From a virus: a stretch of 64,000 nt of DNA. Each line of letters starts with the position of its first letter. Positions within the stretch are counted from its first letter, which is position 1. Positions 1 through 64,000 of the stretch are shown one piece after another. The stretch covers positions 32,001-96,000 of IMG/VR virus record IMGVR_UViG_3300031519_006853; one strand, written 5' to 3'. Under the pieces are notes generated by a model. It did not search any database. It worked only from the letters and a program-made list of their open reading frames with translations, and was not told where the DNA came from. The translations under genes and the position numbers were made by a program.

Positions 1-1
1 A

Positions 2-1015
2 AGTGAATATATTCCATTCCGAGTTGATTGGTGGGATGTACCAGGGCGTGATGATGCGTGGATGCGACAAGAGGTTGCAAACCTAGGAAGTGACGAGGCA
101 TTTAACAGACAATATGGAAATCAATTTATAGCAGGTTCTTCATTATTATTAGGTGCAGCTAGTTTACAAAAGCTTACCGAAAATCAAGTGGAATTTACAC
201 ATAAGGAAATACCAGAATTTGATGATGCCGAAATTGATTACTCTAGTATGCTATGGCAACCTGATTTTAATTTAGATGAAATAGAAGAAGATTATAATTA
301 TTGGGTATTTTCAGTTGATATAGCAGAAGGTACTGGTGGAGACTATTCGGTTATTAACATTTTTCAAATAGCTATGTTAGATGAAAAGGATTGGAAAGGA
401 GTAACAACACCAGGTAGTTTTGTTGACTTTTTTGGTATTAAACAGATTGGAAGGTTCCGAAGTAATTCTCACACTATTGAAGAATTTGCAAAAACACTGT
501 ATATTTTAGCATTTGATTTATTTTATTCAGAAAATGTAAAATTAATTATAGAATGGAATATGTTTGGTGGAGAATTAATAAAAAGAATGGAAACTGTATT
601 TCCACAAAGGAATGAGTTTGATGAAGAAAGTGTAGTTAAATTTAAACACCGAGTTGATGCCAAGACAAAACAATTTGGCCTTAAAGTAAAAAAAGATAAT
701 AAACCTATCTTTTGCCAAAATTTTAAAAAATATATTTCACAAAATAAAATTGGTATATTTGATAAAGATACAGTAAAAGAATCTTCTACATTTGGCAAAC
801 TCCCAAATGGGTCATATGCAGGCCAATTAGGTAATGATGACTTGATTATGACTTGTATAAATAGTTCTGAGTTCTTTACTACATTAGATTTCTCAGATTT
901 TGTAGAAGAGATTTATGATGTGATGGATCCCTTAATTCAAAATAAGATAGATCAAATTCTAGAAAAAGATTCAAAGGGTGGGAATCTAAATTTCGATATC
1001 TACGACTTAGTATAA
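2..1015 (+). CDS. terL: Terminase large subunit, C-terminal part (T4 gp17-like; 5'-truncated by window edge)
   Basis: Frame is open from base 2 (SEYIPFRVDWWDVPGRDDAW...). Has the gp17-type WWDVPGRD and FNRQYGNQF motifs, the RNase H-like nuclease motif SVDIAEGTGGDYS and the C-terminal GNDDLIM. Lies immediately upstream of the sheath gene. Confidence 0.92.
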   Translation, partial: SEYIPFRVDWWDVPGRDDAWMRQEVANLGSDEAFNRQYGNQFIAGSSLLLGAASLQKLTENQVEFTHKEIPEFDDAEIDYSSMLWQPDFNLDEIEEDYNYWVFSVDIAEGTGGDYSVINIFQIAMLDEKDWKGVTTPGSFVDFFGIKQIGRFRSNSHTIEEFAKTLYILAFDLFYSENVKLIIEWNMFGGELIKRMETVFPQRNEFDEESVVKFKHRVDAKTKQFGLKVKKDNKPIFCQNFKKYISQNKIGIFDKDTVKESSTFGKLPNGSYAGQLGNDDLIMTCINSSEFFTTLDFSDFVEEIYDVMDPLIQNKIDQILEKDSKGGNLNFDIYDLV

Positions 1016-1032
1016 AAAGTAGTTACTTGGTA

Positions 1033-1041
1033 GATATATAA
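1033..1041 (+). promoter_or_regulatory. Putative late promoter (GATATATAA)
   Basis: RATATATAA/GAATAAATAA motif recurs before structural and capsid-leader genes; analogous to the T4 late TATAAATA box. Confidence 0.55.
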
Positions 1042-1074
1042 AAAAACTAATAAACAAAAAAAATATATTACAAG

Positions 1075-4000
1075 ATGGCACTAGATCCAAAAATCGCTTC
1101 TCTTAAGGCTGCAGGAACATATAGATTTGAATTTGACAAAAGTCAAGTCGTAAGTATTCCAGCAAATCAAACTCGATTGGTAGTCGGGTTTTCCAAGACA
1201 GGCCCATTCAATACACCCGTCTTTGTTCCCGATACGGCTTTCTTTAAGCAAGTATACGGTGATATAGATCGAAACTTAGAAAGAAAAGATTCATTTTTCC
1301 ATAGAAGCTGTTTATCAGCATTGGAAAGAGGACCTATTCTTGCTTTAAATTTACTTAACTTAGATGCTGATGATAAAGTACAAGCCGTTAGGTTTGCTAC
1401 CTCAGCAACACCAGAAGCCCAAGCAAATGCAGGGGCTGCGTATGAGTATCAAAGATTTTATAACAGAGATAAATTTTGGTTCCCATCAACTGATGATTTT
1501 TTAACTAACGTTGGGGCTAATACTACTAAATTAAGTTCATTAACTGTAAATGATTTATTGGATGTTACTAACTTAGGACAAAATCCTATATCAGTAATAG
1601 CAAAAAAATCTGCTGCAACAAATGTTTTACCTTATCAAGTAACTGTTGAAGAATGGTATGGTGCTGCAAATGTACCAGGATTTTTAAATAAGGATAGTTT
1701 AATATCTGACTTCTTTGTAGATATCTTTGTATTAGAAGGTAACTTTGGTGGAGACTTTGGTACTGTTACTCCTTATTCAAGATTTAATTCTGATCCGTTG
1801 TTTCAAAAGTATTTTGACCCAACACAAGGATTAAAAAGAAAAAAGTTTGCAACTGATTCTACAGATACATTAATGCAAGAATTCTTTAATGAAACTGAAG
1901 TAACTTTACAAGCAACTTATACTGCATGTTTAATTCCTGACTTTGTAGATCTATTAGGTAACAACCTTTTCGTTGAAAAAGTTGTTAATGCTGATACTGC
2001 AACTACTGGATTATTTGTTACTGTAAACGAAGATTTATTTGACGGTGATACATTAATAGATGGTGTACCTGGAGGAATTGATATGATAGGACACAATATT
2101 GAATATACTCAAGCTACTTCAATCCAAGATGATGTTAACTTCTTATCTTACGGAGGATCAATTGTTTCTGATTTATCTTATGCAAGAAATATTGAACTAG
2201 GAACTGTTGTAACTAATTCAACAAGTACAATTACAACAGCTGTACCAAGTGCAGGAGGTATACAAATACAAATTGTAAATACTAATGCTACTAAAGATGC
2301 AATATGGACTGCATTTTCTAAAATGACTGCAAATACACCAAGTATAGTAGGATCATTTATATTAGATCCTATAGCAAATGAATATGTACCAGTAACTTCG
2401 GTGCAAGTTGTAGGTAGTACTGTAACAGTATTATTATCAGATGTAGGAACTCCGGTTGTGGCTAACTTCCCAACAGGCGCTGCTGCAAGTTATACTTATA
2501 TTAATGAAGCAGATTTGGATTTTGTAGCAGATGAATTTTCGCAAGCTAATCCAGTTGCTGGAATTATTGGTGGTTATGGATCAACATTACAAGCACAATT
2601 TGCTAACGGTACTTTAACCGATGGTGATGAAGCAGTTTATAAAGATTCATTAGGTACTTTTACTTCATTCTTGGTAATGAATGCTATAGAGTATGGATTT
2701 ATTCATACAGGTGGACCGACTACAACTGCAAATACAATTGCAATCTCTGATTCGGATTATTTCTTACCATCGGTTAGAATAACCCCTTATGAGCAAGATT
2801 CATTTTCTACATTAACACCACATAGTGAATTTACAATCGATGCTTTAGGACAATTCCTTAAATCAGATGGTACTACATTATGGCCAGTGAATACCTTAGG
2901 TGTACAAACACTAAAAGGTGCTCTTAACCTTACTGTAGATATTGTAGGTGATACTTTAAATGAACCAACATTAAAACCGAATGAAATACTTATAGCAGAT
3001 AATTCACCAGAAATTGCTGATATCGTTGTAGGAAATTATTTAGTACATTTTGAAGGATCTGTTACTATACCACATTCAAGGTTAACAAGAATTAATATTG
3101 TAGAAGGTGGATTAACTGCATCAGAATATCCAATTTTATCTGGTTTACCTGCAGGTGTAAAAGGTGTTAAAGTAACATGTCAATCTGAAATAAGTACAAC
3201 TTCAATAGGAGCTTTAAAAACTGTAGAGGTTTATTATCCAATTGATTCTTGGGTAGATTACCTTAACATATTTGAATTACCTGGATTTGCATTAGATTCA
3301 ACTAAACATGTACCTGATGGAACAAACAGTAGACAAAATTATTGTTTATCTCCAATATTAGGTGGAACTAATTTATATAAAGCTTTAACAGATAGAGAAA
3401 CAATTAACTTCCGTTATGTAGTAGATACTTATGGAAATGGAATTGAAGCAAACTGTAAAGCTGTTTATACAAATTTATGTATGGGTAGAAAAAATGCATT
3501 TGCAATTGTTAATGCTCCATCTGCTAAAGACTTCAAGAAAAATACTAATCCAAGCTTTACTGATGCAACTGGTGGTTTATCCTCTAAGTTTATCGCGGAA
3601 GGTGGAAATCTTGCATTAAATCCAACTATTAGGTTCTCATTACCTGCCGCTACAAGTGGTGGATCTTGGGGAGGATATTATTATCCATTCTTAAGCGTTA
3701 GAGATCTAGGTAAGACTATAAGTGTACCACCTGCAGCAAATGTATCTAACAACTATATACTTAAATATGAAAACGCATTACCGTGGTCAATCGTGGCTGG
3801 TGTAAGACGTGGAGTTATAGGTGGTAATGGGGTTGTAGGTTTAGAATTAAATCTAGATCAAGAAGACCGCTATTACTTAGAGCCATTCGGAATTAATCCG
3901 ATTGTATTCCAAAGTGGAACAGGACCAACTATATTTGCAAATAAAACTGCTCAACAGGTTCCAAAATCTGCTTTAAGTTCAATTAACGTTAGAGAGGTTG

Positions 4001-4302
4001 TAATTTACATCCAAGATGGTGTTGAAGCAATTCTTAAAAACTACTTATTTGAATTTAATACAGCTCAAACGAGATTAGAAATTAAAACATTAGCTGATAA
4101 CTTCTTATCAACTGTTCAAAATGATGATGGTGTTTACGATTATAGAAATATAATGGATGAAACAAACAATACACCAGAAGTAATTGACCAGAATGTAGGT
4201 ATCCTAGATACATATATTGAACCAGTAAGAGGAATGGAAATTCTTGTACAGAGAACAACTATTTTAAGAACTGGTGCAATTAGTACTGGAAACTTCCAAT
4301 AA
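1075..4302 (+). CDS. Tail sheath protein (gp18-like) with a large central insertion
   Basis: N-terminal AAGTYRFEFD...VVGFSKTGPFNTP and C-terminal YLEPFGINPI...SALSSINVREVVIYI...ILKNYLFEFNTAQTR...IEPVRGME are typical contractile sheath motifs. Confidence 0.93.
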   Translation: MALDPKIASLKAAGTYRFEFDKSQVVSIPANQTRLVVGFSKTGPFNTPVFVPDTAFFKQVYGDIDRNLERKDSFFHRSCLSALERGPILALNLLNLDADDKVQAVRFATSATPEAQANAGAAYEYQRFYNRDKFWFPSTDDFLTNVGANTTKLSSLTVNDLLDVTNLGQNPISVIAKKSAATNVLPYQVTVEEWYGAANVPGFLNKDSLISDFFVDIFVLEGNFGGDFGTVTPYSRFNSDPLFQKYFDPTQGLKRKKFATDSTDTLMQEFFNETEVTLQATYTACLIPDFVDLLGNNLFVEKVVNADTATTGLFVTVNEDLFDGDTLIDGVPGGIDMIGHNIEYTQATSIQDDVNFLSYGGSIVSDLSYARNIELGTVVTNSTSTITTAVPSAGGIQIQIVNTNATKDAIWTAFSKMTANTPSIVGSFILDPIANEYVPVTSVQVVGSTVTVLLSDVGTPVVANFPTGAAASYTYINEADLDFVADEFSQANPVAGIIGGYGSTLQAQFANGTLTDGDEAVYKDSLGTFTSFLVMNAIEYGFIHTGGPTTTANTIAISDSDYFLPSVRITPYEQDSFSTLTPHSEFTIDALGQFLKSDGTTLWPVNTLGVQTLKGALNLTVDIVGDTLNEPTLKPNEILIADNSPEIADIVVGNYLVHFEGSVTIPHSRLTRINIVEGGLTASEYPILSGLPAGVKGVKVTCQSEISTTSIGALKTVEVYYPIDSWVDYLNIFELPGFALDSTKHVPDGTNSRQNYCLSPILGGTNLYKALTDRETINFRYVVDTYGNGIEANCKAVYTNLCMGRKNAFAIVNAPSAKDFKKNTNPSFTDATGGLSSKFIAEGGNLALNPTIRFSLPAATSGGSWGGYYYPFLSVRDLGKTISVPPAANVSNNYILKYENALPWSIVAGVRRGVIGGNGVVGLELNLDQEDRYYLEPFGINPIVFQSGTGPTIFANKTAQQVPKSALSSINVREVVIYIQDGVEAILKNYLFEFNTAQTRLEIKTLADNFLSTVQNDDGVYDYRNIMDETNNTPEVIDQNVGILDTYIEPVRGMEILVQRTTILRTGAISTGNFQ

Positions 4303-4317
4303 GAAGGTAAAGAAGAC

Positions 4318-4327
4318 GAATATATAA
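4318..4327 (+). promoter_or_regulatory. Putative late promoter (GAATATATAA)
   Basis: Same motif as 1033, 15 nt before the tube ATG. Confidence 0.55.
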
Positions 4328-4342
4328 AAAAACAAATTAAAT

Positions 4343-4897
4343 ATGCCACTACCACATTATACCCAATCAAGGGCCAGTAGCCAAAGGTACGAACCTATTC
4401 AGCCTAACCTATTTGAGGTGACTGTATTTTCACCATTAGGGGATGATACGGGTTTAATCTTAGAGCAAGTAAAATCAATAGGAGGATTAAATAACTTAAA
4501 TCCATCAATTGATGCTATAAATCAAAAATATAAGTTTGCTGATAGATCCTATGCAGGAATGCCAGGCCAAACGTTTGTTGATTTAACACTTAACTTCAGT
4601 CTTAACTTGAATGAAGCTAATGAAAACTATATCTATAATACTTTCCGTAACTGGAATAATATCATTTATGATCCATTAACTGGTGAAATGGGATTAAAGA
4701 AAGATTACGTAGGAAGTATGATCGTAGTTCAATATAATAGAGCAGGAGATATCTTCAGAAAGATTACATTTAAAGATGTATTCCCAACAGGACAACCTGA
4801 TTTTGTAGATGAATTAAGCTATGAAACACAAGATGCAGCTGAATTAACAATGACTTATCGTTGTGATCACTGGGTTGAGGAGAACGTAGGAGCATAA
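4343..4897 (+). CDS. Tail tube protein (gp19-like)
   Basis: Follows the sheath gene. Has PNLFEVT, FRNWNNIIYDPLTG, KKDYVG and FKDVFPT...ELSYE...LTMTYRCDHW motifs. Confidence 0.9.
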   Translation: MPLPHYTQSRASSQRYEPIQPNLFEVTVFSPLGDDTGLILEQVKSIGGLNNLNPSIDAINQKYKFADRSYAGMPGQTFVDLTLNFSLNLNEANENYIYNTFRNWNNIIYDPLTGEMGLKKDYVGSMIVVQYNRAGDIFRKITFKDVFPTGQPDFVDELSYETQDAAELTMTYRCDHWVEENVGA

Positions 4898-4909
4898 CTT
4901 TTAAATATT

Positions 4910-4942
4910 AAACTGGGAATATTAACTATTCCCAGTTTTTTT
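4910..4942 (+). terminator. Rho-independent terminator after tail tube gene
   Basis: AAACTGGGAATA-TTAAC-TATTCCCAGTTT perfect 12-bp stem followed by a T-run. Confidence 0.88.
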
Positions 4943-4985
4943 GCCTTCTCTCTAATATATAATATAAAATATATAATATAGAAAA

Positions 4986-5456
4986 ATGATAATCTATAAA
5001 TTACAACAACAAAAAACTAACAAAGTTTATGTAGGATATTCAGTAAATGACAACCCTAATAACTTTGGGACAGGAAAATACATTAAAAGAGCAGTTAAAG
5101 ACTTTGGAACTAAAGCTTTTGAAAGAGAAGTTATGGAAATCTTCGATAATGACGAATCTTTAAGTGATGTATTAAAAAGAGTAGAGTATTGGATTAATAA
5201 ATTTAAATCTGATAATCCTAAGTATGGTTTTAATGAAACTGTACAAGAACTTATTCCACAAAGAAAAAGACTAACTAAAAAATTACAAGTCTTATTAACG
5301 CCTGAGGATGAAGAAAGTCTAAATGCGATAATTATACAAAGATCAATGGAAAGCAGAATTAAGCCTGTTGCAATATCAAGGTATGTTAGACAACTAATAG
5401 TAGAACATATTGTTAATGAAAATACAATTGAAAAACAATTAATAAAAAATAATTAA
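4986..5456 (+). CDS. GIY-YIG (Seg-like) domain fused to a ribbon-helix-helix-like domain
   Basis: IIYK...VYVGY...FGTGKYIKRAVKDFG...AFEREVME...EYWI...NPKYGFN resembles the Seg GIY-YIG core. C-terminal KKLQVLLTPED...ISRYVRQLI resembles RHH. Confidence 0.6.
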   Translation: MIIYKLQQQKTNKVYVGYSVNDNPNNFGTGKYIKRAVKDFGTKAFEREVMEIFDNDESLSDVLKRVEYWINKFKSDNPKYGFNETVQELIPQRKRLTKKLQVLLTPEDEESLNAIIIQRSMESRIKPVAISRYVRQLIVEHIVNENTIEKQLIKNN

Positions 5457-5458
5457 AA

Positions 5459-6457
5459 ATGTCAAAAGAGCACGAAGAAAATATTAAAAAGGAATTTGCA
5501 CAGGCTGAAGGTATTACAGTTGAAGCAACAGAAACTCCTAAAGAAATAATTAAAGAATTAGGAAAGGTTGATGTTAGCAGGCAATTGGACCATACTTCAC
5601 CAGATGATCCTGAAATAAAAAGATTAAATTCATTGGTTGGTTACACACCATTAAATTTAAATGAGTTTCCATCAAAAGGTAAATTTTATAGAGATGATTT
5701 TGAAATTCACATCAGATCGGCAAAGGTTGCTGAAGTTAGAGCATTCTCTACTGTTGATGAAAATAACTTAAAAGAAGTTGATGATGGGTTAAACAATTTA
5801 GTTTTATCTTGTACAAGAATTATGTACGGTAGTCAAAGAGGATCTTATAAAGATATTTTAGAAGAAGATAGAATTTATTTAATTCTAGCAATTAGAGAAT
5901 TAACCTTTAAAACTGGTGAACAAACATTAATGATGCCAGTTGGAAAAAAATCATGCAAGACATCAGAATGTAAATCACAAGAATCTATTGAATTAAGAAC
6001 AGAGAATTTGCAATTTAATAATGTTATAGATACAATTGAAAAATATTATGATCCAGCTGATAAATGTTATACGATAACTACTAAAAGTTATGGTGAAATT
6101 AAAATGGCTCCACCTACTATCGGTGTTATGAGAGCTATAACTGATTATATCAGAGATAGGGAGGAGAAAAACCAAAGCTGGGATAAATCTACATTAGCTA
6201 TCTTGCCTTATCTACAGAGAGAATGGCGAGGATGGACTGAAAAAGATATTTTTGCAAAGATTACATCCTTTCAAGGTTGGGATGCTACAAAATATACAAT
6301 TGTATATAGATTAGCTGAAGATATGAAAGTTGGTGTTAAACCTGAAATGGTATTCCCATGTAAAAGCTGCGGTGAGGAGGTCACCGTTCCGCTCACGTTT
6401 CCCGGCGGTATCAAGGCTCTCTTCATTATTTCAGATATCTCTTCTGAACTTTTATAA
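5459..6457 (+). CDS. Baseplate hub / tail assembly chaperone (T4 gp26-like)
   Basis: LPSKG-type motif (EFPSKGKFY), DRIYLILAIRELTF and a terminal CxxC (PCKSCGE); lies between tube and tape measure genes. Confidence 0.6.
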   Translation: MSKEHEENIKKEFAQAEGITVEATETPKEIIKELGKVDVSRQLDHTSPDDPEIKRLNSLVGYTPLNLNEFPSKGKFYRDDFEIHIRSAKVAEVRAFSTVDENNLKEVDDGLNNLVLSCTRIMYGSQRGSYKDILEEDRIYLILAIRELTFKTGEQTLMMPVGKKSCKTSECKSQESIELRTENLQFNNVIDTIEKYYDPADKCYTITTKSYGEIKMAPPTIGVMRAITDYIRDREEKNQSWDKSTLAILPYLQREWRGWTEKDIFAKITSFQGWDATKYTIVYRLAEDMKVGVKPEMVFPCKSCGEEVTVPLTFPGGIKALFIISDISSELL

Positions 6458-6707
6458 AGTTAGAGTTTTATTATTAGAAAAGTTGCATCTCCAACCATCT
6501 GAGTTGGATTTGCTGCCTTTCTATGAATATGAATTTACTTTGGAAATCTATAATGATTTGTTGAAAGAGCGAAATAAGCAAGAACAACAAAATACTAAAG
6601 ACACTCAAGATAAATACAATATGGATGGGATGAAATCTCAGGCAACTAAAAATATGAGTGGTTATAAAACTCCTAAGATGCCTTCGATGAAAATGCCTAA
6701 ATTATAA
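6330..6707 (+). CDS. gp51-like / GpE'-like tail assembly protein overlapping the upstream ORF; true start uncertain, possibly expressed by frameshift
   Basis: LLNFYKVRVLLLEKLHLQPSELDLLPFYEYE...LLKERNKQE resembles the small gp51/GT-type chaperone. The first ~30 codons from ATG 6330 look like shadow sequence and there is no ATG near the conserved part. Confidence 0.6.
   Translation: MVLNLKWYSHVKAAVRRSPFRSRFPAVSRLSSLFQISLLNFYKVRVLLLEKLHLQPSELDLLPFYEYEFTLEIYNDLLKERNKQEQQNTKDTQDKYNMDGMKSQATKNMSGYKTPKMPSMKMPKL
6370..6404 (+). other. Candidate programmed frameshift site (hairpin CGGTGA-GGAGG-TCACCG, then TTT CCC G)
   Basis: In-frame TTT CCC at 6398-6403 can re-pair as TTC CCG in the +1 frame, which is the frame of the overlapping ORF. 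The patch is locally GC-rich in an AT-rich gene. Confidence 0.4.
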
Positions 6708-6720
6708 AATAAAATTCTGA

Positions 6721-9700
6721 ATGGCTGCCGTAACCTTAGCAAATTTAATGGACCCTCTAAAGAAAATAGAGGCTGCCGCTAGTGAAACCAATGAAAAGTT
6801 AGATATGTTAATTGCAGTATCTACTGGTGGTAACGATGGTGGTGGATCAATGGCCATTATAAATGAATTACAAACTCAAACTCTATTGCTTCAACAAATA
6901 GAAGCAAATACTAGAGGAATAGATGAAAAGTCAAGTAAAAGTTTAACTAATTTTCTTTTTACTCGTTCACACCGAAAGAAGTTATTGTCAGCAGTATCTC
7001 AAAAACCTGAAAAAGGTGGTGGTGCTGCCGCTGGTGGCGGTGGTGGTAAAATGGCAGATCTAAAAGCCTTAGGTATAGGATCTATTAAAACTGCAATGGG
7101 TATGTTACTCTGGGCAATTGTACCTAAAAAAGGTGTAGACAAGTTTGTTGACTTTATTGAAAGAACTTTTACAAAGCTAGCTGATACAGATACTAAAAAA
7201 GTCCAGGAAGGTATATCAGCTTTAGATATGATGGGTGGTGCAATATTTAAATTTGCTAAAGGTTTAGCATTAGCCACACCTCTATTACTTATTGGGGCAA
7301 TAGGTATACCAATTTTATATTTAACCACAATATTAGTAACTCCACTATTTCTTTTATTAGGAATGGCAGAGAAACAAATTAAAGGTGGTGCAGGAGCTAT
7401 GGCCGATATGGGTATGGGATTAGTTAAGTTTGCAGCAGGCTTAGCACTTTTTGCCTTAGTATCTTATTTTGTTATGCAAGGCGGTTTACCATTATTGATG
7501 ACTATGGCTGGATCCATACTTTTAATAGGTGGTGCTGTGGCTCTATTAGGTGTAGTTGATAAACAAGTTAGAAAAGGATCTGTTGCTTTAGCAATGATGG
7601 GAATTGGTTTAGCAATATTTGGTTTAGGATATGCAGCCTATGCTGGTTTAATTGCAATGACAGCACCAACACTTGAAGATATAGCCATACAAGCAGGAGT
7701 ATTAATAGGATTAGGAATAGCAGTAGCAATATTAGGTTTAGTATTTACTGAAGTAGTAAAAGGATCTATAGCTTTAGCCGTAATGGGAGTTGGGCTGCTT
7801 GTTTTTGGATTAGCATATACTCCATTTGCTAAAGCTACAAGCGGTGTTAAGTTTGCAGACATTGGTATGCAAGTAGCTGTAATATTAGGATTTGGTGTTG
7901 TATTCGCTTTACTTGGAGCATATGAAGCAGGTTTAATGACTGGAATTCCATTAACTATTACATTAGGATCGATTGCAATTGCTGTAATGGGACTTGGTCT
8001 TCTTGTCTTTGGTTTAGGATATACTCCATTTGCTAAAGCAACAGAAGGAGTTACCTTAAAAAGTGTTGCTGCTCAGGCTGGTGTATTATCTGCATTAGCT
8101 GTTGTATTTGGGGTTGCTGGTGTAGGATCAATATTTATTGGTGCAGGTGCAATTGCATTTGGTGCAGTAGGTTTAGCATTACAAGCATTAGGCCCAGGTT
8201 TACAGGCAATGAAGGATGTTGACTTTACTCAAAAAGATGCTCTTAACTTAACAACTACATTAGCTGGTGTAAAGACAGCGTTTTTAGGACCTCCTAAAGG
8301 TGGTGGTATTGGAGGATTCTTTAAAAGTATTGGTGGTGCTATAACAGGTACTATTGATGCAGGTGCAATGACAGCAGCAGCAATAGGGTTTGGTGCAGCC
8401 GGTTTAGCATTAACTAGGTTATCTATTGGTTTAAAGGATTATCAAAAATTAGATTGGACTGCAGATGATAGTTTACAGCTAACAACTGTATTGACAGGTG
8501 TAACAGGTGCATTCGCAGCAGCTGGTGGCGAAGCTGCAACCCCAACAGGTCTATTTGGAGCTGTATTTGGAAACGCATTCAGTCCTAACGCCACTAAGAA
8601 AGGTATTAATTCTGTGATGGGTGCAGGTAAAGCTTTAACTAGCATAGCCCAAGGTTTAACTGAATTTCAAAAACTAGTAGATTCTAAAGTTGACTTTACT
8701 GTATTAGGTGAAGCTATATCTACAACAGTTGGATTTGTGCAAAGAGCATTTGCAGCTGTTGCTGAAGAAGGTAATGTTGATGCAGGTGGTTTCTTTGGAT
8801 CCTTATTTGGAATTAAGAAGAATAAGGTTGCAGAAGGATTAGACGCAGTCCAAGGTGCAGGATCTGCATTAACTGGCATAGCTGAAGGTTTAACTGCATT
8901 TCAAACATTAGTTGAATCTAAAGTAGATTTTGACAAAGTTGGTGCTGCTATATCTAAATCAGTTGGTTTTGTACAAGAGGCTTTTGCAGCCGTTGCTGAT
9001 CAAGGTAATGTTAAAGCAGGTGGTTTTTGGGGAAGCCTATTAGGAATCAAAAAGAATAAAGTACAAGAAGGTATACAATCAGTACAAGGTGCAGGTACTG
9101 AATTAGAAAAAATTGCAAATGCGCTATCTACGTTTTCTGGTATAGATAATGTAGAAGACGTTGCTGGAAAAATTGGAATAACTTTAGGTTTAGTTGGAGC
9201 TGCTTTTGCTAAAATCGGTGGAGCTGAAAATGAAGAAACTAATTCGTTTATGTTTTTTAGCTGGGATGAAAATAAAATTCAAAAAGGTATTCAAGCTGTT
9301 GATGGTGCAGGTGATGCGCTAACAGACATAGCAGCAGGTCTTAAAGCATTCAGTGGTGATTTTCAACCAGAAGCTGTTGCCACATCTGTTGGTAAATTAT
9401 TAACTTCTATAGGAACTGCATTTAGTGATCTTTATGAAACTAATCCATTTATGTCTTCTCAATTAGAAGATTTTAGTTCCTTTATAGTTACTCTAGGTGA
9501 TGTTGCTGAAAAGGGCCAATTGGATAAAGCAGCTGATGGTATTTCTAAAATAGCAGATTCAATTAATAAAATAGATATTGACAAAGCAATAGGATTTGGT
9601 AATTTATTTAATAGTGCATCTGCGCTATCCGACGATAAGTCAGCATATCGTGCTTTAGCAAAAGCAGTAGAAGATATTAGAGATATGATGTCTGAGCCAG

Positions 9701-9900
9701 CTGCTGGTGGAGATAGTGTTATGGATAAAATATTTAAAAAATCTGCTACTGATAAAGGTGGTGCAAAATCAGGTACTACTGGTGGTAATGCAGCCTTAAG
9801 TAATGCAATTCGTAAATTGAGCGGTAAAATTGATGGTTTACCAATGGCTATAACTACTGGAATAGCATCTTCAAATATTGTAGTGAAACTTAAACAATAA
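6721..9900 (+). CDS. Tape measure protein
   Basis: 1059 aa, rich in Ala/Gly/hydrophobic residues with internal repeats (e.g. LLVFGLxYTPFAKAT twice, AFAAVA...G.V.AGGF.GSL.GIKKNKV repeats); follows the chaperone pair. Confidence 0.82.
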   Translation: MAAVTLANLMDPLKKIEAAASETNEKLDMLIAVSTGGNDGGGSMAIINELQTQTLLLQQIEANTRGIDEKSSKSLTNFLFTRSHRKKLLSAVSQKPEKGGGAAAGGGGGKMADLKALGIGSIKTAMGMLLWAIVPKKGVDKFVDFIERTFTKLADTDTKKVQEGISALDMMGGAIFKFAKGLALATPLLLIGAIGIPILYLTTILVTPLFLLLGMAEKQIKGGAGAMADMGMGLVKFAAGLALFALVSYFVMQGGLPLLMTMAGSILLIGGAVALLGVVDKQVRKGSVALAMMGIGLAIFGLGYAAYAGLIAMTAPTLEDIAIQAGVLIGLGIAVAILGLVFTEVVKGSIALAVMGVGLLVFGLAYTPFAKATSGVKFADIGMQVAVILGFGVVFALLGAYEAGLMTGIPLTITLGSIAIAVMGLGLLVFGLGYTPFAKATEGVTLKSVAAQAGVLSALAVVFGVAGVGSIFIGAGAIAFGAVGLALQALGPGLQAMKDVDFTQKDALNLTTTLAGVKTAFLGPPKGGGIGGFFKSIGGAITGTIDAGAMTAAAIGFGAAGLALTRLSIGLKDYQKLDWTADDSLQLTTVLTGVTGAFAAAGGEAATPTGLFGAVFGNAFSPNATKKGINSVMGAGKALTSIAQGLTEFQKLVDSKVDFTVLGEAISTTVGFVQRAFAAVAEEGNVDAGGFFGSLFGIKKNKVAEGLDAVQGAGSALTGIAEGLTAFQTLVESKVDFDKVGAAISKSVGFVQEAFAAVADQGNVKAGGFWGSLLGIKKNKVQEGIQSVQGAGTELEKIANALSTFSGIDNVEDVAGKIGITLGLVGAAFAKIGGAENEETNSFMFFSWDENKIQKGIQAVDGAGDALTDIAAGLKAFSGDFQPEAVATSVGKLLTSIGTAFSDLYETNPFMSSQLEDFSSFIVTLGDVAEKGQLDKAADGISKIADSINKIDIDKAIGFGNLFNSASALSDDKSAYRALAKAVEDIRDMMSEPAAGGDSVMDKIFKKSATDKGGAKSGTTGGNAALSNAIRKLSGKIDGLPMAITTGIASSNIVVKLKQ

Positions 9901-9912
9901 ATTATAATTTCT

Positions 9913-9940
9913 TAAACTAACCTTTACTTTAGCTATATAA
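9913..9940 (+). promoter_or_regulatory. Putative middle promoter (TAAAC-N16-TATATAA)
   Basis: AAAC-N15/16-NNTATAA motif (mostly (T/C)ATATAA) recurs at about ten intergenic sites. Confidence 0.55.
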
Positions 9941-9973
9941 TATTTATAACAGTTAAAGTTAAAATAGAATAGT

Positions 9974-10777
9974 ATGAAGAAAAATATAGTTTGGTTTGAT
10001 TTAGAAACCACAGGAATCAGCACAACAGCTGACCGCATAATTGAGATCTGTATGATTAAAACAGATTTTGATGGTAATGAGATTGAAACTTACAATCAAT
10101 TAGTAAATCCAGGAAATGTAGAAATGAGAGCCGAGGCTGAAGAAAAGCACGGCATATCTTTAGAGATGCTAAAGGATAAACCAACCTTTGAAATGATAGC
10201 ATCTGAAATCAATGACTTTATTGGTGATAGTGACTTAGGAGGGTATAATGCCTTATTCTTTGATGTTCCTTTCTTATGTGAGGAATTCATGAGATGTGGT
10301 ATTGTATTTAACCATAGAGGTAGAGCTGTAATGGATCCATTCCTTATATACAGTAACTATGAAAAAAGAGATCTAACAAATACTTATAAAAAATTTACAG
10401 GTAAAGATTTAGAAGGTGCACATAGGGCTGAGGCTGATGTCAGAGCTACAATGGAAATATTTCAAAAACAAAGAGAAGTATATGATATGCCACAAACTGC
10501 CGAAGAAATTGATAAGGTAGTAAATACTCGTAGAGCTGATCAGGTTGATTTAGGAGGTAAGTTAAAATTTGATGAAATTAATGGAAAGAGAACAATCGTA
10601 TTTAATTTTGGAAAGAATAAAGGCAAACCGTTCAAAGAAGTTGTTGAAATGGATGGTAGGTATATTGATTGGATTATTGATAAAGGTGAATTCTCCACAG
10701 AGTTAAAAGTCATATGTAGAAAACTCGTAGCAAAGTTTAAAGCAGATGAAAATAAAAATATAGAAATGCCATACTAA
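9974..10777 (+). CDS. DEDDh 3'-5' exonuclease (DNA polymerase III epsilon-like)
   Basis: FDLETTG, YNALFFDVPFL and AHRAEADVRAT (ExoI-III), plus a C-terminal FNFGKNKGK extension typical of Bacteroidota DnaQ-like proteins. Confidence 0.9.
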   Translation: MKKNIVWFDLETTGISTTADRIIEICMIKTDFDGNEIETYNQLVNPGNVEMRAEAEEKHGISLEMLKDKPTFEMIASEINDFIGDSDLGGYNALFFDVPFLCEEFMRCGIVFNHRGRAVMDPFLIYSNYEKRDLTNTYKKFTGKDLEGAHRAEADVRATMEIFQKQREVYDMPQTAEEIDKVVNTRRADQVDLGGKLKFDEINGKRTIVFNFGKNKGKPFKEVVEMDGRYIDWIIDKGEFSTELKVICRKLVAKFKADENKNIEMPY

Positions 10778-10779
10778 TC

Positions 10780-10810
10780 TTTCAGAAAGAGAGAAAGTTT
10801 GTTATTATTA
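10780..10810 (+). promoter_or_regulatory. Putative early promoter (TTTCAG-N17-TATTATTA)
   Basis: TTTCAG-N17-TATATTTA recurs with identical spacing at 19296, 46440 and 56648. Confidence 0.6.
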
Positions 10811-10834
10811 TAATATACTAAACATAAAGATAAG

Positions 10835-11164
10835 ATGAATAGATTAGAAGATTCAAGTTTGGCCGAAAACCTTACTTTCCATAACCATGATTTTGTAGCT
10901 GCACAAGAAGATATAGAAAAAGTATGCGGTATAGTAATGTACACTGATCTAGACCCTGAAGAGATAACCCAAAATGAATGGGAAATGCAAACTGAAGATG
11001 GTACACCTTTTACTATATATGACTTTAAAGAATATCGTGATTATGATAAGAAAGAAAAAATAACATGGCACATAGGATCAGGTAATAGATTTGGATCGAA
11101 GAAAGGTTATGAAGAATTAAAAAGAGCATTCCACCTACATCCAAAAGTTATGTATAATATATAA
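10835..11164 (+). CDS. Hypothetical phage protein
   Basis: Clean ORF after a promoter motif. EWEM.TEDG.PFTIYDFKE...WHIG pattern resembles small conserved phage proteins. Confidence 0.7.
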   Translation: MNRLEDSSLAENLTFHNHDFVAAQEDIEKVCGIVMYTDLDPEEITQNEWEMQTEDGTPFTIYDFKEYRDYDKKEKITWHIGSGNRFGSKKGYEELKRAFHLHPKVMYNI

Positions 11165-11183
11165 TAAAGTTCATTGAATTATT

Positions 11184-11525
11184 GGGGGTGAACGGTTTTT
11201 GACAATCTGATTGAAATAAAAACTACAGCACCGGGTGATGACCTACATCAATCTTAGCCGACAACGCTGAGTTAGCAATGGCTGCCTAAGTAGGTAAGTA
11301 ATGCTCATCATGTTATTAGTATGCTTGTAAATAACTAAGATGTAAAAGGAAGCAGATTGTGGTTTAGTAATGTACCCTAAACATTACAACCAATAGAGCC
11401 TTTATGATTTTGTGGCCATGGGATATCAAAATTTGATTTTGGAAGTTTAAAGAAACTTATCCTAAGCTGTAAGAAATGTTTTTATGAATACTTATTGGAC
11501 GTGGGTTCGAATCCCACCACCTCCA
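11184..11525 (+). ncRNA. ssrA: tmRNA (one-piece); tag peptide (A)ADNAELAMAA at 11257-11289
   Basis: 5' GGGGGTG pairs with 3' CACCTCC-A with a G3:U70 pair. GAC follows the D-loop-like region, the T-arm is GTGGG-TTCGAAT-CCCAC, and the internal ORF GCC GAC AAC GCT GAG TTA GCA ATG GCT GCC TAA ends in Ala-Ala. Confidence 0.93.
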
Positions 11526-11530
11526 CAAAT

Positions 11531-11604
11531 GGGGAATTAGCTCAGCTGGCTAGAGCGCCTGCCTTGCACGCAGGAGGTCATCGGTTCGACTCCGATATTC
11601 TCCA
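11531..11604 (+). tRNA. tRNA-Ala (TGC)
   Basis: Complete cloverleaf: GGGGAAT/ATTCTCC acceptor with G3:U70, CCTGC-CT-TGC-AC-GCAGG anticodon arm, TTCGACT T-loop. CCA is not encoded. Confidence 0.97.
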
Positions 11605-11635
11605 CAATAATAAAATAAAAATAGTTAAATAAGTA

Positions 11636-11782
11636 ATGACAACAAATCAAGAAACAAACAACGGGCAAACTCAGATTAATCAAACTAGGAACTCGTTTAA
11701 TGACAAAGTATCTAAGTATAGAATGCTAGGCTCTTCTAAAAAGGTACAATGGGATAACACAAGAAGAAACAGATCAATATGA
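11636..11782 (+). CDS. Small hypothetical protein (48 aa, MTTNQETNNG...), not in ORF track
   Basis: Read by hand. A-rich leader; stop overlaps next start (ATGA). Confidence 0.55.
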   Translation: MTTNQETNNGQTQINQTRNSFNDKVSKYRMLGSSKKVQWDNTRRNRSI

Positions 11783-11964
11783 CAAAGGATTATTCATACG
11801 TATTAAAAGTAATAAATAATAAAGATAATAACCGTTATCATTACCCTGCCCTTAAAAATTTAATATCTATTTGGAAAATTAAATGGAAGCATGAAAGCAA
11901 GGGAAGGTATTTTGATGTTTATTTACATTCTCTTAATACTACACTCAAAAGATCATTTCAGTAA
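11779..11964 (+). CDS. Small hypothetical protein
   Basis: Coupled ORF that fills the gap before topoisomerase. Confidence 0.55.
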   Translation: MTKDYSYVLKVINNKDNNRYHYPALKNLISIWKIKWKHESKGRYFDVYLHSLNTTLKRSFQ

Positions 11965-11989
11965 ACAAATAGATAAATTGACTATATAA
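11962..11989 (+). promoter_or_regulatory. Putative middle promoter (TAAAC-N16-TATATAA)
   Basis: Same bipartite motif, 10 nt before the topoisomerase ATG. Confidence 0.55.
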
Positions 11990-11999
11990 AAATAAAAAT

Positions 12000-13874
12000 A
12001 TGGCAGTAAACATTGAAAAGAAATATCAGAAACTAACAGATACTGAACATGTATTGTTAAGGCCTGGTATGTATGTTGGATCTATTAAGCCACATACTGA
12101 AGAAGTATTTTTACCAATGAAAGGTAAAGATCAATTTCAACTTACTGAAGTAACCTATAATCCAGGCTTCTTAAAACTCTTTGATGAAATTGTTTCCAAT
12201 TCAGTAGATGAACATAAAAGAAATGTTAAACTAAATAAAGTTAAAGTAGATATTGATATGGCTACTGGGCAAATATCAATTTGGGATAATGGAGGAATAC
12301 CTGTAAAGATTCATAAAGAGTATGATGAGTGGGTACCTGAAATGATATTTTCAAATCTAAAGGCTGGTAGTAATTTTGATGATACTGAGGATAGAGTTGT
12401 TGTTGGAACTAACGGTGTAGGTAGTACATTAACAAATATATTTAGTAAAGAATTTATAATTGAAACTTGTGATGGTAAAAAACAATTTGTTCAGACTTTT
12501 AAAAATAATATGTCTGAGCGAACTAAGGCTAAAATTACAAATAAGAAAACTGCATTTACAAAAATAACATATCTTACTGATTTTAAAAGGTTTGGTTTAA
12601 CAGGTATTAATAAGAATCATTATTTAATGATTACCAAAAGACTTATTGATATTGCTGCATGTAACCCAACCCTTAAAATATTCTTAAATGGTAAACCTAT
12701 TGCCTTTAGAACTTTTAAAGATTATGCAAGCCGTTATGTAACTCCAATATTTTATGATCAATCAGAGCATTGGAAAATTGGAATAGGACATTCAACAACT
12801 GGCTTTAAAGCAATATCATTTGTTAATTCTGTTGAAACTAAAGATGGTGGTACACACGTTAATAATATAGACTGGCAAATTACATCTTATCTTAGAGATA
12901 AAATTAAAAGAAAATATAGAGTAGATGTAAAACCTTCTGAATTAAGACAGCATTTATATCTGTTTATTAATTGTACTGTTATCAATCCAGCATTCTCTTC
13001 TCAAACAAAAGAAAAATTAATTACTGCGCCTAAAGATTTTGGAACTAGTCATGTTTTAAGTGAAAAAGTATTAAGACAAGTTTTAAATTCTGAAATCATA
13101 CAATCAGTATTAGATTGGATTGAGAGAAAGAAAGATGCTGATGAAAGAGCAAAGCTTAGAAAATTAAATAAAGGTTTAGATAAAACTAAAGTTCTTAAAT
13201 TAATTGATGCAAAGAAAAGAGGTGATAGAGGAAAATGTACACTTGCTATATTTGAAGGAGATTCTGCATCCTCTGCATTTAGAAGATACCGAGAACCTCA
13301 ATACCAAGGAGCATTTCCATTAAGAGGTAAATTTATAAATGTTAGAGAACTAACAGCTTCTAAGGTTGTACAAAATAAAGAGGTACAATCAATGATGGCT
13401 GCTATGGGTTTAAAGATCGGTCATGAACCTAAAGATCTAAGATATGGTAAAATACTTTTATATACCGATGCGGATGTAGACGGTAATTCTATTGCAGCAT
13501 TACTAATTAATTTCTTAGGTAAATATTGGCCAGAATTATTCAGTGAAGGGAGAGTACTAAAAGTAGAAACACCTCTTATGGTTGCAAAGAAAGGTAAAGA
13601 ATCTTTAAACTTTTATTCAGATGATGATTACCAAGAATGGGAATCTAAACAGAAAAATTTAAATTCCTGGTCAATTGAATATAAGAAAGGTTTAGCTGCT
13701 CTAGAGGATGCAGAATATAAAGAGATCATTAGAAGCCCGAGAACCTTTACACTTACTAAAGACAATGGATTTAACAATACATTAGATATATGGTTTTCTA
13801 AAGATTCTACACCGCGTAAAGGAAAGATACTTGGAGAGACTGTAATAATTAAAAACAACAAATCATTATTTTAA
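12000..13874 (+). CDS. DNA topoisomerase II large subunit (T4 gp39+gp60 fused, GyrB-like)
   Basis: EHVLLRPGMYVGS, EIVSNSVDE, GTNGVGS (GHKL), FEGDSA, PLRGK and YTDADVDG (TOPRIM), YKKGLAA. Confidence 0.96.
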   Translation: MAVNIEKKYQKLTDTEHVLLRPGMYVGSIKPHTEEVFLPMKGKDQFQLTEVTYNPGFLKLFDEIVSNSVDEHKRNVKLNKVKVDIDMATGQISIWDNGGIPVKIHKEYDEWVPEMIFSNLKAGSNFDDTEDRVVVGTNGVGSTLTNIFSKEFIIETCDGKKQFVQTFKNNMSERTKAKITNKKTAFTKITYLTDFKRFGLTGINKNHYLMITKRLIDIAACNPTLKIFLNGKPIAFRTFKDYASRYVTPIFYDQSEHWKIGIGHSTTGFKAISFVNSVETKDGGTHVNNIDWQITSYLRDKIKRKYRVDVKPSELRQHLYLFINCTVINPAFSSQTKEKLITAPKDFGTSHVLSEKVLRQVLNSEIIQSVLDWIERKKDADERAKLRKLNKGLDKTKVLKLIDAKKRGDRGKCTLAIFEGDSASSAFRRYREPQYQGAFPLRGKFINVRELTASKVVQNKEVQSMMAAMGLKIGHEPKDLRYGKILLYTDADVDGNSIAALLINFLGKYWPELFSEGRVLKVETPLMVAKKGKESLNFYSDDDYQEWESKQKNLNSWSIEYKKGLAALEDAEYKEIIRSPRTFTLTKDNGFNNTLDIWFSKDSTPRKGKILGETVIIKNNKSLF

Positions 13875-15224
13875 ATGAAAAACACTAGAACTGTAACATC
13901 TTTTTTTGATAAAGAATATTTAGATTATGCAAGATATGTTGTAGAAAACAGAGCTATACCAAGTTGCATTGATGGACTTAAACCAACACAGAGAAAGGTT
14001 GTTTATATTGCAAATAAAATATGGAAAACTGGTAATGAAAAACCTATGAAGTTATTTCAACTTGCAGGTAGAGTTGCAGCTGAGGCTTTTTATCATCATG
14101 GTAATACTTCATTGGAATCTTCAATGGTTGGAATGGCTCAAAAATTTAAAAATTCATTACCATTACTAGAAGGCGTTGGTCAATTCGGTTCTTTAAGAAG
14201 TCCTGCTGCAGGTGCACCTCGTTATATCAGTGCAAAGTTGCATCCTAATTTTAGATTACTTTATCAAGACTTTGATTTATTAGAAAATAAAATAGAAGAA
14301 GGTGAAAAAATAGAACCTGCATTTTTCTTACCTATTGTACCAACCGTTATATTAAATGGTACATCAGGTATTGCCGTTGGTTTTGCTACAAATATTTTAA
14401 ATAGAAATCCTAAAGATGTGGTTGATGCATGTATATCTACTCTTAATAATAAAAAGATGAAAGTATTAGCTCCGTGGATACAAGAATTCAAAGGAACTTT
14501 TACTAGAGATTTAGAAAATCCAAAAACATGGAAGATCAAAGGTCAGTATCAAATTATTAATACAACCACAGTAAAGATAACTGCAATACCTCCAAATTAC
14601 ACATATGAAAGGTATGAAGAAATATTAAATCTTTTACAAGAAAAAGGTATAATAACTTCTTATGATGATAATTCGTCTGAAACTATTGAGTACATATTAA
14701 AATTCAGAAGGTCTGTATTAAATAGCTTAGTAAGCAGTGAAGGTAAATTGGAAAGGGCTTTAAGATTAAATACTCAGGAAACTGAAAACCTAACAACATT
14801 AGATGAAAATGGTAAATTAAAGATTTTTGATAAAGCTGAAGATATTGTAAAGCATTTTGTAGGTGTAAGGTTAATGTGGTATCAAACAAGAAAAGATTAT
14901 TTAATTGATAAAACAGAAAAGCAGTTAGCATTAGTAACAAATAAAGCAAGATTCATTAAAGATATTATTGACGGTAAGTTAAAAATTAATAATATACCTA
15001 AAGAAAAAATTGTAACTTATTTAAAAACTAATTCATATGATACTGTTCATGGTTCATATGATTATCTTTTATCAATGGCAATTCATTCTTTAACAAAAGA
15101 AAGATATGAAAAATTGTTATTAGAAAAAGAAGGGTGTATTATTGCACTCAAAACATTAAAAGCAACTGATCCTAAAGAAATGTATTTAGGAGATCTTAAA
15201 AAATTAAAGTTATCAATTAAGTAA
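13875..15224 (+). CDS. DNA topoisomerase II medium subunit (gp52, GyrA/ParC-like)
   Basis: RAIPSCIDGLKPTQRK, YHHGNTS, catalytic GAPRYI, GIAVGFAT. Confidence 0.96.
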   Translation: MKNTRTVTSFFDKEYLDYARYVVENRAIPSCIDGLKPTQRKVVYIANKIWKTGNEKPMKLFQLAGRVAAEAFYHHGNTSLESSMVGMAQKFKNSLPLLEGVGQFGSLRSPAAGAPRYISAKLHPNFRLLYQDFDLLENKIEEGEKIEPAFFLPIVPTVILNGTSGIAVGFATNILNRNPKDVVDACISTLNNKKMKVLAPWIQEFKGTFTRDLENPKTWKIKGQYQIINTTTVKITAIPPNYTYERYEEILNLLQEKGIITSYDDNSSETIEYILKFRRSVLNSLVSSEGKLERALRLNTQETENLTTLDENGKLKIFDKAEDIVKHFVGVRLMWYQTRKDYLIDKTEKQLALVTNKARFIKDIIDGKLKINNIPKEKIVTYLKTNSYDTVHGSYDYLLSMAIHSLTKERYEKLLLEKEGCIIALKTLKATDPKEMYLGDLKKLKLSIK

Positions 15225-15248
15225 ACTTTTTTTAAAAATAACATATAA
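15222..15248 (+). promoter_or_regulatory. Putative middle promoter (TAAAC-N15-CATATAA)
   Basis: Recurring bipartite motif. Confidence 0.5.
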
Positions 15249-15265
15249 TAATAAATCACAATACT

Positions 15266-15412
15266 ATGAAAAAATTTCAATTTTGTATTAAAGATGACTG
15301 CCGAACTGCATGTGAAGCTATAAGCGAGAATATGGCATGGCAATGGCTTGCAAAAACAAAATCGTTATCAGTAGAAGTAGTAAAGAAACTTTATTATATA
15401 AAAACTAAATAA
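15266..15412 (+). CDS. Small hypothetical protein (48 aa, MKKFQFCIKDDC...), not in ORF track
   Basis: Read by hand; sits between the promoter motif and the KTSC gene with a 2-nt gap. Confidence 0.5.
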   Translation: MKKFQFCIKDDCRTACEAISENMAWQWLAKTKSLSVEVVKKLYYIKTK

Positions 15413-15414
15413 TT

Positions 15415-15642
15415 ATGCTAAAAGAACAATCAACAACAGTAGAATCATCAATGATAAACAAATATGTTTATAACTTTGCAACTAAAACATTAAAGGTAGA
15501 ATTTAATAGCGGTGCATTATATGAATATAAAAATGTTGAATCAGAAATATATGATGAGTTGACAAAATCCGAATCTACCGGTAAATTCTTTAATGAGAAA
15601 ATTAAAAATAACTTTGAACATTCACAACTTTTAATAAACTAA
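15415..15642 (+). CDS. KTSC domain protein
   Basis: VESSMI...YNFATKTLKVEFNSGALYEYKNV...IYDEL..SESTGKFFNEKIK matches the KTSC pattern. Confidence 0.9.
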   Translation: MLKEQSTTVESSMINKYVYNFATKTLKVEFNSGALYEYKNVESEIYDELTKSESTGKFFNEKIKNNFEHSQLLIN

Positions 15643-15644
15643 AT

Positions 15645-15881
15645 ATGGCAAATACTAAAAATGTAATTTACGATGCGTTAAAATCGCAATTTGAAGCACA
15701 AAAACAAAAAGCTTTAGCAACATTAACAATTTATTTAACTAACCCAGTAGGCATTGGAGAACACCCTCAACATATTGATGAAATGATGGAAATGTCTAGA
15801 ACATTAGCAGAGGCAGAAGATGTTATTTCAACATTAGAAAGAACATTTGAATCTACCGAAGAATCTGCTCCGAATGAATAA
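15645..15881 (+). CDS. Conserved hypothetical phage protein
   Basis: IYLTNPVGIGEHPQ motif of a small helical phage family. Confidence 0.75.
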   Translation: MANTKNVIYDALKSQFEAQKQKALATLTIYLTNPVGIGEHPQHIDEMMEMSRTLAEAEDVISTLERTFESTEESAPNE

Positions 15882-16353
15882 AGTTATATTAATAGGAAAG
15901 GCTGCTGCTGGAAAAGATCATATGAGAAAGGTTTTAGAAGGTAGAGGTTTTACATACGGTACTTCTTATACAACCAGGCCTCCTAGGAAAGGTGAAATAG
16001 ATGGCCAAGATTATTATTTTATTTCTGAAAAAGATTTTAAAAAATTTGCAGACAATAATTATTGGTATGAGTATGTAGAATTTAATGGATGGTTTTATGG
16101 AACTAGTTATGATCAATTTATGAATACTTGTAATTTGTTTGTAATGACACCTAAGGGTGTAGAAGCAGTAAATCCTATTCATAGAAAAGATTGTACAATC
16201 ATTTATTTAGATATACCTTTAGAAGTTAGAACAAATCGTTTAAAAGAAAGAGGTGATCTTAATGATAAAATCCAAAGAAGAATAGACGCAGATGAAGTTG
16301 ACTTTAAAGATTTTAAAGATTATGATATTTTAATAAACAATTCTAACTTTTAA
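15874..16353 (+). CDS. gmk: Guanylate kinase-like
   Basis: ILIGKAAAGKD P-loop, SYTTRPPRKGEIDGQDYYF and NGWFYGT. Start moved to ATG 15874. Confidence 0.88.
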   Translation: MNKVILIGKAAAGKDHMRKVLEGRGFTYGTSYTTRPPRKGEIDGQDYYFISEKDFKKFADNNYWYEYVEFNGWFYGTSYDQFMNTCNLFVMTPKGVEAVNPIHRKDCTIIYLDIPLEVRTNRLKERGDLNDKIQRRIDADEVDFKDFKDYDILINNSNF

Positions 16354-16361
16354 TCATATAA
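16334..16361 (+). promoter_or_regulatory. Putative middle promoter (TAAAC-N16-CATATAA)
   Basis: Recurring motif before the dNMP kinase gene. Confidence 0.5.
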
Positions 16362-16371
16362 AAATAAAACA

Positions 16372-16983
16372 ATGAGTAAATTTATTATTATAGAAGGTAC
16401 CGATAATGTAGGTAAAGATACACAACAAGATTTAATTATTAAAAATATGAGTGAACATGTTTTTCATAAGTTACATTATTCATCATTACCGTTTAAAGAT
16501 GATAAAGAAAAGCATGCAACATATTCTAAAGAACTTTATGAAAGCATGTTTTTATTAATGATGAAATCCAAACTTGCTCATAAAAAAGGTGATGCAAATA
16601 TTAATCTTATATTTAATAGATCTCATTTAGGTGAAACTGTTTATTCTCCATTATATAGAGGTTACTCTGGTGATTATGTTTTTGATATTGAAAAGAAATT
16701 TACTAAAGCCTTAAGAGAAGATTTATATTTAATTACATTAACCAATGATCCACATACAATATTAAAAAGAGATGATGGTAAATCATTTTATGGTAATGAA
16801 GAAGAAGTTAAAGCTGAGGTTGATGGATTTAGGCGTGCTCATAGGTTAAGTACCATTAAAAATAAATTACATGTAGATGTAGGTACAATGAGTGCAATTG
16901 AAGTTTCTAATATTATTACAGATTTCTTAAATCATGAAAATACAGTAACAGGTGATAACAAACAATTAAACTTATTTGTGTAA
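16372..16983 (+). CDS. Thymidylate-kinase-like dNMP kinase
   Basis: FIIIEGTDNVGKDT P-loop and IFNRSHLGETVY (the DR/NR motif of the TMK fold). Confidence 0.8.
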   Translation: MSKFIIIEGTDNVGKDTQQDLIIKNMSEHVFHKLHYSSLPFKDDKEKHATYSKELYESMFLLMMKSKLAHKKGDANINLIFNRSHLGETVYSPLYRGYSGDYVFDIEKKFTKALREDLYLITLTNDPHTILKRDDGKSFYGNEEEVKAEVDGFRRAHRLSTIKNKLHVDVGTMSAIEVSNIITDFLNHENTVTGDNKQLNLFV

Positions 16984-17171
16984 TGTCAACAGCTGAAGAT
17001 ATACTTTACCAAGCCCATTATGAAGGGATTAAAGATTTAGTTTTTAAAGAATCTAAAAGATTAAGAACAGAAGATCCAAAGAAATGGAAATATGCAGAAT
17101 ACGTAGTTGTATTAGAAGAAGCTTATAGGATAGTCAAAGAACGAAACAAAAAAAATAATGAGAACATATAG
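16983..17171 (+). CDS. Small hypothetical protein
   Basis: Coupled ORF in the operon. Confidence 0.6.
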   Translation: MSTAEDILYQAHYEGIKDLVFKESKRLRTEDPKKWKYAEYVVVLEEAYRIVKERNKKNNENI

Positions 17172-18042
17172 AGGAGATACATTTGCAGATGTTTATGAAA
17201 AAGCATTAAGAGATACTTTAGACAATCCTGATTATACTTCTAAACCAAGAGGTATGGAAATTAAAGAAATATGCAATGCAGCCTTAGTTATAGATGATCC
17301 TTATTTTCCACTTTATGAAAATAAAAAAAGAAGTAGCCAATTTAAATATATTGCTGGTGAAACTGTATGGTATTTTACAGGAAGAAAGGATATTGATTTT
17401 ATAAGTAAGTATTCTAAATTTTGGAGTCAATTAGACAATGGTGATGGTACTGTAAACTCTGCTTATGGAAATCTTATATTTAAGGAATTACTTTCTGATG
17501 GTAGAAATCAATACCAATGGGCATTAGATTCTTTAATAGAAGATAAAGATTCAAGACAATCAATTATACACTTTAACAAACCTTCTCACCAATGGCAAGG
17601 TAATAAAGATTTTGTATGTACTCTTAATGGTGTATTTCAAATCAGAGATAACAGATTAAACTTTACTGTTGATATGAGATCCAATGATTTAATATTAGGT
17701 ACAGCAACTGATGTGGCATTCTTTTGTTTATTACAACAACAAATGTTAAAGCATTTACAATTATATTATCCTAATCTTAAAATGGGTTCGTATACTCATA
17801 TAGTTCATTCATTACATATTTATGAAAGACATTTTGAATTAGTAAAAGAAATGTTAAGCAATGAATTTACTCACATGTCATACCCACCTTTAAATAGAAA
17901 CTTAATTACAGCAAAGGGCCATCCTACTGATGAAATGAATTTATTAGAATTAGAAATTTTAGAAGAAGGTCCTGTTGCTTTATTTAAAGATCCATTATTT
18001 AAATGGTTATCTGATTATAGCTTTCAACTAACTGATATATAA
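17158..18042 (+). CDS. Thymidylate synthase homologue of dCMP hydroxymethylase type (T4 gp42-like)
   Basis: Catalytic DFVCT, MRSNDLILGTATDV (Asp at the position of ThyA Asn177) and HSLHIYERHF. Confidence 0.78.
   Translation: MRTYRGDTFADVYEKALRDTLDNPDYTSKPRGMEIKEICNAALVIDDPYFPLYENKKRSSQFKYIAGETVWYFTGRKDIDFISKYSKFWSQLDNGDGTVNSAYGNLIFKELLSDGRNQYQWALDSLIEDKDSRQSIIHFNKPSHQWQGNKDFVCTLNGVFQIRDNRLNFTVDMRSNDLILGTATDVAFFCLLQQQMLKHLQLYYPNLKMGSYTHIVHSLHIYERHFELVKEMLSNEFTHMSYPPLNRNLITAKGHPTDEMNLLELEILEEGPVALFKDPLFKWLSDYSFQLTDI
18034..18042 (+). promoter_or_regulatory. Putative late promoter (GATATATAA)
   Basis: Same motif as before the sheath gene; precedes a capsid-leader ORF embedded among replication genes. 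Confidence 0.5.
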
Positions 18043-18057
18043 TAAAATTACTTATAA

Positions 18058-19275
18058 GTGTTGAAATATCTAAAACTTTTTGAACAGTTCCTACACCTAA
18101 CAGAAAAGAAACCTGCCGGTGCTCCTGAATTCTATCACTCTGATGCACCTGATGCTGAAGGCAGATTCAAAGATCTTTCTATAAAAGATTTAGCTGCATG
18201 GTTAATTAAAACCAGAAAAAAGGATGTTAAAAAGATTAGCGGTTCTTTAACACAGCAGGTAGTTTTTAATAGAAAAAGCGATCCAAAGTATGCTGAAAAG
18301 ATGGAGAAAACCAGAAAAGAAGTATATAAACAATTAGGTAGAGAAGATTTATTAAAGGAATCGGTTAATACTGAAGGCGGTTTAGGTAAAGTTTATTTAG
18401 CATTAAGAGAAGATAGCGGACAAAGATGGTGGACTTATAAAGGTTTTGCTGGAGATAATTTCTTTACTCAGATCCATGAAAATAACATGAATGATATTGA
18501 TATTAATCCTGACTACCCAGTTTTAACATATCACTCAGATACAGTTAATAAACTAATAAAGGCTGGTAAGATTAAAAAAGAAAATGTTTATAACCACCCA
18601 GACCATATATCAAAATCTGGATCTAAAGAAGAATTCCATAAACTGGTTGGAGAAGATGAAAATATACCGAAGACAGTATATTCTAAAAATGATGCATTAG
18701 AAAAATTAGAATTTCCTATTATTGCAAAACCTGCAGAAGGTCATAGCGGTAAAGGTATTCAAATTATTAATAAACCAGATTTAATGGAAGATGTAGATGA
18801 AAAGATCTTTGATACATTTTCAGAATATATTGATAAAGAAGAAGAACATAGATTTATAAACTTTAAAGGTAAGCCTATCTTTTGGATGGAAAGAACTCCA
18901 TTAAATGAAAAAGCTAAAACTGGTAAAGGTAGTGCTAAAAGTGAAATGGAATTTGGTTATGCAAAAAGGAGCTTAAGTGATTTACCTGAAGATTATAGAA
19001 AAGTCTTAGAAAGATTCTGTAAGATCTATGAAGATTTACCTTATATGTGTTTTGATGTAATGAAAGGTAAAAATGGAAAAGTATATATTATTGAATCAAA
19101 TGCACAACCTGGAGTACCTTTTGATTCAACTGTTGAGGCTTATAAACATATCTATGAAGATTTTTATAAGAAACCTCTTGATAAAGAAAGTTTAACTAAA
19201 CTAAATGAATACGCAAAAACTATGATTGAAAAGACCCTCAAAAAAGATGGTGGTAAAAGATTTTCAATTAAATAG
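18058..19275 (+). CDS. Putative head-packaged protein: capsid-targeting leader, small module and RimK-like ATP-grasp domain
   Basis: GTG/TTG start, KYLKLFEQFLHLTE leader, LLKESVNTE linker, then IPKTVY, FPIIAKPAEGHSGKGI, FDVMKG and IIESNAQPG ATP-grasp motifs. Confidence 0.75.
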   Translation: MLKYLKLFEQFLHLTEKKPAGAPEFYHSDAPDAEGRFKDLSIKDLAAWLIKTRKKDVKKISGSLTQQVVFNRKSDPKYAEKMEKTRKEVYKQLGREDLLKESVNTEGGLGKVYLALREDSGQRWWTYKGFAGDNFFTQIHENNMNDIDINPDYPVLTYHSDTVNKLIKAGKIKKENVYNHPDHISKSGSKEEFHKLVGEDENIPKTVYSKNDALEKLEFPIIAKPAEGHSGKGIQIINKPDLMEDVDEKIFDTFSEYIDKEEEHRFINFKGKPIFWMERTPLNEKAKTGKGSAKSEMEFGYAKRSLSDLPEDYRKVLERFCKIYEDLPYMCFDVMKGKNGKVYIIESNAQPGVPFDSTVEAYKHIYEDFYKKPLDKESLTKLNEYAKTMIEKTLKKDGGKRFSIK

Positions 19276-19295
19276 TAAAAAAGTTACTAAAAACT

Positions 19296-19326
19296 TTTCA
19301 GTTCCCAACAAATTTGTTTATATTTA
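19296..19326 (+). promoter_or_regulatory. Putative early promoter (TTTCAG-N17-TATATTTA)
   Basis: Exact bipartite match; drives the phosphoesterase-like/sigma operon. Confidence 0.62.
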
Positions 19327-19365
19327 TACTGTATTATATGAAACAATACACTGTAAAACAATTAT

Positions 19366-19893
19366 ATGAATAAAAAAATACCTAAAGACTTTTATATTAC
19401 TTCTGATACCTGGTTCGGTAGACCACAGATTCTTCAGATTGCCAACAGACCGTTTAATACTGTAGAAGAAATGAATACAGCATTAATCAAAAATTGGAAT
19501 AAGAAGATTAAAAAATCTGATGTAGTATTTCATTTAGGAAATTTTGCATGGGATCCAACAACTGCTCGTAAAGTACTCAAAAAATTAAATGGAAAAATAT
19601 TCTTTTTAAAAGGTAGTTCTGATAAAGCATTGGAAGAAGTTATACATGAATTTCCTAAGGCTGAATTTCTAAAGGAATCAATTATGGATTTAATTGATTT
19701 TGATACTGTGATTTGCCATTACCCATTATCGGTTTGGAACGGTAAAGATTCAGGAACAATTCATATGCATGGTCATACAGTATTTTCACATAAGACTAAC
19801 CTAACAATTGAAAACAGATTTAATGTCTGTTCTGATTTTTGGGAATTCTCACCTATTAATTACCTAACCTTAAAAGATTTCATAAATGGCTAA
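19366..19893 (+). CDS. Calcineurin-like metallophosphoesterase homologue with degenerate metal ligands
   Basis: Fold motifs are present but altered: SDTWFG (DxH), HLGNF (GD), KGSSD (GNHD), HGHTV (GHxH). Confidence 0.75.
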   Translation: MNKKIPKDFYITSDTWFGRPQILQIANRPFNTVEEMNTALIKNWNKKIKKSDVVFHLGNFAWDPTTARKVLKKLNGKIFFLKGSSDKALEEVIHEFPKAEFLKESIMDLIDFDTVICHYPLSVWNGKDSGTIHMHGHTVFSHKTNLTIENRFNVCSDFWEFSPINYLTLKDFING

Positions 19894-20524
19894 AAGAACA
19901 AAGAAAACCTATAAAGAACTTGCAATAGAATTTAAAAAGACAAGAAAAGAAAGCGTGTATAATGAACTATATGCCAAGATGAGACCAGGGTTATGGTCAT
20001 ATACAAATAATATTGTAAAAGATCCTCATGTAGCTGATGATATTGTATCAACAACTTTAACAACAGTGTATTTAAAAATTGATCAATACAATGAAGATTA
20101 TCAAATTACAACATGGGCATATCGTATTGCTTATAATGAATGCATCGGCTGGATAAGATATAGAAATAGAAAGGTAAGTATGAATGCATTTACTGACAAA
20201 GGAATCGATCCTCCAACATTTATGCTACCTCATATTGACACTGATAATTCAATGCCACCAACAGAAGCAGATTACTGGGAAGCTGAGCATCTCTTAACTG
20301 AAAAGGTAAGATTAACTACCGAAGCAATTAAAGCTTTGCCTCCAATGTATAAGAGATTTATGGAAGAAAGGTTCTTAAATAAAAAATCTTATAATGATAT
20401 TTTAGATATCATGTCCGACTGTGAAAAAGGCATAAATTTACAAACTGTGAAAAACCGCATATTCCGTGGAAGGAAAATAGTCAGAAAACAACTAGAAAGT
20501 ATGAAAGTCTTCTCCGAGGCATAA
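19886..20524 (+). CDS. RNA polymerase ECF-type sigma-70 factor
   Basis: Region 2: LY...LWSY...IVKDPHVADDIVSTT...VY.KIDQY...TTWAYRIAYNECI. Region 4: AIKALPPMYK...SYNDI......QTVKNRIFRGRK. Confidence 0.88.
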   Translation: MAKRTKKTYKELAIEFKKTRKESVYNELYAKMRPGLWSYTNNIVKDPHVADDIVSTTLTTVYLKIDQYNEDYQITTWAYRIAYNECIGWIRYRNRKVSMNAFTDKGIDPPTFMLPHIDTDNSMPPTEADYWEAEHLLTEKVRLTTEAIKALPPMYKRFMEERFLNKKSYNDILDIMSDCEKGINLQTVKNRIFRGRKIVRKQLESMKVFSEA

Positions 20525-20547
20525 ATACATAAAAAACAGATAATACT

Positions 20548-21000
20548 ATGTACATAACAGATTTAACAAATGAAATACTAACTTGGTATAAAATTAGAAA
20601 AATTGCCAAGGGCTCTGAATCAAAATTAAAAGAAAAAGGTTTTAGGGTTGACTGGGTAGGCAGGATCTATACAGTTATTAATTTACCTGAAGAAGTAGTC
20701 TCTGCACCCATTTCACAAGAAGGGTATGTATTGATGCAACTTAGGGAGCATGATAAGTTTTTATTAGACTTAGGAATAGCTGACGCAGTTTCTCCAGAGT
20801 TTGATCCAATCCCTGATACTGATTCATTCTTATTAGTATTATCTGCTGATAGGGAATATTTTAAATTATGGCCATTTTTAAAGTCAGCAGCCAAAACGCT
20901 AGGTTTAATACTTTTATTAAGATTAGCTTATGTACTGTTTGTCTCTCATGGTGGAAAAATATCTGAGTTATGGAACAAGATAATGGAAATAGTGTTTTAA
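20548..21000 (+). CDS. Hypothetical protein with C-terminal transmembrane helix
   Basis: C-terminal TLGLILLLRLAYVLFV; CATAAATA box at 20520 upstream. Confidence 0.65.
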   Translation: MYITDLTNEILTWYKIRKIAKGSESKLKEKGFRVDWVGRIYTVINLPEEVVSAPISQEGYVLMQLREHDKFLLDLGIADAVSPEFDPIPDTDSFLLVLSADREYFKLWPFLKSAAKTLGLILLLRLAYVLFVSHGGKISELWNKIMEIVF

Positions 21001-21200
21001 CAGACATTAATAAAATTGAAAATAAATTAAAAGAACTAGAAAAAGAAAAAGAAATTATTCAACAAAGTTGCACTCATAAAGAAACTGTGATTAACTTTGA
21101 TGAAACACGATCAATTAAAAAATACTGCTCAGAATGCAAGAGGGAGTTAGGTTATGCGACAAAGGATGAGGAGTTAGATTTTTTAAAACCGAAAGGTTAA
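20970..21200 (+). CDS. Small coiled-coil / Zn-finger-like protein
   Basis: CTH...CSEC pattern after a coiled coil. Confidence 0.6.
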   Translation: MEQDNGNSVLTDINKIENKLKELEKEKEIIQQSCTHKETVINFDETRSIKKYCSECKRELGYATKDEELDFLKPKG

Positions 21201-21273
21201 CACATACACGGAAAAGGTTTCTGTGTTAGGGAATAATTTCCCGAATTATTAATTAAATAAAAAAAATTTAAAA

Positions 21274-21699
21274 ATGAAAAAATTAATTTTAAGTTTGATG
21301 CTAGTAATTGGAATTTCAATTTCAATGAACGCGCAAAATGTAAAAGGAGATTGGTACGTAGGTACAGGTGACATCGCAGATGTTGCATGGACTGATTGGT
21401 CAATTTCACCAACATTAGGATACGCTGTATCTAATAAACTAATGGTTGGTTTATCTTTAGCACAAGCTGATTCGTCTGAAGACTTATCAATGGATATACA
21501 TGCTAGATACTTTGTAACAGCAGCTGGGCAAGACTTTTTCTTGTATGCTGGAATGGATGACTTTGAAACTGATAACCTTAGTTTAGGTTTAGGTAAAATG
21601 TTTACTATTCATAAAGGTGTTTTTGTAGAGCCAAAGGTTGTTTATCATTCAGGTGAAAAAACAACAAACATGATGTTAGGTTTCGGATTGAAATTTTAA
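21274..21699 (+). CDS. Outer membrane beta-barrel protein (Bacteroidota small OMP type)
   Basis: Signal peptide MKKLILSLMLVIGISISMNA|Q, KGDW start, amphipathic beta strands and a C-terminal GFGLKF BAM signal. Confidence 0.82.
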   Translation: MKKLILSLMLVIGISISMNAQNVKGDWYVGTGDIADVAWTDWSISPTLGYAVSNKLMVGLSLAQADSSEDLSMDIHARYFVTAAGQDFFLYAGMDDFETDNLSLGLGKMFTIHKGVFVEPKVVYHSGEKTTNMMLGFGLKF

Positions 21700-21712
21700 T
21701 AACATATAAATT

Positions 21713-21745
21713 AAAAACCGGTAATGTAATGTTACCGGTTTTTTT
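21713..21745 (+). terminator. Rho-independent terminator
   Basis: AAAAACCGGTAA-N7-TTACCGGTTTTT followed by Ts. Confidence 0.85.
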
Positions 21746-21749
21746 GTCT

Positions 21750-21776
21750 TAAACATTCTTATTTTTTTACATATAA
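21750..21776 (+). promoter_or_regulatory. Putative middle promoter (TAAAC-N15-CATATAA)
   Basis: Recurring motif directly after the terminator. Confidence 0.55.
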
Positions 21777-21789
21777 TAATAAACAGAAT

Positions 21790-22527
21790 ATGGCCACAGC
21801 TCAATCACTAGCAACAACTGAAACAATAAATGGTAAAAGATACTATAATATTGCAGAAGGTAAAAAATATCCATCAGTAACAACTATACTAGGTGCAATG
21901 ACTGATAAATCAGGAATTGACAAATGGAGAAAAAGAGTAGGTGAAGAAAAGGCTGATGCTATTTCTAAGTTTTCTTCTAACCGAGGAACTGTGATGCATC
22001 AATTTTGTGAATACTTTTTAGGATCTGAAGAGGAAACTGTTAGAGAAAGATTAATAGAAGCTCAAACTTTAATAGGTCCTTTTGTAGAAGATAATGGTTT
22101 TACTGAAGAAGAAACTAATGTAGGAAGAAAACTTTTCTTTAATTTTTATAATGGCAAATGTTTTGAACGCATTGCTAATGTAGTGTCTATAGAGGATACT
22201 CTATTCTCACCTGTAATGGGAGGGTATGCTGGTAGGGTAGATATTATATATGAAAATGAAAAAGGGCATCTAGTGATCTTAGATTTTAAATCATCTAAAA
22301 AGCCTAAAAGAGAAGATTGGATAGAAAATTATAAAATGCAAATTGCAGCATATTCATTAGCATATTGGGAAATGAATAAAAGAAAACCCCAAGGTGGCGA
22401 AATTTGGATTAGTAATGAAGCTGATGGTTTTCCACAGGTTTTTGAAATGTCATTTAATGATATAACTAAATATGGTAAAATGTTTTTAAACTTAGTAAAA
22501 GAATTTCATACTAAGTTCCCTCTTTAA
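21790..22527 (+). CDS. PD-(D/E)XK Cas4-like exonuclease
   Basis: YPSVTTILG, RGTVMH, AGRVDI, ILDFKSS and QIAAYSLA. Confidence 0.88.
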   Translation: MATAQSLATTETINGKRYYNIAEGKKYPSVTTILGAMTDKSGIDKWRKRVGEEKADAISKFSSNRGTVMHQFCEYFLGSEEETVRERLIEAQTLIGPFVEDNGFTEEETNVGRKLFFNFYNGKCFERIANVVSIEDTLFSPVMGGYAGRVDIIYENEKGHLVILDFKSSKKPKREDWIENYKMQIAAYSLAYWEMNKRKPQGGEIWISNEADGFPQVFEMSFNDITKYGKMFLNLVKEFHTKFPL

Positions 22528-22529
22528 TT

Positions 22530-22539
22530 GAATATATAA
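22530..22539 (+). promoter_or_regulatory. Putative late promoter (GAATATATAA)
   Basis: Same motif as before the tube gene. Confidence 0.5.
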
Positions 22540-22554
22540 AAAAAATCAAATTTA

Positions 22555-22851
22555 ATGTTTATAAGAAATTATAGAGATTTTCTTTTAGAAGTAAGGGATC
22601 AAAAACATGAGCCAGCCGGGGAAAAGGTTGAAAAGGATCATAAAGATGGTAAACATAGCGGAGTAGACTCAAAACTAGAAAAAGAAATAGAAGATGAATT
22701 GGAAGCCAATGCCGAAGATTGCCCAAGGTGCGGAGAGCATATCGAGTCTTGTGAATGTGCCGAGAAGGACCCATGGTCAACTCAAGTTTATCACAGAGCT
22801 CCAAAAGGAAAAGAATTTAAAGCAAAACCAAAACAACAATTTAAAAAATAA
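22555..22851 (+). CDS. Small capsid-leader-bearing protein with Cys cluster
   Basis: MFIRNYRDFLLE leader; CPRCGEHIESCEC. Confidence 0.62.
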   Translation: MFIRNYRDFLLEVRDQKHEPAGEKVEKDHKDGKHSGVDSKLEKEIEDELEANAEDCPRCGEHIESCECAEKDPWSTQVYHRAPKGKEFKAKPKQQFKK

Positions 22852-22855
22852 AATA

Positions 22856-23143
22856 ATGAACAAATTTAACAAATTTTTTGCAGAACATGGAATTAAAATA
22901 ATTATAGTTATAATGGTATTAACTTATTTTAAATCATGTAGCATTGATTCTGAAGTAGAAAGAATTAAAAAAGAACAAAGAATTTTAACTACAGAGATTG
23001 ATACTTTATCATCTCAGATAGTTAATCAAGAGGAAATGATATATCTTATCGAAACGGTTCCTGCTTGGAAAACTCTAAGAATTGAAGAAATTTCTGATAA
23101 AGAAAGAATCTCTATCAATGCATTAGAAGAAAAAGATAACTAA
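22856..23143 (+). CDS. Membrane-anchored coiled-coil protein (spanin-like?)
   Basis: N-terminal TM ending FKSC, then a coiled coil. Start moved to ATG 22856. Confidence 0.5.
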   Translation: MNKFNKFFAEHGIKIIIVIMVLTYFKSCSIDSEVERIKKEQRILTTEIDTLSSQIVNQEEMIYLIETVPAWKTLRIEEISDKERISINALEEKDN

Positions 23144-23145
23144 AT

Positions 23146-23664
23146 GTGGCCAATACACCTATAATACCTGGAGTACCTACTCCAATAAGCGGAGATCCAA
23201 AATGTGCATTAACTTTATGCGGTAATATTATTGCCCAGGTTGATTGTGTTACTATAATAATGCAAGGAACTAACGGTTGTATAGATTTACAATTTTTTGG
23301 TAAGGATGGAAAACCTTTAGATTTAACTAAATTCAGTGAAATTCAAATTATGTTATATAATGAATTTGATTGTACAATAGCAAATTTTTGGTGGCCATCA
23401 ATTCCTACTGGTTGTAAAGGTCTCTTAATGACTATATTACAGTATACAGATGCTAAGGGTGTAATTCACAATAAAGGTATGATAAGGATATGTTTAGATC
23501 CTGCTTGTACAAAAACTAGCCCAACGGGAATATTTGCAGAAATTTTATTAACAGAATTAACAACTGCAGGTACTGCTGAAACATCAGGCATACCATGTTT
23601 ACAGGTTGCTAAAATTATACCATCCAGGATTTACGAAAATGGTTGTGATGACGGTTGCAGTTAA
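23146..23664 (+). CDS. Cys-rich hypothetical, possibly structural beta-sandwich protein
   Basis: GTG start; 11 Cys in 172 aa; KPLDLT...IML...KGMIRICL pattern reminiscent of BppU-N-like folds. Confidence 0.5.
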   Translation: MANTPIIPGVPTPISGDPKCALTLCGNIIAQVDCVTIIMQGTNGCIDLQFFGKDGKPLDLTKFSEIQIMLYNEFDCTIANFWWPSIPTGCKGLLMTILQYTDAKGVIHNKGMIRICLDPACTKTSPTGIFAEILLTELTTAGTAETSGIPCLQVAKIIPSRIYENGCDDGCS

Positions 23665-23676
23665 AACATTAACATT

Positions 23677-24504
23677 ATGGAAGAAAAAACATTAAAAGAA
23701 AGATTATTACATATCTTTATTATAAGTATATTTTGTAGTTTATATTTTTTAGTAGCTACAATCTCAATGATTAATTCAGTTGCATTTTTTGACTTAAGCC
23801 ACTCTGGTTTAATGTCTTGGTCATTAGCTATTGGATTTGAAATAGGAGCAGCGGCTTCTCTTGCTGCAATTATTATTTTAGATAAAACCAACAAAACAAT
23901 GGTTTGGGGTTTATTCTTATTATTGACATCCTTTCAAATGATGGCTAACTCATTTCATGCTTTTATTAATTTAGAAGATTATATGGGTTGGATTGAATTA
24001 TTTGGATTGGAAGAAGCAGAACCGATATATCAAAAAAGAATTTTATCAATTGTGAGTGGTGCTATACTTCCTGTAGTAGCATTAGGATTTATTAAATCAT
24101 TAGTTGATTATATTAGACCTGAAAAGCCTGAAGAATTAGAAGTTACAATTGGAGATAGGTTAGGTGATATTGAAACACCTGTCGCAGGGTCGGCTGAACC
24201 TATTATAGAAAAACAAATAATCCCGGATGTTAGCGAGGAACTGCCGGAAGAAGATTCATATTCTCGTGATGCTGACAAAGCAATAATACCAGTTGAAATT
24301 GGAGAAGTACGCATAGCACCTGAAACGGTAACTACCGAAACACCGGTTGCTGATGTAGTAGCAAAGCCAATTTCACCAGCGCATATTACACCAGTTGGAG
24401 ATCCTATAGTGATACCAACACCCGAAACTCAAATACCAATAAAACAAGCAAAGCCACCTTTATCAGGTAGACCTTTTATTAGAAGTAGTGAGTCCAAACC
24501 ATAA
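23677..24504 (+). CDS. Multi-pass membrane protein with Pro/Glu-rich disordered tail
   Basis: About four hydrophobic segments in the first 145 aa, then a PEST-like tail. Confidence 0.65.
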   Translation: MEEKTLKERLLHIFIISIFCSLYFLVATISMINSVAFFDLSHSGLMSWSLAIGFEIGAAASLAAIIILDKTNKTMVWGLFLLLTSFQMMANSFHAFINLEDYMGWIELFGLEEAEPIYQKRILSIVSGAILPVVALGFIKSLVDYIRPEKPEELEVTIGDRLGDIETPVAGSAEPIIEKQIIPDVSEELPEEDSYSRDADKAIIPVEIGEVRIAPETVTTETPVADVVAKPISPAHITPVGDPIVIPTPETQIPIKQAKPPLSGRPFIRSSESKP

Positions 24505-24558
24505 TCCTTTGAGATTAAACTTTATATTTCGGAGGATTTTAAAAAATAAAAATTCAAT

Positions 24559-25269
24559 ATGCCCGCACGTACTTACGATGACGAAGTCTTTAAAGAAAAA
24601 AGAAGACCAAAAAATCCAATTAAATTTAAACTAAACCTTAATGAAGAACAGAAGTTAGCTAAAGAAGTTATATTATTAAATACAATAACCTTACTTGCTG
24701 GTAAAGCAGGATCTGGTAAAACGTTATTAGCTTGCCAAGTTGCATTGGATGGATTATTCAGAAGACATTATGAAAAGGTCATTATAACAAGACCAACTGT
24801 TTCTAAAGAAGAGATAGGATTCCTACCTGGGGATCTCCATGCTAAAATGGATCCGTGGGTACAACCAATTTATCAAAATATGTATAGCCTTTATGGAAAA
24901 GATAAAGTGCAACCTTTTATAGAAAGTGGACAAATAGAAATTGTACCAGTTTCATTTATGAGAGGAAGGACATTTGTTGATAGTTGTGTTATTGTTGATG
25001 AGGCACAAAATGTAACAAATGATCAAATGGAAATGATTGTAACCAGAGTTGGTTTAAGATCAAAGATGATTATTTGTGGTGATGATGGTCAAGTAGATTT
25101 AAAAGGCCGTGGTGAATCAGGGTTTAGATTTCTTTATAATCAAGCATTTAAAATTAAGAAATTATCTTCTCTTACTCTTTTACAAAATCACAGAGATCCT
25201 ATCGTTGATGATTTAATTGACATTTATGAGGAAGAAAACTATAAAAGATCAGGTAATAAAAATAAATAA
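24559..25269 (+). CDS. phoH: PhoH-like ATPase
   Basis: GKAGSGKT, TRPTV...GFLPGD, FMRGRTF, IVDEAQN and CGDDGQVD. Confidence 0.95.
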   Translation: MPARTYDDEVFKEKRRPKNPIKFKLNLNEEQKLAKEVILLNTITLLAGKAGSGKTLLACQVALDGLFRRHYEKVIITRPTVSKEEIGFLPGDLHAKMDPWVQPIYQNMYSLYGKDKVQPFIESGQIEIVPVSFMRGRTFVDSCVIVDEAQNVTNDQMEMIVTRVGLRSKMIICGDDGQVDLKGRGESGFRFLYNQAFKIKKLSSLTLLQNHRDPIVDDLIDIYEEENYKRSGNKNK

Positions 25270-25285
25270 AACAAATTAGAAAATT

Positions 25286-25549
25286 ATGATTCCAGAAAAA
25301 GGTAAGTATTTAGTTAACTTTTCAGCTGATTGGTGTGGACCATGTAAGGCAATGAAAGGTACATTAGAAAAGTTTAAAGAATTTTCTAAAGACACTTTAA
25401 TAAAGATAAATGTAGATACGGAATCGGATATTGCAGCAAAGTATGGGGTACGAAGTATCCCATGCTTTATTGTTGTTAAAGATGGTAATGAAATAAAAAG
25501 AGAAGTTGGTTCAAAAAGTTTAGATCAATTAAAAGAGATGATAAAATAA
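25286..25549 (+). CDS. trxA: Thioredoxin
   Basis: FSADWCGPCK and YGVRSIP. Confidence 0.93.
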   Translation: MIPEKGKYLVNFSADWCGPCKAMKGTLEKFKEFSKDTLIKINVDTESDIAAKYGVRSIPCFIVVKDGNEIKREVGSKSLDQLKEMIK

Positions 25550-25558
25550 ATTAACATA

Positions 25559-26434
25559 ATGATTTTAAAATATGGTTCAAAAGGTAAAGAAGTTAAAGAA
25601 CTACAAGAATTCCTATCTATATCTCCAGATGGACATTTTGGTAAAGGAACTGAAGGGGCAGTTAAAACATGGCAAGCCAATAACAAACTTATTACTGATG
25701 GTATTGTTGGCCCTGCCACTTGGAATGCTATGGGTTTGGCTACTACTGATGTTGAAGAAGCAACCTACCAAACCGAAAATGGATTAACAATTCATCGTCA
25801 TATGTTACCTAAAGATGAGTTTATGACAGGGAGTAAACCTGAATATGTTTTTTTACACCATACAGCTGGCTGGCATAATCCATTTAGAACTGTAGATCAT
25901 TGGGGTAGAGATGATAGAGGTAAAGTTGCTACTGAATTTGTATTAGGTGGTCAATCTATAAAAGGTGATGATGATCAATATGATGGTGTTTTAGTTCAAT
26001 GTACACCACAAGGTGGCTGGGGTTGGCATTTAGGTACAGGGAGAAGTCATATGCATCAAAATTCTGTAGGAATAGAAGTAAATAATTTTGGCTGGATTAA
26101 AAATGGTAAAACATATGCTGGGACAACGGCTGATAGATCTCAATTAGTAACCTTATCCCAACCTTTTAGAGGTTACAGTACATGGCATAGGTATTCTGAT
26201 AAACAAATAGAAGTATTAAGAGATTGGATTTTGTATATCGGTGAAAGAGATAATATTGATATTACTGATGGGTTACCTAAATTAATTAAATCAATAGGTG
26301 CAGATGCTTTTGAATATATTCCTGAAGTAGTAAGAGGAAATTGCAAAGGTTTATGGACTCATACTAATGTTAAGAAAACAAAAGTAGACATGTTTCCTCA
26401 ACCAGAGTTAATGGATATGCTAGTATCATTATAA
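25559..26434 (+). CDS. Endolysin: peptidoglycan-binding domain plus N-acetylmuramoyl-L-alanine amidase
   Basis: LKYGSKG.EVKELQ..L....DG.FG..T..AVK.WQ....L..DGIVGPATW (PG_binding_1), then LHHTAG, WHLG, SVGIE and WTH amidase_2 motifs. Confidence 0.88.
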   Translation: MILKYGSKGKEVKELQEFLSISPDGHFGKGTEGAVKTWQANNKLITDGIVGPATWNAMGLATTDVEEATYQTENGLTIHRHMLPKDEFMTGSKPEYVFLHHTAGWHNPFRTVDHWGRDDRGKVATEFVLGGQSIKGDDDQYDGVLVQCTPQGGWGWHLGTGRSHMHQNSVGIEVNNFGWIKNGKTYAGTTADRSQLVTLSQPFRGYSTWHRYSDKQIEVLRDWILYIGERDNIDITDGLPKLIKSIGADAFEYIPEVVRGNCKGLWTHTNVKKTKVDMFPQPELMDMLVSL

Positions 26435-26437
26435 CAT

Positions 26438-26587
26438 ATGAAACATTTAAAAGAAAATAATATAAGTTATTGGAAGCATTGGTTTTTTGCTATGAAATTA
26501 TCTCTTTCATTGTTTATTCATGCATGGTTTCCTAATATATTAAAAACATACGCATCTGATAAAATTTGCAAAAAACAGTCATCTTGA
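26438..26587 (+). CDS. Small hydrophobic protein (49 aa, MKHLKENNISYWKHWFFAM...IHAWFP...ASD), not in ORF track
   Basis: Read by hand; resembles the small HL...Y..H..FA...HA.FP family (DUF6356-like). Confidence 0.6.
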   Translation: MKHLKENNISYWKHWFFAMKLSLSLFIHAWFPNILKTYASDKICKKQSS

Positions 26588-26620
26588 CATAGTCAACATG
26601 AAAAACCAGACAATGTGTCA
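26584..26620 (+). promoter_or_regulatory. Two inverted-repeat boxes upstream of Hsp20 (TTGAC-ATA-GTCAA; GACA-ATG-TGTC)
   Basis: Palindromes seen directly in the sequence; operator role is inferred. Confidence 0.35.
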
Positions 26621-26713
26621 AAATAATCACGTTTTTTCACTATTGCACGGTTTTTTCAGTATAGTATATAAATAAGGAACTGAATCTTTATTTTAAATAA
26701 AAACTATATAACT

Positions 26714-27112
26714 ATGTACACATTTTTAAATGGCTTTAAGCCAGTAACACAAGCAAGAAGAATCAACGACAATATTGATACATTACTAAAAGATCCTTTT
26801 TGGGATGAATTTGAAAACTTTTTTGCAAAACCATCAAAAGGTTGGCATTGTATTAAAGAAGATAAAAACTGGATTTTAGAAATCGCTATTCCAGGTTTAA
26901 CAAAAGAAGACTTAAAAGTAAAAATGATTAAAGGAGAATTAAGCATTGCTTCTACTAATGAAGATAATGTTTGGTTAGGATCCTTTGATAAAAGATTTAC
27001 TTTACCTCAAGATGTTAATTCTAAAAAGATCAAAGCTAAAGTAGAGAATGGTGTGTTATCATTAACATTACCAATTAAAGAAGATAGCGAAAATTTTATA
27101 GACATAAAGTAA
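26714..27112 (+). CDS. Small heat shock protein (Hsp20)
   Basis: LEIAIPGLTKEDLKV, FDKRFTLP.DV....IKAKVENGVLSLTLP. Confidence 0.92.
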   Translation: MYTFLNGFKPVTQARRINDNIDTLLKDPFWDEFENFFAKPSKGWHCIKEDKNWILEIAIPGLTKEDLKVKMIKGELSIASTNEDNVWLGSFDKRFTLPQDVNSKKIKAKVENGVLSLTLPIKEDSENFIDIK

Positions 27113-27138
27113 AACAAACTATTAAGTTATGTATATAA
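27111..27138 (+). promoter_or_regulatory. Putative middle promoter (AAAAC-N16-TATATAA)
   Basis: Recurring motif. Confidence 0.4.
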
Positions 27139-27168
27139 ATATTAAATATATTTAAAATTAACGTTAAC

Positions 27169-27441
27169 ATGAACAAAGAAGAAAACACTCAAGAAAACCC
27201 AGAACAAGTAAACCCAACGGGAGAGCTTAATGGTCAGCAGGCATTAAATGTTTTAATCCAAGCTGTTAGAATTGCACAAGGTAAAGGTGCTTACACAATC
27301 GAAGATGCTGAATTGATCTCAAGAGCAATTAAAGTATTCGTTCCACCAACTGCTCCAGGAGCTGAAGGTACTGATACGGATCCAATTGTAAATGAAGAAG
27401 AAGTTCCAGCAGAGCCAGTATTGACTAAGGTTGAGAAGTAA
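27169..27441 (+). CDS. Hypothetical acidic protein
   Basis: QALNVLIQAVRIAQGKGAYTIEDA helical core with acidic tails. Confidence 0.7.
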   Translation: MNKEENTQENPEQVNPTGELNGQQALNVLIQAVRIAQGKGAYTIEDAELISRAIKVFVPPTAPGAEGTDTDPIVNEEEVPAEPVLTKVEK

Positions 27442-27460
27442 AACTTACTTATAACTCTGA

Positions 27461-27489
27461 AAGAGGGATCCAGTAATGGGTCCCTTTTT
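27461..27489 (+). terminator. Rho-independent terminator
   Basis: AGGGATCC-N-GGGTCCCT stem plus T-run. Confidence 0.75.
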
Positions 27490-27493
27490 AGTT

Positions 27494-27502
27494 AATATAT
27501 AA
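27494..27502 (+). promoter_or_regulatory. Putative late promoter (AATATATAA) for the glycosylation island
   Basis: Same motif as before virion genes. Confidence 0.42.
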
Positions 27503-27520
27503 TACAAATATATTATTATA

Positions 27521-28171
27521 ATGATAAGCTTAGAGGAAATAAAAGAATTTTGTAAAGGCAAGAGTATTATCATAGTAGGCAATTCATCTAGGCTATTAAA
27601 TGAAAGACACGGTAAGTTAATTGATAGTTATGATATTGTAGTTAGAATCAATAAAGGATATCTTCATAGGCAAAATATTTATTCTGATAAAATTGGAAAT
27701 AAAACAACTATATTATCTTTAGGAATAAAATCTGCAACAATGTCAGCAAATGTTATTCAATCTAATACTGTAAAATATTTAATGAGTCCTATTATTTATA
27801 GTGACAGATTAGATTATGCTAATGTATATGATGTACAAGAAAATACATATAATGAGTTAAAGAATTCTTTAGGCGGATTTAAACCTTCATCTGGGATTAG
27901 TACTTATAATTTTTTTAATCGGCATACTAATTTTAATAAATTAGATTTAATTGGATTTGATTTTTTTGAAAGTTCAAGTAGGCAAAGAAATCAATTAGGT
28001 CATTGTTATGTTAAAGATCATCATGGAATTAAAGAAAAAAAATTCTTTGAGAATTCTAAAGATCCTAATAAAACAAGACTAATTAAAATAGAAGATGGTA
28101 GTGTTAATGTTAATGTACCAAGATTTATGGTTTCTGACAATTATCAAATAAAAAAATTAAATAAGAAATGA
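27521..28171 (+). CDS. GT29-like (sialyl/ulosonic acid transferase) glycosyltransferase
   Basis: SIIIVGNSSRLL...GKLIDSYDIVVRIN (sialylmotif L), PSSG (motif S-like) and LIGFDFF. Confidence 0.78.
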   Translation: MISLEEIKEFCKGKSIIIVGNSSRLLNERHGKLIDSYDIVVRINKGYLHRQNIYSDKIGNKTTILSLGIKSATMSANVIQSNTVKYLMSPIIYSDRLDYANVYDVQENTYNELKNSLGGFKPSSGISTYNFFNRHTNFNKLDLIGFDFFESSSRQRNQLGHCYVKDHHGIKEKKFFENSKDPNKTRLIKIEDGSVNVNVPRFMVSDNYQIKKLNKK

Positions 28172-29694
28172 GTCGCAGGAACATAAAAAGAATAAAGCAA
28201 GATCCTAAGTCCTATGGAGATGAACCAAAGCAATTTCCTAAAGTTTCTATTAGGCCTAACTCTACAAATAAGATTCATAATGTTAAACAGAATATTCAAA
28301 AAAGAACTTTTGTTAATAGGAAACCTTTAACAGAACAAGTTAAAACTCCAATTAATTTTATAGATACAGCATTAGAGCAAGCAAACAGGGATATATGTTT
28401 TGTGATAGGTGGCGGTCCATCATTAAATGGATTTGACTTTTCTTCATTAAATGGCTTTGATACTATTGCAGTTAACAAAGTAGTAGAATATATGAATAAT
28501 CCTACTTACTTCATTACAACAGATTATTCTTATTTTATTAAAGCTTCATTGCCAATAGGAAAAATAAATCAAAAAGTAAGAAAAAGTTACTTTATTGCTA
28601 ATATGTCTCATTCTTATATGAAAATACAAAAAGAACAGGTTGTTGACACTCGTAGAAACTTTGTTTATGAAGATCTTTATCATTATGATGGGGTAATTCA
28701 ATCATATAACAAAACTGGATTTGGTTCTGATATAAGTGAATTTAGTCATGGAGAAAACAGTGGACACTGTGGAATTCAGTTAGCTTTACTGATGGGTTAT
28801 AAAAAAATATACTTACTAGGTTTTGATTTAAACTCTGGTGGGCAAACTCATTTTCATCAATCATATAGAGAAATTGACCAAGCTTCATTTAAGAAAAGAG
28901 TTAATACGTATGCTGGAACTTTATTGCAATCATTAGCTAAACATAATGGAGGCCAGGAGATAATTAATCTATCTTCATCAAGCATATTGACACAATCACC
29001 AAATATAATTAAAACTGAAACCTTTAAAGATGTTTTAGTGGAGCATGGTGTAAAGCACAGAGAAGTAACCAAAGGAGATAATCGTACACTTGATAATTTA
29101 ATGGTTGTCGGTTACTATACAGTTAATACACCATACGAAGAAGAGGCTAAAAATTTAATAAGATCTTTAAATAAATTAAGTGTTAATCATGATATTAGTG
29201 GAGTTAAGACTTTAGGCAATTGGCAAGCAAATACTAGATTTAAAGCAGGGTTTATGTTAGACATGTTAAATAAGTGGCCTAATCATAGATTACTATATGT
29301 TGATGTTGATGCTGTTGTTCATAGAATGCCAGAGTTATTTAAAAATTATAGTTGTGATATAGCTGTAAGATGGCAAGACTTTAGATGGAGAAAGAATGAA
29401 TGTTTAAGTGGAACTATTTATATGGAAAATAATGAAAGAACTCGGCGTATCTGTGAATTATGGAGGGATATAAATGTTAAAGAAGGTAATAAATCAAATA
29501 GAATGGAGCAGTGGAATTTAGATACTGTTATTAATAAAATGAAAGCAGAAGATCCTAACTTTACTTATAAGAATCTTCCACCAGAATATACAATGATATT
29601 TGATAGTATGAGAGGGATGTATCCTAATATTACGCCAGTCATAGAACATTTTCAAGCAAGTAGAAGATTCAAAAAAGACGTAAATGAAAGCTAG
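28168..29694 (+). CDS. Fusion of a DUF115/Maf-like domain and a GT-A-like nucleotide-sugar transferase
   Basis: CFVIGGGPSL...IAVNK...NSG..GIQLA..MGYKKIYLLGFDL, then YYT..TPYEEEA.NL...LLYVDVDAV. Confidence 0.7.
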   Translation: MSRRNIKRIKQDPKSYGDEPKQFPKVSIRPNSTNKIHNVKQNIQKRTFVNRKPLTEQVKTPINFIDTALEQANRDICFVIGGGPSLNGFDFSSLNGFDTIAVNKVVEYMNNPTYFITTDYSYFIKASLPIGKINQKVRKSYFIANMSHSYMKIQKEQVVDTRRNFVYEDLYHYDGVIQSYNKTGFGSDISEFSHGENSGHCGIQLALLMGYKKIYLLGFDLNSGGQTHFHQSYREIDQASFKKRVNTYAGTLLQSLAKHNGGQEIINLSSSSILTQSPNIIKTETFKDVLVEHGVKHREVTKGDNRTLDNLMVVGYYTVNTPYEEEAKNLIRSLNKLSVNHDISGVKTLGNWQANTRFKAGFMLDMLNKWPNHRLLYVDVDAVVHRMPELFKNYSCDIAVRWQDFRWRKNECLSGTIYMENNERTRRICELWRDINVKEGNKSNRMEQWNLDTVINKMKAEDPNFTYKNLPPEYTMIFDSMRGMYPNITPVIEHFQASRRFKKDVNES

Positions 29695-30583
29695 AAATAT
29701 AAATATACCAATGAAAGTACAATTCCCATCCCCTAACCCTGATTGGGCACGTAAATCAGATCCTAATGAAACTGGGCAATGGCATAAATACTACTCGACA
29801 CATCCTCAGTATGTACTGAACTTATTAACAAAAGGAGGTGCCAAAGTAGAAATGGTACCGGCTATATCTTTTAAATCTAGAAGTACAGTAAGTTTTGATT
29901 GTTTAATAGATGGTCATTTATGTAAATTTGATTTTAATGATCATGAAATTATTGATAGGGATGAATCATCTAAGTATAAGGCTTATTTTAAATTTCATTA
30001 TCATGAAAGTCATAGTATAGGGCCAAGAGAAAAAAATATATTTCCTTTTTCTCCAGTTAATTTTCATGATTGGGATCTTTATAATAAATTACAACCTATG
30101 ATTAATTATACTGCTAAAGGTAAAGTATTAAATAACCAAGCACCAGCAGGCGCGGCAGTTGCTCGAAGAAATCATGTTCATCAACTATTAAGAAATGCAT
30201 ACGGCGATCAATTAGATGCAGGTAGATATCCAAAAGAAGAATTTTATAAATTAATTAATAATGCAAGTGTTATTGTTTGCGTACCTGGTGCAAGAAATAA
30301 TATGTTAGATAGAGGCCATGGGCAACAACTAGGATTTGGGGCGTGCACAATATCGCCTAAATTAAATACAAGACTATCATACCATGGGAGGTTAATACCC
30401 GGTGTTCATTATATAGAATGTAAACCTGATTATAGTGACTTAATAGAAAAGGTAAATTGGGTTAGGTCTAATAGAGATACAGCAATTAAAATAGGAAAAG
30501 CTGCCAAAAAATTATTTTTAGAAACTTCAACACCACAAAAACAAGTTGAATGGATAAAGCAATGTGTAAATAGAAATGAATAA
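29684..30583 (+). CDS. Putative GT-B glycosyltransferase (GT90/CgeB-like C-terminus)
   Basis: IVCVPG...LDR...GACTISP...LIPGVHYIECKPDYSDLIEKVNW......A.KIG.AA. Confidence 0.62.
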   Translation: MKARNINIPMKVQFPSPNPDWARKSDPNETGQWHKYYSTHPQYVLNLLTKGGAKVEMVPAISFKSRSTVSFDCLIDGHLCKFDFNDHEIIDRDESSKYKAYFKFHYHESHSIGPREKNIFPFSPVNFHDWDLYNKLQPMINYTAKGKVLNNQAPAGAAVARRNHVHQLLRNAYGDQLDAGRYPKEEFYKLINNASVIVCVPGARNNMLDRGHGQQLGFGACTISPKLNTRLSYHGRLIPGVHYIECKPDYSDLIEKVNWVRSNRDTAIKIGKAAKKLFLETSTPQKQVEWIKQCVNRNE

Positions 30584-31355
30584 AACAGGAGTAATAGTAA
30601 TTAATTTAAATACATACGGATATACTCGTAGATGTATTGAAGATCTGTTAAAACAAAACGTTCCATTTGATTTAACATTAGTAGACCAGGCATCGCAAGA
30701 AGCAGGGATACGAGAGTTTTTTGAATCTGTCAGATCTTTGTGGGGTAATAGAGGCAAACTTACTATTAAATATAATACTATAAATGAACCTCTTAATGAA
30801 GTTTGGAATACTTTTGCAAAGGAATCTGATAATGAATATTTATGTTATTTAAATAGTGATGTAAGAATTCCTTCTAATTTTATTAAAGATAGTGAATCTG
30901 TTTTTGCATTAGAACCAACAGTAGGAATTACCGTACACTCGACTAATCATCCTCATTGGTTAACTAATGCATCCCATCAATTAAATTATAAAATACCAAC
31001 TAATCAAAAAATTAAACAAGGGTGGGATTTTACAATAAGAAAAACTGATTGGGAAATAATACCTGAGATTCTTCAAATATTTTGTGGTGATGATTTTATT
31101 TTTTATAAATGTTTTGTAAAAGATAGAAAAGTTTCTTATATTTTAAGCTCTCCTATTTTACATTTCCAGGGGATGTCACAAAAACCAGGTTACAAATTAA
31201 AATTACCACCTAGAAAAGATAATTTTGAAAGTGATGTTAAAGCATGGGCTAGTTTAGGTTGGCCTGTAGGATCAACTCGCAAAATCAATGATGAATACAC
31301 TAGAATTAAACCAACTTTAGATTTAGTACAAAGATATGCAAAAGGAATACTTTAA
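30576..31355 (+). CDS. GT2-family glycosyltransferase
   Basis: VINLN...TRRCIEDL...LVDQAS...CYLNSDV...IFCGDD. Confidence 0.78.
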   Translation: MNKTGVIVINLNTYGYTRRCIEDLLKQNVPFDLTLVDQASQEAGIREFFESVRSLWGNRGKLTIKYNTINEPLNEVWNTFAKESDNEYLCYLNSDVRIPSNFIKDSESVFALEPTVGITVHSTNHPHWLTNASHQLNYKIPTNQKIKQGWDFTIRKTDWEIIPEILQIFCGDDFIFYKCFVKDRKVSYILSSPILHFQGMSQKPGYKLKLPPRKDNFESDVKAWASLGWPVGSTRKINDEYTRIKPTLDLVQRYAKGIL

Positions 31356-32007
31356 TATTTTTATAATTGCAACAATCGGCAGGCCTTCACTCAAAGAAGC
31401 TATAAATAGTTGTCTTAATCAAAGGAGAGAAACTTTAGTAGTTGTAGTATTTGATGATGAAGAAATTATAAGGATAGTAGATAATCCTAATGTGATATAT
31501 TTAAAAACAAAAAAACATGTTTGGGGTGAAGGTGCTAGACAGTATGGTGTCGATTGGTGTAAAGATAACAAAATAAAATCTACTTACATTTCTTATTTAG
31601 ATGATGACGACATTATCCTTCCTTCTTACACAGATAGTTTAGAACAATTTTTATCCTATGATATTGTTGTTCATAGTATGAAGATTTTTGAAAACGGAAG
31701 AATTGTACCAGAACAAGGTTATTATAATTATCCTAATTTACCAGAAAGTAAAAAAATACAAATTTCAACAAGACCTTTAGTTAAAAATTATGTAGGGTTA
31801 AGTTTTAGTTTAAAATGGAATAAAGCTAAAAATATAAATTGGTATTCTAACGGAGCTGAAAAAGATTTTAATTATATAGATGCTGCATGCAAAAGTGGAC
31901 TTACTCATATTAAAACTGGCAAAGTATCTTATCATCAATTAACAAGAGGATTAACAGGCTCTCATACTAATCGCAAATTTGGTGTTCATGATACTTTTAA
32001 TAAATAA
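31336..32007 (+). CDS. GT2-family glycosyltransferase
   Basis: TIGRPSL.EAINSCL, ARQYGV and ISYLDDDD. Confidence 0.78.
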   Translation: MQKEYFNIFIIATIGRPSLKEAINSCLNQRRETLVVVVFDDEEIIRIVDNPNVIYLKTKKHVWGEGARQYGVDWCKDNKIKSTYISYLDDDDIILPSYTDSLEQFLSYDIVVHSMKIFENGRIVPEQGYYNYPNLPESKKIQISTRPLVKNYVGLSFSLKWNKAKNINWYSNGAEKDFNYIDAACKSGLTHIKTGKVSYHQLTRGLTGSHTNRKFGVHDTFNK

Positions 32008-32023
32008 TAAAACAAAATAAAAA

Positions 32024-32698
32024 ATGAAGACAACAGTAAATGAATATTTTGATAAAGTATTTTTAATAAATTTAAAGACACAGACTGAAAAGTTAGAATT
32101 ATCTAAGAAACATCTTAGTAAGTATAACATTGAATTTGAAGTCTATGAAGCCTTGAATTGTGTAGTTGGAATTCCAGAAGATCATCCGAATAAACCTGTT
32201 GTAGGTTTTTTAACAAATAAACCTGGTGCATTTGGTTGTTTAATGAGTCACTTAGGTGTTGTAAAAATTGCTAAAGAAAGAGGATATAAAAGAATATTAG
32301 TTCTTGAAGATGATGTAGTATTAAGTAAAGATTTTTTAACTTTATTTTCAGAAAAAGTAAAAGACGTACCAAATGATTGGAAATTATTTTATTTAGGAGG
32401 GAGCGGTCATACCGGTAGTGGAATTGATAAATTAACTAAAGTAACTGAAAATATTAGTAAAACAGTAGGTACATATACCACAGGGTCTTATGGTATTGAT
32501 TCTTCTGCATATGATATAATTCTTAATGATCATAAAGTTCCACCAGGTAGGCCAATAGATCAATATTATATTGCATTTCAAAATAGATACCCCTCGTATG
32601 TAACTCGCCCTAATATTGCTTGGCAAAGAGAAGGTATTAGTATGATTGCTCATGGGTGTTATAGAGATTATAGAGGATTTATGAAAGAAATAGATTAA
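32024..32698 (+). CDS. GT25-family glycosyltransferase
   Basis: VFLINLK, GAFGCLMSH, ILVLEDDV and YGI...PID. Confidence 0.85.
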   Translation: MKTTVNEYFDKVFLINLKTQTEKLELSKKHLSKYNIEFEVYEALNCVVGIPEDHPNKPVVGFLTNKPGAFGCLMSHLGVVKIAKERGYKRILVLEDDVVLSKDFLTLFSEKVKDVPNDWKLFYLGGSGHTGSGIDKLTKVTENISKTVGTYTTGSYGIDSSAYDIILNDHKVPPGRPIDQYYIAFQNRYPSYVTRPNIAWQREGISMIAHGCYRDYRGFMKEID

Positions 32699-32699
32699 G

Positions 32700-33248
32700 A
32701 TGAAAATGAAAATAGATTTTATAATACCTACACTGTACCGCGATACCTTAGGAAGAGCTATTTCTTCGATTGAAGCAGAAAACATTGATCATAATTTACT
32801 TATAAGTGGAAAATTTAAAGATGGGAGTGGTGTAAAGAATAGAAATAACAGTCTCGAAAAGGTTAAGGATAGTGATTGGATTATATTTTTGGATGATGAT
32901 GATTGGTTACTTAGAGGCTTTAGTAAAGAATTGGATAGTGAATATGACATCGTAGTTTTGAGAATGTTGCAAAACTATAATGATCCTTATTTTCCACCTA
33001 AGTTAATACCACCTTATCATATTAAGCCAGAAGAATTAAACTATGGGTTATGTGGATGTAACATAGCAGTTAAAACTTCATTTTATCTTAAACATAAAAT
33101 AGAAGTAAAGAATGCAAAAAATCCAGACTTTGATTTTTTAGAAAGGTTATTAAAAGAAACAGATAAAGTTAAAATAACTCCGGGTATATATTATATGGCT
33201 CCTTTAGGTGGTTATAATAAAATTAAACCTGACGGTAAAAAAACATAA
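32700..33248 (+). CDS. GT2-like glycosyltransferase
   Basis: IIPTLYRDTL.RAI.S, RN..L and IIFLDDDD. Confidence 0.75.
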   Translation: MKMKIDFIIPTLYRDTLGRAISSIEAENIDHNLLISGKFKDGSGVKNRNNSLEKVKDSDWIIFLDDDDWLLRGFSKELDSEYDIVVLRMLQNYNDPYFPPKLIPPYHIKPEELNYGLCGCNIAVKTSFYLKHKIEVKNAKNPDFDFLERLLKETDKVKITPGIYYMAPLGGYNKIKPDGKKT

Positions 33249-33254
33249 TAAGAA

Positions 33255-33860
33255 ATGATAATAACTGCATATAATGATATGATACCATCTAATGTTGTTG
33301 ATGGGCAAAGAAAAATATTTGAAAAGTTTGGAGAAAAGATTATTCAAATTAAACCAGCAACTTGGGGAGGGCATGCTCATACTTTAGATGAATGGATAAA
33401 AAATAATGAATGGGATCATTTAATTGTTTTAGATATAGATTGCATACCTCTTAATAAAGATGTAATAAAAGATGCAAGAGAATGGATTCAAAATAACTTA
33501 GGACTTTATTCAGTTGCACAGAATCCTAATCATATACCTAATGCAATTGATTATGCAAGCCCTGCATTTATAGCATTTTCTAAAAAAACATATGAAGAGT
33601 TAGGGAATCCTAGTTTTCAAGGATCTAATCAACCGCCTTGGGATGTAGGTGGTGAGTTTACTTATAAAGCTTTAGAAAAAAATCTACCTATTAAGTTAAT
33701 GTATCCTAGTGAAGTAGAAATTCCTAAATGGAAATTAGCTAATGGGAGTATGTTTGGTATAGGAACAACTTATGATAATAAAGTATACCATCATTTTGAA
33801 GGAAGAAGATTTAATCATAATAATATTATGAATCGCAAAATAAAATCTATATTAGGATGA
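33255..33860 (+). CDS. GT-A-fold glycosyltransferase-like protein
   Basis: LIVLDIDCIPL DxD motif; context. Confidence 0.55.
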   Translation: MIITAYNDMIPSNVVDGQRKIFEKFGEKIIQIKPATWGGHAHTLDEWIKNNEWDHLIVLDIDCIPLNKDVIKDAREWIQNNLGLYSVAQNPNHIPNAIDYASPAFIAFSKKTYEELGNPSFQGSNQPPWDVGGEFTYKALEKNLPIKLMYPSEVEIPKWKLANGSMFGIGTTYDNKVYHHFEGRRFNHNNIMNRKIKSILG

Positions 33861-35188
33861 GGGATTTTAATCAATGCCACGTAGGGCCTCATATACAATT
33901 TTTTGGAAAGGCTTTTATGAAAAGATGGAACTTTATCCCTTATACTGATGGGAATAAGCCAGTAGTTTTTTTTGGTATAAACAGACAACATGAATTAATT
34001 AATAATCACAAAGGTCCTAAAATAATTATTACTTCTGGTCCAGAGGATTTACCTGATTGGAATATACTTAAGAATAGAAAAAATCTTTTTCTTTTAAGTA
34101 GTGTAGATAAATTAAATAAGTCTATACCTTCAGATGTTATATTTAAGAGAGAAATGATTGAGATGAAGGATTTTTCGATGTTTAAGCCTAATGTCCTAGG
34201 TAATAAAATTTATGCTTATACAGGAACTCATTCTTGGTCTGTTAATCATTATCTTAAAAATGAATTACAAAAATATCTTCCGTATGAATTAATTTATAAA
34301 ACACATAATAGTGTTAATGATTATTATGATTTAAAATATCTCAAAGAAAATTATTATGACAAATCTTTTATGTGTATTAATTTACATGCTGGATTTGGCA
34401 TGACAACAGTAAGAGAATTGGCTTTAATGGGAAGAAAGGTTGCAATGAATCCTATTAATTATACACACTCCTTTGGTAAAGCTTGTTTACCCTTTGAATT
34501 AAATCATCCTACTAACGGCTTGGTTAATATTATAAAAAAAGAAGCCAAAAAGATTGGTACAATTCAACCTAGTATTAATTTACATACCCAAAATAATGAT
34601 AAATGGTTGTATTTAGATTATTATGTAAACAATAATACAATAAAACCATATAAAAATAAAAATAAAAATACCGTGAAACTTAAAAATTTAGGAAAATATA
34701 ATATTATAGCAGATGATGTTATTATTGAAGATGGCGTAAAGATTGGAAATTTTAATACTATAGCAAGTGGGACAATAATTAAAAAAGGAGCAGTGATTGG
34801 TAATTATTGCGAAATAGGTAAAAATAATGTTATTGGGGAAAATTCTATTTTACAAGGTAGAATTAGAACTGCAAGTGGTTGTATTTTTGAAAAAAATGTA
34901 ACTACTAAATATGGTACTATTTTAACCTCAGATGTATTGTTAAAAGAAGGGTGTTTTTTAGGACCTCATACCATTACGCTAGGATCTACTCATGAAAGAA
35001 TAACCAAGCATGGTACAATTATTGGTAAAAATACTTATATAGGTGCCGGATCCAAAATAGCAGCCGATACTAAAATAGGTGATGATATTGTGATAGGTGC
35101 TTTAGGTTTTGTAAATAAAGATTTAACTACTCCGGGTATATATGCAGGATTACCTGTCAAATTTATTAAGAAAAATAAAAAGAAATAA
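33857..35188 (+). CDS. Unknown (GT-B-like?) N-terminal domain fused to a hexapeptide-repeat O/N-acyltransferase
   Basis: C-terminal left-handed beta-helix repeats (IIADDVIIEDGVKIG...TIIGKNTYIGAGS...IGALGFVNKD...YAGLPVK). Confidence 0.75.
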   Translation: MRDFNQCHVGPHIQFFGKAFMKRWNFIPYTDGNKPVVFFGINRQHELINNHKGPKIIITSGPEDLPDWNILKNRKNLFLLSSVDKLNKSIPSDVIFKREMIEMKDFSMFKPNVLGNKIYAYTGTHSWSVNHYLKNELQKYLPYELIYKTHNSVNDYYDLKYLKENYYDKSFMCINLHAGFGMTTVRELALMGRKVAMNPINYTHSFGKACLPFELNHPTNGLVNIIKKEAKKIGTIQPSINLHTQNNDKWLYLDYYVNNNTIKPYKNKNKNTVKLKNLGKYNIIADDVIIEDGVKIGNFNTIASGTIIKKGAVIGNYCEIGKNNVIGENSILQGRIRTASGCIFEKNVTTKYGTILTSDVLLKEGCFLGPHTITLGSTHERITKHGTIIGKNTYIGAGSKIAADTKIGDDIVIGALGFVNKDLTTPGIYAGLPVKFIKKNKKK

Positions 35189-35715
35189 TGGAAATACTTC
35201 CAATGAGAACTCCGGCTAATACTAAAGGCCTAAAAGAATTAATATCTTCACTACCATCAAATTTGGTAATGTCTGAAATAGGGTGTTATGCAGGTCTTAG
35301 TACTAAAATTTTTATGGAATCAGGTAAAGTAAAAACTCTTTATGCTATTGATATTTGGGAAGATGTCTTAAATTTATTTAAAAGCAAATGGAAAGATCAT
35401 AATTTTAAAGCAGTAGAAGCTGAGTTTGATAAAAACCTAAAAGGCTTTAATGTAGTAAAATTAAAAATGAATGCTAAAGAAGCACAAGATCATTTACCAC
35501 AATTAGATTTTGCTTATATTGATGGAAATCATCATTATGAATATGTTAAGGAAGATATACAAATTTGTTTAAAAAAAATAAAGAATGATGGAATAATAAG
35601 TGGTCATGATTACTGTGAAGAATCACCAGGCGTCATAAAAGCTGTTAATGAAATGTTTGGTAAACCTGATAAAGTATTTTCAGATGCAAGCTGGATCGTA
35701 AAGTTAAAAAAATGA
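35188..35715 (+). CDS. Class I SAM-dependent methyltransferase (Methyltransf_24-like)
   Basis: EIGCYAGLS, AIDIW, DFAYIDGNHHYEYV.EDI and GIISGHDY. Confidence 0.88.
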   Translation: MEILPMRTPANTKGLKELISSLPSNLVMSEIGCYAGLSTKIFMESGKVKTLYAIDIWEDVLNLFKSKWKDHNFKAVEAEFDKNLKGFNVVKLKMNAKEAQDHLPQLDFAYIDGNHHYEYVKEDIQICLKKIKNDGIISGHDYCEESPGVIKAVNEMFGKPDKVFSDASWIVKLKK

Positions 35716-36410
35716 AAAGTTTAAAAGATAAGTGGATGACCACATTTTATGGCATGGATTGGTATAAGATAAATTCTATAACTGATCTTGCTAATATACA
35801 AGGACCTGCTCTAATTGAATATGTTATTGATGTTAATAAATATAGAGAAATAGAAAAAGTACAAGAATTAGGCTTTACTTTAGTTGAAACAGATATAGAA
35901 TTTGAAACTTTAATTGATCATGACAGAGGATCTCTCCCTAATATTAGAATAGCAAATGAAAATGATTTAGGAGCTATTTTAGAAATAACAAAGGAGTGTT
36001 ATTCTTCTCATAATAAATTTTATAATAGATTTAGAAACAAATCTTTTTTTACAGAAAAGCAAGCAGAAGATTATTATAAAAATAGTGTTATTAATAATTA
36101 TGAAGGAGAAAATATAATTAAAGTTGTAGTAGAAGATAACGAAGGTATTTGCGCCTATTATATTATAAAGAAACTGGAAAGTCTAGAACTATATGGAAAA
36201 TATAAAGGCATTATTGCAGGAGTATCTGCTAGGGCAAGAGGTAAAAATCTACATGTAGAAATGCAAAACAAAATAACTGAATTAATTAAAGAACCTTATA
36301 TAACAGTAAATAGAACACAATTAGGAAACTATAGAGTAATAGGAAATCATTTAAAAGATAGAAGACAATTATCTAAAATTGAACATTATTTTTATAAAAA
36401 AATAAAATAA
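35712..36410 (+). CDS. GNAT acetyltransferase (WecD/RffC-like)
   Basis: GFTLVET, IRIANENDL.AI, GVSARARGKNL and RTQLGN. Confidence 0.68.
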   Translation: MKSLKDKWMTTFYGMDWYKINSITDLANIQGPALIEYVIDVNKYREIEKVQELGFTLVETDIEFETLIDHDRGSLPNIRIANENDLGAILEITKECYSSHNKFYNRFRNKSFFTEKQAEDYYKNSVINNYEGENIIKVVVEDNEGICAYYIIKKLESLELYGKYKGIIAGVSARARGKNLHVEMQNKITELIKEPYITVNRTQLGNYRVIGNHLKDRRQLSKIEHYFYKKIK

Positions 36411-36412
36411 GT

Positions 36413-37045
36413 ATGCCAATTAAAAAACATAGCCCTTATAAAATAGTAAGTATGTTTGAAGAAGAGCTCTCTGAATATACCGGCGCTAAATATGTAGTAG
36501 CAGTTGACAGCTGCACTAATGCTTTATTTTTAGTTTGTAAGTATTTACAAGTTAAAGAAGTTACTATCCCATCACAAACATATCTTTCAGTTCCTATGAG
36601 CATAATACATGCCGGTGGAAATATAATTTTTGATAAATCAGCAAAATCTAATCATTGGAAAGGCATATATCAATTAAAACCCTATCCTATATATGATGCA
36701 GCAAAAAGATTTACATCTAACATGTATATTAAAGAATCCTTTATGTGTTTATCTTTTCATATTAAAAAATTATTAAATATTGGTAAAGGTGGTGCTATTT
36801 TAACTGATAACAAAGAAGCCTATGAATGGTTTAAAAAAGCAAGGTATGAAGGTAGGAGTGAAAAGTTTTATAAAGAAGACAGTATTGAAACTTTAGGTTG
36901 GAATATGTATATGACTCCACAACAAGCAGCTCACGGTTTATGTTTAATGCAAAATCATCCAATCAACGCAGAAGATCAGGGAGAGCATAATGGTTATCGT
37001 GACTTAACTGAATTTCCAGTTTTTAAAAAATATAAAACTATATAA
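36413..37045 (+). CDS. DegT/DnrJ/EryC1/StrS aminotransferase (short form)
   Basis: FEEEL.EYTGAKYVVAVDSCTNAL, YDAA, SFHIKK...GKGGAILTD and GWNMYM. Confidence 0.85.
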   Translation: MPIKKHSPYKIVSMFEEELSEYTGAKYVVAVDSCTNALFLVCKYLQVKEVTIPSQTYLSVPMSIIHAGGNIIFDKSAKSNHWKGIYQLKPYPIYDAAKRFTSNMYIKESFMCLSFHIKKLLNIGKGGAILTDNKEAYEWFKKARYEGRSEKFYKEDSIETLGWNMYMTPQQAAHGLCLMQNHPINAEDQGEHNGYRDLTEFPVFKKYKTI

Positions 37046-37710
37046 TGGAAGAATCAATTAAAGAATTAATACAAAAAGAAATACAGGCAATAGGAAATAT
37101 ACCTGTTGATTTTAGTTTTGAATTAGCTGTTAATAAAATTAAAATGAAAGTTCATAGTTTAAGTAAGTGTGGAAAGGTTGTAATTTCAGGTATGGGTAAG
37201 GCTGGTCAAATAGGTTTAAACATTTCAACAACCTTATGTTCTACTGGAACTCCTTCTGTTTATTTACATCCTAGTGAAGCACAGCATGGAGACTTAGGAA
37301 TACTTCAACAGAATGATGTTCTTATTCTTTTATCAAACTCTGGTAAGACTAGAGAAATATTAGAATTAATTGAATTATCTAAAAACATGTATCCTCATAT
37401 TAGTATTATCTGTATAACTGGTAAAAAAGATAGCCCATTAGCAAAGGCATCAGATATAGTTTTACACACTGGTGATGCTGATGAAATTTGCCCGCTAGGA
37501 TTAACACCAACAATATCAACAACACTAATGACAGTAATCGGTGATATCTTAGTTGTAGAATTAATGAAGAAGATTAACTTTTCAAAAAAGGAATATTCTA
37601 AAAGACATCATAGTGGTTATTTAGGACAGAAAAGCAAAGAGGACACTAAGCATCCACCAGGAAGTTTGTTAAATGAACTTCCACCAAACGATTATCAAAT
37701 GGGAAATTAA
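37045..37710 (+). CDS. kdsD: Arabinose-5-phosphate isomerase (KdsD/KpsF-type SIS domain, no CBS pair)
   Basis: VVISGMGKAGQIG...STGTPS.YLHPSEAQHGDLG, SNSGKT, CPLGLTPT.ST and HHSG.LG. Confidence 0.88.
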   Translation: MEESIKELIQKEIQAIGNIPVDFSFELAVNKIKMKVHSLSKCGKVVISGMGKAGQIGLNISTTLCSTGTPSVYLHPSEAQHGDLGILQQNDVLILLSNSGKTREILELIELSKNMYPHISIICITGKKDSPLAKASDIVLHTGDADEICPLGLTPTISTTLMTVIGDILVVELMKKINFSKKEYSKRHHSGYLGQKSKEDTKHPPGSLLNELPPNDYQMGN

Positions 37711-38417
37711 TGAAAACAATAATTATTATACCTGCAAGATGGGAATCAACTAGATTACCAGGGAAGCCTTTAGCTATGATTGGTGATAAGCCAATGATAC
37801 AACATACTTGGGAAAGGGCATGCGAATCTAATGCTGATGAGGTTATTATTGCATGTGATAGTAAAATTGTATATGATGCTGCTACTAAATTTGGGGCTAA
37901 AGTTATATGGACTCCTGGTGCAGATACAGGAACTGAAAGAGTAATAGGTGTTCAAAAAATTGAGGCTGCTGATTTTATTATTAATGTTCAAGGCGATGAA
38001 CCCTTTATTAATCCTAATGATATTAATGAAGTAATTAAAATTGTTCATAATCATCCAGATAAAGTAGCAACAATGTCAACAGATTTAACAAGTAATGAAG
38101 GAAAGGATCCTAATGTTGTTAAAGCAATACGAAATGCAATAGGTTTAGTTGGAATGTTTACTAGGAGTTCTATTTACATGAAAACTAATTTTGCATATAA
38201 GCATATTGGTTTATACGGCTATAGTGCTAAAGTACTAAACAAAATATCTGCATTAAAACCTTCAGAAAGTTCTATTAAAGACTCACTAGAGCAATTAACT
38301 TGGATGGACAATAATATACCTATTGTTGCAGGTTGGACATCTTACAAGTCATTAGGCGTTGACACAAAAGAAGATTTAAAAAATGCTAATGACTTTTATA
38401 AAACTATTCATAATTAA
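37710..38417 (+). CDS. kdsB: 3-deoxy-manno-octulosonate cytidylyltransferase (CMP-Kdo synthetase)
   Basis: IIPARWESTRLPGKPL, TGTER, INVQGDEP, HIGLYGY, LEQL.W and GVDT.EDL. Confidence 0.92.
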   Translation: MKTIIIIPARWESTRLPGKPLAMIGDKPMIQHTWERACESNADEVIIACDSKIVYDAATKFGAKVIWTPGADTGTERVIGVQKIEAADFIINVQGDEPFINPNDINEVIKIVHNHPDKVATMSTDLTSNEGKDPNVVKAIRNAIGLVGMFTRSSIYMKTNFAYKHIGLYGYSAKVLNKISALKPSESSIKDSLEQLTWMDNNIPIVAGWTSYKSLGVDTKEDLKNANDFYKTIHN

Positions 38418-38426
38418 TCCATATAA
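38401..38426 (+). promoter_or_regulatory. Putative middle promoter (AAAC-N15-CATATAA)
   Basis: Recurring motif before the GT4 gene. Confidence 0.4.
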
Positions 38427-38450
38427 TAATAAATAATAAGTATACTTTAA

Positions 38451-39458
38451 ATGAAGAGGAAAATAGTATTGTATGGCGGATATTCCGACAATGAGTATAA
38501 TGCAGAAACAGTATATGATACTAAAGGATGCGGTGGTAGTGAAATAGCGTTAATCAAGCTAGCTGAAAATTTAGCCAAAGACAAACGCAATGAAGTTGTA
38601 GTCTCTTCTAGTATGATTATAGAAGGAACATTTAAAGGCATACTTCACCTAAATAAGAAGAGCCTAAATAACTATCTAAATAACAACGAAGTTGACATTG
38701 CTATAGTGTCTAGGTATATCCATTACGTCCTTGATCACAAGTTGGCCAAGAAAAACTATTTATGGCTACATGACTATCAACCTCATTCATGGTGGAATGG
38801 AAAACAATTTAATCCAGAAGTCCTAGGTAATTTGTTTCCTTTATTTGATAAGGTAGTGTGCGTTAGTGATTGGCAAGCAGGTGTTCAAATTAGTAGATAT
38901 GGGGAACATGTCAAAGAGTTTCTAACCACCATACACAACGGAGTCGATCAGTCTAATTTTCCTAAAGAAATAGACACTTCTTTAAAGCAATCTGGTAAAA
39001 TAGTTTTTAATTGCAGAACTAGCGGGCTTCAGAATGCCGTTGACTGGTTTAATGAATACAAAAAACACAATCAAAACGCAGAGCTCCATGTCTTTGCACA
39101 AGAAGCTGGTTTACAACACGTGGCCGGTGACTTGACAGGAGTTTTTGATAGAGGTAGAGTTTCTAATATAGAAATGATAAATGAACTCGTAACCGCTGAG
39201 ATATGGATTAATTCAAGCACAGTGCCTGAAACGTTTTGTATATCTTCAGTAGAAGCTCAGCTTTGCAAGTGCATACCTGTTATAATGCCACAAGCCGGCA
39301 TGTTAGAAATAACACCACATTACAATGATGTAAAAAGTCATAACATTGACTTTACAACTAGACAAATAGAAGAAAACTATAAATCAGCATTAGATTTCAC
39401 ATGGGAACGAAATGCTAAAGAGTTTAATGTGTTAATAAATAAAAAATATAATGTTTAA
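38451..39458 (+). CDS. GT4-family (GT-B) glycosyltransferase
   Basis: GCGGSE, LWLHD, VCVSDWQ, TIHNGVD and ETFCISSVEAQ. Confidence 0.85.
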   Translation: MKRKIVLYGGYSDNEYNAETVYDTKGCGGSEIALIKLAENLAKDKRNEVVVSSSMIIEGTFKGILHLNKKSLNNYLNNNEVDIAIVSRYIHYVLDHKLAKKNYLWLHDYQPHSWWNGKQFNPEVLGNLFPLFDKVVCVSDWQAGVQISRYGEHVKEFLTTIHNGVDQSNFPKEIDTSLKQSGKIVFNCRTSGLQNAVDWFNEYKKHNQNAELHVFAQEAGLQHVAGDLTGVFDRGRVSNIEMINELVTAEIWINSSTVPETFCISSVEAQLCKCIPVIMPQAGMLEITPHYNDVKSHNIDFTTRQIEENYKSALDFTWERNAKEFNVLINKKYNV

Positions 39459-39690
39459 AATACTTAAAAAAATTAGAGCTTGGTTTTTGCCAAAGCATGA
39501 AGGTGAATTTTCATATTCACCAGAAGGTTTTGTTATGGCTAGGCGATGGGCAAAAAATCAACCTCATCCTAAATTACCAGATCACCCAACCCAATCATTA
39601 TGGAACTATGTAGAGAGTAATTGGATTGATTCAGAATATAAATTAAATGAAATCAATAAAGTTAAAACAAATAAGAATAAAAGTATATAA
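39451..39690 (+). CDS. Hypothetical protein
   Basis: Coupled ORF. Confidence 0.55.
   Translation: MFKILKKIRAWFLPKHEGEFSYSPEGFVMARRWAKNQPHPKLPDHPTQSLWNYVESNWIDSEYKLNEINKVKTNKNKSI
39665..39690 (+). promoter_or_regulatory. Putative middle promoter (AAAC-N15-TATATAA)
   Basis: Recurring motif. Confidence 0.4.
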
Positions 39691-39695
39691 TTAAT

Positions 39696-39959
39696 ATGGA
39701 AGGTCAAAAAATGAATGTAGATATTGATTCAACACAAGAAATAGTTTGTGATGAGTGTGGTCATAACGTGTTTAGGCCAGGATTCTTCTTAAGAAAGATA
39801 AGTAGGTTTGTATCACCAGATGGCCAAGATAGGTTATTACCTTTAGATACAATGGAATGTAGTAAATGTGGAAATATTAATAAAGAATTTCAGGCAGCAA
39901 CGCCTAAAGTAAAAACAAAAACAAAAACTAATAATTTAAAAGATGGCAAAGACAATTAA
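39696..39959 (+). CDS. Zinc-ribbon protein
   Basis: CDECG ... CSKCG. Confidence 0.7.
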   Translation: MEGQKMNVDIDSTQEIVCDECGHNVFRPGFFLRKISRFVSPDGQDRLLPLDTMECSKCGNINKEFQAATPKVKTKTKTNNLKDGKDN

Positions 39960-40647
39960 AATGGATAGAAACAATAAAGAGTCATACGATAATCAAATCG
40001 ATGCTTCTGTGGGTTCTAAAGAAGAACAACAACAATTAAAGGATGAATTATATACTCCTAAGGGAAATACTCATATAAAACCTGATCCTCGAAAGATGAG
40101 TGAAATTATTACTGATAAGAAAGCTGCATTAAAACTTAATGAAGATTTACTTAGAAATCTTCAGAAAAATGAGTATGATATTCCAATGGCAAAAGCTAAG
40201 CTTTATAAGCAACTTATGAAGTTTTTAGAAAAAGATGCTGAATGGGGTCATACTACTGCGACAGGTTTAGTAATGTTATATTCTAATCTTAAAGAAAATT
40301 CTAAAGCAGTTCAGTCTAAAGACTGGGACGGTATTGTTAAATTAAGAGGTACAAGTATTACTATCCTATGGACAATGGTAACATCAATGAAAGGTAAAGG
40401 ATTCTTTGAAGCTAGAAATTTTATTGAGTTAATGGCTGAATTTGGACAAGATCTTTCTACTGTAGTTCAAAAGGTTCATCAAGATAACCAAGCACTTAGA
40501 GATAATCACGTAAAGTTATCAGAATTAGATAAAGAAGTTAATCATCCTGATGTTATTCTTGATGTATCAATTGATGAATATAATAAAGCTGAAGATGAAC
40601 TTAATCAATTAATGGATGAAGTTGATCCAGTAGTAGAAACAGTTTAA
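39943..40647 (+). CDS. Hypothetical helical protein
   Basis: Long clean ORF in the operon. Confidence 0.7.
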   Translation: MAKTIKMDRNNKESYDNQIDASVGSKEEQQQLKDELYTPKGNTHIKPDPRKMSEIITDKKAALKLNEDLLRNLQKNEYDIPMAKAKLYKQLMKFLEKDAEWGHTTATGLVMLYSNLKENSKAVQSKDWDGIVKLRGTSITILWTMVTSMKGKGFFEARNFIELMAEFGQDLSTVVQKVHQDNQALRDNHVKLSELDKEVNHPDVILDVSIDEYNKAEDELNQLMDEVDPVVETV

Positions 40648-40648
40648 T

Positions 40649-40897
40649 ATGGGATTCCACAGAAGACATATAGATAATGATCAAGTTATCAGATTTTATA
40701 ATGACGGTGGAGTAGAAAGAATAAGAAGTTGGTATACACGAGGAGTGGATGCTTTAATTACAGAAACCGGCCTGGCATCACAGGTCGGTTCTATTCTTTC
40801 AGATGATGAATGGAGACAAATAGGAACTGTTCGCCAAGATGAAGAAATCATCAAAATAATTCAACAACATTTAGGAGTAGAAGACATTAAAAAATAA
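40649..40897 (+). CDS. Hypothetical protein
   Basis: MGFHRRHI start; clean ORF. Confidence 0.6.
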   Translation: MGFHRRHIDNDQVIRFYNDGGVERIRSWYTRGVDALITETGLASQVGSILSDDEWRQIGTVRQDEEIIKIIQQHLGVEDIKK

Positions 40898-40910
40898 CTC
40901 CATCCTTGTT

Positions 40911-40920
40911 GAATAAATAA
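40911..40920 (+). promoter_or_regulatory. Putative late promoter (GAATAAATAA)
   Basis: Identical to the motif at 59142; precedes the capsid-leader cluster. Confidence 0.5.
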
Positions 40921-40939
40921 AGAAAACAAACTGTTTAAC

Positions 40940-41998
40940 ATGGAACATATTAAAGACTACAAATTATTTAAAGAGTCTCTAAATACCGAAGTACTCAATG
41001 AGGCTTTTAGTTCAGGTATCTTAAGAGATTTATCTAGCCAAAGTAGAGGCAAATGGGGTGGCAACTTAGCCAAAGACATGCAAAAATATGCAAGTCTTGC
41101 TCTAGACAAAATTTCGGATTCGGATTTTACTACAACTTCACCAGAAGCTTATTGGAAAGGTGGCGATGCAAAGAACCCTAACAAAATAGGATTCTTTGTT
41201 GATGATGATCCAGGATTTATTAAATGGGCAAAGGCAAACAAAAAATACTTACCAGGAGATTTAACATTAGGTAACATTTCAAAATATGGAATAGTATTAT
41301 CTGTTGTAAGAGGTGGTGCTGGGATGTGGCATGGATTTGCTACTGATAGAGGTGGTTCTTATAGTAGACATAGAAAAGGTACTGAAGAAAGATATGGACT
41401 TCTTGCAAAAGAATATGATACTAACGGAGTTTACAGAGGCTATGAAGGCAAAAATGTTGTTGCTAAAGTAACAAGGAAAAATCTTATTGATATTGCAACT
41501 CGTGTTTATGTATTAGACTTAGATAGTTTAAGAGATAAGTATGATGTAAGCGGTTTAACTAGTGATCGTGCCAATGCTAAATCAGGTGCAACTGCGTTAA
41601 AGGATGCTAAAACTATTAAAAAAGAAAATCAAGCAAGGTATGATGCTATCTTAACCGATAGAGCTGCAATGACTGATGTTGATAAATCAGTTAAAGATTC
41701 TATTGAATTATTAAATCAACATATATCCGATGCATTAAAAGATGGTACTATGGATAAATTTGGAAACCTTACTATTGGTGAAGATCCAAGAGGAAGAAGT
41801 ATTAAGATAACTGATGGCGCTAATTACATTAAAAATCTTTTAGATGATTACCAAAGATATAAGGATTATGAAAGACAAGATAAAGAAGCAAAAGCTGATG
41901 GTAGAGAAGATAACTGGCATGCAAGAGAAATAAAGAATTATGCTAAAAGAATTCAAGATAGAGCTAGAGCAGTAAAGGCTAAAAATTATGCTTGGTAA
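40940..41998 (+). CDS. Putative internal head protein with capsid-targeting leader
   Basis: MEHIKDYKLFKESLNTEVLNE|A leader. Confidence 0.68.
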   Translation: MEHIKDYKLFKESLNTEVLNEAFSSGILRDLSSQSRGKWGGNLAKDMQKYASLALDKISDSDFTTTSPEAYWKGGDAKNPNKIGFFVDDDPGFIKWAKANKKYLPGDLTLGNISKYGIVLSVVRGGAGMWHGFATDRGGSYSRHRKGTEERYGLLAKEYDTNGVYRGYEGKNVVAKVTRKNLIDIATRVYVLDLDSLRDKYDVSGLTSDRANAKSGATALKDAKTIKKENQARYDAILTDRAAMTDVDKSVKDSIELLNQHISDALKDGTMDKFGNLTIGEDPRGRSIKITDGANYIKNLLDDYQRYKDYERQDKEAKADGREDNWHAREIKNYAKRIQDRARAVKAKNYAW

Positions 41999-42000
41999 TT

Positions 42001-43803
42001 ATGAAACATATAAAAGAATATTTATCATTTAGAGACTCTTTAAATGAAGGACCAGGAAAGGGTTACTATATTGAAGTAGCTGTCCGAGATGCTAGAAAGG
42101 CTTTAGCAATTTTAGATGACATGTATCGTAAGAAGTTTGATATTAATGGAAGTAATGTTTATTACTTTAAGGATGAAGACATGGCATATGATGCTAAGAT
42201 GGATTTAGCAGCCAGAGATATAGAAATTGTTGATACTAATATTGAAGAATCATTAGATGAAAAGGCAGGTCCATGCTGGGATGGTTATAAAATAGGATCT
42301 CCTAAAACAAAGATATCTTCTCAAAGTGGTAAAAGAGTTAATAATTGTGTTCCTATAGATGAAGAAGTTAATGAAAAATTAGCTCGAGGATTAAAACCCT
42401 TATTGAAATTAGGTTCAACTATTACTAAGAAGACTGGTGAAGATGCATTACTAGATTTATCTGATAAGTTTGATAGTATAGATGATGAATATGCTGGAAC
42501 TATAGCAAGCCATTTAGATATGGCTATTGAATTAATGCAAGATGGTTATTCAGGAGATGCTACTAAAAAATTAAAGCAATTTAATAAAGCATGTAAAGAT
42601 GTTCTTAGTGGAAAGGAAGTTGGTTCAGCTTTTGAAAACGTTAATGAAGCAACATATAACTCAAAGAATCATATAGGAGATACTTCTGATGGGCAAGGTT
42701 CTAATGCTGAGATTTATAAAAAAGGAAAAGGATATTATGTAGTTGTTAGTGGAGAAGTTGATTATGATTTTACTGCAAAAAATGACAAAGAGTTATTACA
42801 AAAGTTAAAAGATAATGAATTTGATTCTACTGATATATTAGAAGTTAATGAAGGCAACTTTGATGATATTTTAGATTTAGTTAAATCTTTACATTTTGAA
42901 ATAGATCCTAAGGTTGCTAAGGAAAAGAAAATTGAACTTGGTAAAAGACAAGGCGAATATTCATTAAGAAAACAAATTGAAGGTGGAGAATATTCATTAA
43001 GAAGATTTAGAAAGGAAATTAAATACGACAAAACTGGTAAAGATCTTGGTATATTTAGACCTGGTAGTTATATGGCTGCTACTTCTACAGCAGGAGACGG
43101 TCCACATAGGAAGGCCGTTGCAAAGATTAAATGGAATCAAAAGAAATATGACCAATGGTTAGAAGATGTTGCATCAAATGATGGTTGGAAGAATGCTTTC
43201 GATATGGCACAAAATGCTAAACAAGAACCAGGGTTAATTTCTTGGGTTAAGAAAACGTTTAGAGTTCCTGATCCAATGCAAAGAATACAGTGGGATATTG
43301 AATCATTTGCAGAATCAGTTGATGAATCTGCAATGTCTGAACTTGATATATTAGCAAAGGAGGCAAAAGACTTTAAGGCATTTACAAAAGAAGTATTTAA
43401 AGAATTTAAAAATTTACCAAAAAAGGCAGATACTTTAAAATGGTTAGAAGAATTATATAACGATGCAATAAATGAAGCAGAAAAAGCTGAAGGTGATCGT
43501 AGTAAATTATCAGCTGACATTGAAAAAGCATTAAAGGATAAGGCTACCGAGAGTGGCGTACCTATTGGATTATTAAGATTAGTAATGAGAAGAGGTTTGG
43601 ATGCTTGGAACAGTAGTCATCGTGCAGGTGTACCACAAGTAGCTTGGGGTTATGCTCGTGTAAATGCATTCTTAGAAAAAGGTAAAGGAACTTGGGGTAA
43701 GGCTGATGCTGATATTGCAAAAGAAGTTAGAGATGAAGGCAAGGCTGGTAAACTACCAATTAAAAATCCTTCTGAATTTACCAAAAAAGAAAGAGAAGCA
43801 TAA
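42001..43803 (+). CDS. Putative internal head polyprotein (about 7 modules)
   Basis: Start moved to ATG 42001 (MKHIKEYLSFRDSLNE). Linkers ESLDE, EEVNE, ENVNE, EVNE, ESVDE, AINE. Modules include GPCWDGY...NCVP and ALKDKATESG...GL.AW...HR.G..Q..WGYARVNAF (DUF5824-like). Confidence 0.72.
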   Translation: MKHIKEYLSFRDSLNEGPGKGYYIEVAVRDARKALAILDDMYRKKFDINGSNVYYFKDEDMAYDAKMDLAARDIEIVDTNIEESLDEKAGPCWDGYKIGSPKTKISSQSGKRVNNCVPIDEEVNEKLARGLKPLLKLGSTITKKTGEDALLDLSDKFDSIDDEYAGTIASHLDMAIELMQDGYSGDATKKLKQFNKACKDVLSGKEVGSAFENVNEATYNSKNHIGDTSDGQGSNAEIYKKGKGYYVVVSGEVDYDFTAKNDKELLQKLKDNEFDSTDILEVNEGNFDDILDLVKSLHFEIDPKVAKEKKIELGKRQGEYSLRKQIEGGEYSLRRFRKEIKYDKTGKDLGIFRPGSYMAATSTAGDGPHRKAVAKIKWNQKKYDQWLEDVASNDGWKNAFDMAQNAKQEPGLISWVKKTFRVPDPMQRIQWDIESFAESVDESAMSELDILAKEAKDFKAFTKEVFKEFKNLPKKADTLKWLEELYNDAINEAEKAEGDRSKLSADIEKALKDKATESGVPIGLLRLVMRRGLDAWNSSHRAGVPQVAWGYARVNAFLEKGKGTWGKADADIAKEVRDEGKAGKLPIKNPSEFTKKEREA

Positions 43804-44348
43804 TGAAATTTATAAAAGGCTTTACTGATTTTAAAAATGTATCTGAAGAACTTAAATATCATGTAGATAATGGTATAGGTTTAGATGATAGTGTTTTTCG
43901 TTTAGGATCTGATGCTCATAGTAAATTATTTGAAGAAGCTAAACAATATTGGGATAAAGGAAATCTAGTATTAAAAGGTAAAAGCGGATTTATGGCTAAG
44001 AACCTTGATGTAGGTAAAGAAGCTATTTATAAAGATCGTAAATCAGGCAGAACTAAAAAAGTTAAACTTGATTCACCAGAAAGAGGCGGCAATAGAAAAT
44101 TTATTGTTTATCGTGATGGCGGAAGAACTGATAAAGAAACAGGAAAGATTGTTGCAAAGAAGATTGAATGGGGAGATCCTAACTTATCTGTAAAGAATGA
44201 TGATCCTGGTGCAGCTGCTAGTTTTTGGGCAAGACATCAATGTGATCAAAAGAAAAAGATGGATCCAAATAAAGCAGGCTTTTGGGCATGCTATGGACCA
44301 AGTCTATTTGGAAAGCAATTAGGATTAAAGAGTACTAATCCTTGGTAA
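43803..44348 (+). CDS. Putative internal head protein (DUF6321-like C-terminal domain)
   Basis: MKFIKGFTDFKNVSEE leader; KIEWGDPNL...DDP....SFWARHQC...KAGFWAC. Confidence 0.65.
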   Translation: MKFIKGFTDFKNVSEELKYHVDNGIGLDDSVFRLGSDAHSKLFEEAKQYWDKGNLVLKGKSGFMAKNLDVGKEAIYKDRKSGRTKKVKLDSPERGGNRKFIVYRDGGRTDKETGKIVAKKIEWGDPNLSVKNDDPGAAASFWARHQCDQKKKMDPNKAGFWACYGPSLFGKQLGLKSTNPW

Positions 44349-44350
44349 GT

Positions 44351-44359
44351 AATATATAA
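44351..44359 (+). promoter_or_regulatory. Putative late promoter (AATATATAA)
   Basis: Recurring motif. Confidence 0.48.
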
Positions 44360-44375
44360 AAAAATAATATACACA

Positions 44376-45470
44376 ATGAAACATTTACAAAGAATAGATG
44401 AAGCTGTTGGTACAATCTTAGAAAGAAGAGCTTCGGCCGAATCTTTACTTAAAGGTGTAGCTAAAGGCGATTCAACTGAAGTAGAGGGAATTAAAATGTC
44501 TAAAGATATGGCTGATGCTTATTTAGACTGGTTAAGGTTATCAACTTATGGTAAGAAATTTGGAGCATTACCATTTTATAAATTATTTTCAGCTTCGTTT
44601 AATTGGGGTATAGAAAGATATATTGGTAAAGATTTAAAAGCTGAACTTAAAGAACTTAAAGCCAAGGCTAAATCAATGAAAGAGGCTAACGAGATTAATG
44701 AAAAAACTTCTTTAGGAAAACTTTCAAAGTTAATAGATAAAGCAGTAAAGAAAGCTGATGTTCCATTAAGCTATGCTAGAGAATATATTAGTTCTTTAGA
44801 AGATATGGCAAAAAGAAATTCTAAAAAGTTCTTTAAAGATTATAATAATTTTAGTGAAGATGATTTTATCGAGGATGTTGAATATAACATGGCTAATGAA
44901 AATAAAGTAAATGAAGCTAAAGATTTTGAACCTCATATGATGTATGATCCTGAAACTGGTGATGAATATGAAGCTGAAAAACCAGAAGATCATGAGAGAA
45001 TGGCTAAACTAGGTTATGTTCATGAAAAACCAGAAAGCGTTGATGAGGCTAGGTTTGTAAAAGATTTTAACACGCGTGTTTTGGATGCAAAAACAAAAGA
45101 GGAAGTTTTAAAACTTTATCCAAATGCAGAATTCTTTATTGGTAAATCAGACCACTTCTTTGGAGAATTAGATGCTAACTTATTCTTTAAAGCATATTAT
45201 ACAAAAGGGCAAAAAGAATTTAGAATAAAATCAGTTTATTCTGAGAAAAATAAAAACTATGTTCATTTATTTAATGAATCATTAAATGAAGCCGCTCCTC
45301 GAATAAAAACGAGTAAAGAAGAAGCAAGCTTATTAGATTTAAGAGATCAAGTTAGATATGCACAAAAGGGTGGATCTGCTAGCAGATATGCAAAAGACTT
45401 TGAAAAAGCAAAGAAAAAGGCTTTAAGTGCATTAGGAGATATGATAACATATATAAAAATAGGAGTATAA
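44376..45470 (+). CDS. Putative internal head polyprotein (about 5 modules)
   Basis: MKHLQRIDE leader; linkers EINE, KVNE, ESVDE, ESLNE; module DFEPHMMYDPETG...HERMAKLGYVHE. Confidence 0.7.
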   Translation: MKHLQRIDEAVGTILERRASAESLLKGVAKGDSTEVEGIKMSKDMADAYLDWLRLSTYGKKFGALPFYKLFSASFNWGIERYIGKDLKAELKELKAKAKSMKEANEINEKTSLGKLSKLIDKAVKKADVPLSYAREYISSLEDMAKRNSKKFFKDYNNFSEDDFIEDVEYNMANENKVNEAKDFEPHMMYDPETGDEYEAEKPEDHERMAKLGYVHEKPESVDEARFVKDFNTRVLDAKTKEEVLKLYPNAEFFIGKSDHFFGELDANLFFKAYYTKGQKEFRIKSVYSEKNKNYVHLFNESLNEAAPRIKTSKEEASLLDLRDQVRYAQKGGSASRYAKDFEKAKKKALSALGDMITYIKIGV

Positions 45471-45475
45471 TAATT

Positions 45476-46051
45476 ATGAAAAACTTTAGAACATACGGAG
45501 AATTTATTACCGAAGCTTATTCTGATGAAGATAGAAAGGCAATGGCAGAAAAAGGATTTGCCTTATCTGATGGGAGTTTTCCTATCGCTAATTTAGAAGA
45601 TCTTAAGAATGCAATCCAAGCTTACGGTAGAGCAAAGGATCAAGCAAAGGCTGCTAAGTTTATTGTAAAGAGAGCAAAAGCATTAGGTGCTGAAGATCTT
45701 GTTCCTGATACAGATGATTTTCAAAAGTCATTAGATGAAGTTGCTGTTGGGTCTGCTATACATGATGTATCTACTGAGCTTCCTGCTAAAACTATTGCAT
45801 TTCCTGTAGAGGATGATGAAGAAGCAAACGGATCTATTACTGAAGGAACTGATATTGGTTCATGGAATCAAGGCGGACTTAAAGGAAAGGAAAATGTTTT
45901 AATAACTACCTTTGTTGGTCCTAAAGATGTTGAAGATTTTGGCCTAGGTAGAAAATGCATGCAAATAAATGTAGGAATGAAATATGTTTCATTAAATCCT
46001 GCTGATATTGTAGAGTTAAAAGATATTCTTAAATCTTATAAAGTAAAGTAA
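45476..46051 (+). CDS. Putative internal head protein (2-3 modules)
   Basis: MKNFRTYGEFITE|A is the closest match to T4 MKTYQEFIAE. Module DG.FPIAN.EDLKNAIQAYGRA; linkers SLDE and SITE. Confidence 0.75.
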   Translation: MKNFRTYGEFITEAYSDEDRKAMAEKGFALSDGSFPIANLEDLKNAIQAYGRAKDQAKAAKFIVKRAKALGAEDLVPDTDDFQKSLDEVAVGSAIHDVSTELPAKTIAFPVEDDEEANGSITEGTDIGSWNQGGLKGKENVLITTFVGPKDVEDFGLGRKCMQINVGMKYVSLNPADIVELKDILKSYKVK

Positions 46052-46389
46052 TGGGTTGCGGTTGTAATAACTGTAAGTGTGGCAAAGAAGCCAACGATGA
46101 ACTCATAGAACAAATAGAAGATCAAACTAAACCTTTTATTCAAGAAGAGTATTCTATAAATACTGTACTTAGGCATTTTGATCCATCTGCCCCTAATCAT
46201 TTATATAAATGGCATGCCGATGATGAAGATCGTTGGATTGAGTCTTTAAATGAAAACGATTGGAAATTTCAATTTGATGACGAATTACCTCAGTCATTAG
46301 AACCAATGAAGATTATACAAATACCTAAAGGCGTTATACATCGCCTAATTAAAGGTACTTCTAAATTAAGTATTTCTATTAAGTCTTAG
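46051..46389 (+). CDS. Cupin-like protein with Cys-rich N-terminus
   Basis: MGCGCNNCKCG; KWHAD.EDR...WKFQFDDELP...IPKGVIHRLIKG. Confidence 0.65.
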   Translation: MGCGCNNCKCGKEANDELIEQIEDQTKPFIQEEYSINTVLRHFDPSAPNHLYKWHADDEDRWIESLNENDWKFQFDDELPQSLEPMKIIQIPKGVIHRLIKGTSKLSISIKS

Positions 46390-46391
46390 CT

Positions 46392-46418
46392 TAAACCAAT
46401 TTTTATTTCGCAGTATAA
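46392..46418 (+). promoter_or_regulatory. Putative middle promoter (TAAAC-N15-AGTATAA)
   Basis: Recurring motif, in tandem with an early promoter upstream of clpC. Confidence 0.45.
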
Positions 46419-46439
46419 TTAATATACATTAACAACCAC

Positions 46440-46470
46440 TTTCAGAAAGTAATGTTTTTTGTTATATTTA
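46440..46470 (+). promoter_or_regulatory. Putative early promoter (TTTCAG-N17-TATATTTA)
   Basis: Exact bipartite match. Confidence 0.62.
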
Positions 46471-46489
46471 AATTATACTAAATAAAATT

Positions 46490-48514
46490 ATGGGAGAAAT
46501 TTATCCAGAGGAAGAACAACAAGAAAAGAAGCCGAGGTTTAAAAAGCAGACATTAGTGTTAGATACTTATGGTACTAATCTAAGCAAGTCAGCTATAGAA
46601 GGTAAATTAGATCCAGTCATTGGACGAACCGATGAAATACTTAGAGTTATACAAATTCTAGGAAGGCGTAGAAAAAACAATCCAGTTTTGGTTGGTGAAC
46701 CAGGTGTAGGTAAAACTGCAATCGTAGAAGGTTTAGCATTAAAAATGGTAGAAGGAAATGTTCCTGTATCACTACAAGGCAAAATCATTTATACTTTAGA
46801 ATTATCAACAATCGTTGCAGGTACAAAATACCGTGGCCAGTTTGAGGAACGGATGAAAAGTATTGTTGATGAATTAATTCTTAATCCACATATCATTGTT
46901 TTTATTGATGAATTACATACTCTCGTTGGAGCCGGTGGTTCTACAGGATCATTGGATGCATCAAATATTATTAAGCCAGCTTTAGCAAGAGGGGAAATTA
47001 GATGTATAGGTGCAACTACTTTTGATGAATTTAGAGAAAACATTGAAGATGATGGCGCATTAGATAGAAGATTCCAAAAGGTTGTAGTAAATCCTCCAAC
47101 ATTAGAAGAAACAATTGAAATACTTTCAATGATTAGGCATAAGTATGAAGAACACCATAGTGTATCATATTCAGATGAAGTTATTAATTTAATTGTTAAG
47201 CTTGCTGATCGTTATATTATGGATAGGTTCTTTCCTGATAAAGCAGTAGATATATTAGATGAGGTAGGATCTTATAAGCATTTAATTAACATGAAAATTC
47301 CACAAGGGATAAAATCATTAGAAGAAAAATTAGTTCAAAAGGAAAATGCTAAAAGAAAGGCAGTGTCTCGCCAACTTTATGAAGTAGCTGCAAAGGAAAG
47401 AGATGCATGTTTAACCCTTAAAGAAAGAATTAAGCATGATCTTGCTGAATGGAAAGAACAAATGGCAGTTAATCAATTAGAAATAACTGAAGATGATGTA
47501 TTAAAGGTTGTATCTAAATCAACAGGTGTACCGATAGAAAAAATATCTGATAAAGAAAACAAAAATTTATTAGGTCTTAATAAACATCTATCATCTAGAG
47601 TTATAGGACAAGAAGAAGCTGTTAATAAAATAGCAGTAACTGTTCAAAGAAACCGAGTAGGTATTAGAAAAAGAAACCGAACAATGGGTAACTTTATTTT
47701 CTTAGGTCCTACTGGTGTTGGTAAAACTCAATTAGCAAAAGAATTAACAGAATATCTTTTTAATAGTGAAGATTCATTAATTAGAGTTGATATGTCTGAA
47801 TACATGGAACCGCATTCTATTTCTAAATTAATTGGAGCACCTCCTGGTTATGTAGGTTTTGAAGGTGGTGGTTTTTTAACAGAGCAGGTAAAGAGAAAAC
47901 CACATTCAGTTATATTATTTGACGAGATAGAAAAAGCTCATCCAGAGGTCTTTAATGTACTTCTACAAATGTTAGATGATGGGCAGTTAACTGATTCTTT
48001 AGGCAGGACTGTTGATTTTAGAAATTGTTTAGTAATTCTTACATCAAATACAGGATCTAGAAAATTACAAGACTTTGGCCAAGGGATAGGATTTGAAAGT
48101 TCTTCTAAGATGGTTAATCAAGTTGAAGAAGAAAAAACTATTTTAAGAAAGGCTCTTAAAAACAAATTCTCACCAGAATTTTTAAATAGAATTGATGAGG
48201 TTGTAGTATTTAATAGATTAACGGAAGATAATGTAATGGATATTTTAACTAAAGAATGTAAAGAACTTGCATTAAACTTAGAAGAAGTAGGAAATTATAT
48301 TTTTAAAATATCTAAAGGCGCTAAAACAATAATACTTAATCAAGGATATGATCCTAAGTATGGAGCAAGACCTTTACGTAGAACCGTTGAAAGATTAATT
48401 GAAAATAAGATATCTGAATTTATTCTTAAAGGAGATTTAAAAGAAGGTGGTACGATTAATGTTAAAAGTACAAAAGGCGAATTAATAATTGATATAACAA
48501 ACATAAAAGAATAA
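46490..48514 (+). CDS. clpC: ClpC-type AAA+ ATPase lacking the N-terminal Clp-repeat domain
   Basis: [24 protein letters not shown]-like [25 protein letters not shown], ClpP-docking GIGF and GARPLRR. Confidence 0.9.
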
Positions 48515-49182
48515 TGAATTACGGAAAAGAATTTCAGAAGTATGCAATGAGTGATCATAATGTTAGCTCATCTAAGTTAAATTATTATGAGAAGCAAATT
48601 GAATCATCAATGACTCCTTATATTTTAGAGGAGAGAGAATTAAGAGCAACACAAATGGATATCTTTTCAAGGTTAATGATGGATAGATTACTTTGGGTTG
48701 CTGGGCCAGTTAATGATGGTATGTCAACAGTTGTTCAGGCTCAACTAATGTTCCTAGATAGTGTAGAGAAAAAAGATATCACAATGCATATTGATTCTCC
48801 AGGAGGTTCTGTTAAATCAGGACTCTCTATGGTAGATGTTATGGATTATATTAAATCAGATATAAGAACAGTCAATACAGGCATGGCTGCATCTATGGGA
48901 TCAGTTTTACTAGGTGCAGGAACACGGGGTAAAAGAAGTTCACTAAAACATTCAACAACAATGTTACATCAATCATCAGGAGGGTTTAGTGGAAATATAC
49001 AAGATGCTGAAATTGATATGAAAGAATGGAAAAAGATTAATAATACTCTTTTTAAATTACTCGGATCATATTGTGGTAAAAAACCAGAAAAAGTAGCAAA
49101 GGATGCAACTAGAGATTTTTGGTTAAATGCTGAGGAGGCTGTAAAGTACGGAATTATTGATGAGATAATAGGAGTTAAATAA
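48514..49182 (+). CDS. clpP: ATP-dependent Clp protease proteolytic subunit
   Basis: MDIFSRLMMDR, IDSPGGSV, GMAASMG (Ser), MLHQ (His) and TRD (Asp). Confidence 0.96.
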   Translation: MNYGKEFQKYAMSDHNVSSSKLNYYEKQIESSMTPYILEERELRATQMDIFSRLMMDRLLWVAGPVNDGMSTVVQAQLMFLDSVEKKDITMHIDSPGGSVKSGLSMVDVMDYIKSDIRTVNTGMAASMGSVLLGAGTRGKRSSLKHSTTMLHQSSGGFSGNIQDAEIDMKEWKKINNTLFKLLGSYCGKKPEKVAKDATRDFWLNAEEAVKYGIIDEIIGVK

Positions 49183-49191
49183 ATAACAATA

Positions 49192-49218
49192 TAAACAATT
49201 TTTTATAATTACATATAA
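49192..49218 (+). promoter_or_regulatory. Putative middle promoter (TAAAC-N15-CATATAA)
   Basis: Recurring motif. Confidence 0.52.
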
Positions 49219-49234
49219 AAATAAAGTAAAAATT

Positions 49235-50515
49235 ATGAGCAAAACTATTAACATTGAGGAATGGGATAAGCTTTCAAAAAAGAAACGAAAAGAAGTCACT
49301 AAAATTATATTTACAGGAACTAAAAAAGTAAGTGATGTAAAGGATAGGCCAAGTATGGCTTTTGCTACTATGTGTAAAAACGAGGAGCATTGTATAGGTG
49401 TTACGTTAGCACATGCTGGTAAACATTGTGACTATGTAGTAGTAGCTGATAATGGTTCTACTGATGGTACATTTGATGCAGTAAGAAAATTCTTTGATGA
49501 ATCAGGGTTACCTGGCTCATGGCATGTTGATCCTTGGGATGGTTATGCAATTAATAAAACAAAGATGTTATCTTATGTAAAAGATAAAACTGAATACCTT
49601 TTACATTTAGATGCTGATGATCGTGTTTCTGAGGATTTTTATTTTACTCATTCAGATGCTGGGAGCGATTACTATATTATGACAATGCATCGTGGAAACT
49701 CTACATGGAAAGCTACAGTAGTTTATAAAAATGATCTTGTATGGAGATTTTTAGGAACTGCTCATACAATTGTTAAAGCTGATAAAGAAAATTTAATTCA
49801 AGGAGATCTTAGTGAAAGAGGATATTGTAATTGTGATGGGATTGGATCACGTGCATTTGACCCTAGGAAATATTGGTATGATGGTGAAAGGTTAACAAAA
49901 CAATTTTGGGATTGTTTAGCAGATGATCCTGAAGGTTTATTAACAAGATCTGCGTTTTATGCAGGCCAGAGTTATATGGATTACCGAGTAGACGGTTGCA
50001 CAGAAAAAGCTTTACAATGGTATAGGTTATTTTTAAAATTTAAAGATACTTGGATTGAAGAACAGTTTGAAGCTCAGATGAGATTAAGTAGAATCATAAT
50101 GAGATTAGAAGATCATGAAGACAGGTTCTATGAAATTAAAAATGAAATGGATAAAGCAATTGCTATATTTGGTGATAGGGCTGAGCCTTATTATTTCTTT
50201 GGAGAATATTGCTGCAAACAAAATAGACATGATTTAGCATACGAATATTTAAAGAAAGCAACAGAATGCAACTTAGACCATGCTGAAAGTAATTATAATT
50301 TATTTGTTAATAGAACAGTTTATGGTATTCATATTAATGATTGGCTTTCTGTAGCATGTTATTGGACAAACCGAGTAGAAGAAGGTAAAAGTTATATAAA
50401 TGAAATTTTAGAAAATGCTGATCATTGTAAAACATTTAAAAACTCACTCCCTCATTATAAAAGAAATTTAGAACATTTTAATAATTTAGAAAAACGGTTA
50501 AATAATGAAAACTAG
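49235..50515 (+). CDS. GT2 glycosyltransferase with TPR-like C-terminus
   Basis: MCKNEE, VADNGSTDGT, LHLDADD; FYAGQSY...A.QWY...RAEPYY TPR-like helices. Confidence 0.82.
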   Translation: MSKTINIEEWDKLSKKKRKEVTKIIFTGTKKVSDVKDRPSMAFATMCKNEEHCIGVTLAHAGKHCDYVVVADNGSTDGTFDAVRKFFDESGLPGSWHVDPWDGYAINKTKMLSYVKDKTEYLLHLDADDRVSEDFYFTHSDAGSDYYIMTMHRGNSTWKATVVYKNDLVWRFLGTAHTIVKADKENLIQGDLSERGYCNCDGIGSRAFDPRKYWYDGERLTKQFWDCLADDPEGLLTRSAFYAGQSYMDYRVDGCTEKALQWYRLFLKFKDTWIEEQFEAQMRLSRIIMRLEDHEDRFYEIKNEMDKAIAIFGDRAEPYYFFGEYCCKQNRHDLAYEYLKKATECNLDHAESNYNLFVNRTVYGIHINDWLSVACYWTNRVEEGKSYINEILENADHCKTFKNSLPHYKRNLEHFNNLEKRLNNEN

Positions 50516-51314
50516 ATCTCAATTAACTTCAGGCTTTTCTTTAAGTTTACATGATACGTATATAAAGGCAAAGCCTTATCCACATATTTCTATCGATAAT
50601 TTTATACCTATTGAGGATATAAGATTATGTGTTAATGAAATGAAAAACTTTCCAAACTGGGGATATGATAAAGGTAATGAGCATTTCCAAAACAAAAAAT
50701 ACTTTTATCCTTGGCGTGAAATTGAAACTATCTTAGGTCCTACTAGCGATATCGCTGATACTGTTGAAACACTTTCAACTAAGGCCCCTGTATGCTGGAA
50801 GTGGCTTAGCTATTTTAATTCAGAAGATTTTATTAAAATTTTAGAAAACTTAACTGGAATAAAAGATCTTATGCCAGATCTAGGTTTTTCAGGTGGTGGT
50901 ATGCATATGATACAATCAGGTGGAAAATTATCAATTCATAGTGATTTTAACAAACATCCTTATGGTTTAGGTTGGAGAAGAATTAATTTATTAGTTTATT
51001 TAAATGAAGATTGGCAAAAAGAATGGGGTGGAACTTTACAGATTTGGAATAAAGATATGTCTGAAATGGTTTCTGAATTTCAACCGTATGCAGGTAAAGC
51101 TATTATTTTTAATACAACTGATGATGCACTACATGGTCACCCTGACCCTCTAAATTCACCAGAATACATAGCACGGCATTCATTTGCATTATATTATTTT
51201 ACTAAAGATAGACCCGAGCATGAAAAATCAGATTTTATTGGTGCCCAATGGTATGACAAAGGAAATCCGTTAAGTGTACAAGAACAAGAAAATAGAGAAC
51301 AACAAAATGCATAA
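50505..51314 (+). CDS. 2OG-Fe(II) oxygenase
   Basis: PYPHI.IDNF, IHSDFN (HxD), WGG.L.IW, LHGH and RHS.A.YY. Confidence 0.88.
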   Translation: MKTRSQLTSGFSLSLHDTYIKAKPYPHISIDNFIPIEDIRLCVNEMKNFPNWGYDKGNEHFQNKKYFYPWREIETILGPTSDIADTVETLSTKAPVCWKWLSYFNSEDFIKILENLTGIKDLMPDLGFSGGGMHMIQSGGKLSIHSDFNKHPYGLGWRRINLLVYLNEDWQKEWGGTLQIWNKDMSEMVSEFQPYAGKAIIFNTTDDALHGHPDPLNSPEYIARHSFALYYFTKDRPEHEKSDFIGAQWYDKGNPLSVQEQENREQQNA

Positions 51315-52551
51315 AGTAGATAAATTAATTATAGGAGGCGGTATTACTGGATTATCAACAGCCGCCTTTTTAGGAAAAGATTCAGATTACTTAGTTCTTG
51401 AAGGTGCAAATGAATTAGGTGGGTATTGTAAAACTACCAAAAGAAATGGATTTGTTTGGGATTACAGTGGGCATTTCTTTCATTTTAGGAATGATGAAAT
51501 AAAAAAGTATATGATGTCAGAAATGGCATGTGAAGTTGTAACAGTTAAAAAAATAACAGATATAGATTATAAGGGTACTGTTATAGATTTTCCTTTTCAA
51601 TATAACGTTCATCAATTACCAAAGAAAGATTTCTTAGAATGTTTAAGAGACATGTATTACTTAGGTGATATAGACAATGAAAATTTTAAATCATTTGTAA
51701 ATTCTACATCAGGTAAAGCAATTGCTGAAAAATTTCTAATACCTTACAATGAAAAATTATATGCATGTGATCTTAATAAATTAGATGCAGATGCAATGGG
51801 TAGATTTTTTCCAAAGCCAATTAAGTTTGATGAACTTATGGAAAAGATAACAGTTCCTAATGATTATGAATCTTATAATGGAACATTCATTTATCCAGTA
51901 GACGGTAGCTTTGAATTTATTAAATCTATATTAAAACGAGTAGATGAAAATAAAATATGGTTAAATTCCAAAGCTAATAAAATTGACTCTAATAAAAAAA
52001 TAGTTTATACAGATAAAGGGGAAGTTCATTATAATACTTTAATTAGTACAATGCCATTCAATAAAATATTACCTATGGTTTCAGATAATTCTACTTCAGA
52101 ATTATCATCAAATAAAGTAGCAGTATTTAATTTAGGTTTTGATAAAGGTACGGATATAAAAACTCACTGGAGATATTTCCCTGGTAATGAAATATTTTAT
52201 CGTATAGGTTTTTATAATAATATACTAGGTACAGATAAATTAAGCTTATATGTAGAGGTTGGCGCAAAGAGTAATGAACTATTAGAAGAGAAAGTATTAT
52301 TAAATCAAATTCTAAAAGATCTTAAACAAAATGGTATAATAACAGATCATAATTTAATAGATCATCAATTTATTGTTATGGATCCTGCTTATGTTCATAT
52401 AACTACAGAGAGCGAAAAAACTTATAAAACATTTTGTAAAGATTTTAATAAAAAAGGAATATATTCTATTGGAAGGTATGGGTCATGGACTTATTGTTCT
52501 ATTGAAGATAATATTATACAAGCAAAAGAATTAATTAATAAAATTAAATAA
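51307..52551 (+). CDS. FAD-dependent oxidoreductase (UDP-galactopyranose mutase / protoporphyrinogen oxidase-like)
   Basis: IIGGGITGLS, GGYCKT...WDYSGHFFH and GRYGSWTY. Start moved to ATG 51307. Confidence 0.78.
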   Translation: MHKVDKLIIGGGITGLSTAAFLGKDSDYLVLEGANELGGYCKTTKRNGFVWDYSGHFFHFRNDEIKKYMMSEMACEVVTVKKITDIDYKGTVIDFPFQYNVHQLPKKDFLECLRDMYYLGDIDNENFKSFVNSTSGKAIAEKFLIPYNEKLYACDLNKLDADAMGRFFPKPIKFDELMEKITVPNDYESYNGTFIYPVDGSFEFIKSILKRVDENKIWLNSKANKIDSNKKIVYTDKGEVHYNTLISTMPFNKILPMVSDNSTSELSSNKVAVFNLGFDKGTDIKTHWRYFPGNEIFYRIGFYNNILGTDKLSLYVEVGAKSNELLEEKVLLNQILKDLKQNGIITDHNLIDHQFIVMDPAYVHITTESEKTYKTFCKDFNKKGIYSIGRYGSWTYCSIEDNIIQAKELINKIK

Positions 52552-52552
52552 T

Positions 52553-52936
52553 ATGAATTATCACGAAGATGATAGAGCACAGCGATTATTGAATGTATTT
52601 CCGGTAGGAGAAGGTCAAATTAATGTATCTTATATAAATTCAACTGAGCATATTGTAGCTTGGCATAAACATGAAAAACAAACTGATTACTGGATTTGTA
52701 TTAAAGGTAGTTTAAAAGTAGGATGGGCAACAGAAAAAGACGGTTGTGAATTTAAATATCTTTCTGATAAAAATCCACAAGTATTAGAAATACCCCCAGG
52801 AATATATCACGGTTATAAAGCGTTGGAACCAGGAACTATATTAGCATACTATGTTACAAGAAAATATGATCCAACGGATGAGCACAGGGCAGATGTAGGC
52901 CATTTTGGAGAAGAGTGGAAAGCTGAAAATAAATAA
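52553..52936 (+). CDS. RmlC-like cupin (dTDP-sugar epimerase family)
   Basis: AWHKH..QTDYW.CIKG and IPPGIYHGYKAL. Confidence 0.75.
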   Translation: MNYHEDDRAQRLLNVFPVGEGQINVSYINSTEHIVAWHKHEKQTDYWICIKGSLKVGWATEKDGCEFKYLSDKNPQVLEIPPGIYHGYKALEPGTILAYYVTRKYDPTDEHRADVGHFGEEWKAENK

Positions 52937-53012
52937 TGATTAAAAAATTAATATTCTTAATAAGACTTAAGCTTGCAAAAAGAAAAAGAAAATCAGTATG
53001 GGATCTGTAATT

Positions 53013-53597
53013 ATGAGTAAGAAACATTTAGTAGTAATAGGGCATCCTGATAGAGAGTCATTTTGTTATAATGGAATATTCAAAACCATTACAAAAGAAC
53101 TTGAAGATAACAACGAAACCTTTGAGGTTATCGATGTGTATGAGGATAAGTTACATAGAAATAGAGAAGTATTAATTGAAGAATATAAGAAATTAATTAC
53201 CTGGTCAACTCATATTTACTTTGTATCACCTGTATGGTGGTTTAGGATGACACCTAAGATGGAAACATTCTTTGATGAGGTTCTTACGCCAGGGTTCGCA
53301 TATAAGTTTGTACCAATAAAAGGAATGTATGCTTATCCAAAACCATTTTTGAGTGATAAGAAAGTTAGAACATACATTACACACGGAGCTCCAATGTTAC
53401 CAGTAATTACGCTATATTTTAATTCAGTTAAACTAAGATTAGTAATGGGAGTGTACTCATTTGTATTTGGTTGGAAGTTGAGTAGGTGGAGAAAAACAAA
53501 ACAATTCTGGTCTGTACCATTTGTATCACACAAGAAACGACAGAAATATTTAAGAGTAGTAGAAAAAGATATAAGAAAAGATCTTAAAAAAGTATAA
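53013..53597 (+). CDS. Flavodoxin-like NAD(P)H dehydrogenase (quinone), MdaB/KefF family
   Basis: LVVIGHP..ESF, PVWWFRMTPKMETFFDEV and THGAP. Start moved to ATG 53013. Confidence 0.85.
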   Translation: MSKKHLVVIGHPDRESFCYNGIFKTITKELEDNNETFEVIDVYEDKLHRNREVLIEEYKKLITWSTHIYFVSPVWWFRMTPKMETFFDEVLTPGFAYKFVPIKGMYAYPKPFLSDKKVRTYITHGAPMLPVITLYFNSVKLRLVMGVYSFVFGWKLSRWRKTKQFWSVPFVSHKKRQKYLRVVEKDIRKDLKKV

Positions 53598-53598
53598 C

Positions 53599-53826
53599 AT
53601 GAAAAAGTTTATTACATTCTTTTTAATATGGTATAGTCAACAAATGGCAATACCTTTTTGGGTAATAGGGCATGTACATTTACATTTTGCTACATGGCAT
53701 GATGCATATGAATATAGTTTATCAATATTCTTGCATTTAATGGTTGCAGTAGGATTTTGGATAGATTGGAAACAAAATGGAAAACAAAAACAAAAAAATA
53801 CATATAAAAATAAAATAACTAATTAA
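53599..53826 (+). CDS. Small membrane protein
   Basis: Two hydrophobic segments, His/Trp-rich. Confidence 0.55.
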   Translation: MKKFITFFLIWYSQQMAIPFWVIGHVHLHFATWHDAYEYSLSIFLHLMVAVGFWIDWKQNGKQKQKNTYKNKITN

Positions 53827-53827
53827 G

Positions 53828-54808
53828 ATGGATTATAATCATAAAAGTTTACATAAAGATATTTTTGGCTATATTGACAGTATACAAAATTTAGAACAAG
53901 ATTTATTTACAATTACTTGCTGGTATAGTTTTACAGATGATAGGAAAATAAAAGAATTAAGAATTAAAGAAGATAACGTAGAATATCTAGATACGGCTTT
54001 TAGTATACCAAGACAAGATGTTGTTAAATATTATAATAATGCAAATCTTATTAATTGCGGAAATATATTAGTAATTAGAACTAAAAATACTAAAATTACA
54101 ATACAAGCTAAGAGTAATAATGTTTGGTATGATATTAATGAAATAGATTTAACTAAGTACGTTGCTGTCCTTAATCCTAAATTTAATAAAGTAAATGATA
54201 AAGTACCTACTCTAATAGCAATTGATGATTTTTATACATATCCTGATGAGGTAAGAAAAATGGCATTAAATCTGGATTATGCTCCTAGCCAATATCATAA
54301 AGGGAAAAGAACTAAGTCTAAATTAGTTATTGAAGGTACAAAGGAAAAACTAGAAAAAGTCCTAGGTAAAAAAATTACCAATTGGACAGAAACACATGCT
54401 CACTGTGGTGTATTTCAACACTGTACACCAATAGATCCTATTGTTTATCATTATGATGGCCAAAGCCATGCAGCAGTTGTATTTTTAACACCCAATGCAC
54501 CAGTTACAACAGGCACTTCTTTCTTTAGGCATAAATCATTGCATTGGTTAGATAAAGCACCAGTCATAGGAGAGAATGATATTAAATCTCAATCACAAAT
54601 AACAGAAATAGAAGCTAAATTTATAGGAACAGAACACGATGATTTTTTAGATGGTACTAAATGGGAAGAAATTGATAGAATAGGAAATAAGTATAATCGT
54701 TTAGCAATATGGGATGCTAAATTAATTCATGCAGCTACTCAATACTTTGGTAAAAATTTAAACGACTCAAGATTATTCCACATGTTTTTCTTTGATATAG
54801 AACAATAA
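53828..54808 (+). CDS. Unknown N-terminal domain fused to a 2OG-Fe(II)-like (DUF6445-type) domain
   Basis: IDDFY..PDEVR, YHYD, AVVFLTP..P..TGTSFF, NRLAIWD..LIHAA and RLF.MFFFD. Confidence 0.75.
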   Translation: MDYNHKSLHKDIFGYIDSIQNLEQDLFTITCWYSFTDDRKIKELRIKEDNVEYLDTAFSIPRQDVVKYYNNANLINCGNILVIRTKNTKITIQAKSNNVWYDINEIDLTKYVAVLNPKFNKVNDKVPTLIAIDDFYTYPDEVRKMALNLDYAPSQYHKGKRTKSKLVIEGTKEKLEKVLGKKITNWTETHAHCGVFQHCTPIDPIVYHYDGQSHAAVVFLTPNAPVTTGTSFFRHKSLHWLDKAPVIGENDIKSQSQITEIEAKFIGTEHDDFLDGTKWEEIDRIGNKYNRLAIWDAKLIHAATQYFGKNLNDSRLFHMFFFDIEQ

Positions 54809-54809
54809 T

Positions 54810-56009
54810 ATGAAATTAAGTATAATTACACCAACACACAAGCTAACATATATTCATGAATTATATGAATCTATTAAAAAGCAAACATACTCTGATTGGG
54901 AGTGGGTTATTTATCTAAATGGCAAAGCTAAGAAAAAAGAATTATTAAATGAAATTCTTAATGATGATAGGGTTAGCATTTATGAAGATAGAAAAAAGCA
55001 TAAGCATAGTACCAATGTAGGTTATTTAAAAAATAAAGCATTTCTATTAGGTAAAGGTGAGATTTTACTGGAAGTAGATCATGATGATTTAATTACGCCT
55101 GATTGTTTATATGAAGTAGCTAAAGCATTTAAAGAAAATCCTAATGCTGGTTTTGCATATAGTCATACTGCTATAATTCAGAAAGATAATATACCTTATA
55201 ATCCAGCATTTGGTTGGACTACCCCTTATCAAATTGAATGGGAAGGTAAAAAATATTGGTCCAACAGTTCATTTGAACCTTGTGCCGGGATGGCATCTCT
55301 TATTGGTTTTGGCCCAGATCATATTAGATGTTGGAGAAAATCTATTTATCATTCAGTAGGAGGTCATAATCCAGAACTTTCTATTTTAGATGATCAAGAA
55401 TTATTTATGAGAACATATATGATTACTGATTTTTATGAAATAGGAAAATGTCTTTATTTATATAGAGTTCATGGTGATAATACTTGGTTAGAAAGAAACG
55501 CTGCTATACAGAAAGGTACTAAAGAATTACAAATAGAATGGCAAGAAAAGTTAGCTACGTTGGATGCTCAAAGAAAAAATCTAAAAATAATTAATTTATT
55601 AAATGTTGATTTTGATATTCACAAACCTTGGCCATTAAAAGATAACTCTGTAGGTGTCATTAAAGCTTCACATGTTATACAATTAATTGAAGACAAGGAA
55701 TTTGCTATGAGTGAAATGTATCGTGTGTTAGATGATAAAGGCTGGGCTTTTGTTGAAGTACCTTCAACTGATGGTAGAGGGGCCCACCAAGATCCTAGGC
55801 ATAAAAGCTTTTGGAATGAAAATAGTTTTTGGTATTGGACAAAGAAAACTCATGCAAGTTTCATTAATACAAATGTAAAGTTTCAAAACATGGCAAGTGG
55901 TACAAGTTTCCCTAGTAAATTTTTTGAAGATAACAAAATATCATGCACATGGATTTATTTAAGAGCAGTAAAATCAAATTCTAAACGACCAGGACTATAC
56001 GAATTTTAA
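54810..56009 (+). CDS. GT2 glycosyltransferase fused to a methyltransferase-like domain
   Basis: SIITPTH, EVDHDD, DDQELFMR; C-terminal ASHVIQL...EMYRVL...VPSTDGRGAHQDPRH.SFWNENSF. Confidence 0.82.
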   Translation: MKLSIITPTHKLTYIHELYESIKKQTYSDWEWVIYLNGKAKKKELLNEILNDDRVSIYEDRKKHKHSTNVGYLKNKAFLLGKGEILLEVDHDDLITPDCLYEVAKAFKENPNAGFAYSHTAIIQKDNIPYNPAFGWTTPYQIEWEGKKYWSNSSFEPCAGMASLIGFGPDHIRCWRKSIYHSVGGHNPELSILDDQELFMRTYMITDFYEIGKCLYLYRVHGDNTWLERNAAIQKGTKELQIEWQEKLATLDAQRKNLKIINLLNVDFDIHKPWPLKDNSVGVIKASHVIQLIEDKEFAMSEMYRVLDDKGWAFVEVPSTDGRGAHQDPRHKSFWNENSFWYWTKKTHASFINTNVKFQNMASGTSFPSKFFEDNKISCTWIYLRAVKSNSKRPGLYEF

Positions 56010-56021
56010 ATAAAAAGAAAT

Positions 56022-56639
56022 ATGAAATTTAAAGATACTATTGGAATATTTAATAATGCATTCTCGGCAGAAGAATGCCAAGCAATTATAGATGGGCATA
56101 CTTATGCATCAGACCGAGAATTTACTAGTGAAGGAGGGTACGGCGTGTTAGAGGGTCATAAAAAATCTAGAGATTATGATATAATTCGAAGCGAAAGACC
56201 AGAAGATAAAGAATTAGTTGACTTAATAGCCAATAAATTTAATAGATTTAATATGGAATATTTAAGAGACTTTGCTCCGTATGATGAATTTAATACAGAT
56301 AATTTATTAAATGGTCAAACATATTATCCATTATTTCAAATACAACATTATCTTAAAGGATTAGGCCACTTTAATTCTTTTCATTTAGAAAACCATGATG
56401 TTGTATCATCTAAAAGATTATTTGTTTTTATTCTTTATCTTAATGATGTAAGTGAAGGTGGAGAAACTGCGTTTTATTTTAAAGAAGATGGTGAGGATGA
56501 TTTTTTTAAAGTTAAACCAGAAGTAGGTAAATTAATAATTCATCCAGCTTCATGGCCGTATGTTCATAAAGGACATAAACCTGAATCAGATGATAAGTAC
56601 ATATTAACTACATGGTTATGCTATATGGATAATAATTAA
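56022..56639 (+). CDS. 2OG-Fe(II) oxygenase (prolyl 4-hydroxylase-like)
   Basis: QIQHY, FHLE, RLFVFILYLNDV.EGGET.F, IHPA.WPYVHKG and KYI.TTW. Confidence 0.88.
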   Translation: MKFKDTIGIFNNAFSAEECQAIIDGHTYASDREFTSEGGYGVLEGHKKSRDYDIIRSERPEDKELVDLIANKFNRFNMEYLRDFAPYDEFNTDNLLNGQTYYPLFQIQHYLKGLGHFNSFHLENHDVVSSKRLFVFILYLNDVSEGGETAFYFKEDGEDDFFKVKPEVGKLIIHPASWPYVHKGHKPESDDKYILTTWLCYMDNN

Positions 56640-56647
56640 GAAATTAC

Positions 56648-56678
56648 TTTCAGATGATCATATTTTTTGTTATATTTA
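56648..56678 (+). promoter_or_regulatory. Putative early promoter (TTTCAG-N17-TATATTTA)
   Basis: Exact bipartite match. Confidence 0.62.
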
Positions 56679-56694
56679 AATTAAATACCAATAT

Positions 56695-57675
56695 ATGAAT
56701 CCAAAGACTCAACTAGGTTACTGCTGTATTAATTTAAATTTACGACAAATACCGATTACTGTTAATAGAACATGTAGAAAGGCAACGTTTCAATCTGGTG
56801 GACTACCTCATGTAAGCAACCTTGCATTACAAAATATCAGAGATCTTGTAGAAATTATTAAATGGAATGAAAAGAATGGATTTAAAGTCTATCGCATGTC
56901 ATCAAACATGTTTCCGTGGATGTCAGAGTATGAACTTAAAGATTTACCAGATTACCAAAAAATATCTACAATTCTAAAAGGTGCAGGTAGGCTTGCTATT
57001 AAATATGGACAACGACTCAGTTTCCACCCTGGCCCTTTTAATGTTCTAGGATCTCCGAATCCTGTATTGGTTACTAAAACTACAAAGGAACTTAATCAAA
57101 CGGCAGAAATTATGGATATTATGGGATTAGAGCAATCTAATCATTATCCTATTAATATTCACTGCAATGGAGTTTATGGTGACAAGAAGGCTACATTACA
57201 AAGGTGGTCTGATAATTACAAAAACCTTTCAGTATCAGCTCAAGCAAGATTAGTTGTAGAGAATGATGATAAAGCATCTATGTATTCTGTAAAGGATTTA
57301 TATGATGGCATCTTCTCTGAAGTAAAGGTACCTATTACTTTTGATTTTCATCACCACAGATTTCAACCTGGTGACTTATCTGAACAAGAAGCATTTGAAT
57401 TGGCAATGACTACATGGCAATATCATAATGTAAAACCATTATTTCATTATTCATCATGCCGAAGAACATTCGAGGATCCAGGTTGTAAGGCACAAGCCCA
57501 TGCTGATTTCATATACGAACAGATTAATGATTACGGTCATGCCGTAGACATAGAAGTAGAGGCTAAAGCTAAGGAAGTGGCCGTCTTAAAATATAAAGAT
57601 GATACAGATTCATTGTTAGAATCTTATTTACCTTTTGATGTACATATTGATAATCAATTAGTACTAGAAGTTTAA
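56695..57675 (+). CDS. uvsE: UV damage repair endonuclease (UvsE/UVDE)
   Basis: LGYCCIN, YRMSSNMFP, RLSFHPG.FNVL.S, RLVVENDD, FDFHHH, HYS, HAD and EVEAKAKE. Confidence 0.93.
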   Translation: MNPKTQLGYCCINLNLRQIPITVNRTCRKATFQSGGLPHVSNLALQNIRDLVEIIKWNEKNGFKVYRMSSNMFPWMSEYELKDLPDYQKISTILKGAGRLAIKYGQRLSFHPGPFNVLGSPNPVLVTKTTKELNQTAEIMDIMGLEQSNHYPINIHCNGVYGDKKATLQRWSDNYKNLSVSAQARLVVENDDKASMYSVKDLYDGIFSEVKVPITFDFHHHRFQPGDLSEQEAFELAMTTWQYHNVKPLFHYSSCRRTFEDPGCKAQAHADFIYEQINDYGHAVDIEVEAKAKEVAVLKYKDDTDSLLESYLPFDVHIDNQLVLEV

Positions 57676-57691
57676 TTTTAAAAAAAATAAC

Positions 57692-57985
57692 ATGATTAAA
57701 ATTGTTAAAGAAAAACCAATTAAAAGTAGCACCTCAGTTGAAGGTATATTAGTACAAGTAACTGGTGGCCAATGGTATGGAATTACTACGTTTAGACCTG
57801 CAAGAAATCCTTGGTTAGGTAGAGCTAGTAAATCAACTACAACAGGAAGAATGGAATTTACCAGCGGTAGTGAAACATTTCAACAAGCTTATAAAGAAAA
57901 ACCAACCTTTGAAGAATTAAAAGAAACTTTAATGGCTGTGCTAAATGGAGCTGAACCTGTTAAATATAAAATTAATTACAATTAA
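57692..57985 (+). CDS. Hypothetical protein
   Basis: Clean ORF. Confidence 0.6.
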   Translation: MIKIVKEKPIKSSTSVEGILVQVTGGQWYGITTFRPARNPWLGRASKSTTTGRMEFTSGSETFQQAYKEKPTFEELKETLMAVLNGAEPVKYKINYN

Positions 57986-58149
57986 TGGGGAGTATAATGG
58001 AAATATTTGCATTGCTCTTTATTATATTTTTGAGCTTTGTTTTTCATTGTGTTGTCTATGAAGATGACTATGTTAAAAAATGGTATTGGAAAGTATTAAT
58101 AGGTGGTGGTATATTAGCTCTAACTTTTGCTGCTGTTATGGGATATTAA
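57985..58149 (+). CDS. Small two-TM membrane protein (54 aa), not in ORF track
   Basis: Read by hand: MGSIMEIFALLFIIFLSFVFHC...WYWKVLIGGGILALTFAAVMGY. Confidence 0.55.
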   Translation: MGSIMEIFALLFIIFLSFVFHCVVYEDDYVKKWYWKVLIGGGILALTFAAVMGY

Positions 58150-58186
58150 ATTGTTAATAACTTTTTGAAAATAACATGAAACTATG

Positions 58187-58217
58187 GTTCAAAACCAATA
58201 AAAATTGATTATATTTA
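58187..58217 (+). promoter_or_regulatory. Variant early promoter (GTTCAA-N17-TATATTTA)
   Basis: Same spacing and downstream box as the TTTCAG class. Confidence 0.48.
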
Positions 58218-58246
58218 TACTATATTAATAAACAAACTAAAACTAT

Positions 58247-58432
58247 ATGAAAAAGAACGGAGATAACCTTAATGGAACAGTTGAATTTTATTATCAACAA
58301 TATATGAAAAGTTATGTATCTTTAAATCTAGAATTTTCTGAGTTTATTGCGAGCAAACTTCGATGTACTGAGCACCATGCGGTACAAGTAATAAAAACAT
58401 GGAAAAATAACAAACAACTAATAAACGCATAG
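58247..58432 (+). CDS. Small hypothetical protein
   Basis: ORF after a promoter motif. Confidence 0.55.
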   Translation: MKKNGDNLNGTVEFYYQQYMKSYVSLNLEFSEFIASKLRCTEHHAVQVIKTWKNNKQLINA

Positions 58433-58433
58433 T

Positions 58434-58622
58434 ATGAAAAAAGCAATTGGAAATTTTATAGTAGAATTATCAGGCGAAAGCTTAATGATTAAAAATCAAA
58501 AAGGTGATTTGTTAAAAGCAGAATCAGTTAAGCCGTTCGAATCAGATGATAAGTTTAAAGAACTATGTACTAATTTAGAAGCAAAGATAGCAGATAGAAA
58601 AGCAAAAGGTTTATCTGTATAA
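58434..58622 (+). CDS. Small hypothetical protein
   Basis: Coupled ORF. Confidence 0.55.
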   Translation: MKKAIGNFIVELSGESLMIKNQKGDLLKAESVKPFESDDKFKELCTNLEAKIADRKAKGLSV

Positions 58623-58634
58623 AAAATTAAACAC

Positions 58635-58749
58635 GGAGGGTTAGCCAAGTGGTAACGGCGCCATATCTTCTAAGGATTGAAAAGCAATGCTAGCTGCGTA
58701 AAGTAAATCTTAGGTATGGAAATCGGGAGTTCGATTCTCCCACCCACCA
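58635..58749 (+). tRNA. tRNA-Arg(TCT)-like gene with a 40-nt insertion 3' of the anticodon (intron-containing or tRNA-like RNA)
   Basis: Acceptor GGAGGGT/ACCCACC-A (A3:A70 mismatch), D-arm GCC-AAGTGGTAAC-GGC, anticodon stem CCATAT/GTATGG with loop CT-TCT-AA, T-arm GGGAG-TTCGATT-CTCCC. Insert spans 58674-58713. Confidence 0.72.
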
Positions 58750-58847
58750 GCTCTTAGATAGGTTAACAACCGAACAACGAGGCGTCAAATCTCACGCCTA
58801 CAAACCGAAAGGCTGAGTCTAAGTGGAGTATTAACGTAAAACGGAAT

Positions 58848-59147
58848 ATGGCAAAAATTAAATTAGAATCACATATGGGTATAGCCTTTTCAACAATAGG
58901 CGGTCAAAAATACCTATTCCCAGGATGGATCCCAGTCGAGGATCATATATCATTTAATGATGTTGAGGTTACAAATCCTTATGCAAATCAAAAATCAGAG
59001 ACTTATACAATTACTGGATCAAGAGGCGATAAATATACTGTAACAAACCGAAATGGCAAATTCTCATGTGATTGTCCTGCTGGTAAATTTAGAGGAACTT
59101 GTAAACATTCAACCCAAGTTCAAAAAGAACTCAACTTAGTTGAATAA
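58848..59147 (+). CDS. SWIM zinc-finger protein
   Basis: GSRGDKYTV....GKFSCDCPAGKFRGTCKH. Confidence 0.8.
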   Translation: MAKIKLESHMGIAFSTIGGQKYLFPGWIPVEDHISFNDVEVTNPYANQKSETYTITGSRGDKYTVTNRNGKFSCDCPAGKFRGTCKHSTQVQKELNLVE

Positions 59148-59151
59148 ATAA
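59142..59151 (+). promoter_or_regulatory. Putative late promoter (GAATAAATAA)
   Basis: Identical to the motif at 40911. Confidence 0.5.
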
Positions 59152-59169
59152 AGAAAATAATACACAATT

Positions 59170-60204
59170 ATGCAAGGAGTATACGGAATAATAAAAACAG
59201 ATGATGCTACAGTACCCGTAGCAAATTCTAGTGTTGAATATAACAGAGATACTGATTTAGGTATTACCTTTAATACTCAACACGATTCTTCAGAACCAGG
59301 AAAAATACCAACTCCACCAGCTGGAACAACTGGAACAGTAAGTACTGTTACACCAGGATCTGGTTATACATTAGGAGAAGGTAAAACATTAGTACAGACT
59401 TCATCTACTGGTACAGGTACAGGTTTAAGAATAGCAACATCAATTGTTGAAAGTGGCGGAATATTAAAAGCAGGAAGTACGGTTAGTGTTACTGCTGGTT
59501 TTCAAACTTTTCAAAATAACCTATTAAAGAATTATACAAATTTACCAGCAGACCCATATACTTGGACAAGAAATACGGCATCTGGTGCTGCAGTAGTTGG
59601 TGGAACTACAACAGCAATTACATCAACAGGTGGATCTGGAACAGGTGCAACATTCCTAGTAACAGTTGCTACAGGGACAGTTACTAATATTACAATTAGT
59701 GATGTAGGTTCAGGATATGCAGTTGGAGATATAGTTACACTTACTGTAGCAAACTTACAAACTGCACTGAATGTTATAAATGGTAATAATGCCACAGTAA
59801 CACAAGGAGATATAAAATTAACATTAACAGCTGACAATATTTTTGGCGGTATTGGTAATGTTTCTCAAGTTAGAATTTTAACACCAGGTAAAGGTCATGC
59901 TGTAGGTGATGTTATTACATTTAAAGAAGAAGGTACAGATAATGTCGGTACAGGTTCAGTTGCTGTTGCAACATTACAAACATTAGGTGGAACTGTTATA
60001 AGTGCAACTGCACAAAATAAAACTTATCCTGCTGCAATTAGATATTCAGGTGCAGCGGCCGCTGTCATAAATGTTTTAGATTTGAACGGTACACTTGTTT
60101 CATTAGGAACAGTTCAACCTGGGCAACTAATACCATATTCATTTAGTCAAGTAGAAGGTACTACGCCAGCAGTAATTGGAACAGTGCAAGTATTATATAA
60201 GTAA
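59170..60204 (+). CDS. Thr/Gly-rich virion structural protein (tail/baseplate beta-repeat)
   Basis: Three repeats of V..(I)....G.GY/H..GD (VTPGSGYTLGE, SDVGSGYAVGD, LTPGKGHAVGD) with GGSGTGA spacers. Confidence 0.65.
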   Translation: MQGVYGIIKTDDATVPVANSSVEYNRDTDLGITFNTQHDSSEPGKIPTPPAGTTGTVSTVTPGSGYTLGEGKTLVQTSSTGTGTGLRIATSIVESGGILKAGSTVSVTAGFQTFQNNLLKNYTNLPADPYTWTRNTASGAAVVGGTTTAITSTGGSGTGATFLVTVATGTVTNITISDVGSGYAVGDIVTLTVANLQTALNVINGNNATVTQGDIKLTLTADNIFGGIGNVSQVRILTPGKGHAVGDVITFKEEGTDNVGTGSVAVATLQTLGGTVISATAQNKTYPAAIRYSGAAAAVINVLDLNGTLVSLGTVQPGQLIPYSFSQVEGTTPAVIGTVQVLYK

Positions 60205-60226
60205 AAATAAATAAATTAATTTTAAG

Positions 60227-60415
60227 ATGGAAAAAGCAAAAGAATTATTTGGAAAAGTAGTAAGTTGGATTGACTCAAAAGGTTTCTCTGCTTTATTATC
60301 ATTAGGTATAGGCGTAGGTCTATGGATATTTGGTTACAAGATATATGCTGGAATTGCATTCGGTGTATTCTTAACTAGAAACTGGGATCTCCTTAGAGGA
60401 TGGATCAAGAAATAA
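60227..60415 (+). CDS. Small membrane protein
   Basis: Hydrophobic core ALLSLGIGVGLWIFGYKIYAGIAFGVFL. Confidence 0.6.
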   Translation: MEKAKELFGKVVSWIDSKGFSALLSLGIGVGLWIFGYKIYAGIAFGVFLTRNWDLLRGWIKK

Positions 60416-60428
60416 TTGAAATCAATAC

Positions 60429-60462
60429 ATCATCTCAGTACATTTTTTGTTACTGGGATGAT
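60429..60462 (+). terminator. Intergenic hairpin (terminator or processing site)
   Basis: ATCATCTCAGTA / TACTGGGATGAT 12-bp stem with one G:T pair; weak U-tail. Confidence 0.5.
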
Positions 60463-60486
60463 TATAGTATTAAATAAAACAAACTT

Positions 60487-61389
60487 ATGAAATATATTAA
60501 AAGTTTAGATGAAAACTTTATAACCGAAGGGGCTGAATTAAATGAAGCAGTAAATGCATCAGGATATCTCAAAGCCGGTAAATTAGGTGTCAATGACCAA
60601 TTCTTAGGAAGAAGGTCTTTAGCGTGGACATTATCAGTTGATCTAGGATTAAAAGCAACTGATGAATATGTTGGCCCATGGTTAGGATTTGATCATGTAT
60701 CAATGTATGCTATTGGTAAAAAAGGAGGAACTATTTTAGATAATGCGTTAACTAATAAATATACTTATGAAGAATTAAAAGCAGCTGCTGCAAAATTTTT
60801 AGGTATTAAAGAATCTGTTGATGTTAATGAAGCTGTGTCTAGATCTGATAAAGCAGTTAAAGATTTAGAAAAGCAAGGTTCTCAAATTGATTACTTAGAA
60901 GATGCTGATTCTGAAACTAAAAAGATTTGGAAAAAGTCTGGTGTTAATACTGATGATGAAAATACAATCATTCTTTATTCTTATGTTAACGACTCATGGC
61001 CTGAAACTAAAAAGATATTAAAAAAACACAGTGTAGATTTTAAAGAGTTAGAAGATCCTAATTCTGCTGGTGAATCTTTTATTGTATTTGTAAATGAATC
61101 AATTGATCTTAATGAAGCAAAGAAATTTAAACCAGGAGATATGTGGTCAAATGATTTTGACTATGATGGTATGATGAAGTATGCTCTAACTGTAAATCAT
61201 AAGACTCCAATTAAAACCCTTACTAAATTACATGATTCAGCAACCGATGTAAATTATCATACTCCTTTTAGAGGTTTAGGTAATGCAATTGATTGGATAA
61301 CTGATGATGGTGTTAATTCACAAGAAGGTAAAGACTTTATGAAACAATTTCATAATGATATTAAGGCTGAAATAAAAACAATGAGGTAA
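60487..61389 (+). CDS. Putative internal head polyprotein (3 modules)
   Basis: MKYIKSLDENFITEGAELNE|A leader; linkers ESVDVNE|A and ESIDLNE|A. Confidence 0.72.
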   Translation: MKYIKSLDENFITEGAELNEAVNASGYLKAGKLGVNDQFLGRRSLAWTLSVDLGLKATDEYVGPWLGFDHVSMYAIGKKGGTILDNALTNKYTYEELKAAAAKFLGIKESVDVNEAVSRSDKAVKDLEKQGSQIDYLEDADSETKKIWKKSGVNTDDENTIILYSYVNDSWPETKKILKKHSVDFKELEDPNSAGESFIVFVNESIDLNEAKKFKPGDMWSNDFDYDGMMKYALTVNHKTPIKTLTKLHDSATDVNYHTPFRGLGNAIDWITDDGVNSQEGKDFMKQFHNDIKAEIKTMR

Positions 61390-63074
61390 TGAAATATATT
61401 AAATTATTTGAAAAATTTACCAAGGAATACCAAAGTAAGATAGACCTTAAAGATTTTAAGAAAATCAAAAAAGGATCTATGATTCAATATATGGGCGGTG
61501 CCGTTGAGGTTGTAGATAATAATGGCTATGTATTAAAATTAAAAGATGATGACGGTAAAATCTTTACTGTTAATAAATCCCAATTTGATCATGGCGGTAG
61601 AATATCAGAAGTGTCTGATGGAAAGAAAAAGGAAAAGGAAGAAGAATTCCATCCTGATATGATGTATGAAGCTGAAAAATATATTACTAGTAAATATAAA
61701 ATAGGTGATAAAATTAAAACAGGATTTGGTGAATGGGAAGTAATTGAAACGGACTATGCACCTAACAAGAGTTTTATAGGTTCATTTATATTTAAAGGAA
61801 AGGATATGAAAAGAGTAAACATACCTAATCCTCCTAAGACTAATAAGAATGCAGTAGGTTATAAAGTTACTGATGGTGACAAATATCCTATTATAGGTTT
61901 CTTATATCAATATAAAGATATAACTAAACTTGCAACTGTTGGTGTTGATGAATCAGTTAATGAATTAAAAAGAACATTAGTATCTGGTACAATGTCTGGT
62001 TCTACACAATCTTTAGAAGATAGAAAATATGAATTAAAGAAAGATGCTAAAGGCGCTACTATTGGAAACTTTTCAAATGTAACACTCCCTAAAGGAACTA
62101 TTATTTATAATTTACCCGGTGGAGTATTTGCTGATCATTTTTCTCTAAAGAACAAATATGCAAGCAGATCATCACAAGGCCCACAATATTTTGATAAACC
62201 AACCTTTAAAGGTATAATGATTAAACAAACACCTGCTGTCTTATCATACATTGAAAAGAACAGTAAAGTTTTAGAATCATTTGATACAGAAATAGTTAAC
62301 GAAGCTAGTGATCAACAAAGATTAACTCATTTAAGAAAATTTGGAATTGCACCTAATAACCAACCACAGAATGGTGCTTATATAAAACAAGTAGCAAAAC
62401 CTGGAAAATTCTTCGTGGATTGGAAAGATGCTTTTGATCTAGGTGATGTTGCATTAGAGTTTGTAAAATCTGTAGGTAGTATTTCTGAGTTTGATATTAT
62501 TGATCTTAAAACAATGAAACGCACAGGTGAACAATTAGATGTTAAGAAAGGTCAATTAGGAAATTTAAGAACTACTTACGGTGTTAGAGTTAATGAATCA
62601 GTGGAATTAGATGAAGCCGCAAAACCTTATAAGAAAGGGCAGAGAGTTGATTATCAATTAGATCATAAAGGTGGAGTTGGTAAATTTGCTGATGCAATGT
62701 CAAAATCTAAAAACATTGAATCTGGAGTTATTAAAAAAAGAACTAAAGGATTTGCTGGTACTTTTAAATATGAACTTACTAGTGGTCTAGAATTATACGG
62801 TTCTGAGATTGTAGGTTTAACTGAATCTTCATCTAAAGACGGTGGAGATAAGTCAAATGGTAACTCTCATCATGATGATCATACTGATAATACAGTAGCA
62901 CAACATTGGAAAGATATTTATGGAGAAGAATTCCATTCAAAATATCCAGCAGTTGCTAAAATTATTAAACAAAGAAACATTAAAGATAAAAGAGAACTAA
63001 GTAGAATATGGGATGAAACTTATGGTGAAAACTTTGAAGAGCAATATCCTGCATTATACAATAAATTAGATTAA
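61389..63074 (+). CDS. Putative internal head polyprotein (about 6 modules)
   Basis: MKYIKLFEKF leader; linkers RISE, ESVNE, EIVNE, ESVELDE and GLTE. Last module is a tandem W..(I/T)YGE.F...YPA repeat. Confidence 0.72.
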   Translation: MKYIKLFEKFTKEYQSKIDLKDFKKIKKGSMIQYMGGAVEVVDNNGYVLKLKDDDGKIFTVNKSQFDHGGRISEVSDGKKKEKEEEFHPDMMYEAEKYITSKYKIGDKIKTGFGEWEVIETDYAPNKSFIGSFIFKGKDMKRVNIPNPPKTNKNAVGYKVTDGDKYPIIGFLYQYKDITKLATVGVDESVNELKRTLVSGTMSGSTQSLEDRKYELKKDAKGATIGNFSNVTLPKGTIIYNLPGGVFADHFSLKNKYASRSSQGPQYFDKPTFKGIMIKQTPAVLSYIEKNSKVLESFDTEIVNEASDQQRLTHLRKFGIAPNNQPQNGAYIKQVAKPGKFFVDWKDAFDLGDVALEFVKSVGSISEFDIIDLKTMKRTGEQLDVKKGQLGNLRTTYGVRVNESVELDEAAKPYKKGQRVDYQLDHKGGVGKFADAMSKSKNIESGVIKKRTKGFAGTFKYELTSGLELYGSEIVGLTESSSKDGGDKSNGNSHHDDHTDNTVAQHWKDIYGEEFHSKYPAVAKIIKQRNIKDKRELSRIWDETYGENFEEQYPALYNKLD

Positions 63075-63078
63075 AGCT

Positions 63079-63831
63079 ATGAAACATATTAAAACATTTG
63101 ATTCTATTAATGAAGCTAAAAGAGCTGGTCTTTCTAAAGAAGAAACTCTAAAAGTGGCACAGAAATTTGCAAAAGCTTTATCAAAAGTAGATGGTGTAAA
63201 GGTTACAGTTAGTAAAGGTCATGAAGAAGATTCATTTGATTTAGATTATGATGGTGAAGAATACGATGGTGGTTCATATAATATTAATGATGATGGTTCA
63301 GTAGTTAATATGGCAGTTAGACATCCTAAAACAAAAGTATCACCAACTTATGGTAACATTGATGATGATGTTGCTACAATTATAAAGACTATTAAGAAGT
63401 TACCTAAGATGTTAGGTGAAGGTACTGTTATTGATTTAAGATTAGTTAATGAAAATGTTAATGATGAAATTGAAATGGCATTAACTAACTGGTTAAATAC
63501 TTTAGCTGATGGCGATCCTGTTAAAGTTACAGATCTTTATTTAGACAACGGTGTTTTACTAGGAACAGTTGCTGAAGATATTAAACAAGGACATACTGAA
63601 ATATTATCTTATTTTGAAATGTTCGTAACTAAAAATCCTATAGGAAGTGTAGATACTTTTATTTTACAAAACTTTGGTGATGTATGTATCTCTGATGGTA
63701 CTTATACATTTGAATTAGATGGAGAAGATGGCCAAAGAACTTCTGTAGCTGCAAGATACACGTATGTTTGGAAAAAAGAAAATGATAAGTGGATGATCGC
63801 AACTCACCATTCATCTGTTAATCCTAAATAA
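63079..63831 (+). CDS. Capsid-leader protein with C-terminal SnoaL/COG4875 (iota carbonic anhydrase-like) domain
   Basis: MKHIKTFDSINE|A; LVNENVNDE linker; W.N.L..GDP.KV..LY...GVL.GT...YF..F...G.YTF...ARYTYV.......W.I..HHSS.NP. Confidence 0.75.
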   Translation: MKHIKTFDSINEAKRAGLSKEETLKVAQKFAKALSKVDGVKVTVSKGHEEDSFDLDYDGEEYDGGSYNINDDGSVVNMAVRHPKTKVSPTYGNIDDDVATIIKTIKKLPKMLGEGTVIDLRLVNENVNDEIEMALTNWLNTLADGDPVKVTDLYLDNGVLLGTVAEDIKQGHTEILSYFEMFVTKNPIGSVDTFILQNFGDVCISDGTYTFELDGEDGQRTSVAARYTYVWKKENDKWMIATHHSSVNPK

Positions 63832-63832
63832 T

Positions 63833-64000
63833 ATGAAATACATTAAACCACTTAACGAAGGAAGACCTATGTTCCAAGATACTCCTAATGAGTTAGCTTA
63901 TTTAGATTTTAAAAAATGGGCATATAAGAACAGAGGCAAAATCAAAAAAGAACTTACTGGTATTACAGACGGTACTAAACTATTCATTGCCTTAAGACAG
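63833..64000 (+). CDS. Capsid-leader-bearing protein, 3'-truncated by window edge
   Basis: Read by hand: MKYIKPLNE|GRPMFQDTPNELAYLDFKKW... open to the window end. Confidence 0.65.
   Translation, partial: MKYIKPLNEGRPMFQDTPNELAYLDFKKWAYKNRGKIKKELTGITDGTKLFIALRQ

What the first reader, a model, noticed from the sequence alone, without database searches (positions are those of the whole stretch)
40940..46051. Family of capsid-targeted internal proteins sharing a T4-like leader (11 ORFs in the window)
Seen: N-termini MEHIKDYKLFKESLNTEVLNE, MKHIKEYLSFRDSLNE, MKFIKGFTDFKNVSEE, MKHLQRIDE and MKNFRTYGEFITE here. Also KYLKLFEQFLHLTE (18058), MFIRNYRDFLLE (22555), MKYIKSLDENFITE (60487), MKYIKLFEKF (61389), MKHIKTFDSINE (63079) and MKYIKPLNE (63833). 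The downstream domains are unrelated to each other. Known: T4 IPII/IPIII use the 10-aa capsid-targeting sequence MKTYQEFIAE, removed by gp21, which cuts after Glu in [IL]-x-E; T4 IPs are injected and IPI* blocks a host nuclease. Inference: a greatly expanded head-cargo delivery system, about 10 kb of this window, probably an injected anti-defence/host-takeover arsenal.
Basis: partly seen in the sequence, partly recalled or inferred. Interest (0 to 1): 0.85.

Follow-up and report, generated by a model that had tools for sequence, protein, structure and literature searches.

The report
Capsid-loading tag on 21 phage proteins
An uncultured marine T4-like giant phage puts a short N-terminal tag, very like the one phage T4 uses to load proteins into its head, on at least 21 unrelated proteins (11 in this window), so it probably ships a large, exchangeable protein cargo with its DNA, though neither the loading nor the cutting has been shown by experiment.

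Summary
All 11 ORFs exist. In the whole 181.7-kb viral record, 21 ORFs (9.6% of the DNA) begin M-K-x-[ILFV]-K-x-[FYL] and reach a [LIV]-x-Glu site 8-21 residues in. The strict pattern fits 16 of 213 N-termini, against about 4 expected from shuffled columns.

The phage has a T4-type portal, a major capsid protein and a gp21-type (S77) head protease fused to a coiled-coil scaffold. The capsid protein and the scaffold carry the same [LIV]-N-Glu motif. The tag has T4's functional layout: hydrophobic residues at positions 4 and 7, then the cut site. My pattern also picks T4 ipII and ipIII.

Tagged genes share the promoter-like box of the structural genes. In close relatives the cargo between two conserved genes is swapped while every ORF keeps a tag. 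Modules join, split and fuse exactly at [LIV]-x-Glu, so several of these proteins are polyproteins.

Most likely these proteins are head-loaded and trimmed by the protease. That they are injected anti-defence effectors is untested. The five central cargos match no known family or fold. One of them (43803) may not be cut.

It is a new variant of a known kind. This scan has found similar systems on other DNA.

The parts
18061..19275 (+). Tagged ATP-grasp enzyme (404 aa); leader of about 15 residues ending L-T-E before K-K-P
   Evidence: Pfam ATPgrasp_YheCD 2.7e-07. In 120 homologues more than 90% identical to it, the leader varies in length but always ends [LI]-x-E before K-K-P. A promoter-like box lies 23 nt upstream.
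22555..22851 (+). Tagged 98-aa ORF; 12-residue leader ending L-L-E
   Evidence: ORF listing. An ATATATAA box lies 23 nt upstream at window 22532.
40940..41998 (+). ORF1, 352 aa; 21-residue leader ending L-N-E, then a conserved domain of about 330 aa with unknown fold
   Evidence: 82 homologues, with Glu21 invariant. Two homologues carry extra modules between the leader and the domain. In the AlphaFold model residues 1-19 have pLDDT below 40; there is no PDB match.
42001..43803 (+). ORF2, 600-aa polyprotein: 16-residue leader, then about seven modules separated by [LIV]-[ND]-E; the last module is DUF5824
   Evidence: Eight [LIV][ND]E sites. DUF5824 6.9e-09. Relatives attach the second and third modules directly behind a leader at the same junctions. 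The slot is hypervariable among close relatives.
43803..44348 (+). ORF3, 181 aa; conserved core protein starting M-K-F-[IV]-K-x-F; the cut site V-S-E is not conserved
   Evidence: 397 homologues. The first seven residues are near-invariant, but V-S-E is often V-S-P. In the AlphaFold model (pLDDT 73) the N-terminus is structured; no convincing fold match.
44376..45470 (+). ORF4, 364-aa polyprotein: 9-residue leader ending I-D-E, then five modules, including a widespread 40-residue module starting H-M-M-Y-D-P
   Evidence: Five [LIV][ND]E sites. Module homologues in other phages begin right after such sites. Homologues are 400-613 aa long with the same first module. An ATATATAA box lies 24 nt upstream.
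45476..46051 (+). ORF5, 191 aa; 13-residue leader ending I-T-E
   Evidence: In two relatives this gene, leader included, is fused in frame behind the ORF4 homologue. An ATATATAA box lies 27 nt upstream.
60487..61389 (+). Tagged 300-aa protein with five internal [LIV]-[ND]-E sites
61389..63074 (+). Tagged 561-aa protein; first possible cut L-F-E at residue 8; five internal sites
63079..63831 (+). Tagged 250-aa protein: 12-residue leader ending I-N-E, an N-terminal module, a V-N-E site at residue 125, then an NTF2/SnoaL-like domain
   Evidence: Pfam CaMKII_AD 3.5e-17 over residues 130-249. Sites.
63833..64000 (+). Tagged ORF that runs off the window (108 aa in the full record); 9-residue leader ending L-N-E
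44352..44359 (+). Late-promoter-like box ATATATAA (others at window 18035, 22532 and 45449)
   Evidence: The box lies within 50 nt upstream of the start (17-41 nt in the cases listed) of the portal, protease-scaffold, sheath, tube, tail-fibre and baseplate genes, and of 9 of 21 tagged genes against 18 of 193 others (Fisher p = 2e-4).

Best explanation
These are head-cargo proteins of a T4-like phage.

Proposed mechanism:
1. A short amphipathic N-terminal peptide (M-K-x-hydrophobic-K-x-aromatic) docks the new protein onto the scaffolding core while the prohead assembles.
2. The gp21-type serine protease, here fused to the scaffold, cuts after Glu in [LIV]-x-Glu. This removes the tag and, in the longer proteins, cuts a chain of small modules apart.
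3. The freed proteins and peptides stay in the DNA-filled head and most likely leave it with the DNA at infection.

Shown here: the tag family and its statistics, the T4-type head genes, the shared motif in capsid protein and scaffold, the shared promoter-like box, retention of the tag over swapped cargo, and module junctions at the motif.

Inferred: docking, cutting, residence in the head, injection, and what the cargo does in the host.
For: 1. Enrichment and position-specificity of the tag. The same holds in 1037 ORFs from 85 other marine viral loci: 7% of N-termini fit, against 0.5% after internal Met.
2. T4-type head genes: Portal_T4 4e-73; Peptidase_S77 3e-14 fused to a coiled coil; Gp23 8e-31. 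The protease domain is 32% identical to T4 gp21 (E 9e-13) and keeps the His and Ser motifs.
3. The same motif occurs in the expected substrates. There are seven [LIV]-[ND]-E sites in the protease-scaffold. The capsid protein has I-N-E at 9 and L-N-E at 46, the latter matched by I-N-E sites in the cultured relative PTm1.
4. T4 sequences fetched here show the same layout: ipII and ipIII start MKTYQEFIAE, and gp24, gp22, gp67, Alt and gp21 have similar short propeptides. In T4, residues 4 and 7 target and residues 8 and 10 direct processing, and propeptides are 10-20 residues long (PMC9026906, PMC5694885). My pattern picks ipII and ipIII among 81 T4 ORFs, and none of 54 PTm1 ORFs.
5. [LIV][ND]E density is 8.0 per 1000 residues in tagged proteins against 2.6 elsewhere.
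6. The promoter-like box is shared with structural genes.
7. Between ORF1 and ORF3, close relatives carry 600 aa, 287+267, 274+267, 554 or 500 aa of different cargo, and every ORF there is tagged.
8. The DUF5824 module follows [LIVFA]-x-E within 10 residues in 27 of 31 distinct contexts. It occurs both as a small stand-alone ORF right behind a leader and as the last module of long proteins (background 0.17).
9. The ATP-grasp homologues are more than 90% identical, yet the leader varies in length while keeping the site.
10. The ORF1 leader is modelled as disordered.
11. Three of four large contigs that share these modules encode an S77 protease.
Against: - There are no virion proteomics, no N-terminal data and no cultured host.
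- ORF3's cut site is often lost in homologues and its N-terminus is modelled as part of the fold.
- Three tagged ORFs have only an early L-F-E as a site within the first 26 residues that one search scanned.
- The cultured relative PTm1 has the same protease-scaffold fusion but lacks the tag family, so the tag is not a necessary feature of the clade.
- Part of the pattern (M-K start, Lys-rich) is ordinary in AT-rich genomes: shuffled columns still give 4 hits.
- Some [LIV][ND]E sites lie inside the ATP-grasp fold and are probably not cut.
- No cargo function supports an effector role.
Confidence: 0.7

Rival explanations
1. The tag does load the proteins into the head, but they work inside the capsid as core, inner-body or DNA-condensing components. 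They are not effectors delivered to the host.
For: The 356-aa tagged protein just after the capsid gene is Lys/Ala/Glu-rich, with pI 9.5. About half of the mature products are basic. ORF1 and ORF3 are conserved core genes, not fast-evolving ones. T4 itself keeps small core-derived peptides in the head (own knowledge).
Against: Enzymes (ATP-grasp; nucleotidyltransferases in relatives) and hypervariable, swapped cargo fit delivered effectors better than structural parts. Eight products are acidic.
Confidence: 0.2
2. The shared N-terminus is the recognition site of another enzyme. Candidates are the Clp-type ATPase and ClpP encoded just downstream (46490-49182), which would make the tag a degradation or unfolding signal, or a RiPP-like modifying enzyme.
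For: The Clp ATPase and ClpP directly follow the five ORFs, and the order is kept in relatives. An earlier scan finding showed that a shared tag in phage RB43 goes with a radical-SAM enzyme and not with capsid sorting.
Against: T4 and the cultured cyanophage P-TIM68 have the same kind of tag in the stretches read here, with no Clp gene beside it. The record has no radical-SAM gene. The tag ends in the very motif that recurs in the capsid protein and scaffold. Tagged genes are scattered over the record, not only next to clp.
Confidence: 0.07
3. There is no function. The pattern is an N-terminal composition or translation-start bias of an AT-rich genome plus chance Glu residues.
For: M-K starts and AAA codons are common, and shuffled columns still give about 4 matches.
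Against: 16 observed against 4.0 +/- 1.8. The highly expressed structural genes do not have the pattern. Hydrophobic residues at positions 4 and 7 use different codons. The tag is kept in homologues while its length changes. The same motif marks module junctions.
Confidence: 0.03

Closest known systems
Phage T4 internal proteins IPI, IPII, IPIII and Alt, with the capsid-targeting sequence removed by gp21
   Same: A 10-20-residue N-terminal propeptide with key residues at positions 4 and 7, ending [LI]-x-Glu. Mature parts are unrelated. The protease is gp21-type, and the capsid protein and scaffold are cut at the same motif. The loci vary between relatives.
   Different: At least 21 tagged proteins instead of about four. 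Many are long polyproteins with internal junction sites. Cargo includes enzyme folds and modules shared across marine phages. P2 is mostly Asn, Asp or Thr. The protease is fused to the scaffold. There is no sequence similarity to the T4 IPs.
Ejection and inner-body proteins of giant phages phiKZ and SPN3US, processed by an S80 protease
   Same: Many head-internal proteins are cut after Glu in a short motif, with several cuts per protein. The propeptides are thought to target the prohead (PMC5694885).
   Different: There the propeptides are mostly longer than 100 residues and there is no common short N-terminal tag. The protease family (S80) and the phage lineage are different.
Cargo-loading peptides of encapsulins (HK97-fold compartments)
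   Same: A short portable peptide directs unrelated enzymes into a capsid-like shell (own knowledge).
   Different: That peptide is usually C-terminal, binds the shell itself, is not cleaved, and the cargo is not delivered to another cell.

Membership tests
T4-type capsid-targeting (CTS) / internal-protein system | A gp21-type (MEROPS S77) prohead protease is encoded by the phage | tested here: met
   Pfam Peptidase_S77 3.2e-14. 32% identity to T4 gp21 (E 9e-13), with the His and Ser motifs aligned.
T4-type capsid-targeting (CTS) / internal-protein system | A scaffolding core onto which the tag can dock | tested here: inconclusive
   About 400 residues of repeat-rich coiled coil are fused behind the protease domain. 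The PTm1 homologue is annotated 'prohead core scaffolding protein and protease'. No homology to T4 gp22 was shown.
T4-type capsid-targeting (CTS) / internal-protein system | An N-terminal propeptide of 10-20 residues with the targeting residues at positions 4 and 7 | tested here: met
   Leaders are 8-21 residues. Position 4 is I/L/F/V in 16 of 16 and position 7 is F/Y/L/I in 16 of 16. The T4 rule is taken from PMC9026906.
T4-type capsid-targeting (CTS) / internal-protein system | The propeptide ends in the protease motif [LI]-x-Glu, and the same motif is used in the capsid protein and scaffold | tested here: met
   All 21 leaders have a [LIV]-x-E. The capsid protein and scaffold carry [LIV]-N-E sites. 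Exception: the site is not conserved in the ORF3 family.
T4-type capsid-targeting (CTS) / internal-protein system | One tag on mutually unrelated mature proteins | tested here: met
   No BLASTP hit at E < 1e-3 between any tagged protein and any other ORF.
T4-type capsid-targeting (CTS) / internal-protein system | The proteins are present in mature heads with the propeptide removed | not testable with these tools
   This needs virion mass spectrometry. No proteome of a tagged relative was found in the paper library.
T4-type capsid-targeting (CTS) / internal-protein system | The proteins are ejected into the host with the DNA | not testable with these tools
   This needs an experiment.
T4 IPI / IPII / IPIII / Alt protein families (homology) | Sequence similarity of the mature part to a T4 internal protein | tested here: not met
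   No Pfam, PHROG or NCBIfam family of internal proteins matched any of the nine window proteins tested. They work like T4 IPs but are not homologues of them.

The most novel reading that the evidence does not exclude
Marine T4-like phages use a plug-in cargo system. One capsid-loading tag carries strings of small modules joined at head-protease sites, and phages swap, fuse and split these modules exactly at the joints. Cutting would release dozens of proteins and about 40-70-residue peptides into the head. These include the H-M-M-Y-D-P module, found in more than 185 viral loci, and DUF5824. Together they would form a large, shared, injectable effector repertoire that no paper in the library describes.
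Probability: 0.45. Interest if true: 0.8.

Novelty: new variant of a known kind. Interest (0 to 1): 0.62.

Why it matters
T4's three internal proteins and Alt are the textbook case of proteins injected with phage DNA, and one of them defeats a host restriction enzyme. If abundant ocean phages load twenty or more proteins this way, enzymes and cleavable multi-module chains included, three things follow:
- The first minutes of infection in the sea involve a much richer delivered proteome than genome annotation suggests.
- The tag becomes a simple sequence rule for predicting virion cargo in metagenomes.
- Hundreds of 'hypothetical' marine phage genes gain a testable location and timing.

The natural diversity of working tags and junctions could also inform T4-based protein packaging tools.

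Tried and rejected
Searches for relatives and functions that gave nothing:
- A DNA search of 40000-47000 against 50,697 phage records matched only the Clp ATPase gene.
- Pfam, PHROGs and NCBIfam gave nothing for ORF1, ORF3, ORF4 and ORF5. ORF2 matched only DUF5824.
- A profile search of ORF1 against PDB sequences found nothing.
- AlphaFold models of ORF1 (pLDDT 68) and ORF3 (pLDDT 73) had no Foldseek PDB match at E <= 0.001.
- The wide VIA search for ORF3 gave at best Z 4.8, to small winged-helix/RRE-like domains over residues 1-60. That is below the tool's stated noise level, so I do not use it.
- The protein atlas only repeated DUF5824.

Cultured relatives and literature:
- I looked for a cultured relative with the same tag family. 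Tenacibaculum phage PTm1 shares the head genes but has no family.
- Paper searches found no description of an expanded tag family or of cargo polyproteins in marine T4-like phages. The KVP40 genome paper could not be opened.

Other checks:
- The sigma-70 promoter and terminator scan showed no excess.
- The record has no radical-SAM gene, which argues against a RiPP-type tag.
- I did not use the search of protein representatives.
Full report
WHERE THE WINDOW LIES. The window is bases 32001-96000 of a 181,663-bp linear IMG/VR viral record that CheckV rates 65% complete. It has about 30% G+C, and nearly all genes are on the + strand. Just upstream of the window the record encodes three T4-type head genes:
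- a portal (Pfam Portal_T4, 4e-73);
- a 573-aa protein whose first 170 or so residues are a gp21-type prohead serine protease (Peptidase_S77, 3e-14) and whose remainder is a repeat-rich coiled coil;
- a Gp23-type major capsid protein (8e-31).

The protease domain is 32% identical to T4 gp21 (E 9e-13), and the His-containing and Ser-containing motifs align. The nearest capsid proteins in the phage collection belong to an uncultured 462-kb phage (51% identity), the Lak megaphages, and Tenacibaculum phages PTm1, PTm5 and pT24. This is therefore a distant T4-like jumbo phage, probably of a marine member of the Bacteroidota.

All eleven ORFs exist with the quoted N-termini. Two starts need correcting: ATG 42001 instead of TTG 41992, and probably TTG 18061 instead of GTG 18058.

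In the whole record I count 21 tagged ORFs. They total 5831 residues, 9.6% of the DNA. A strict pattern (M, K/E, x, I/L/F/V/Y, K/R/H/Q/N/P, x, F/Y/L/I) fits 16 of 213 N-termini. Shuffling each N-terminal column among the proteins gives 4.0 +/- 1.8. After internal Met the pattern occurs 2 times in 1066. Position 4 is hydrophobic in 16 of 16, position 7 is F/Y/L/I in 16 of 16, and position 5 is Lys in 11 of 16. The first [LIV]-x-Glu follows at residue 8 to 21. No tagged protein resembles any other ORF of the record (BLASTP E < 1e-3).

COMPARISON WITH T4, USING FETCHED SEQUENCES. From NC_000866 I read ipII and ipIII (both start MKTYQEFIAE, then Ala) and the short propeptides of gp24, gp22, gp67, Alt and gp21. 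Published work says three things. T4 propeptides are 10-20 residues long. Residues 4 and 7 of the IPIII tag carry the targeting, and residues 8 and 10 the processing. All T4 internal head proteins reach the core through such a tag (PMC9026906; PMC5694885; PMC3012670). The tags here have that same layout, and one of them (record 177704) shares five of ten residues with the T4 tag. The pattern I derived from this phage picks ipII and ipIII (plus vs.6) out of 81 T4 ORFs, and none of 54 ORFs of PTm1.

THE PROTEASE MOTIF IS SELF-CONSISTENT. [LIV]-[ND]-Glu occurs 8.0 times per 1000 residues in tagged proteins against 2.6 elsewhere. With the first 25 residues removed the figures are still 6.3 against 2.8. 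The protease-scaffold protein has seven such sites. The capsid protein has I-N-E at residue 9 and L-N-E at residue 46. PTm1's capsid protein has I-N-E sites at the matching place, and its scaffold is full of [LIV]-N-E. So the tags end in the motif that the phage's own expected protease substrates carry.

CO-REGULATION. The box ATATATAA occurs 38 times on the + strand and 8 times on the - strand. It mostly lies 17-41 nt before a start codon: those of the portal, protease-scaffold, sheath, tube, a tail fibre and the baseplate operon. It precedes 9 of 21 tagged genes against 18 of 193 others (odds ratio 7.3, p = 2e-4). Most other tagged genes lie directly downstream in tight, often overlapping, operons. 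I read the box as the late promoter by analogy with T4's TATAAATA. That reading is an inference.

RELATIVES KEEP THE TAG AND SWAP THE CARGO. ORF1 has 82 homologues, and the Glu of its cut site is invariant. Two distant homologues have extra modules inserted between the leader and the conserved domain. In five closely related contigs the stretch between ORF1 and ORF3 holds 600 aa (here), 287+267, 274+267, 554 or 500 aa of different sequence, and every ORF there starts with a tag. ORF4 homologues range from 342 to 613 aa with the same first module. ORF5 is absent, free-standing, or fused in frame behind ORF4. The ATP-grasp enzyme at 18061 is more than 90% identical in 120 homologues. Its leader differs in length and sequence but always ends [LI]-x-E before K-K-P. 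That pattern is typical of a removable targeting peptide.

POLYPROTEINS. This point was raised by another first-stage note on this stretch, and I tested it. Homologous modules in other proteins start exactly after a [LIV]-x-Glu. The second module of ORF2 sits directly behind a leader in one relative, and the third does so in two others. The DUF5824 module that ends ORF2 follows [LIVFA]-x-E within ten residues in 27 of 31 distinct contexts. It occurs both as a 75-127-aa stand-alone ORF right behind a leader and as the last module of proteins of 400 aa or more. The background rate for such a window is 0.17. A 40-residue module of ORF4, starting H-M-M-Y-D-P, occurs in at least 185 IMG/VR loci inside very different proteins, usually between such sites. 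Three of four large contigs holding these modules encode an S77 protease. In 1037 distinct ORFs of those loci, 7% of N-termini fit the tag pattern, against 0.5% after internal Met. The cultured phages P-TIM68 and HTVC008M also carry tag-like N-termini, one of them on a nucleotidyltransferase.

WHAT THE CARGO IS. This is largely unknown. In the window only three domains are recognisable: the ATP-grasp, an NTF2/SnoaL-like domain (63079) and DUF5824. ORF1 and ORF3 gave moderate AlphaFold models with no convincing PDB match. The ORF1 leader is modelled as disordered, as expected for a propeptide. Mature products are a mix of basic and acidic proteins. The 356-aa tagged protein next to the capsid gene is Lys/Ala/Glu-rich with pI 9.5, and it may be a bulk internal protein like T4 IPIII.

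CAVEATS.
- ORF3 keeps its first seven residues in 120 homologues, but V-S-E is often V-S-P, and its N-terminus is modelled as folded. It may be loaded uncut, or the resemblance may be partly structural.
- Three ORFs have only an early L-F-E within the first 26 residues scanned.
- PTm1, which has the same protease-scaffold fusion, lacks the family.
- Nothing here shows packaging, cutting or injection.

RIVALS. A composition artefact is excluded by the statistics and by the behaviour of the tag in homologues. A tag for another enzyme deserved a check for two reasons. A Clp-type ATPase and ClpP follow the five ORFs directly. An earlier scan finding also tied a shared phage tag to a radical-SAM enzyme. 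Against this, the record has no radical-SAM gene, tagged genes are scattered over the record, and T4 has the tag with no Clp gene in the stretches read here. The serious open alternative concerns function: the cargo may act inside the head and not in the host.

NOVELTY. The principle is known. The T4 literature itself suggests that the tag lets T4-like phages load varied proteins. I found no paper in the library on a family of this size, on protease-jointed cargo polyproteins, or on the shared marine modules. The scan has reported similar systems in at least six other genomes and in another window of this record, so this window is one instance of a widespread pattern.

VERDICT. The head-loading reading is well supported by comparison (confidence 0.7). 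The effector reading is untested. It is a new variant of a known kind.

Noticed in passing
window 46490-49182: A two-AAA-domain Clp-type ATPase (674 aa; AAA_2, ClpB_D2-small) and a ClpP protease (222 aa, 2.7e-58) lie directly downstream of the five tagged ORFs. The order is kept in related contigs. Their role in a phage, and any link to the tagged proteins, is open.
   Followed up: partly
window 44916-45047 (ORF4 residues about 181-224): A roughly 40-residue module starting H-M-M-Y-D-P is 55-85% identical across at least 185 IMG/VR loci. It sits inside many unrelated large proteins, sometimes in three tandem copies, and is usually flanked by protease-type sites. No Pfam family matched.
   Followed up: partly
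window 42262-42375 (ORF2 residues 88-125): A small two-cysteine module (P-C-W ... N-C-V-P) recurs just upstream of DUF5824 or other modules in several unrelated marine phage proteins.
   Followed up: no
window 46051-46389: A 112-aa ORF opens with a Cys-rich stretch (C-G-C-x-x-C-K-C). It is conserved at the same position, between the tagged ORFs and the Clp ATPase, in all close relatives.
   Followed up: no
record 18182-19903 (upstream of the window; L002:6183-7904): The prohead protease is fused to about 400 residues of coiled coil made of an 11-residue-type repeat (Y-[ST]-E-Y-[IL]-[AG]-E ...). Tenacibaculum phage PTm1 has the same fusion.
   Followed up: partly
window 22694-23143: The longest-ORF call here overlaps the tagged 98-aa ORF by 157 nt. 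The real gene probably starts at the ATG just after 22851 and encodes a membrane protein.
   Followed up: no
L093:1558-1920 (-), phage T4 gene vs.6: The N-terminus of T4 vs.6 fits the tag pattern and reaches an I-L-E site at residue 8. I do not know of evidence that it is packaged.
   Followed up: no

Follow-up and report, generated by a model that had tools for sequence, protein, structure and literature searches.

In the window analysed, i.e. the whole stretch of 64,000 nucleotides (32001-96000) taken from a virus record 181.7 kb in length, late-type genes were found in which an N-terminal leader is followed by small modules joined by a recurrent short linker. These genes probably (about 75%, judged from sequence comparisons) encode head-cargo polyprotein precursors that would be matured by the head protease and shuffled by recombination. 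As the linker is the point of module exchange and also matches the head protease, the modules would probably be loaded under one tag and cut apart in the capsid.

The source of the record is a T4-like, uncultured marine phage and the completeness was estimated to be 65%. The genome has genes for a portal of the T4-like type, for a gp23 capsid protein and for a protease of the Peptidase_S77 family. In comparison with deposited phage records, the capsid protein was closest to a group that includes those of Lak and Tenacibaculum phages. The gene starts were A-rich and a Shine-Dalgarno sequence was present in only 2 of 128, therefore the host is likely a member of the Bacteroidota. Scans for sigma-70 promoters and terminators resulted in a signal no better than chance. 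Genes B and C have an upstream AATATATAA-type motif in common with the portal, protease, sheath and tube genes, and for 25 of the 38 copies of ATATATAA a gene start was no more than 70 nt away; we infer that the AATATATAAA element is a late promoter. The coordinates of the features are presented in Table 1.

Table 1. Features of the module-bearing gene clusters (window coordinates).
Feature	Position	Strand	Description	Basis
Leader-bearing gene, head of cluster	40940..41998	+	352 aa; single module, no internal site beyond residue 21	
Leader of polyprotein A	42001..42048	+	Capsid-targeting-like, terminal SLNE	T4 CTS rules (PMC9026906)
Module A1	42049..42261	+	71 aa, ESLDE at end	Block homology; strain comparison
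Module A2	42262..42375	+	34 aa, PCW...NCVP (PCW at 42271), two Cys; then tandem PIDE and EVNE	
Left crossover point of A4+A5 indel	42363..42375	+	13-nt linker identity	Strains L185, L188
Module A4	42376..42648	+	91 aa	12 copies; neighbours 9 upstream, 10 downstream
Module A5	42649..42852	+	68 aa	Block homology
Right crossover point	42840..42852	+	13-nt linker identity	Strain comparison
Module A6	42853..43326	+	158 aa, all-helical (predicted)	109 copies, neighbours 55 upstream, 61 downstream, in a sequence set gathered partly with A6 as bait
Module A7	43327..43476	+	50 aa	13 copies; neighbours 9 and 7
Module A8	43477..43803	+	DUF5824-like	Residues 511-571 of first ORF, E 7e-9
Leader-bearing gene	43803..44348	+	181 aa, single module	Homologous block fused at Melnitz gp18 end
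Late-promoter-like element	44351..44360	+	AATATATAAA	Common to portal, protease, sheath, tube genes
Polyprotein B	44376..45470	+	Short leader, IDE at residue 9	
Module B1	44403-44702	+		
Module B2	44703-44915	+		
Module B3	44916-45047	+	HMMYDP (HMMYDPETG at 44934)	
Module B4	45048-45290	+		Neighbours 10 and 10
Module B5	45291-45467	+		
Polyprotein C	45476..46051	+	Leader and three blocks	
Second cluster of leader-bearing modular genes	60487..63831	+	300, 561 and 250 aa	

The preliminary description had proposed that ES[VLI][ND]E sites divide the ORFs into blocks of about 30-140 aa. The ten motifs on which this was based were all found in place (ESLDE 42247, EEVNE 42361, ENVNE 42634, EVNE 42841, ESVDE 43312, AINE 43465, EINE 44691, KVNE 44904, ESVDE 45033, ESLNE 45276), and a PIDE ending at 42363 had been overlooked. 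The sites and the block structure are thus real, but the strict pattern was present in only four of the ten and the actual block range was 34-158 aa. The family consensus was determined to be (E-S-V)-[VLI]-[N/T/D]-E, followed by [A/S/G/K]. About 21 ORFs of the record, partly chosen by eye from their N-termini, have a leader ending aliphatic-x-Glu; the frequency of [VLI][ND]E was 6.0 per 1000 aa in leader ORFs and 2.6 in non-leader ORFs (Fisher 5e-5), as had been expected from the proposal. The corresponding genome-wide values for E.?[VLI][ND]E were 2.5 and 0.3 per 1000 aa (1e-7). Beyond residue 25, the leader ORFs contained 36 [VLI][ND]E compared with 12 in shuffles, and the two focal ORFs had 11 internal ones where shuffling gave 1.96 on average (p 2e-4). 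The generic [VLI]xE was not enriched overall, therefore only the N/T/D subclass marks the joints.

The modular architecture was upheld by comparative tests of homology ends, motif-free breakpoints and strain indels. Related loci matched the focal proteins in blocks only, and for 51 of 98 internal homology ends, both proteins had a site no more than 7 aa away (null 2.4). Among 220 dereplicated proteins, 429 of 786 breakpoints determined without the motif were near a site (null 112), about 45% being away from any strict site; ESV, SVV, VTE, VVT and VNE were the commonest tripeptides at these breakpoints. Cutting the related proteins at the sites resulted in 1034 segments of 480 families, and the recurrent ones had a median length of about 80 aa. 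Up to 12 or more modules were present per protein, each focal gene contained 5-7 independently mobile modules, and a protein of one relative (>1300 aa) had 16 sites. The family of the 352-aa gene occurs behind 7 different upstream modules, and in relatives the modules of the second cluster are swapped with those of A, B and C.

Syntenic close strains, 92-100% identical in the shared modules, differed by whole-module insertions and deletions. Modules A4 and A5 were absent from strains L185 and L188 and modules A1 and A2 from strain L186, and strain L187 had an additional module between A5 and A6. In L186 and L187, genes B and C formed one in-frame ORF. The A4+A5 crossover was inside the 13-nt identity found at both crossover points.

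Some of the blocks had been described as stand-alone phage proteins. This was confirmed for the DUF5824-like module, but every copy observed of the PCW and HMMYDP modules was part of another fusion. Module A6 occurs in many stand-alone leader-bearing gene forms. In addition to its stand-alone form, the A8 block was found C-terminal to a cytidyltransferase in Pelagibacter phage HTVC008M and inside gp18 of Methylophilales phage Melnitz, where a similar PCW module precedes it; in both of these cultured phages (HTVC008M gp130, Melnitz gp18) it lies behind aliphatic-x-Glu sites, as does the PCW block of Melnitz. Melnitz gp20 is a further candidate of this kind. The same design, with ESVNE- and ESLNE-type joints, was present in gp079 (841 aa, six internal sites) of the cultured Flavobacterium phage vB_FspM_immuto_2-6A, whose gp077 and gp071 are further candidates, and no such module strings were found in the region examined of Tenacibaculum phage pT24. 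In several cultured actinophages, C1 occurs as a fusion with the portal or with capsid maturation proteases, which would be an independent route into the head. In one case, which suits a protein role of the linker, A4 was part of a 2774-aa protein without linkers, encoded by a 39-kb virus record (71% complete) in which no gp21 homologue was found.

The linker also has a role at the DNA level. In comparison with dipeptide- and context-matched controls, the linker codons were homogenised (Ser TCA 0.69 vs 0.30; Val GTA 0.94 vs 0.44), so part of the motif conservation has a DNA-level cause and the linker is, in all likelihood, also a recombination joint. This role as an exchange joint was absent from the preliminary description. 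The sites of the gp23 propeptide and the protease core, unlike the linkers, had varied codons. All 124 near-matches to the 18-nt consensus were on the + strand of the loci, and in 114 of the 118 with a testable frame, the frame of the linker peptide was the only open one. Short-homology recombination between linkers would explain the in-frame shuffling. An interrupted 6-bp palindrome, TCAGTA-GT-TACTGA, is present in the linker consensus at the DNA level; since it was broken in half of the copies, a site-specific recombinase is not proposed.

The match between the linkers and the cleavage end of the leaders, noticed already in the preliminary description, and that to the protease rule were well supported by the comparative tests. 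The T4 capsid-targeting sequence (CTS) has aromatic residues at positions 4 and 7, an aliphatic residue at 8 and Glu at 10, the aromatics serving targeting (PMC9026906). This exact geometry was found in paralogues at genome positions 168440 and 177704. The leader of A is longer than the T4 CTS (Y7, F10, Glu16), and the leader of B has none of its aromatic residues. The strict leader pattern, which misses some real leaders, was matched by 87 of 213 related proteins. An aromatic P4 was present in 26 of 61 leaders compared with 67 of 892 internal sites, and an aromatic P7 in 31 of 61 compared with 125 of 892. The loss of these aromatics from internal sites, together with 22 distinct complete leaders inside the proteins of relatives, suggests that the linkers descend from the leaders of fused genes.

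The internal leaders, the silent-site homogenisation and the crossover within 13 nt would also suit packaged multidomain proteins that stay mostly uncut and lose only the N-terminal leader, the linker being a relic of fused leaders kept as microhomology. This explanation is unlikely, as several properties of the sites are not predicted by it. In the linkers picked by DNA likeness alone (n = 120), P1 was Glu in 119 and P3 aliphatic in 117, whereas P2 and P4 varied. In the interiors of the modules, the O/E of [VLI]xE was 0.86 (CI 0.77-0.96), compared with 1.30 (CI 1.20-1.40) in control genes; the values were determined for other middle residues, using one member from each of 334 module families and the other genes of the phage as controls. 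No avoidance inside modules was detected for [VLI]xD/Q/K, [FYW]xE and other spacings. Since aliphatic-x-Glu is avoided and similar tripeptides are not, selection by a Glu-specific protease is indicated, and a DNA-only model does not predict this avoidance. According to the T4 precedent, an aliphatic-x-Glu site exposed between domains in the prohead should be cut (PMC9958956). It is quite likely that the strings are cut at most linkers.

The protease of the phage, encoded from genome position 18182 onward with its protease domain at about residues 1-170, matched PF03420 (E 6e-16) and 5JBL (T4 gp21), and His72, Ser128 and Asp149 were kept at the expected motifs of the 5JBL alignment. Its gp23 has three sites in the first 46 aa, kept in nearly all the homologues shown, and the site density per 100 aa was 4.8 in the first 60 aa compared with 0.22 over the mature part, the portal having 0.05; the compared gp23 sequences are closely related to one another and are not, for this reason, independent observations. 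In T4, gp21 cleaves off the gp23 propeptide and the leaders of the internal proteins (PMC9958956), and Alt is cleaved at ITE-6 and LTE-619 (PMC5694885). As the best reading of the linkers, we infer cleavage by a gp21-type protease.

The Peptidase_S77 domain is fused to a long core-like region in which ESINE is repeated, and the linker-type motif also punctuates an acidic 577-aa leader protein. The T4 core proteins are likewise cleaved at many sites (PMC9958956). The strings could thus be an accessory scaffold or core filler that is destroyed by the protease like T4 gp22, gp67 and gp68, with pieces that exit the head or serve solely for structure or DNA packing. This is improbable: the modules are 50-160 aa in length, internal sites are avoided in them and their conservation is 70-99% even where the contexts are unrelated, one of them is predicted to be a compact domain and another has a SnoaL/CaMKII-AD fold, and the hundreds of module families suit an arms race better. 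Despite the Clp ATPase and ClpP genes (ClpP 48514-49182) downstream of the cluster, it is very improbable that the strings are cytoplasmic accessory proteins, never packaged and either uncut or cut by a host protease or the phage ClpP, as the gp23 propeptide sites and the ends of the leaders both match the linkers, the upstream motif is in common with structural genes, and ClpP degrades processively and is not known to have a Glu-specific rule.

Packaging of the polyproteins in the head is very likely. In the reading as head-protease-matured cargo, the T4-like leader of each late-type gene would load the entire string, with its modules joined by (E-S-V)-[VLI]-[N/T/D]-E, into the prohead core. 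The gp21-type serine protease, cutting after Glu in aliphatic-x-Glu, would remove the leader and cut each linker, and the freed proteins of 4-18 kDa would remain in the head. Some or all of them would be ejected with the DNA and act on the host early, like T4 IPI and Alt. The linker would resemble the tail of a leader in which the cleavage residues P3 and P1 were kept and the aromatic targeting residues P4 and P7 lost. Sequence comparison shows that recombination in the short, near-identical linker DNA inserts, deletes and exchanges modules, and a linker that is both protease site and shuffling joint would provide a reconfigurable payload with a single loading tag.

The annotated domains were few: DUF5824 in A8, SnoaL/CaMKII-AD at 63079-63831 and DUF3008 in relatives, and nearly all of the 480 segment families were without a Pfam or PHROG match. 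The independent folding expected from the preliminary description was obtained for A6, the commonest module, which is predicted to fold alone as a helical domain (pLDDT 88, pTM 0.73) ending just ahead of the linker when C-terminal; for the full-length protein of 600 aa, single-sequence prediction gave no usable model (pLDDT 37.5). The best match of the A6 model in the PDB had a Z of 5.0 and an rmsd of 2.4 over 52 aligned residues, the TM in the Atlas was up to 0.34, and nothing with E <0.001 was found in the viral structure library. Such weak matches do not establish a new fold. The ESM Atlas feature searches with A6 and B4 resulted only in unnamed viral clusters, all below 0.8. By analogy to IPI and Alt (PMC12373910) and from the diversity of the modules, a role as ejected host-directed effectors has about an even chance. 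The same balance holds for an integron-like cassette arrangement, in which hundreds of families would be swapped into capsid-loaded polyproteins, released and injected as anti-host or anti-defence factors.

If the reading as shuffled head-cargo precursors is true, large aquatic T4-like phages inject far more proteins than their gene counts would indicate, considering the 480 families of a small sample. The linker would be a rule for dividing 'hypothetical proteins' into the mature units needed by anti-defence screens and structure searches. It would also be a naturally occurring scheme by which one tag brings several proteins into a T4-type capsid, and a mechanism for fast in-frame payload exchange.

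RNA viruses likewise obtain many proteins from one ORF whose polyprotein is cleaved wherever a motif recurs, but their protease is itself part of the chain and the order does not change. In the phage, in contrast, a separate morphogenesis gene encodes the protease, and strains differ in the order and content. The phiKZ and SPN3US heads are similar in that a Glu-specific prohead protease cleaves many internal head proteins and the sites are repeated (PMC10052503, PMC9026906); however, those sites (motif A/S-x-E) are in discarded propeptides, whereas here they are between modules that are presumably retained. In SPN3US, every cut identified takes off a terminal propeptide, and the majority of the head proteins stay uncut (PMC10052503).

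The preliminary description knew of no such system in tailed phages, and no description was found in the searchable literature, most subscription papers and two phiKZ-group proteomics papers being outside its scope. Related ideas do exist, namely the T4 CTS and, in the available text of Iyer et al. 2017 (PMC5512222), the polyvalent proteins of phages and conjugative elements, for which a polyprotein analogy was drawn, so the system is not wholly without precedent. According to that text, polyvalent proteins are predicted to be packaged in virions and consist of 2-15 disparate, unrelated domains in shuffled order; a shuffled order of disparate domains was also found here. A subset has an embedded self-processing peptidase, whereas no peptidase domain was detected within A, B or C; a stereotyped linker at each joint, cut in trans by the head protease, was not found in the available text. 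Pfam and PHROG searches with the window proteins and >20 related polyproteins gave none of the polyvalent hallmarks (zincin MPTase, MuF, ART, ParB and LPD families).

The T4 internal proteins IPI-IPIII and Alt share the T4-type portal, capsid and protease, the short N-terminal leader ending aliphatic-x-Glu and the variable small cargo (PMC9026906, PMC9958956, PMC5694885, PMC12373910), but each T4 cargo is one protein from which nothing except terminal propeptides is removed. The T4 scaffold core proteins gp22, gp67 and gp68 are degraded to small peptides and have sites throughout the protein body, whereas here the sites are confined to the joints and avoided inside modules. With respect to the described polyvalent proteins, as far as the available text defines them, and to T4 CTS/gp21 cargo, the polyproteins resemble the former, would work like the latter and depart from defining features of both. 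In contrast to the T4 cargo, a single leader here can head 12 or even more modules, every joint has a site, and recombination takes place at these joints.

ESINE sites were detected within the repetitive core-like region that is fused to the gp21 prohead protease, and this fusion is kept in about 49 relatives. In the last gene of the second modular cluster, a VNE site directly precedes the C-terminal SnoaL/CaMKII association-domain fold (E 3.5e-17). The consensus linker DNA of related loci (e.g. L041:4468-8412) contains the interrupted palindrome TCAGTA-GT-TACTGA, which is broken in the Asn variants of the linker.

Coordinates of the features in the window and elsewhere
Feature	Position	Genome position	Remark
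Leader-bearing genes	L004:8236-15664	174235-181663	
gp21 protease and ~400-aa repetitive core-like region, one fused protein	L001:6183-7904	18182-19903	
Phage-encoded Clp ATPase and ClpP	window 46490-49182		directly downstream of cargo cluster
Long runs of sugar-nucleotide and glycosyltransferase enzyme-like genes	window 27521-39458 and 49235-56639		either side of cargo cluster
Second cluster of modular genes with leaders	window 60487-63831		
2774-aa protein containing module A4	L061:859-9183		small virus record

The proteins encoded by the L004 genes all have leaders: one is acidic and 577 aa long, two others, of 423 aa and 933 aa, are of unknown family, and one resembles a cytidylyltransferase; these are candidate single-enzyme head cargo. 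Many relatives, among them proteins bearing polyprotein module A6 (L028, L020, L015), lack the usual leader at the N-terminus and carry instead a DUF3008-like or an acidic Gly/Met-rich module, possibly an alternative targeting signal.

The Clp ATPase–ClpP pair is kept in syntenic strains after the cargo cluster. The gene content upstream of the cluster differs among close strains (L185-L187).

The A4 copy in the L061 protein is 67% identical and has no linkers, and no match to gp21 was found in that small virus record, which suggests that modules move between unrelated phage groups.

What the first reader, a model, noticed from the sequence alone, without database searches (positions are those of the whole stretch)
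58635..58749. tRNA-Arg(UCU)-like RNA with a 40-nt insert that folds back and leaves the anticodon as a bulge
Seen: all tRNA arms are present. The anticodon loop CT-TCT-AA is followed by GGATTGAAAAGCAATGCTAGCTGCGTAAAGTAAATCTTAG before the 3' stem strand. The insert's ends pair with the loop (C67-G13, T68-A12, then AAGG/TCTT), which extends the arm and bulges exactly TCT. The acceptor has an A3:A70 mismatch. The insert is far too short for a group I intron, and the bulge polarity is opposite to an archaeal BHB. Inference: either a protein-spliced short tRNA intron in a bacterial virus, or a non-decoding tRNA mimic, e.g. a decoy for anticodon nucleases or an ArgRS sponge.
Basis: partly seen in the sequence, partly recalled or inferred. 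Interest (0 to 1): 0.72.

Follow-up and report, generated by a model that had tools for sequence, protein, structure and literature searches.

The report
Anticodon-less phage tRNA mimic with tail
This is not a spliced arginine tRNA but the tRNA-shaped front half of a roughly 194-base two-part phage RNA that cannot read codons, one member of a widespread family in uncultured, largely marine phages that I found in no paper or RNA database and whose job is unknown.

Summary
The sequence facts hold.

Comparison with relatives overturns the intron reading:
- In 19 homologues ARAGORN different "anticodons" at shifting "intron" sites.
- The insert is a conserved part of a 59-nt covarying arm. It has one variable 4-7-nt bulge and no bulge-helix-bulge.
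- No RtcB, splicing endonuclease or Pfam-type RNA ligase is in the record.

The tRNA core is conserved across 84 distinct modules: U8, A14, the T-loop, and a covarying 15-48 pair.

It is a four-way junction plus a pseudoknot, and both are strongly supported by covariation. The two halves were always found together, and the domain never follows an ordinary tRNA.

The family occurs in at least 120 metagenome contigs. It is absent from GenBank phages, Rfam 15 and the papers searched. This scan had already met it on other DNA.

Best reading: a stable, RNase-P-trimmed, non-decoding tRNA mimic whose acceptor end is capped by the 3' domain and which probably pairs with itself through a GCUAGC loop. 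Its target is unknown.

The parts
58629..58634 (+). 5' leader AAACAC, one instance of the family-wide AAAYAY leader just before the mature 5' end
   Evidence: Across 84 modules: -6 A 76%, -5 A 93%, -4 A 86%, -3 Y 89%, -2 A 86%, -1 Y 86% (sequences). Positions -1 to -8 are the stretch that bacterial RNase P contacts (PMC5602109).
58635..58749 (+). tRNA-shaped module, 115 nt, with no anticodon stem-loop
   Evidence: Rfam tRNA 43.9 bits. ARAGORN -i. Model R2 127.1 bits. Covariation in a 17-sequence subfamily: 97.1% of cells paired, 15 of 30 pairs with compensatory changes.
58635..58641 (+). Acceptor stem, 5' strand GGAGGGU. It pairs with 58742-58748 and has an A3.A70 mismatch.
   Evidence: A mismatch at 3:70, 4:69 or 5:68 is counted in 12 cells of the 17-sequence subfamily; most other family members pair fully.
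58644..58659 (+). D arm: 3-bp stem GCC/GGC with a loop holding A14, G15 and G18G19
   Evidence: A14 is present in 77 of 84 modules. The nt 15-nt 48 (Levitt) pair covaries: A-U in 45, G-C in 27.
58661..58719 (+). Long arm replacing the anticodon arm: base helix 58661-58668/58712-58719, second helix 58673-58678/58706-58711, and an apical region
   Evidence: MFE fold. Base-helix and second-helix pairs covary. Arm length varies widely in the family, with modules of 110-187 nt.
58669..58672 (+). 5'-side bulge UCUA, which contains the supposed UCU anticodon
   Evidence: In relatives the same bulge reads UUUA, UUAA, UUAUAAA or UACUCAA.
58689..58694 (+). Self-complementary apical hexamer GCUAGC, a probable loop-loop self-pairing site
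   Evidence: At the same aligned site relatives have GAUAUC, ACUAGU or GAGCUC. All three symmetric pairs change on both sides and stay 100% complementary. A palindrome of 6 nt or more lies inside a predicted hairpin loop in 49% of 84 modules against 13% of shuffles. Predicted duplex energy -10.6 kcal/mol.
58725..58741 (+). T arm: GGGAG, UUCGAUU, CUCCC
   Evidence: A T-loop of the form UUCRANY is present in nearly all 84 modules. The stem covaries.
58742..58749 (+). Acceptor 3' strand ACCCACC plus discriminator A. No CCA is encoded.
   Evidence: The discriminator is A in 65 of 84 modules and is always followed directly by the 3' domain.
58750..58828 (+). 3' domain, 79 nt. It is a four-way junction: P1 58753-58759/58817-23 plus C58751-G58825; P2 58761-58771; P3 58780-58799; P4 58805-58812. 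The joining strands are invariant: GAACAACG (58772-79), ACAA (58800-03) and GA (58815-16).
   Evidence: Model R1 106.4 bits. On 83 distinct sequences 97.7% of cells are paired, 13 of 20 pairs have double changes, and 233 compensatory cells compare with 51 in shuffles. No Rfam family matches it.
58791..58793 (+). Last three bases of loop L3 (CUC), the pseudoknot partner of the 3'-terminal GAG
   Evidence: L3/tail combinations: CUC/GAG 28, UCC/GGG 22, CCC/GGG 6, UCC/GGA 4, ACC/GGU 2, GCC/GGC 2, GGC/GUC 1. Paired in 93.8% against 80.7% in shuffles, with 0 of 2000 shuffles as high.
58826..58828 (+). 3'-terminal GAG, the second pseudoknot strand. Family conservation stops here.
   Evidence: Downstream sequence is unrelated between members, starts with a pyrimidine in 86%, and is A/U-rich.

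Best explanation
58635-58749 is the 5' module of a roughly 194-nt two-part non-coding RNA (58635-58828). The RNA belongs to a widespread, apparently undescribed family in uncultured, largely marine phages.

What the module is. It keeps the tRNA L-shaped body: the acceptor/T stack, the D/T elbow and the 15-48 pair. Where the anticodon arm should be, it has a long arm of variable length, so it cannot decode. The 'UCU' is a chance reading of a variable bulge.

Proposed working (inferred unless marked):
1. The transcript is cut by host RNase P after the conserved AAAYAY leader, giving a 5' end at 58635. Only the leader conservation is shown.
2. The module stays joined to the 79-nt four-way-junction domain, which starts one base after the discriminator. 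The acceptor end is therefore never free for CCA addition or charging. The constant adjacency is shown.
3. The last three bases of the domain pair with its loop L3 (shown by covariation). This tucks the 3' end beside the acceptor-helix terminus and would give a compact RNA that resists exonucleases.
4. Two copies can pair through the self-complementary GCUAGC loop (supported by covariation).
5. The invariant junction of the 3' domain is the working part. It binds a still unknown protein or ligand, and the tRNA body serves as a processing and stability handle and as bait for a factor that binds tRNA bodies.
For: Identity and non-decoding:
- ARAGORN -i gives 11 different specificities in 19 homologues.
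- The bulge sequence and length vary among close relatives.
- Bases 33-34 of the supposed anticodon loop are paired, and that pairing covaries.
- A normal tRNA-Arg(UCU) exists elsewhere in the same record.

tRNA body under selection:
- U8 in 78 of 84 modules, A14 in 77 of 84, T-loop UUCRANY, and the 15-48 pair as A-U in 45 and G-C in 27.
- The acceptor, D and T stems covary.

Bipartite RNA:
- The 3' domain has 97.7% of cells paired, 233 compensatory cells against 51 in shuffles, and a covarying pseudoknot.
- 14 of 14 loci found with patterns from the tRNA-like part alone also carry the domain.
- No ordinary tRNA ends within 100 nt of the domain core in any of 154 loci.
- Some members have a plain hairpin in place of the tRNA body, with no obvious cleavage signal, still ending about one base before the domain.

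RNase P: the conserved -6 to -1 leader coincides with the stretch RNase P contacts (PMC5602109).

Self-pairing.

Against: - There are no expression data, and the ends are not mapped.
- Nothing shows that the two halves stay joined. An RNase Z-type cut after the discriminator is possible.
- The single-sequence fold is not unusually stable (z = -1.71).
- The palindrome signal is weaker on a crude test: palindromes of 8 nt or more occur in 33% against 29% of shuffles. It is also absent from predicted loops in about half the modules.
- The family sample was collected with exact patterns from P3 and the junction, so conservation of those parts is inflated.
- The nearest relative by its UvdE gene (94% identity) lacks the RNA at this site, so it is dispensable there or encoded elsewhere.
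- The target and the benefit to the phage are unknown.
Confidence: 0.55

Rival explanations
1. Processing handle. The tRNA-shaped module is only a cutting signal. RNase P cuts at its 5' end and an RNase Z-type enzyme cuts after the discriminator at 58749. This frees the 79-nt domain, which is the only active RNA, as happens with the herpesvirus MHV68 tRNA-miRNA transcripts, with MALAT1/mascRNA, or with plant mitochondrial t-elements.
For: The domain is the constant part and the upstream part varies, from a tRNA body to a plain hairpin. No CCA is encoded, and the domain begins exactly one base after the discriminator, which is the RNase Z site. The leader spans the stretch RNase P contacts.
Against: A mere handle needs only the acceptor and T arms. 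Here the elbow, the 15-48 pair and a self-complementary arm tip are conserved and covary. P1 starts two bases after the discriminator, leaving almost no single-stranded trailer. The hairpin-only members have no RNase Z signal yet keep the same spacing.
Confidence: 0.2
2. Self-cleaving ribozyme. The 3' domain is a new small ribozyme that cuts at its own 5' edge (58749/58750) and releases the tRNA-shaped RNA with a cyclic phosphate end. This is the role proposed for the HDV-like theta ribozymes that follow tRNAs in gut phages.
For: It occupies the same position as theta ribozymes, directly 3' of a tRNA body with no encoded CCA (PMC10879173). It has about 25 invariant junction bases and a short pseudoknot stacked next to the 5' boundary.
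Against: No ribozyme family in Rfam 15 matches even at E up to 10. The fold is a nested four-way junction plus one pseudoknot, not the HDV double pseudoknot. It is never attached to an ordinary decoding tRNA. No CCA-adding enzyme is found in the record.
Confidence: 0.1
3. Intron-containing tRNA-Arg(UCU). The 40 nt are removed by a protein endonuclease and a ligase, giving a working 75-nt tRNA.
For: ARAGORN -i makes that call, and the spliced sequence folds as a cloverleaf.
Against: The anticodon and the 'intron' site are not conserved. There is no bulge-helix-bulge. The insert has conserved, covarying features. The 3' end is fused to another domain. An intact tRNA-Arg(UCU) is already encoded. 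No RtcB, endonuclease or ligase is found.
Confidence: 0.02
4. Anticodon-nuclease decoy or ArgRS sponge. The RNA displays UCU as a bulge to soak up a host nuclease or the arginyl-tRNA synthetase.
For: The tRNA body is conserved. Phage tRNAs are known to counter tRNA-cutting defences (general knowledge).
Against: Neither UCU nor an anticodon-loop shape is conserved, even among the closest relatives, where the bulge reads UUUA, UUAA or longer. The arm differs completely in other subfamilies.
Confidence: 0.03
5. Decaying tRNA pseudogene, or the footprint of an insertion flanked by a TCTT repeat.
For: The acceptor has a mismatch, and a TCTT repeat flanks the insert in this copy.
Against: Compensatory changes occur in every helix. 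The family is widespread. The TCTT repeat is absent in relatives such as L083, L093 and L129.
Confidence: 0.01

Closest known systems
Phage T4 small stable RNAs: RNA D (species 2, 119 nt) and RNA C (species 1, 139 nt)
   Same: These are non-coding RNAs of unknown function in a T4-type phage, encoded directly after tRNA-Arg(UCU) in the tRNA cluster. In 17 of 134 family contexts our RNA also follows tRNA-Arg(UCU). RNA C has a T arm and an acceptor-like stem.
   Different: No detectable homology: model R1 finds nothing in the T4 region. RNA C scores only 17.5 bits to a tRNA-type model, against 43.9 bits here. The order differs, since in T4 the tRNA-like RNA comes second. T4 has two separate RNAs with a spacer and CCA ends. 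In this window the gene stands alone, not in a tRNA cluster.
HDV-like theta ribozymes next to gut-phage tRNAs (PMC10879173)
   Same: A conserved structured RNA associated with phage tRNAs that mostly lack an encoded CCA, proposed to cut the tRNA 3' trailer.
   Different: Theta ribozymes sit beside real decoding or suppressor tRNAs and have the HDV double-pseudoknot fold. Our domain is a four-way junction with one pseudoknot, matches no Rfam ribozyme, and accompanies only anticodon-less modules or hairpins. Catalysis is untested.
Canonical tRNA (Rfam RF00005), including tRNAs with introns in the anticodon loop
   Same: The acceptor, D and T arms, U8, A14, G18G19, the T-loop and the 15-48 pair are all present.
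   Different: There is no 5-bp stem with a 7-nt anticodon loop, no conserved anticodon and no bulge-helix-bulge. The 3' end is fused to another domain.
Other tRNA-shaped non-decoders: the tmRNA tRNA-like domain, YrlA/Y RNA, and mascRNA or the MHV68 tRNA-like RNAs
   Same: Each uses a tRNA body without decoding, and each is processed by tRNA enzymes (general knowledge).
   Different: There is no G3.U70 pair and no tag reading frame, and the phage has a separate tmRNA at 11184-11526. There is no YrlA hit in Rfam and no Ro60/TROVE gene in the record. Here the tRNA body is at the 5' end with a full D arm, followed by a specific pseudoknotted domain.

Membership tests
Decoding tRNA (RF00005) | Acceptor, D and T arms with the conserved tertiary core | tested here: met
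   43.9 bits against a 29-bit gathering score. U8, A14, the T-loop and the 15-48 pair are conserved or covary in 84 modules.
Decoding tRNA (RF00005) | A 5-bp anticodon stem with a 7-nt loop (U33, purine 37) | tested here: not met
   Bases 33-34 pair with 78-79. The arm is 59 nt with a 4-nt bulge.
Decoding tRNA (RF00005) | The same anticodon in orthologues | tested here: not met
   11 different calls in 19 homologues. Close relatives read UCU, UUU or UUA.
Decoding tRNA (RF00005) | A free N73-CCA 3' end that can be charged | tested here: inconclusive
   No CCA is encoded, and the discriminator runs straight into the conserved domain. Processing and charging cannot be tested here.
tRNA with a protein-spliced intron (bulge-helix-bulge type) | A bulge-helix-bulge, or a relaxed form of it, at the exon-intron borders | tested here: not met
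   There is a single 5'-side bulge and none on the opposite strand.
tRNA with a protein-spliced intron (bulge-helix-bulge type) | A splicing endonuclease and a ligase are available | tested here: not met
   No tRNA_int_endo, RtcB or RNA_ligase Pfam hit in the record. The RNA_lig_T4_1 search was uninformative because its controls also gave no hits. The record is only about 65% complete and the host is unknown.
tRNA with a group I intron | A self-splicing intron of about 200 nt or more with the P1-P9 core | tested here: not met
   The insert is 40 nt, and no intron family matches in Rfam at E up to 10.
T4 RNA C / RNA D | Sequence or structure homology to T4 rnaC or rnaD | tested here: not met
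   R1 finds no match in the T4 tRNA region at E up to 1. Only a weak tRNA-Sec-type hit falls on rnaC.
T4 RNA C / RNA D | Location just after tRNA-Arg in the tRNA cluster | tested here: inconclusive
   True for 17 of 134 family contexts. Not true in this window, where the nearest tRNA genes are far away.
tmRNA | A G3.U70 pair and a tag-peptide reading frame | tested here: not met
   The pair is A3.A70 here and G3-C70 in most relatives. A separate true tmRNA lies at 11184-11526.
YrlA / Y RNA | A match to the Rfam YrlA or Y RNA models together with a Ro60 (TROVE) partner | tested here: not met
   No Rfam hit. No TROVE domain in the record.
HDV-like (theta) ribozyme | The nested double-pseudoknot fold | tested here: not met
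   Covariation supports a nested four-way junction plus one 3-bp pseudoknot. No HDV-type Rfam hit.
HDV-like (theta) ribozyme | Self-cleavage at its own 5' edge | not testable with these tools
   This needs an in vitro cleavage assay.
The family defined here: tRNA-shaped module plus pseudoknotted four-way-junction domain | Both modules present, one base apart, matching the models built from relatives | tested here: met
   R2 127.1 bits and R1 106.4 bits on the window. The window was part of both seed alignments, so the independent support is that it aligns with about 80 other members.

The most novel reading that the evidence does not exclude
The 79-nt 3' domain is a new catalytic or ligand-binding RNA. 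One version is a new class of self-cleaving ribozyme. Another is a cap that holds the RNase-P-made 5' phosphate of the tRNA body next to the RNA's own 3' hydroxyl in one continuous helix, ready to be sealed into a circle. Either way the pair would be a self-processing, self-pairing tRNA mimic that phages use against a host factor that binds tRNA.
Probability: 0.15. Interest if true: 0.85.

Novelty: new variant of a known kind. Interest (0 to 1): 0.66.

Why it matters
Phage-encoded tRNA look-alikes have been known since the T4 RNAs C and D, yet none has a known function. This family is better defined. It has a full tRNA body with the decoding arm swapped for a self-complementary arm, and it is welded to a nearly invariant pseudoknotted junction domain. 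It is common in ocean metagenomes but invisible to tRNA finders, to the default Rfam scan and to annotation. It therefore offers a concrete, testable RNA for asking what non-decoding tRNA mimics do during infection. It is also a warning that 'intron-containing tRNA' calls in phage genomes can be artefacts.

Tried and rejected
Searches that found nothing:
- A neighbour-protein search with the 344-aa ORF found no relatives.
- Exact patterns built from the two tRNA halves found nothing.
- BLAST against GenBank phages found no homologue of the region, the tRNA-like part or the 3' domain.
- No supplement text is held for the 10,006-candidate phage RNA survey (PMC10690425), so I could not check whether the family is among its unnamed candidates.
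- No paper in the library holds the domain's sequence.

Statistical tests:
- A crude longest-palindrome test was only weakly positive: 92% against 73% at 6 nt or more, and no signal at 8 nt or more. I replaced it with a test restricted to predicted hairpin loops and with aligned-site covariation.

Readings rejected:
- I tried to map the domain onto the HDV fold. Its helices are nested and it has three hairpins, so it does not fit. Only the short pseudoknot next to P1 recalls HDV P1.1.
- A remembered likeness of 'ACGAGG...GCGCC' to the guanidine-III riboswitch was dropped, because the element order differs and Rfam gives no hit.
- The TCTT direct repeat as an insertion footprint is not conserved in relatives.

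Full report
**The observation**

Default ARAGORN and the default Rfam scan see only a tmRNA and a tRNA-Ala elsewhere in the window. With looser filters Rfam's tRNA model scores 43.9 bits (gathering score 29, E 6e-8) with a 48-nt insertion in the anticodon region.

The minimum-energy fold extends the anticodon stem through C33-G79 and U34-A78, bulges UCUA, and continues with a 6-bp helix. The fold on its own is not remarkable (z = -1.71).

**Setting**

The window is part of a 181.7-kb, 31% G+C virus record, estimated about 65% complete. All nearby genes are on the + strand. A UvdE endonuclease and a 2OG-Fe(II) oxygenase lie upstream, and small ORFs flank the RNA. The record also holds an ordinary tRNA-Arg(UCU) with an encoded CCA, unrelated in sequence to this one.

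**Relatives**

GenBank phages hold nothing similar. Using the UvdE gene as a handle I fetched 80 related IMG/VR loci. One (L002) has a homologue at the same place, which ARAGORN calls 'tRNA-Lys(ctt) with intron'. They gave only one hit in 185,579 species genomes, on a 6.6-kb contig of a metagenome-assembled genome.

The closest relative by UvdE (94% identity) has about 1 kb of other DNA exactly where the RNA sits here. The gene therefore behaves as a movable cassette.

**Why it is not a spliced tRNA**

- In 19 distinct homologues ARAGORN -i reports Arg, Lys, Ser, Phe, Val, Ile, Trp, Pro, Thr, Tyr and 'stop', with 'introns' of 27-60 nt at different places. Without -i it finds none.
- In a 17-sequence subfamily the supposed anticodon lies in a 5'-side bulge that reads UCUA, UUUA, UUAA, UUAUAAA or UACUCAA. 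The helices on both sides of the bulge covary.
- There is only one bulge, so no bulge-helix-bulge.
- The record has no RtcB, tRNA-intron endonuclease, CCA-adding enzyme or Pfam RNA ligase. This is weak evidence, given the incomplete record and an uninformative control.

**Why it is still a tRNA body**

Across 84 distinct modules of 110-187 nt, U8 is kept in 78 and A14 in 77. The T-loop is UUCRANY. The tertiary 15-48 pair is A-U in 45 and G-C in 27. The acceptor, D and T stems show compensatory changes. Many members of this subfamily have one mismatch in the middle of the acceptor stem: 12 mismatch cells at 3:70, 4:69 or 5:68 across the 17 sequences. Most other members pair perfectly.

**The arm tip**

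At one aligned site the subfamily has GCUAGC, GAUAUC, ACUAGU or GAGCUC. Each of the three symmetric pairs changes on both sides and always stays complementary. Family-wide, a palindrome of 6 nt or more lies in a predicted hairpin loop in 49% of modules, against 13% of dinucleotide shuffles. A cruder test was weak. I read this as selection for loop-loop pairing between two copies. It is an inference, not shown.

**The missed half**

Conservation does not stop at 58749. The next 79 nt (58750-58828) are nearly invariant in relatives.

I built a covariance model of this stretch and aligned 83 distinct sequences to it:
- 97.7% of cells are paired.
- 13 of 20 pairs have changes on both sides.
- 233 compensatory cells compare with 51 in shuffles, and slid controls collapse.

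P3 and the junction strands were part of my search patterns, so their invariance is inflated. P1, P2 and P4 were not in the patterns, and they covary strongly.

The fold is a four-way junction with joining strands A, GAACAACG, ACAA and GA. In addition, the last three bases of loop L3 pair with the three bases that end the domain. The combinations are CUC/GAG, UCC/GGG, UCC/GGA, ACC/GGU, GCC/GGC and GGC/GUC. They are paired in 93.8% against 80.7% in shuffles, with 0 of 2000 shuffles as high. No Rfam 15 family matches the domain, and no paper in the library holds its sequence.

**Linkage of the two halves**

- Patterns taken from the tRNA-like part alone recovered 14 loci, and all 14 carry the domain.
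- In 154 loci, no ordinary tRNA ends within 100 nt of the domain core.
- In about a dozen members the tRNA body is replaced by a plain long hairpin that in most of them still ends about one base before the domain.

The domain is therefore the constant element. What precedes it is a helix terminus, usually supplied by a tRNA-shaped body.

**Ends**

The six bases before the 5' end are conserved as AAAYAY, whatever lies upstream: an ORF, a promoter region or a tRNA-Arg. Ordinary tRNAs of this genome lack that leader. Positions -1 to -8 are what bacterial RNase P contacts (PMC5602109), so cleavage by RNase P at 58634/58635 is the likely origin of the 5' end. This is an inference.

After the terminal GAG the sequences diverge, beginning with a pyrimidine in 86% and then A/U-rich. 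No terminator follows.

From the secondary structure, the 3'-terminal pseudoknot helix should stack between P1 and the acceptor-helix terminus. That would bring the 3' end next to the 5' end. This is a geometric inference only.

**Comparison with known RNAs**

T4 encodes RNA D and RNA C directly after tRNA-Arg, and 17 of 134 family contexts also follow tRNA-Arg(UCU). However, my model finds nothing in T4, and RNA C is only faintly tRNA-like.

Theta (HDV-like) ribozymes are proposed to cut the 3' trailers of the gut-phage tRNAs they accompany (PMC10879173). Our domain occupies a comparable position, directly 3' of the tRNA body. It has a different, nested fold and never accompanies a decoding tRNA.

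tmRNA and YrlA are excluded.

**Verdict**

The intron reading is rejected, and the 'non-decoding mimic' reading is upheld in general but not in its specifics.

The element is one member of an apparently undescribed two-part phage RNA family. Earlier agents of this scan met the same family on other DNA and read it the same way. I reached the structure independently and add four points: the L3-to-3'-end pseudoknot, the hairpin-only variants, the covarying 15-48 pair, and the conserved leader that spans the stretch RNase P contacts.

Function remains unknown. My working model is a stable, RNase-P-trimmed, 3'-capped, self-pairing tRNA mimic whose invariant junction binds an unidentified partner.

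Noticed in passing
window 11184-11605: A phage-encoded tmRNA (tag peptide DNAELAMAA*, Rfam 77.8 bits) is followed 4 nt later by a tRNA-Ala(UGC). The phage therefore carries a true alanine-type tRNA mimic in addition to the RNA studied here.
   Followed up: no
L186:2-81 and L186:206-292 (metagenome contig Ga0163144_10430563): Two copies of the 79-nt-type domain lie about 200 nt apart on one short contig, so the bipartite RNA can occur in tandem.
   Followed up: no
L137, L119, L133, L189, L203, L160, L152 and others: In these family members the tRNA-shaped body is replaced by a simple long hairpin. In L137 it is a 12-bp stem with a GAAA loop. In most of them the hairpin still ends about one base before the conserved domain.
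   Followed up: partly
L001:7864-8893, compared with window 58634-58859: The closest relative found (UvdE 94% identical) has about 1 kb of unrelated DNA exactly in place of the RNA gene. L084 has the RNA but lacks the two small ORFs at 58247-58622. The region is a mosaic of swappable cassettes.
   Followed up: partly
window 58149-58246: A roughly 90-bp segment recurs at different positions around the RNA gene in L001, L002 and L084. It is probably one of the repeated promoter-like cassettes that other readers noted in this genome.
   Followed up: no
window 58615-58622: TATAAAAA overlaps the stop codon of the upstream 62-aa ORF, 13 nt before the RNA's 5' end. Relatives have TATAAAT or TATAATT at the same place. 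It resembles the T4 late-promoter box TATAAATA (from memory) and might drive the RNA.
   Followed up: no
G000:C1:113924-114000 (outside the window): An ordinary tRNA-Arg(UCU) with an encoded CCA lies here. tRNA-Leu(UAA) and tRNA-Gln(UUG) lie nearby without an encoded CCA.
   Followed up: partly
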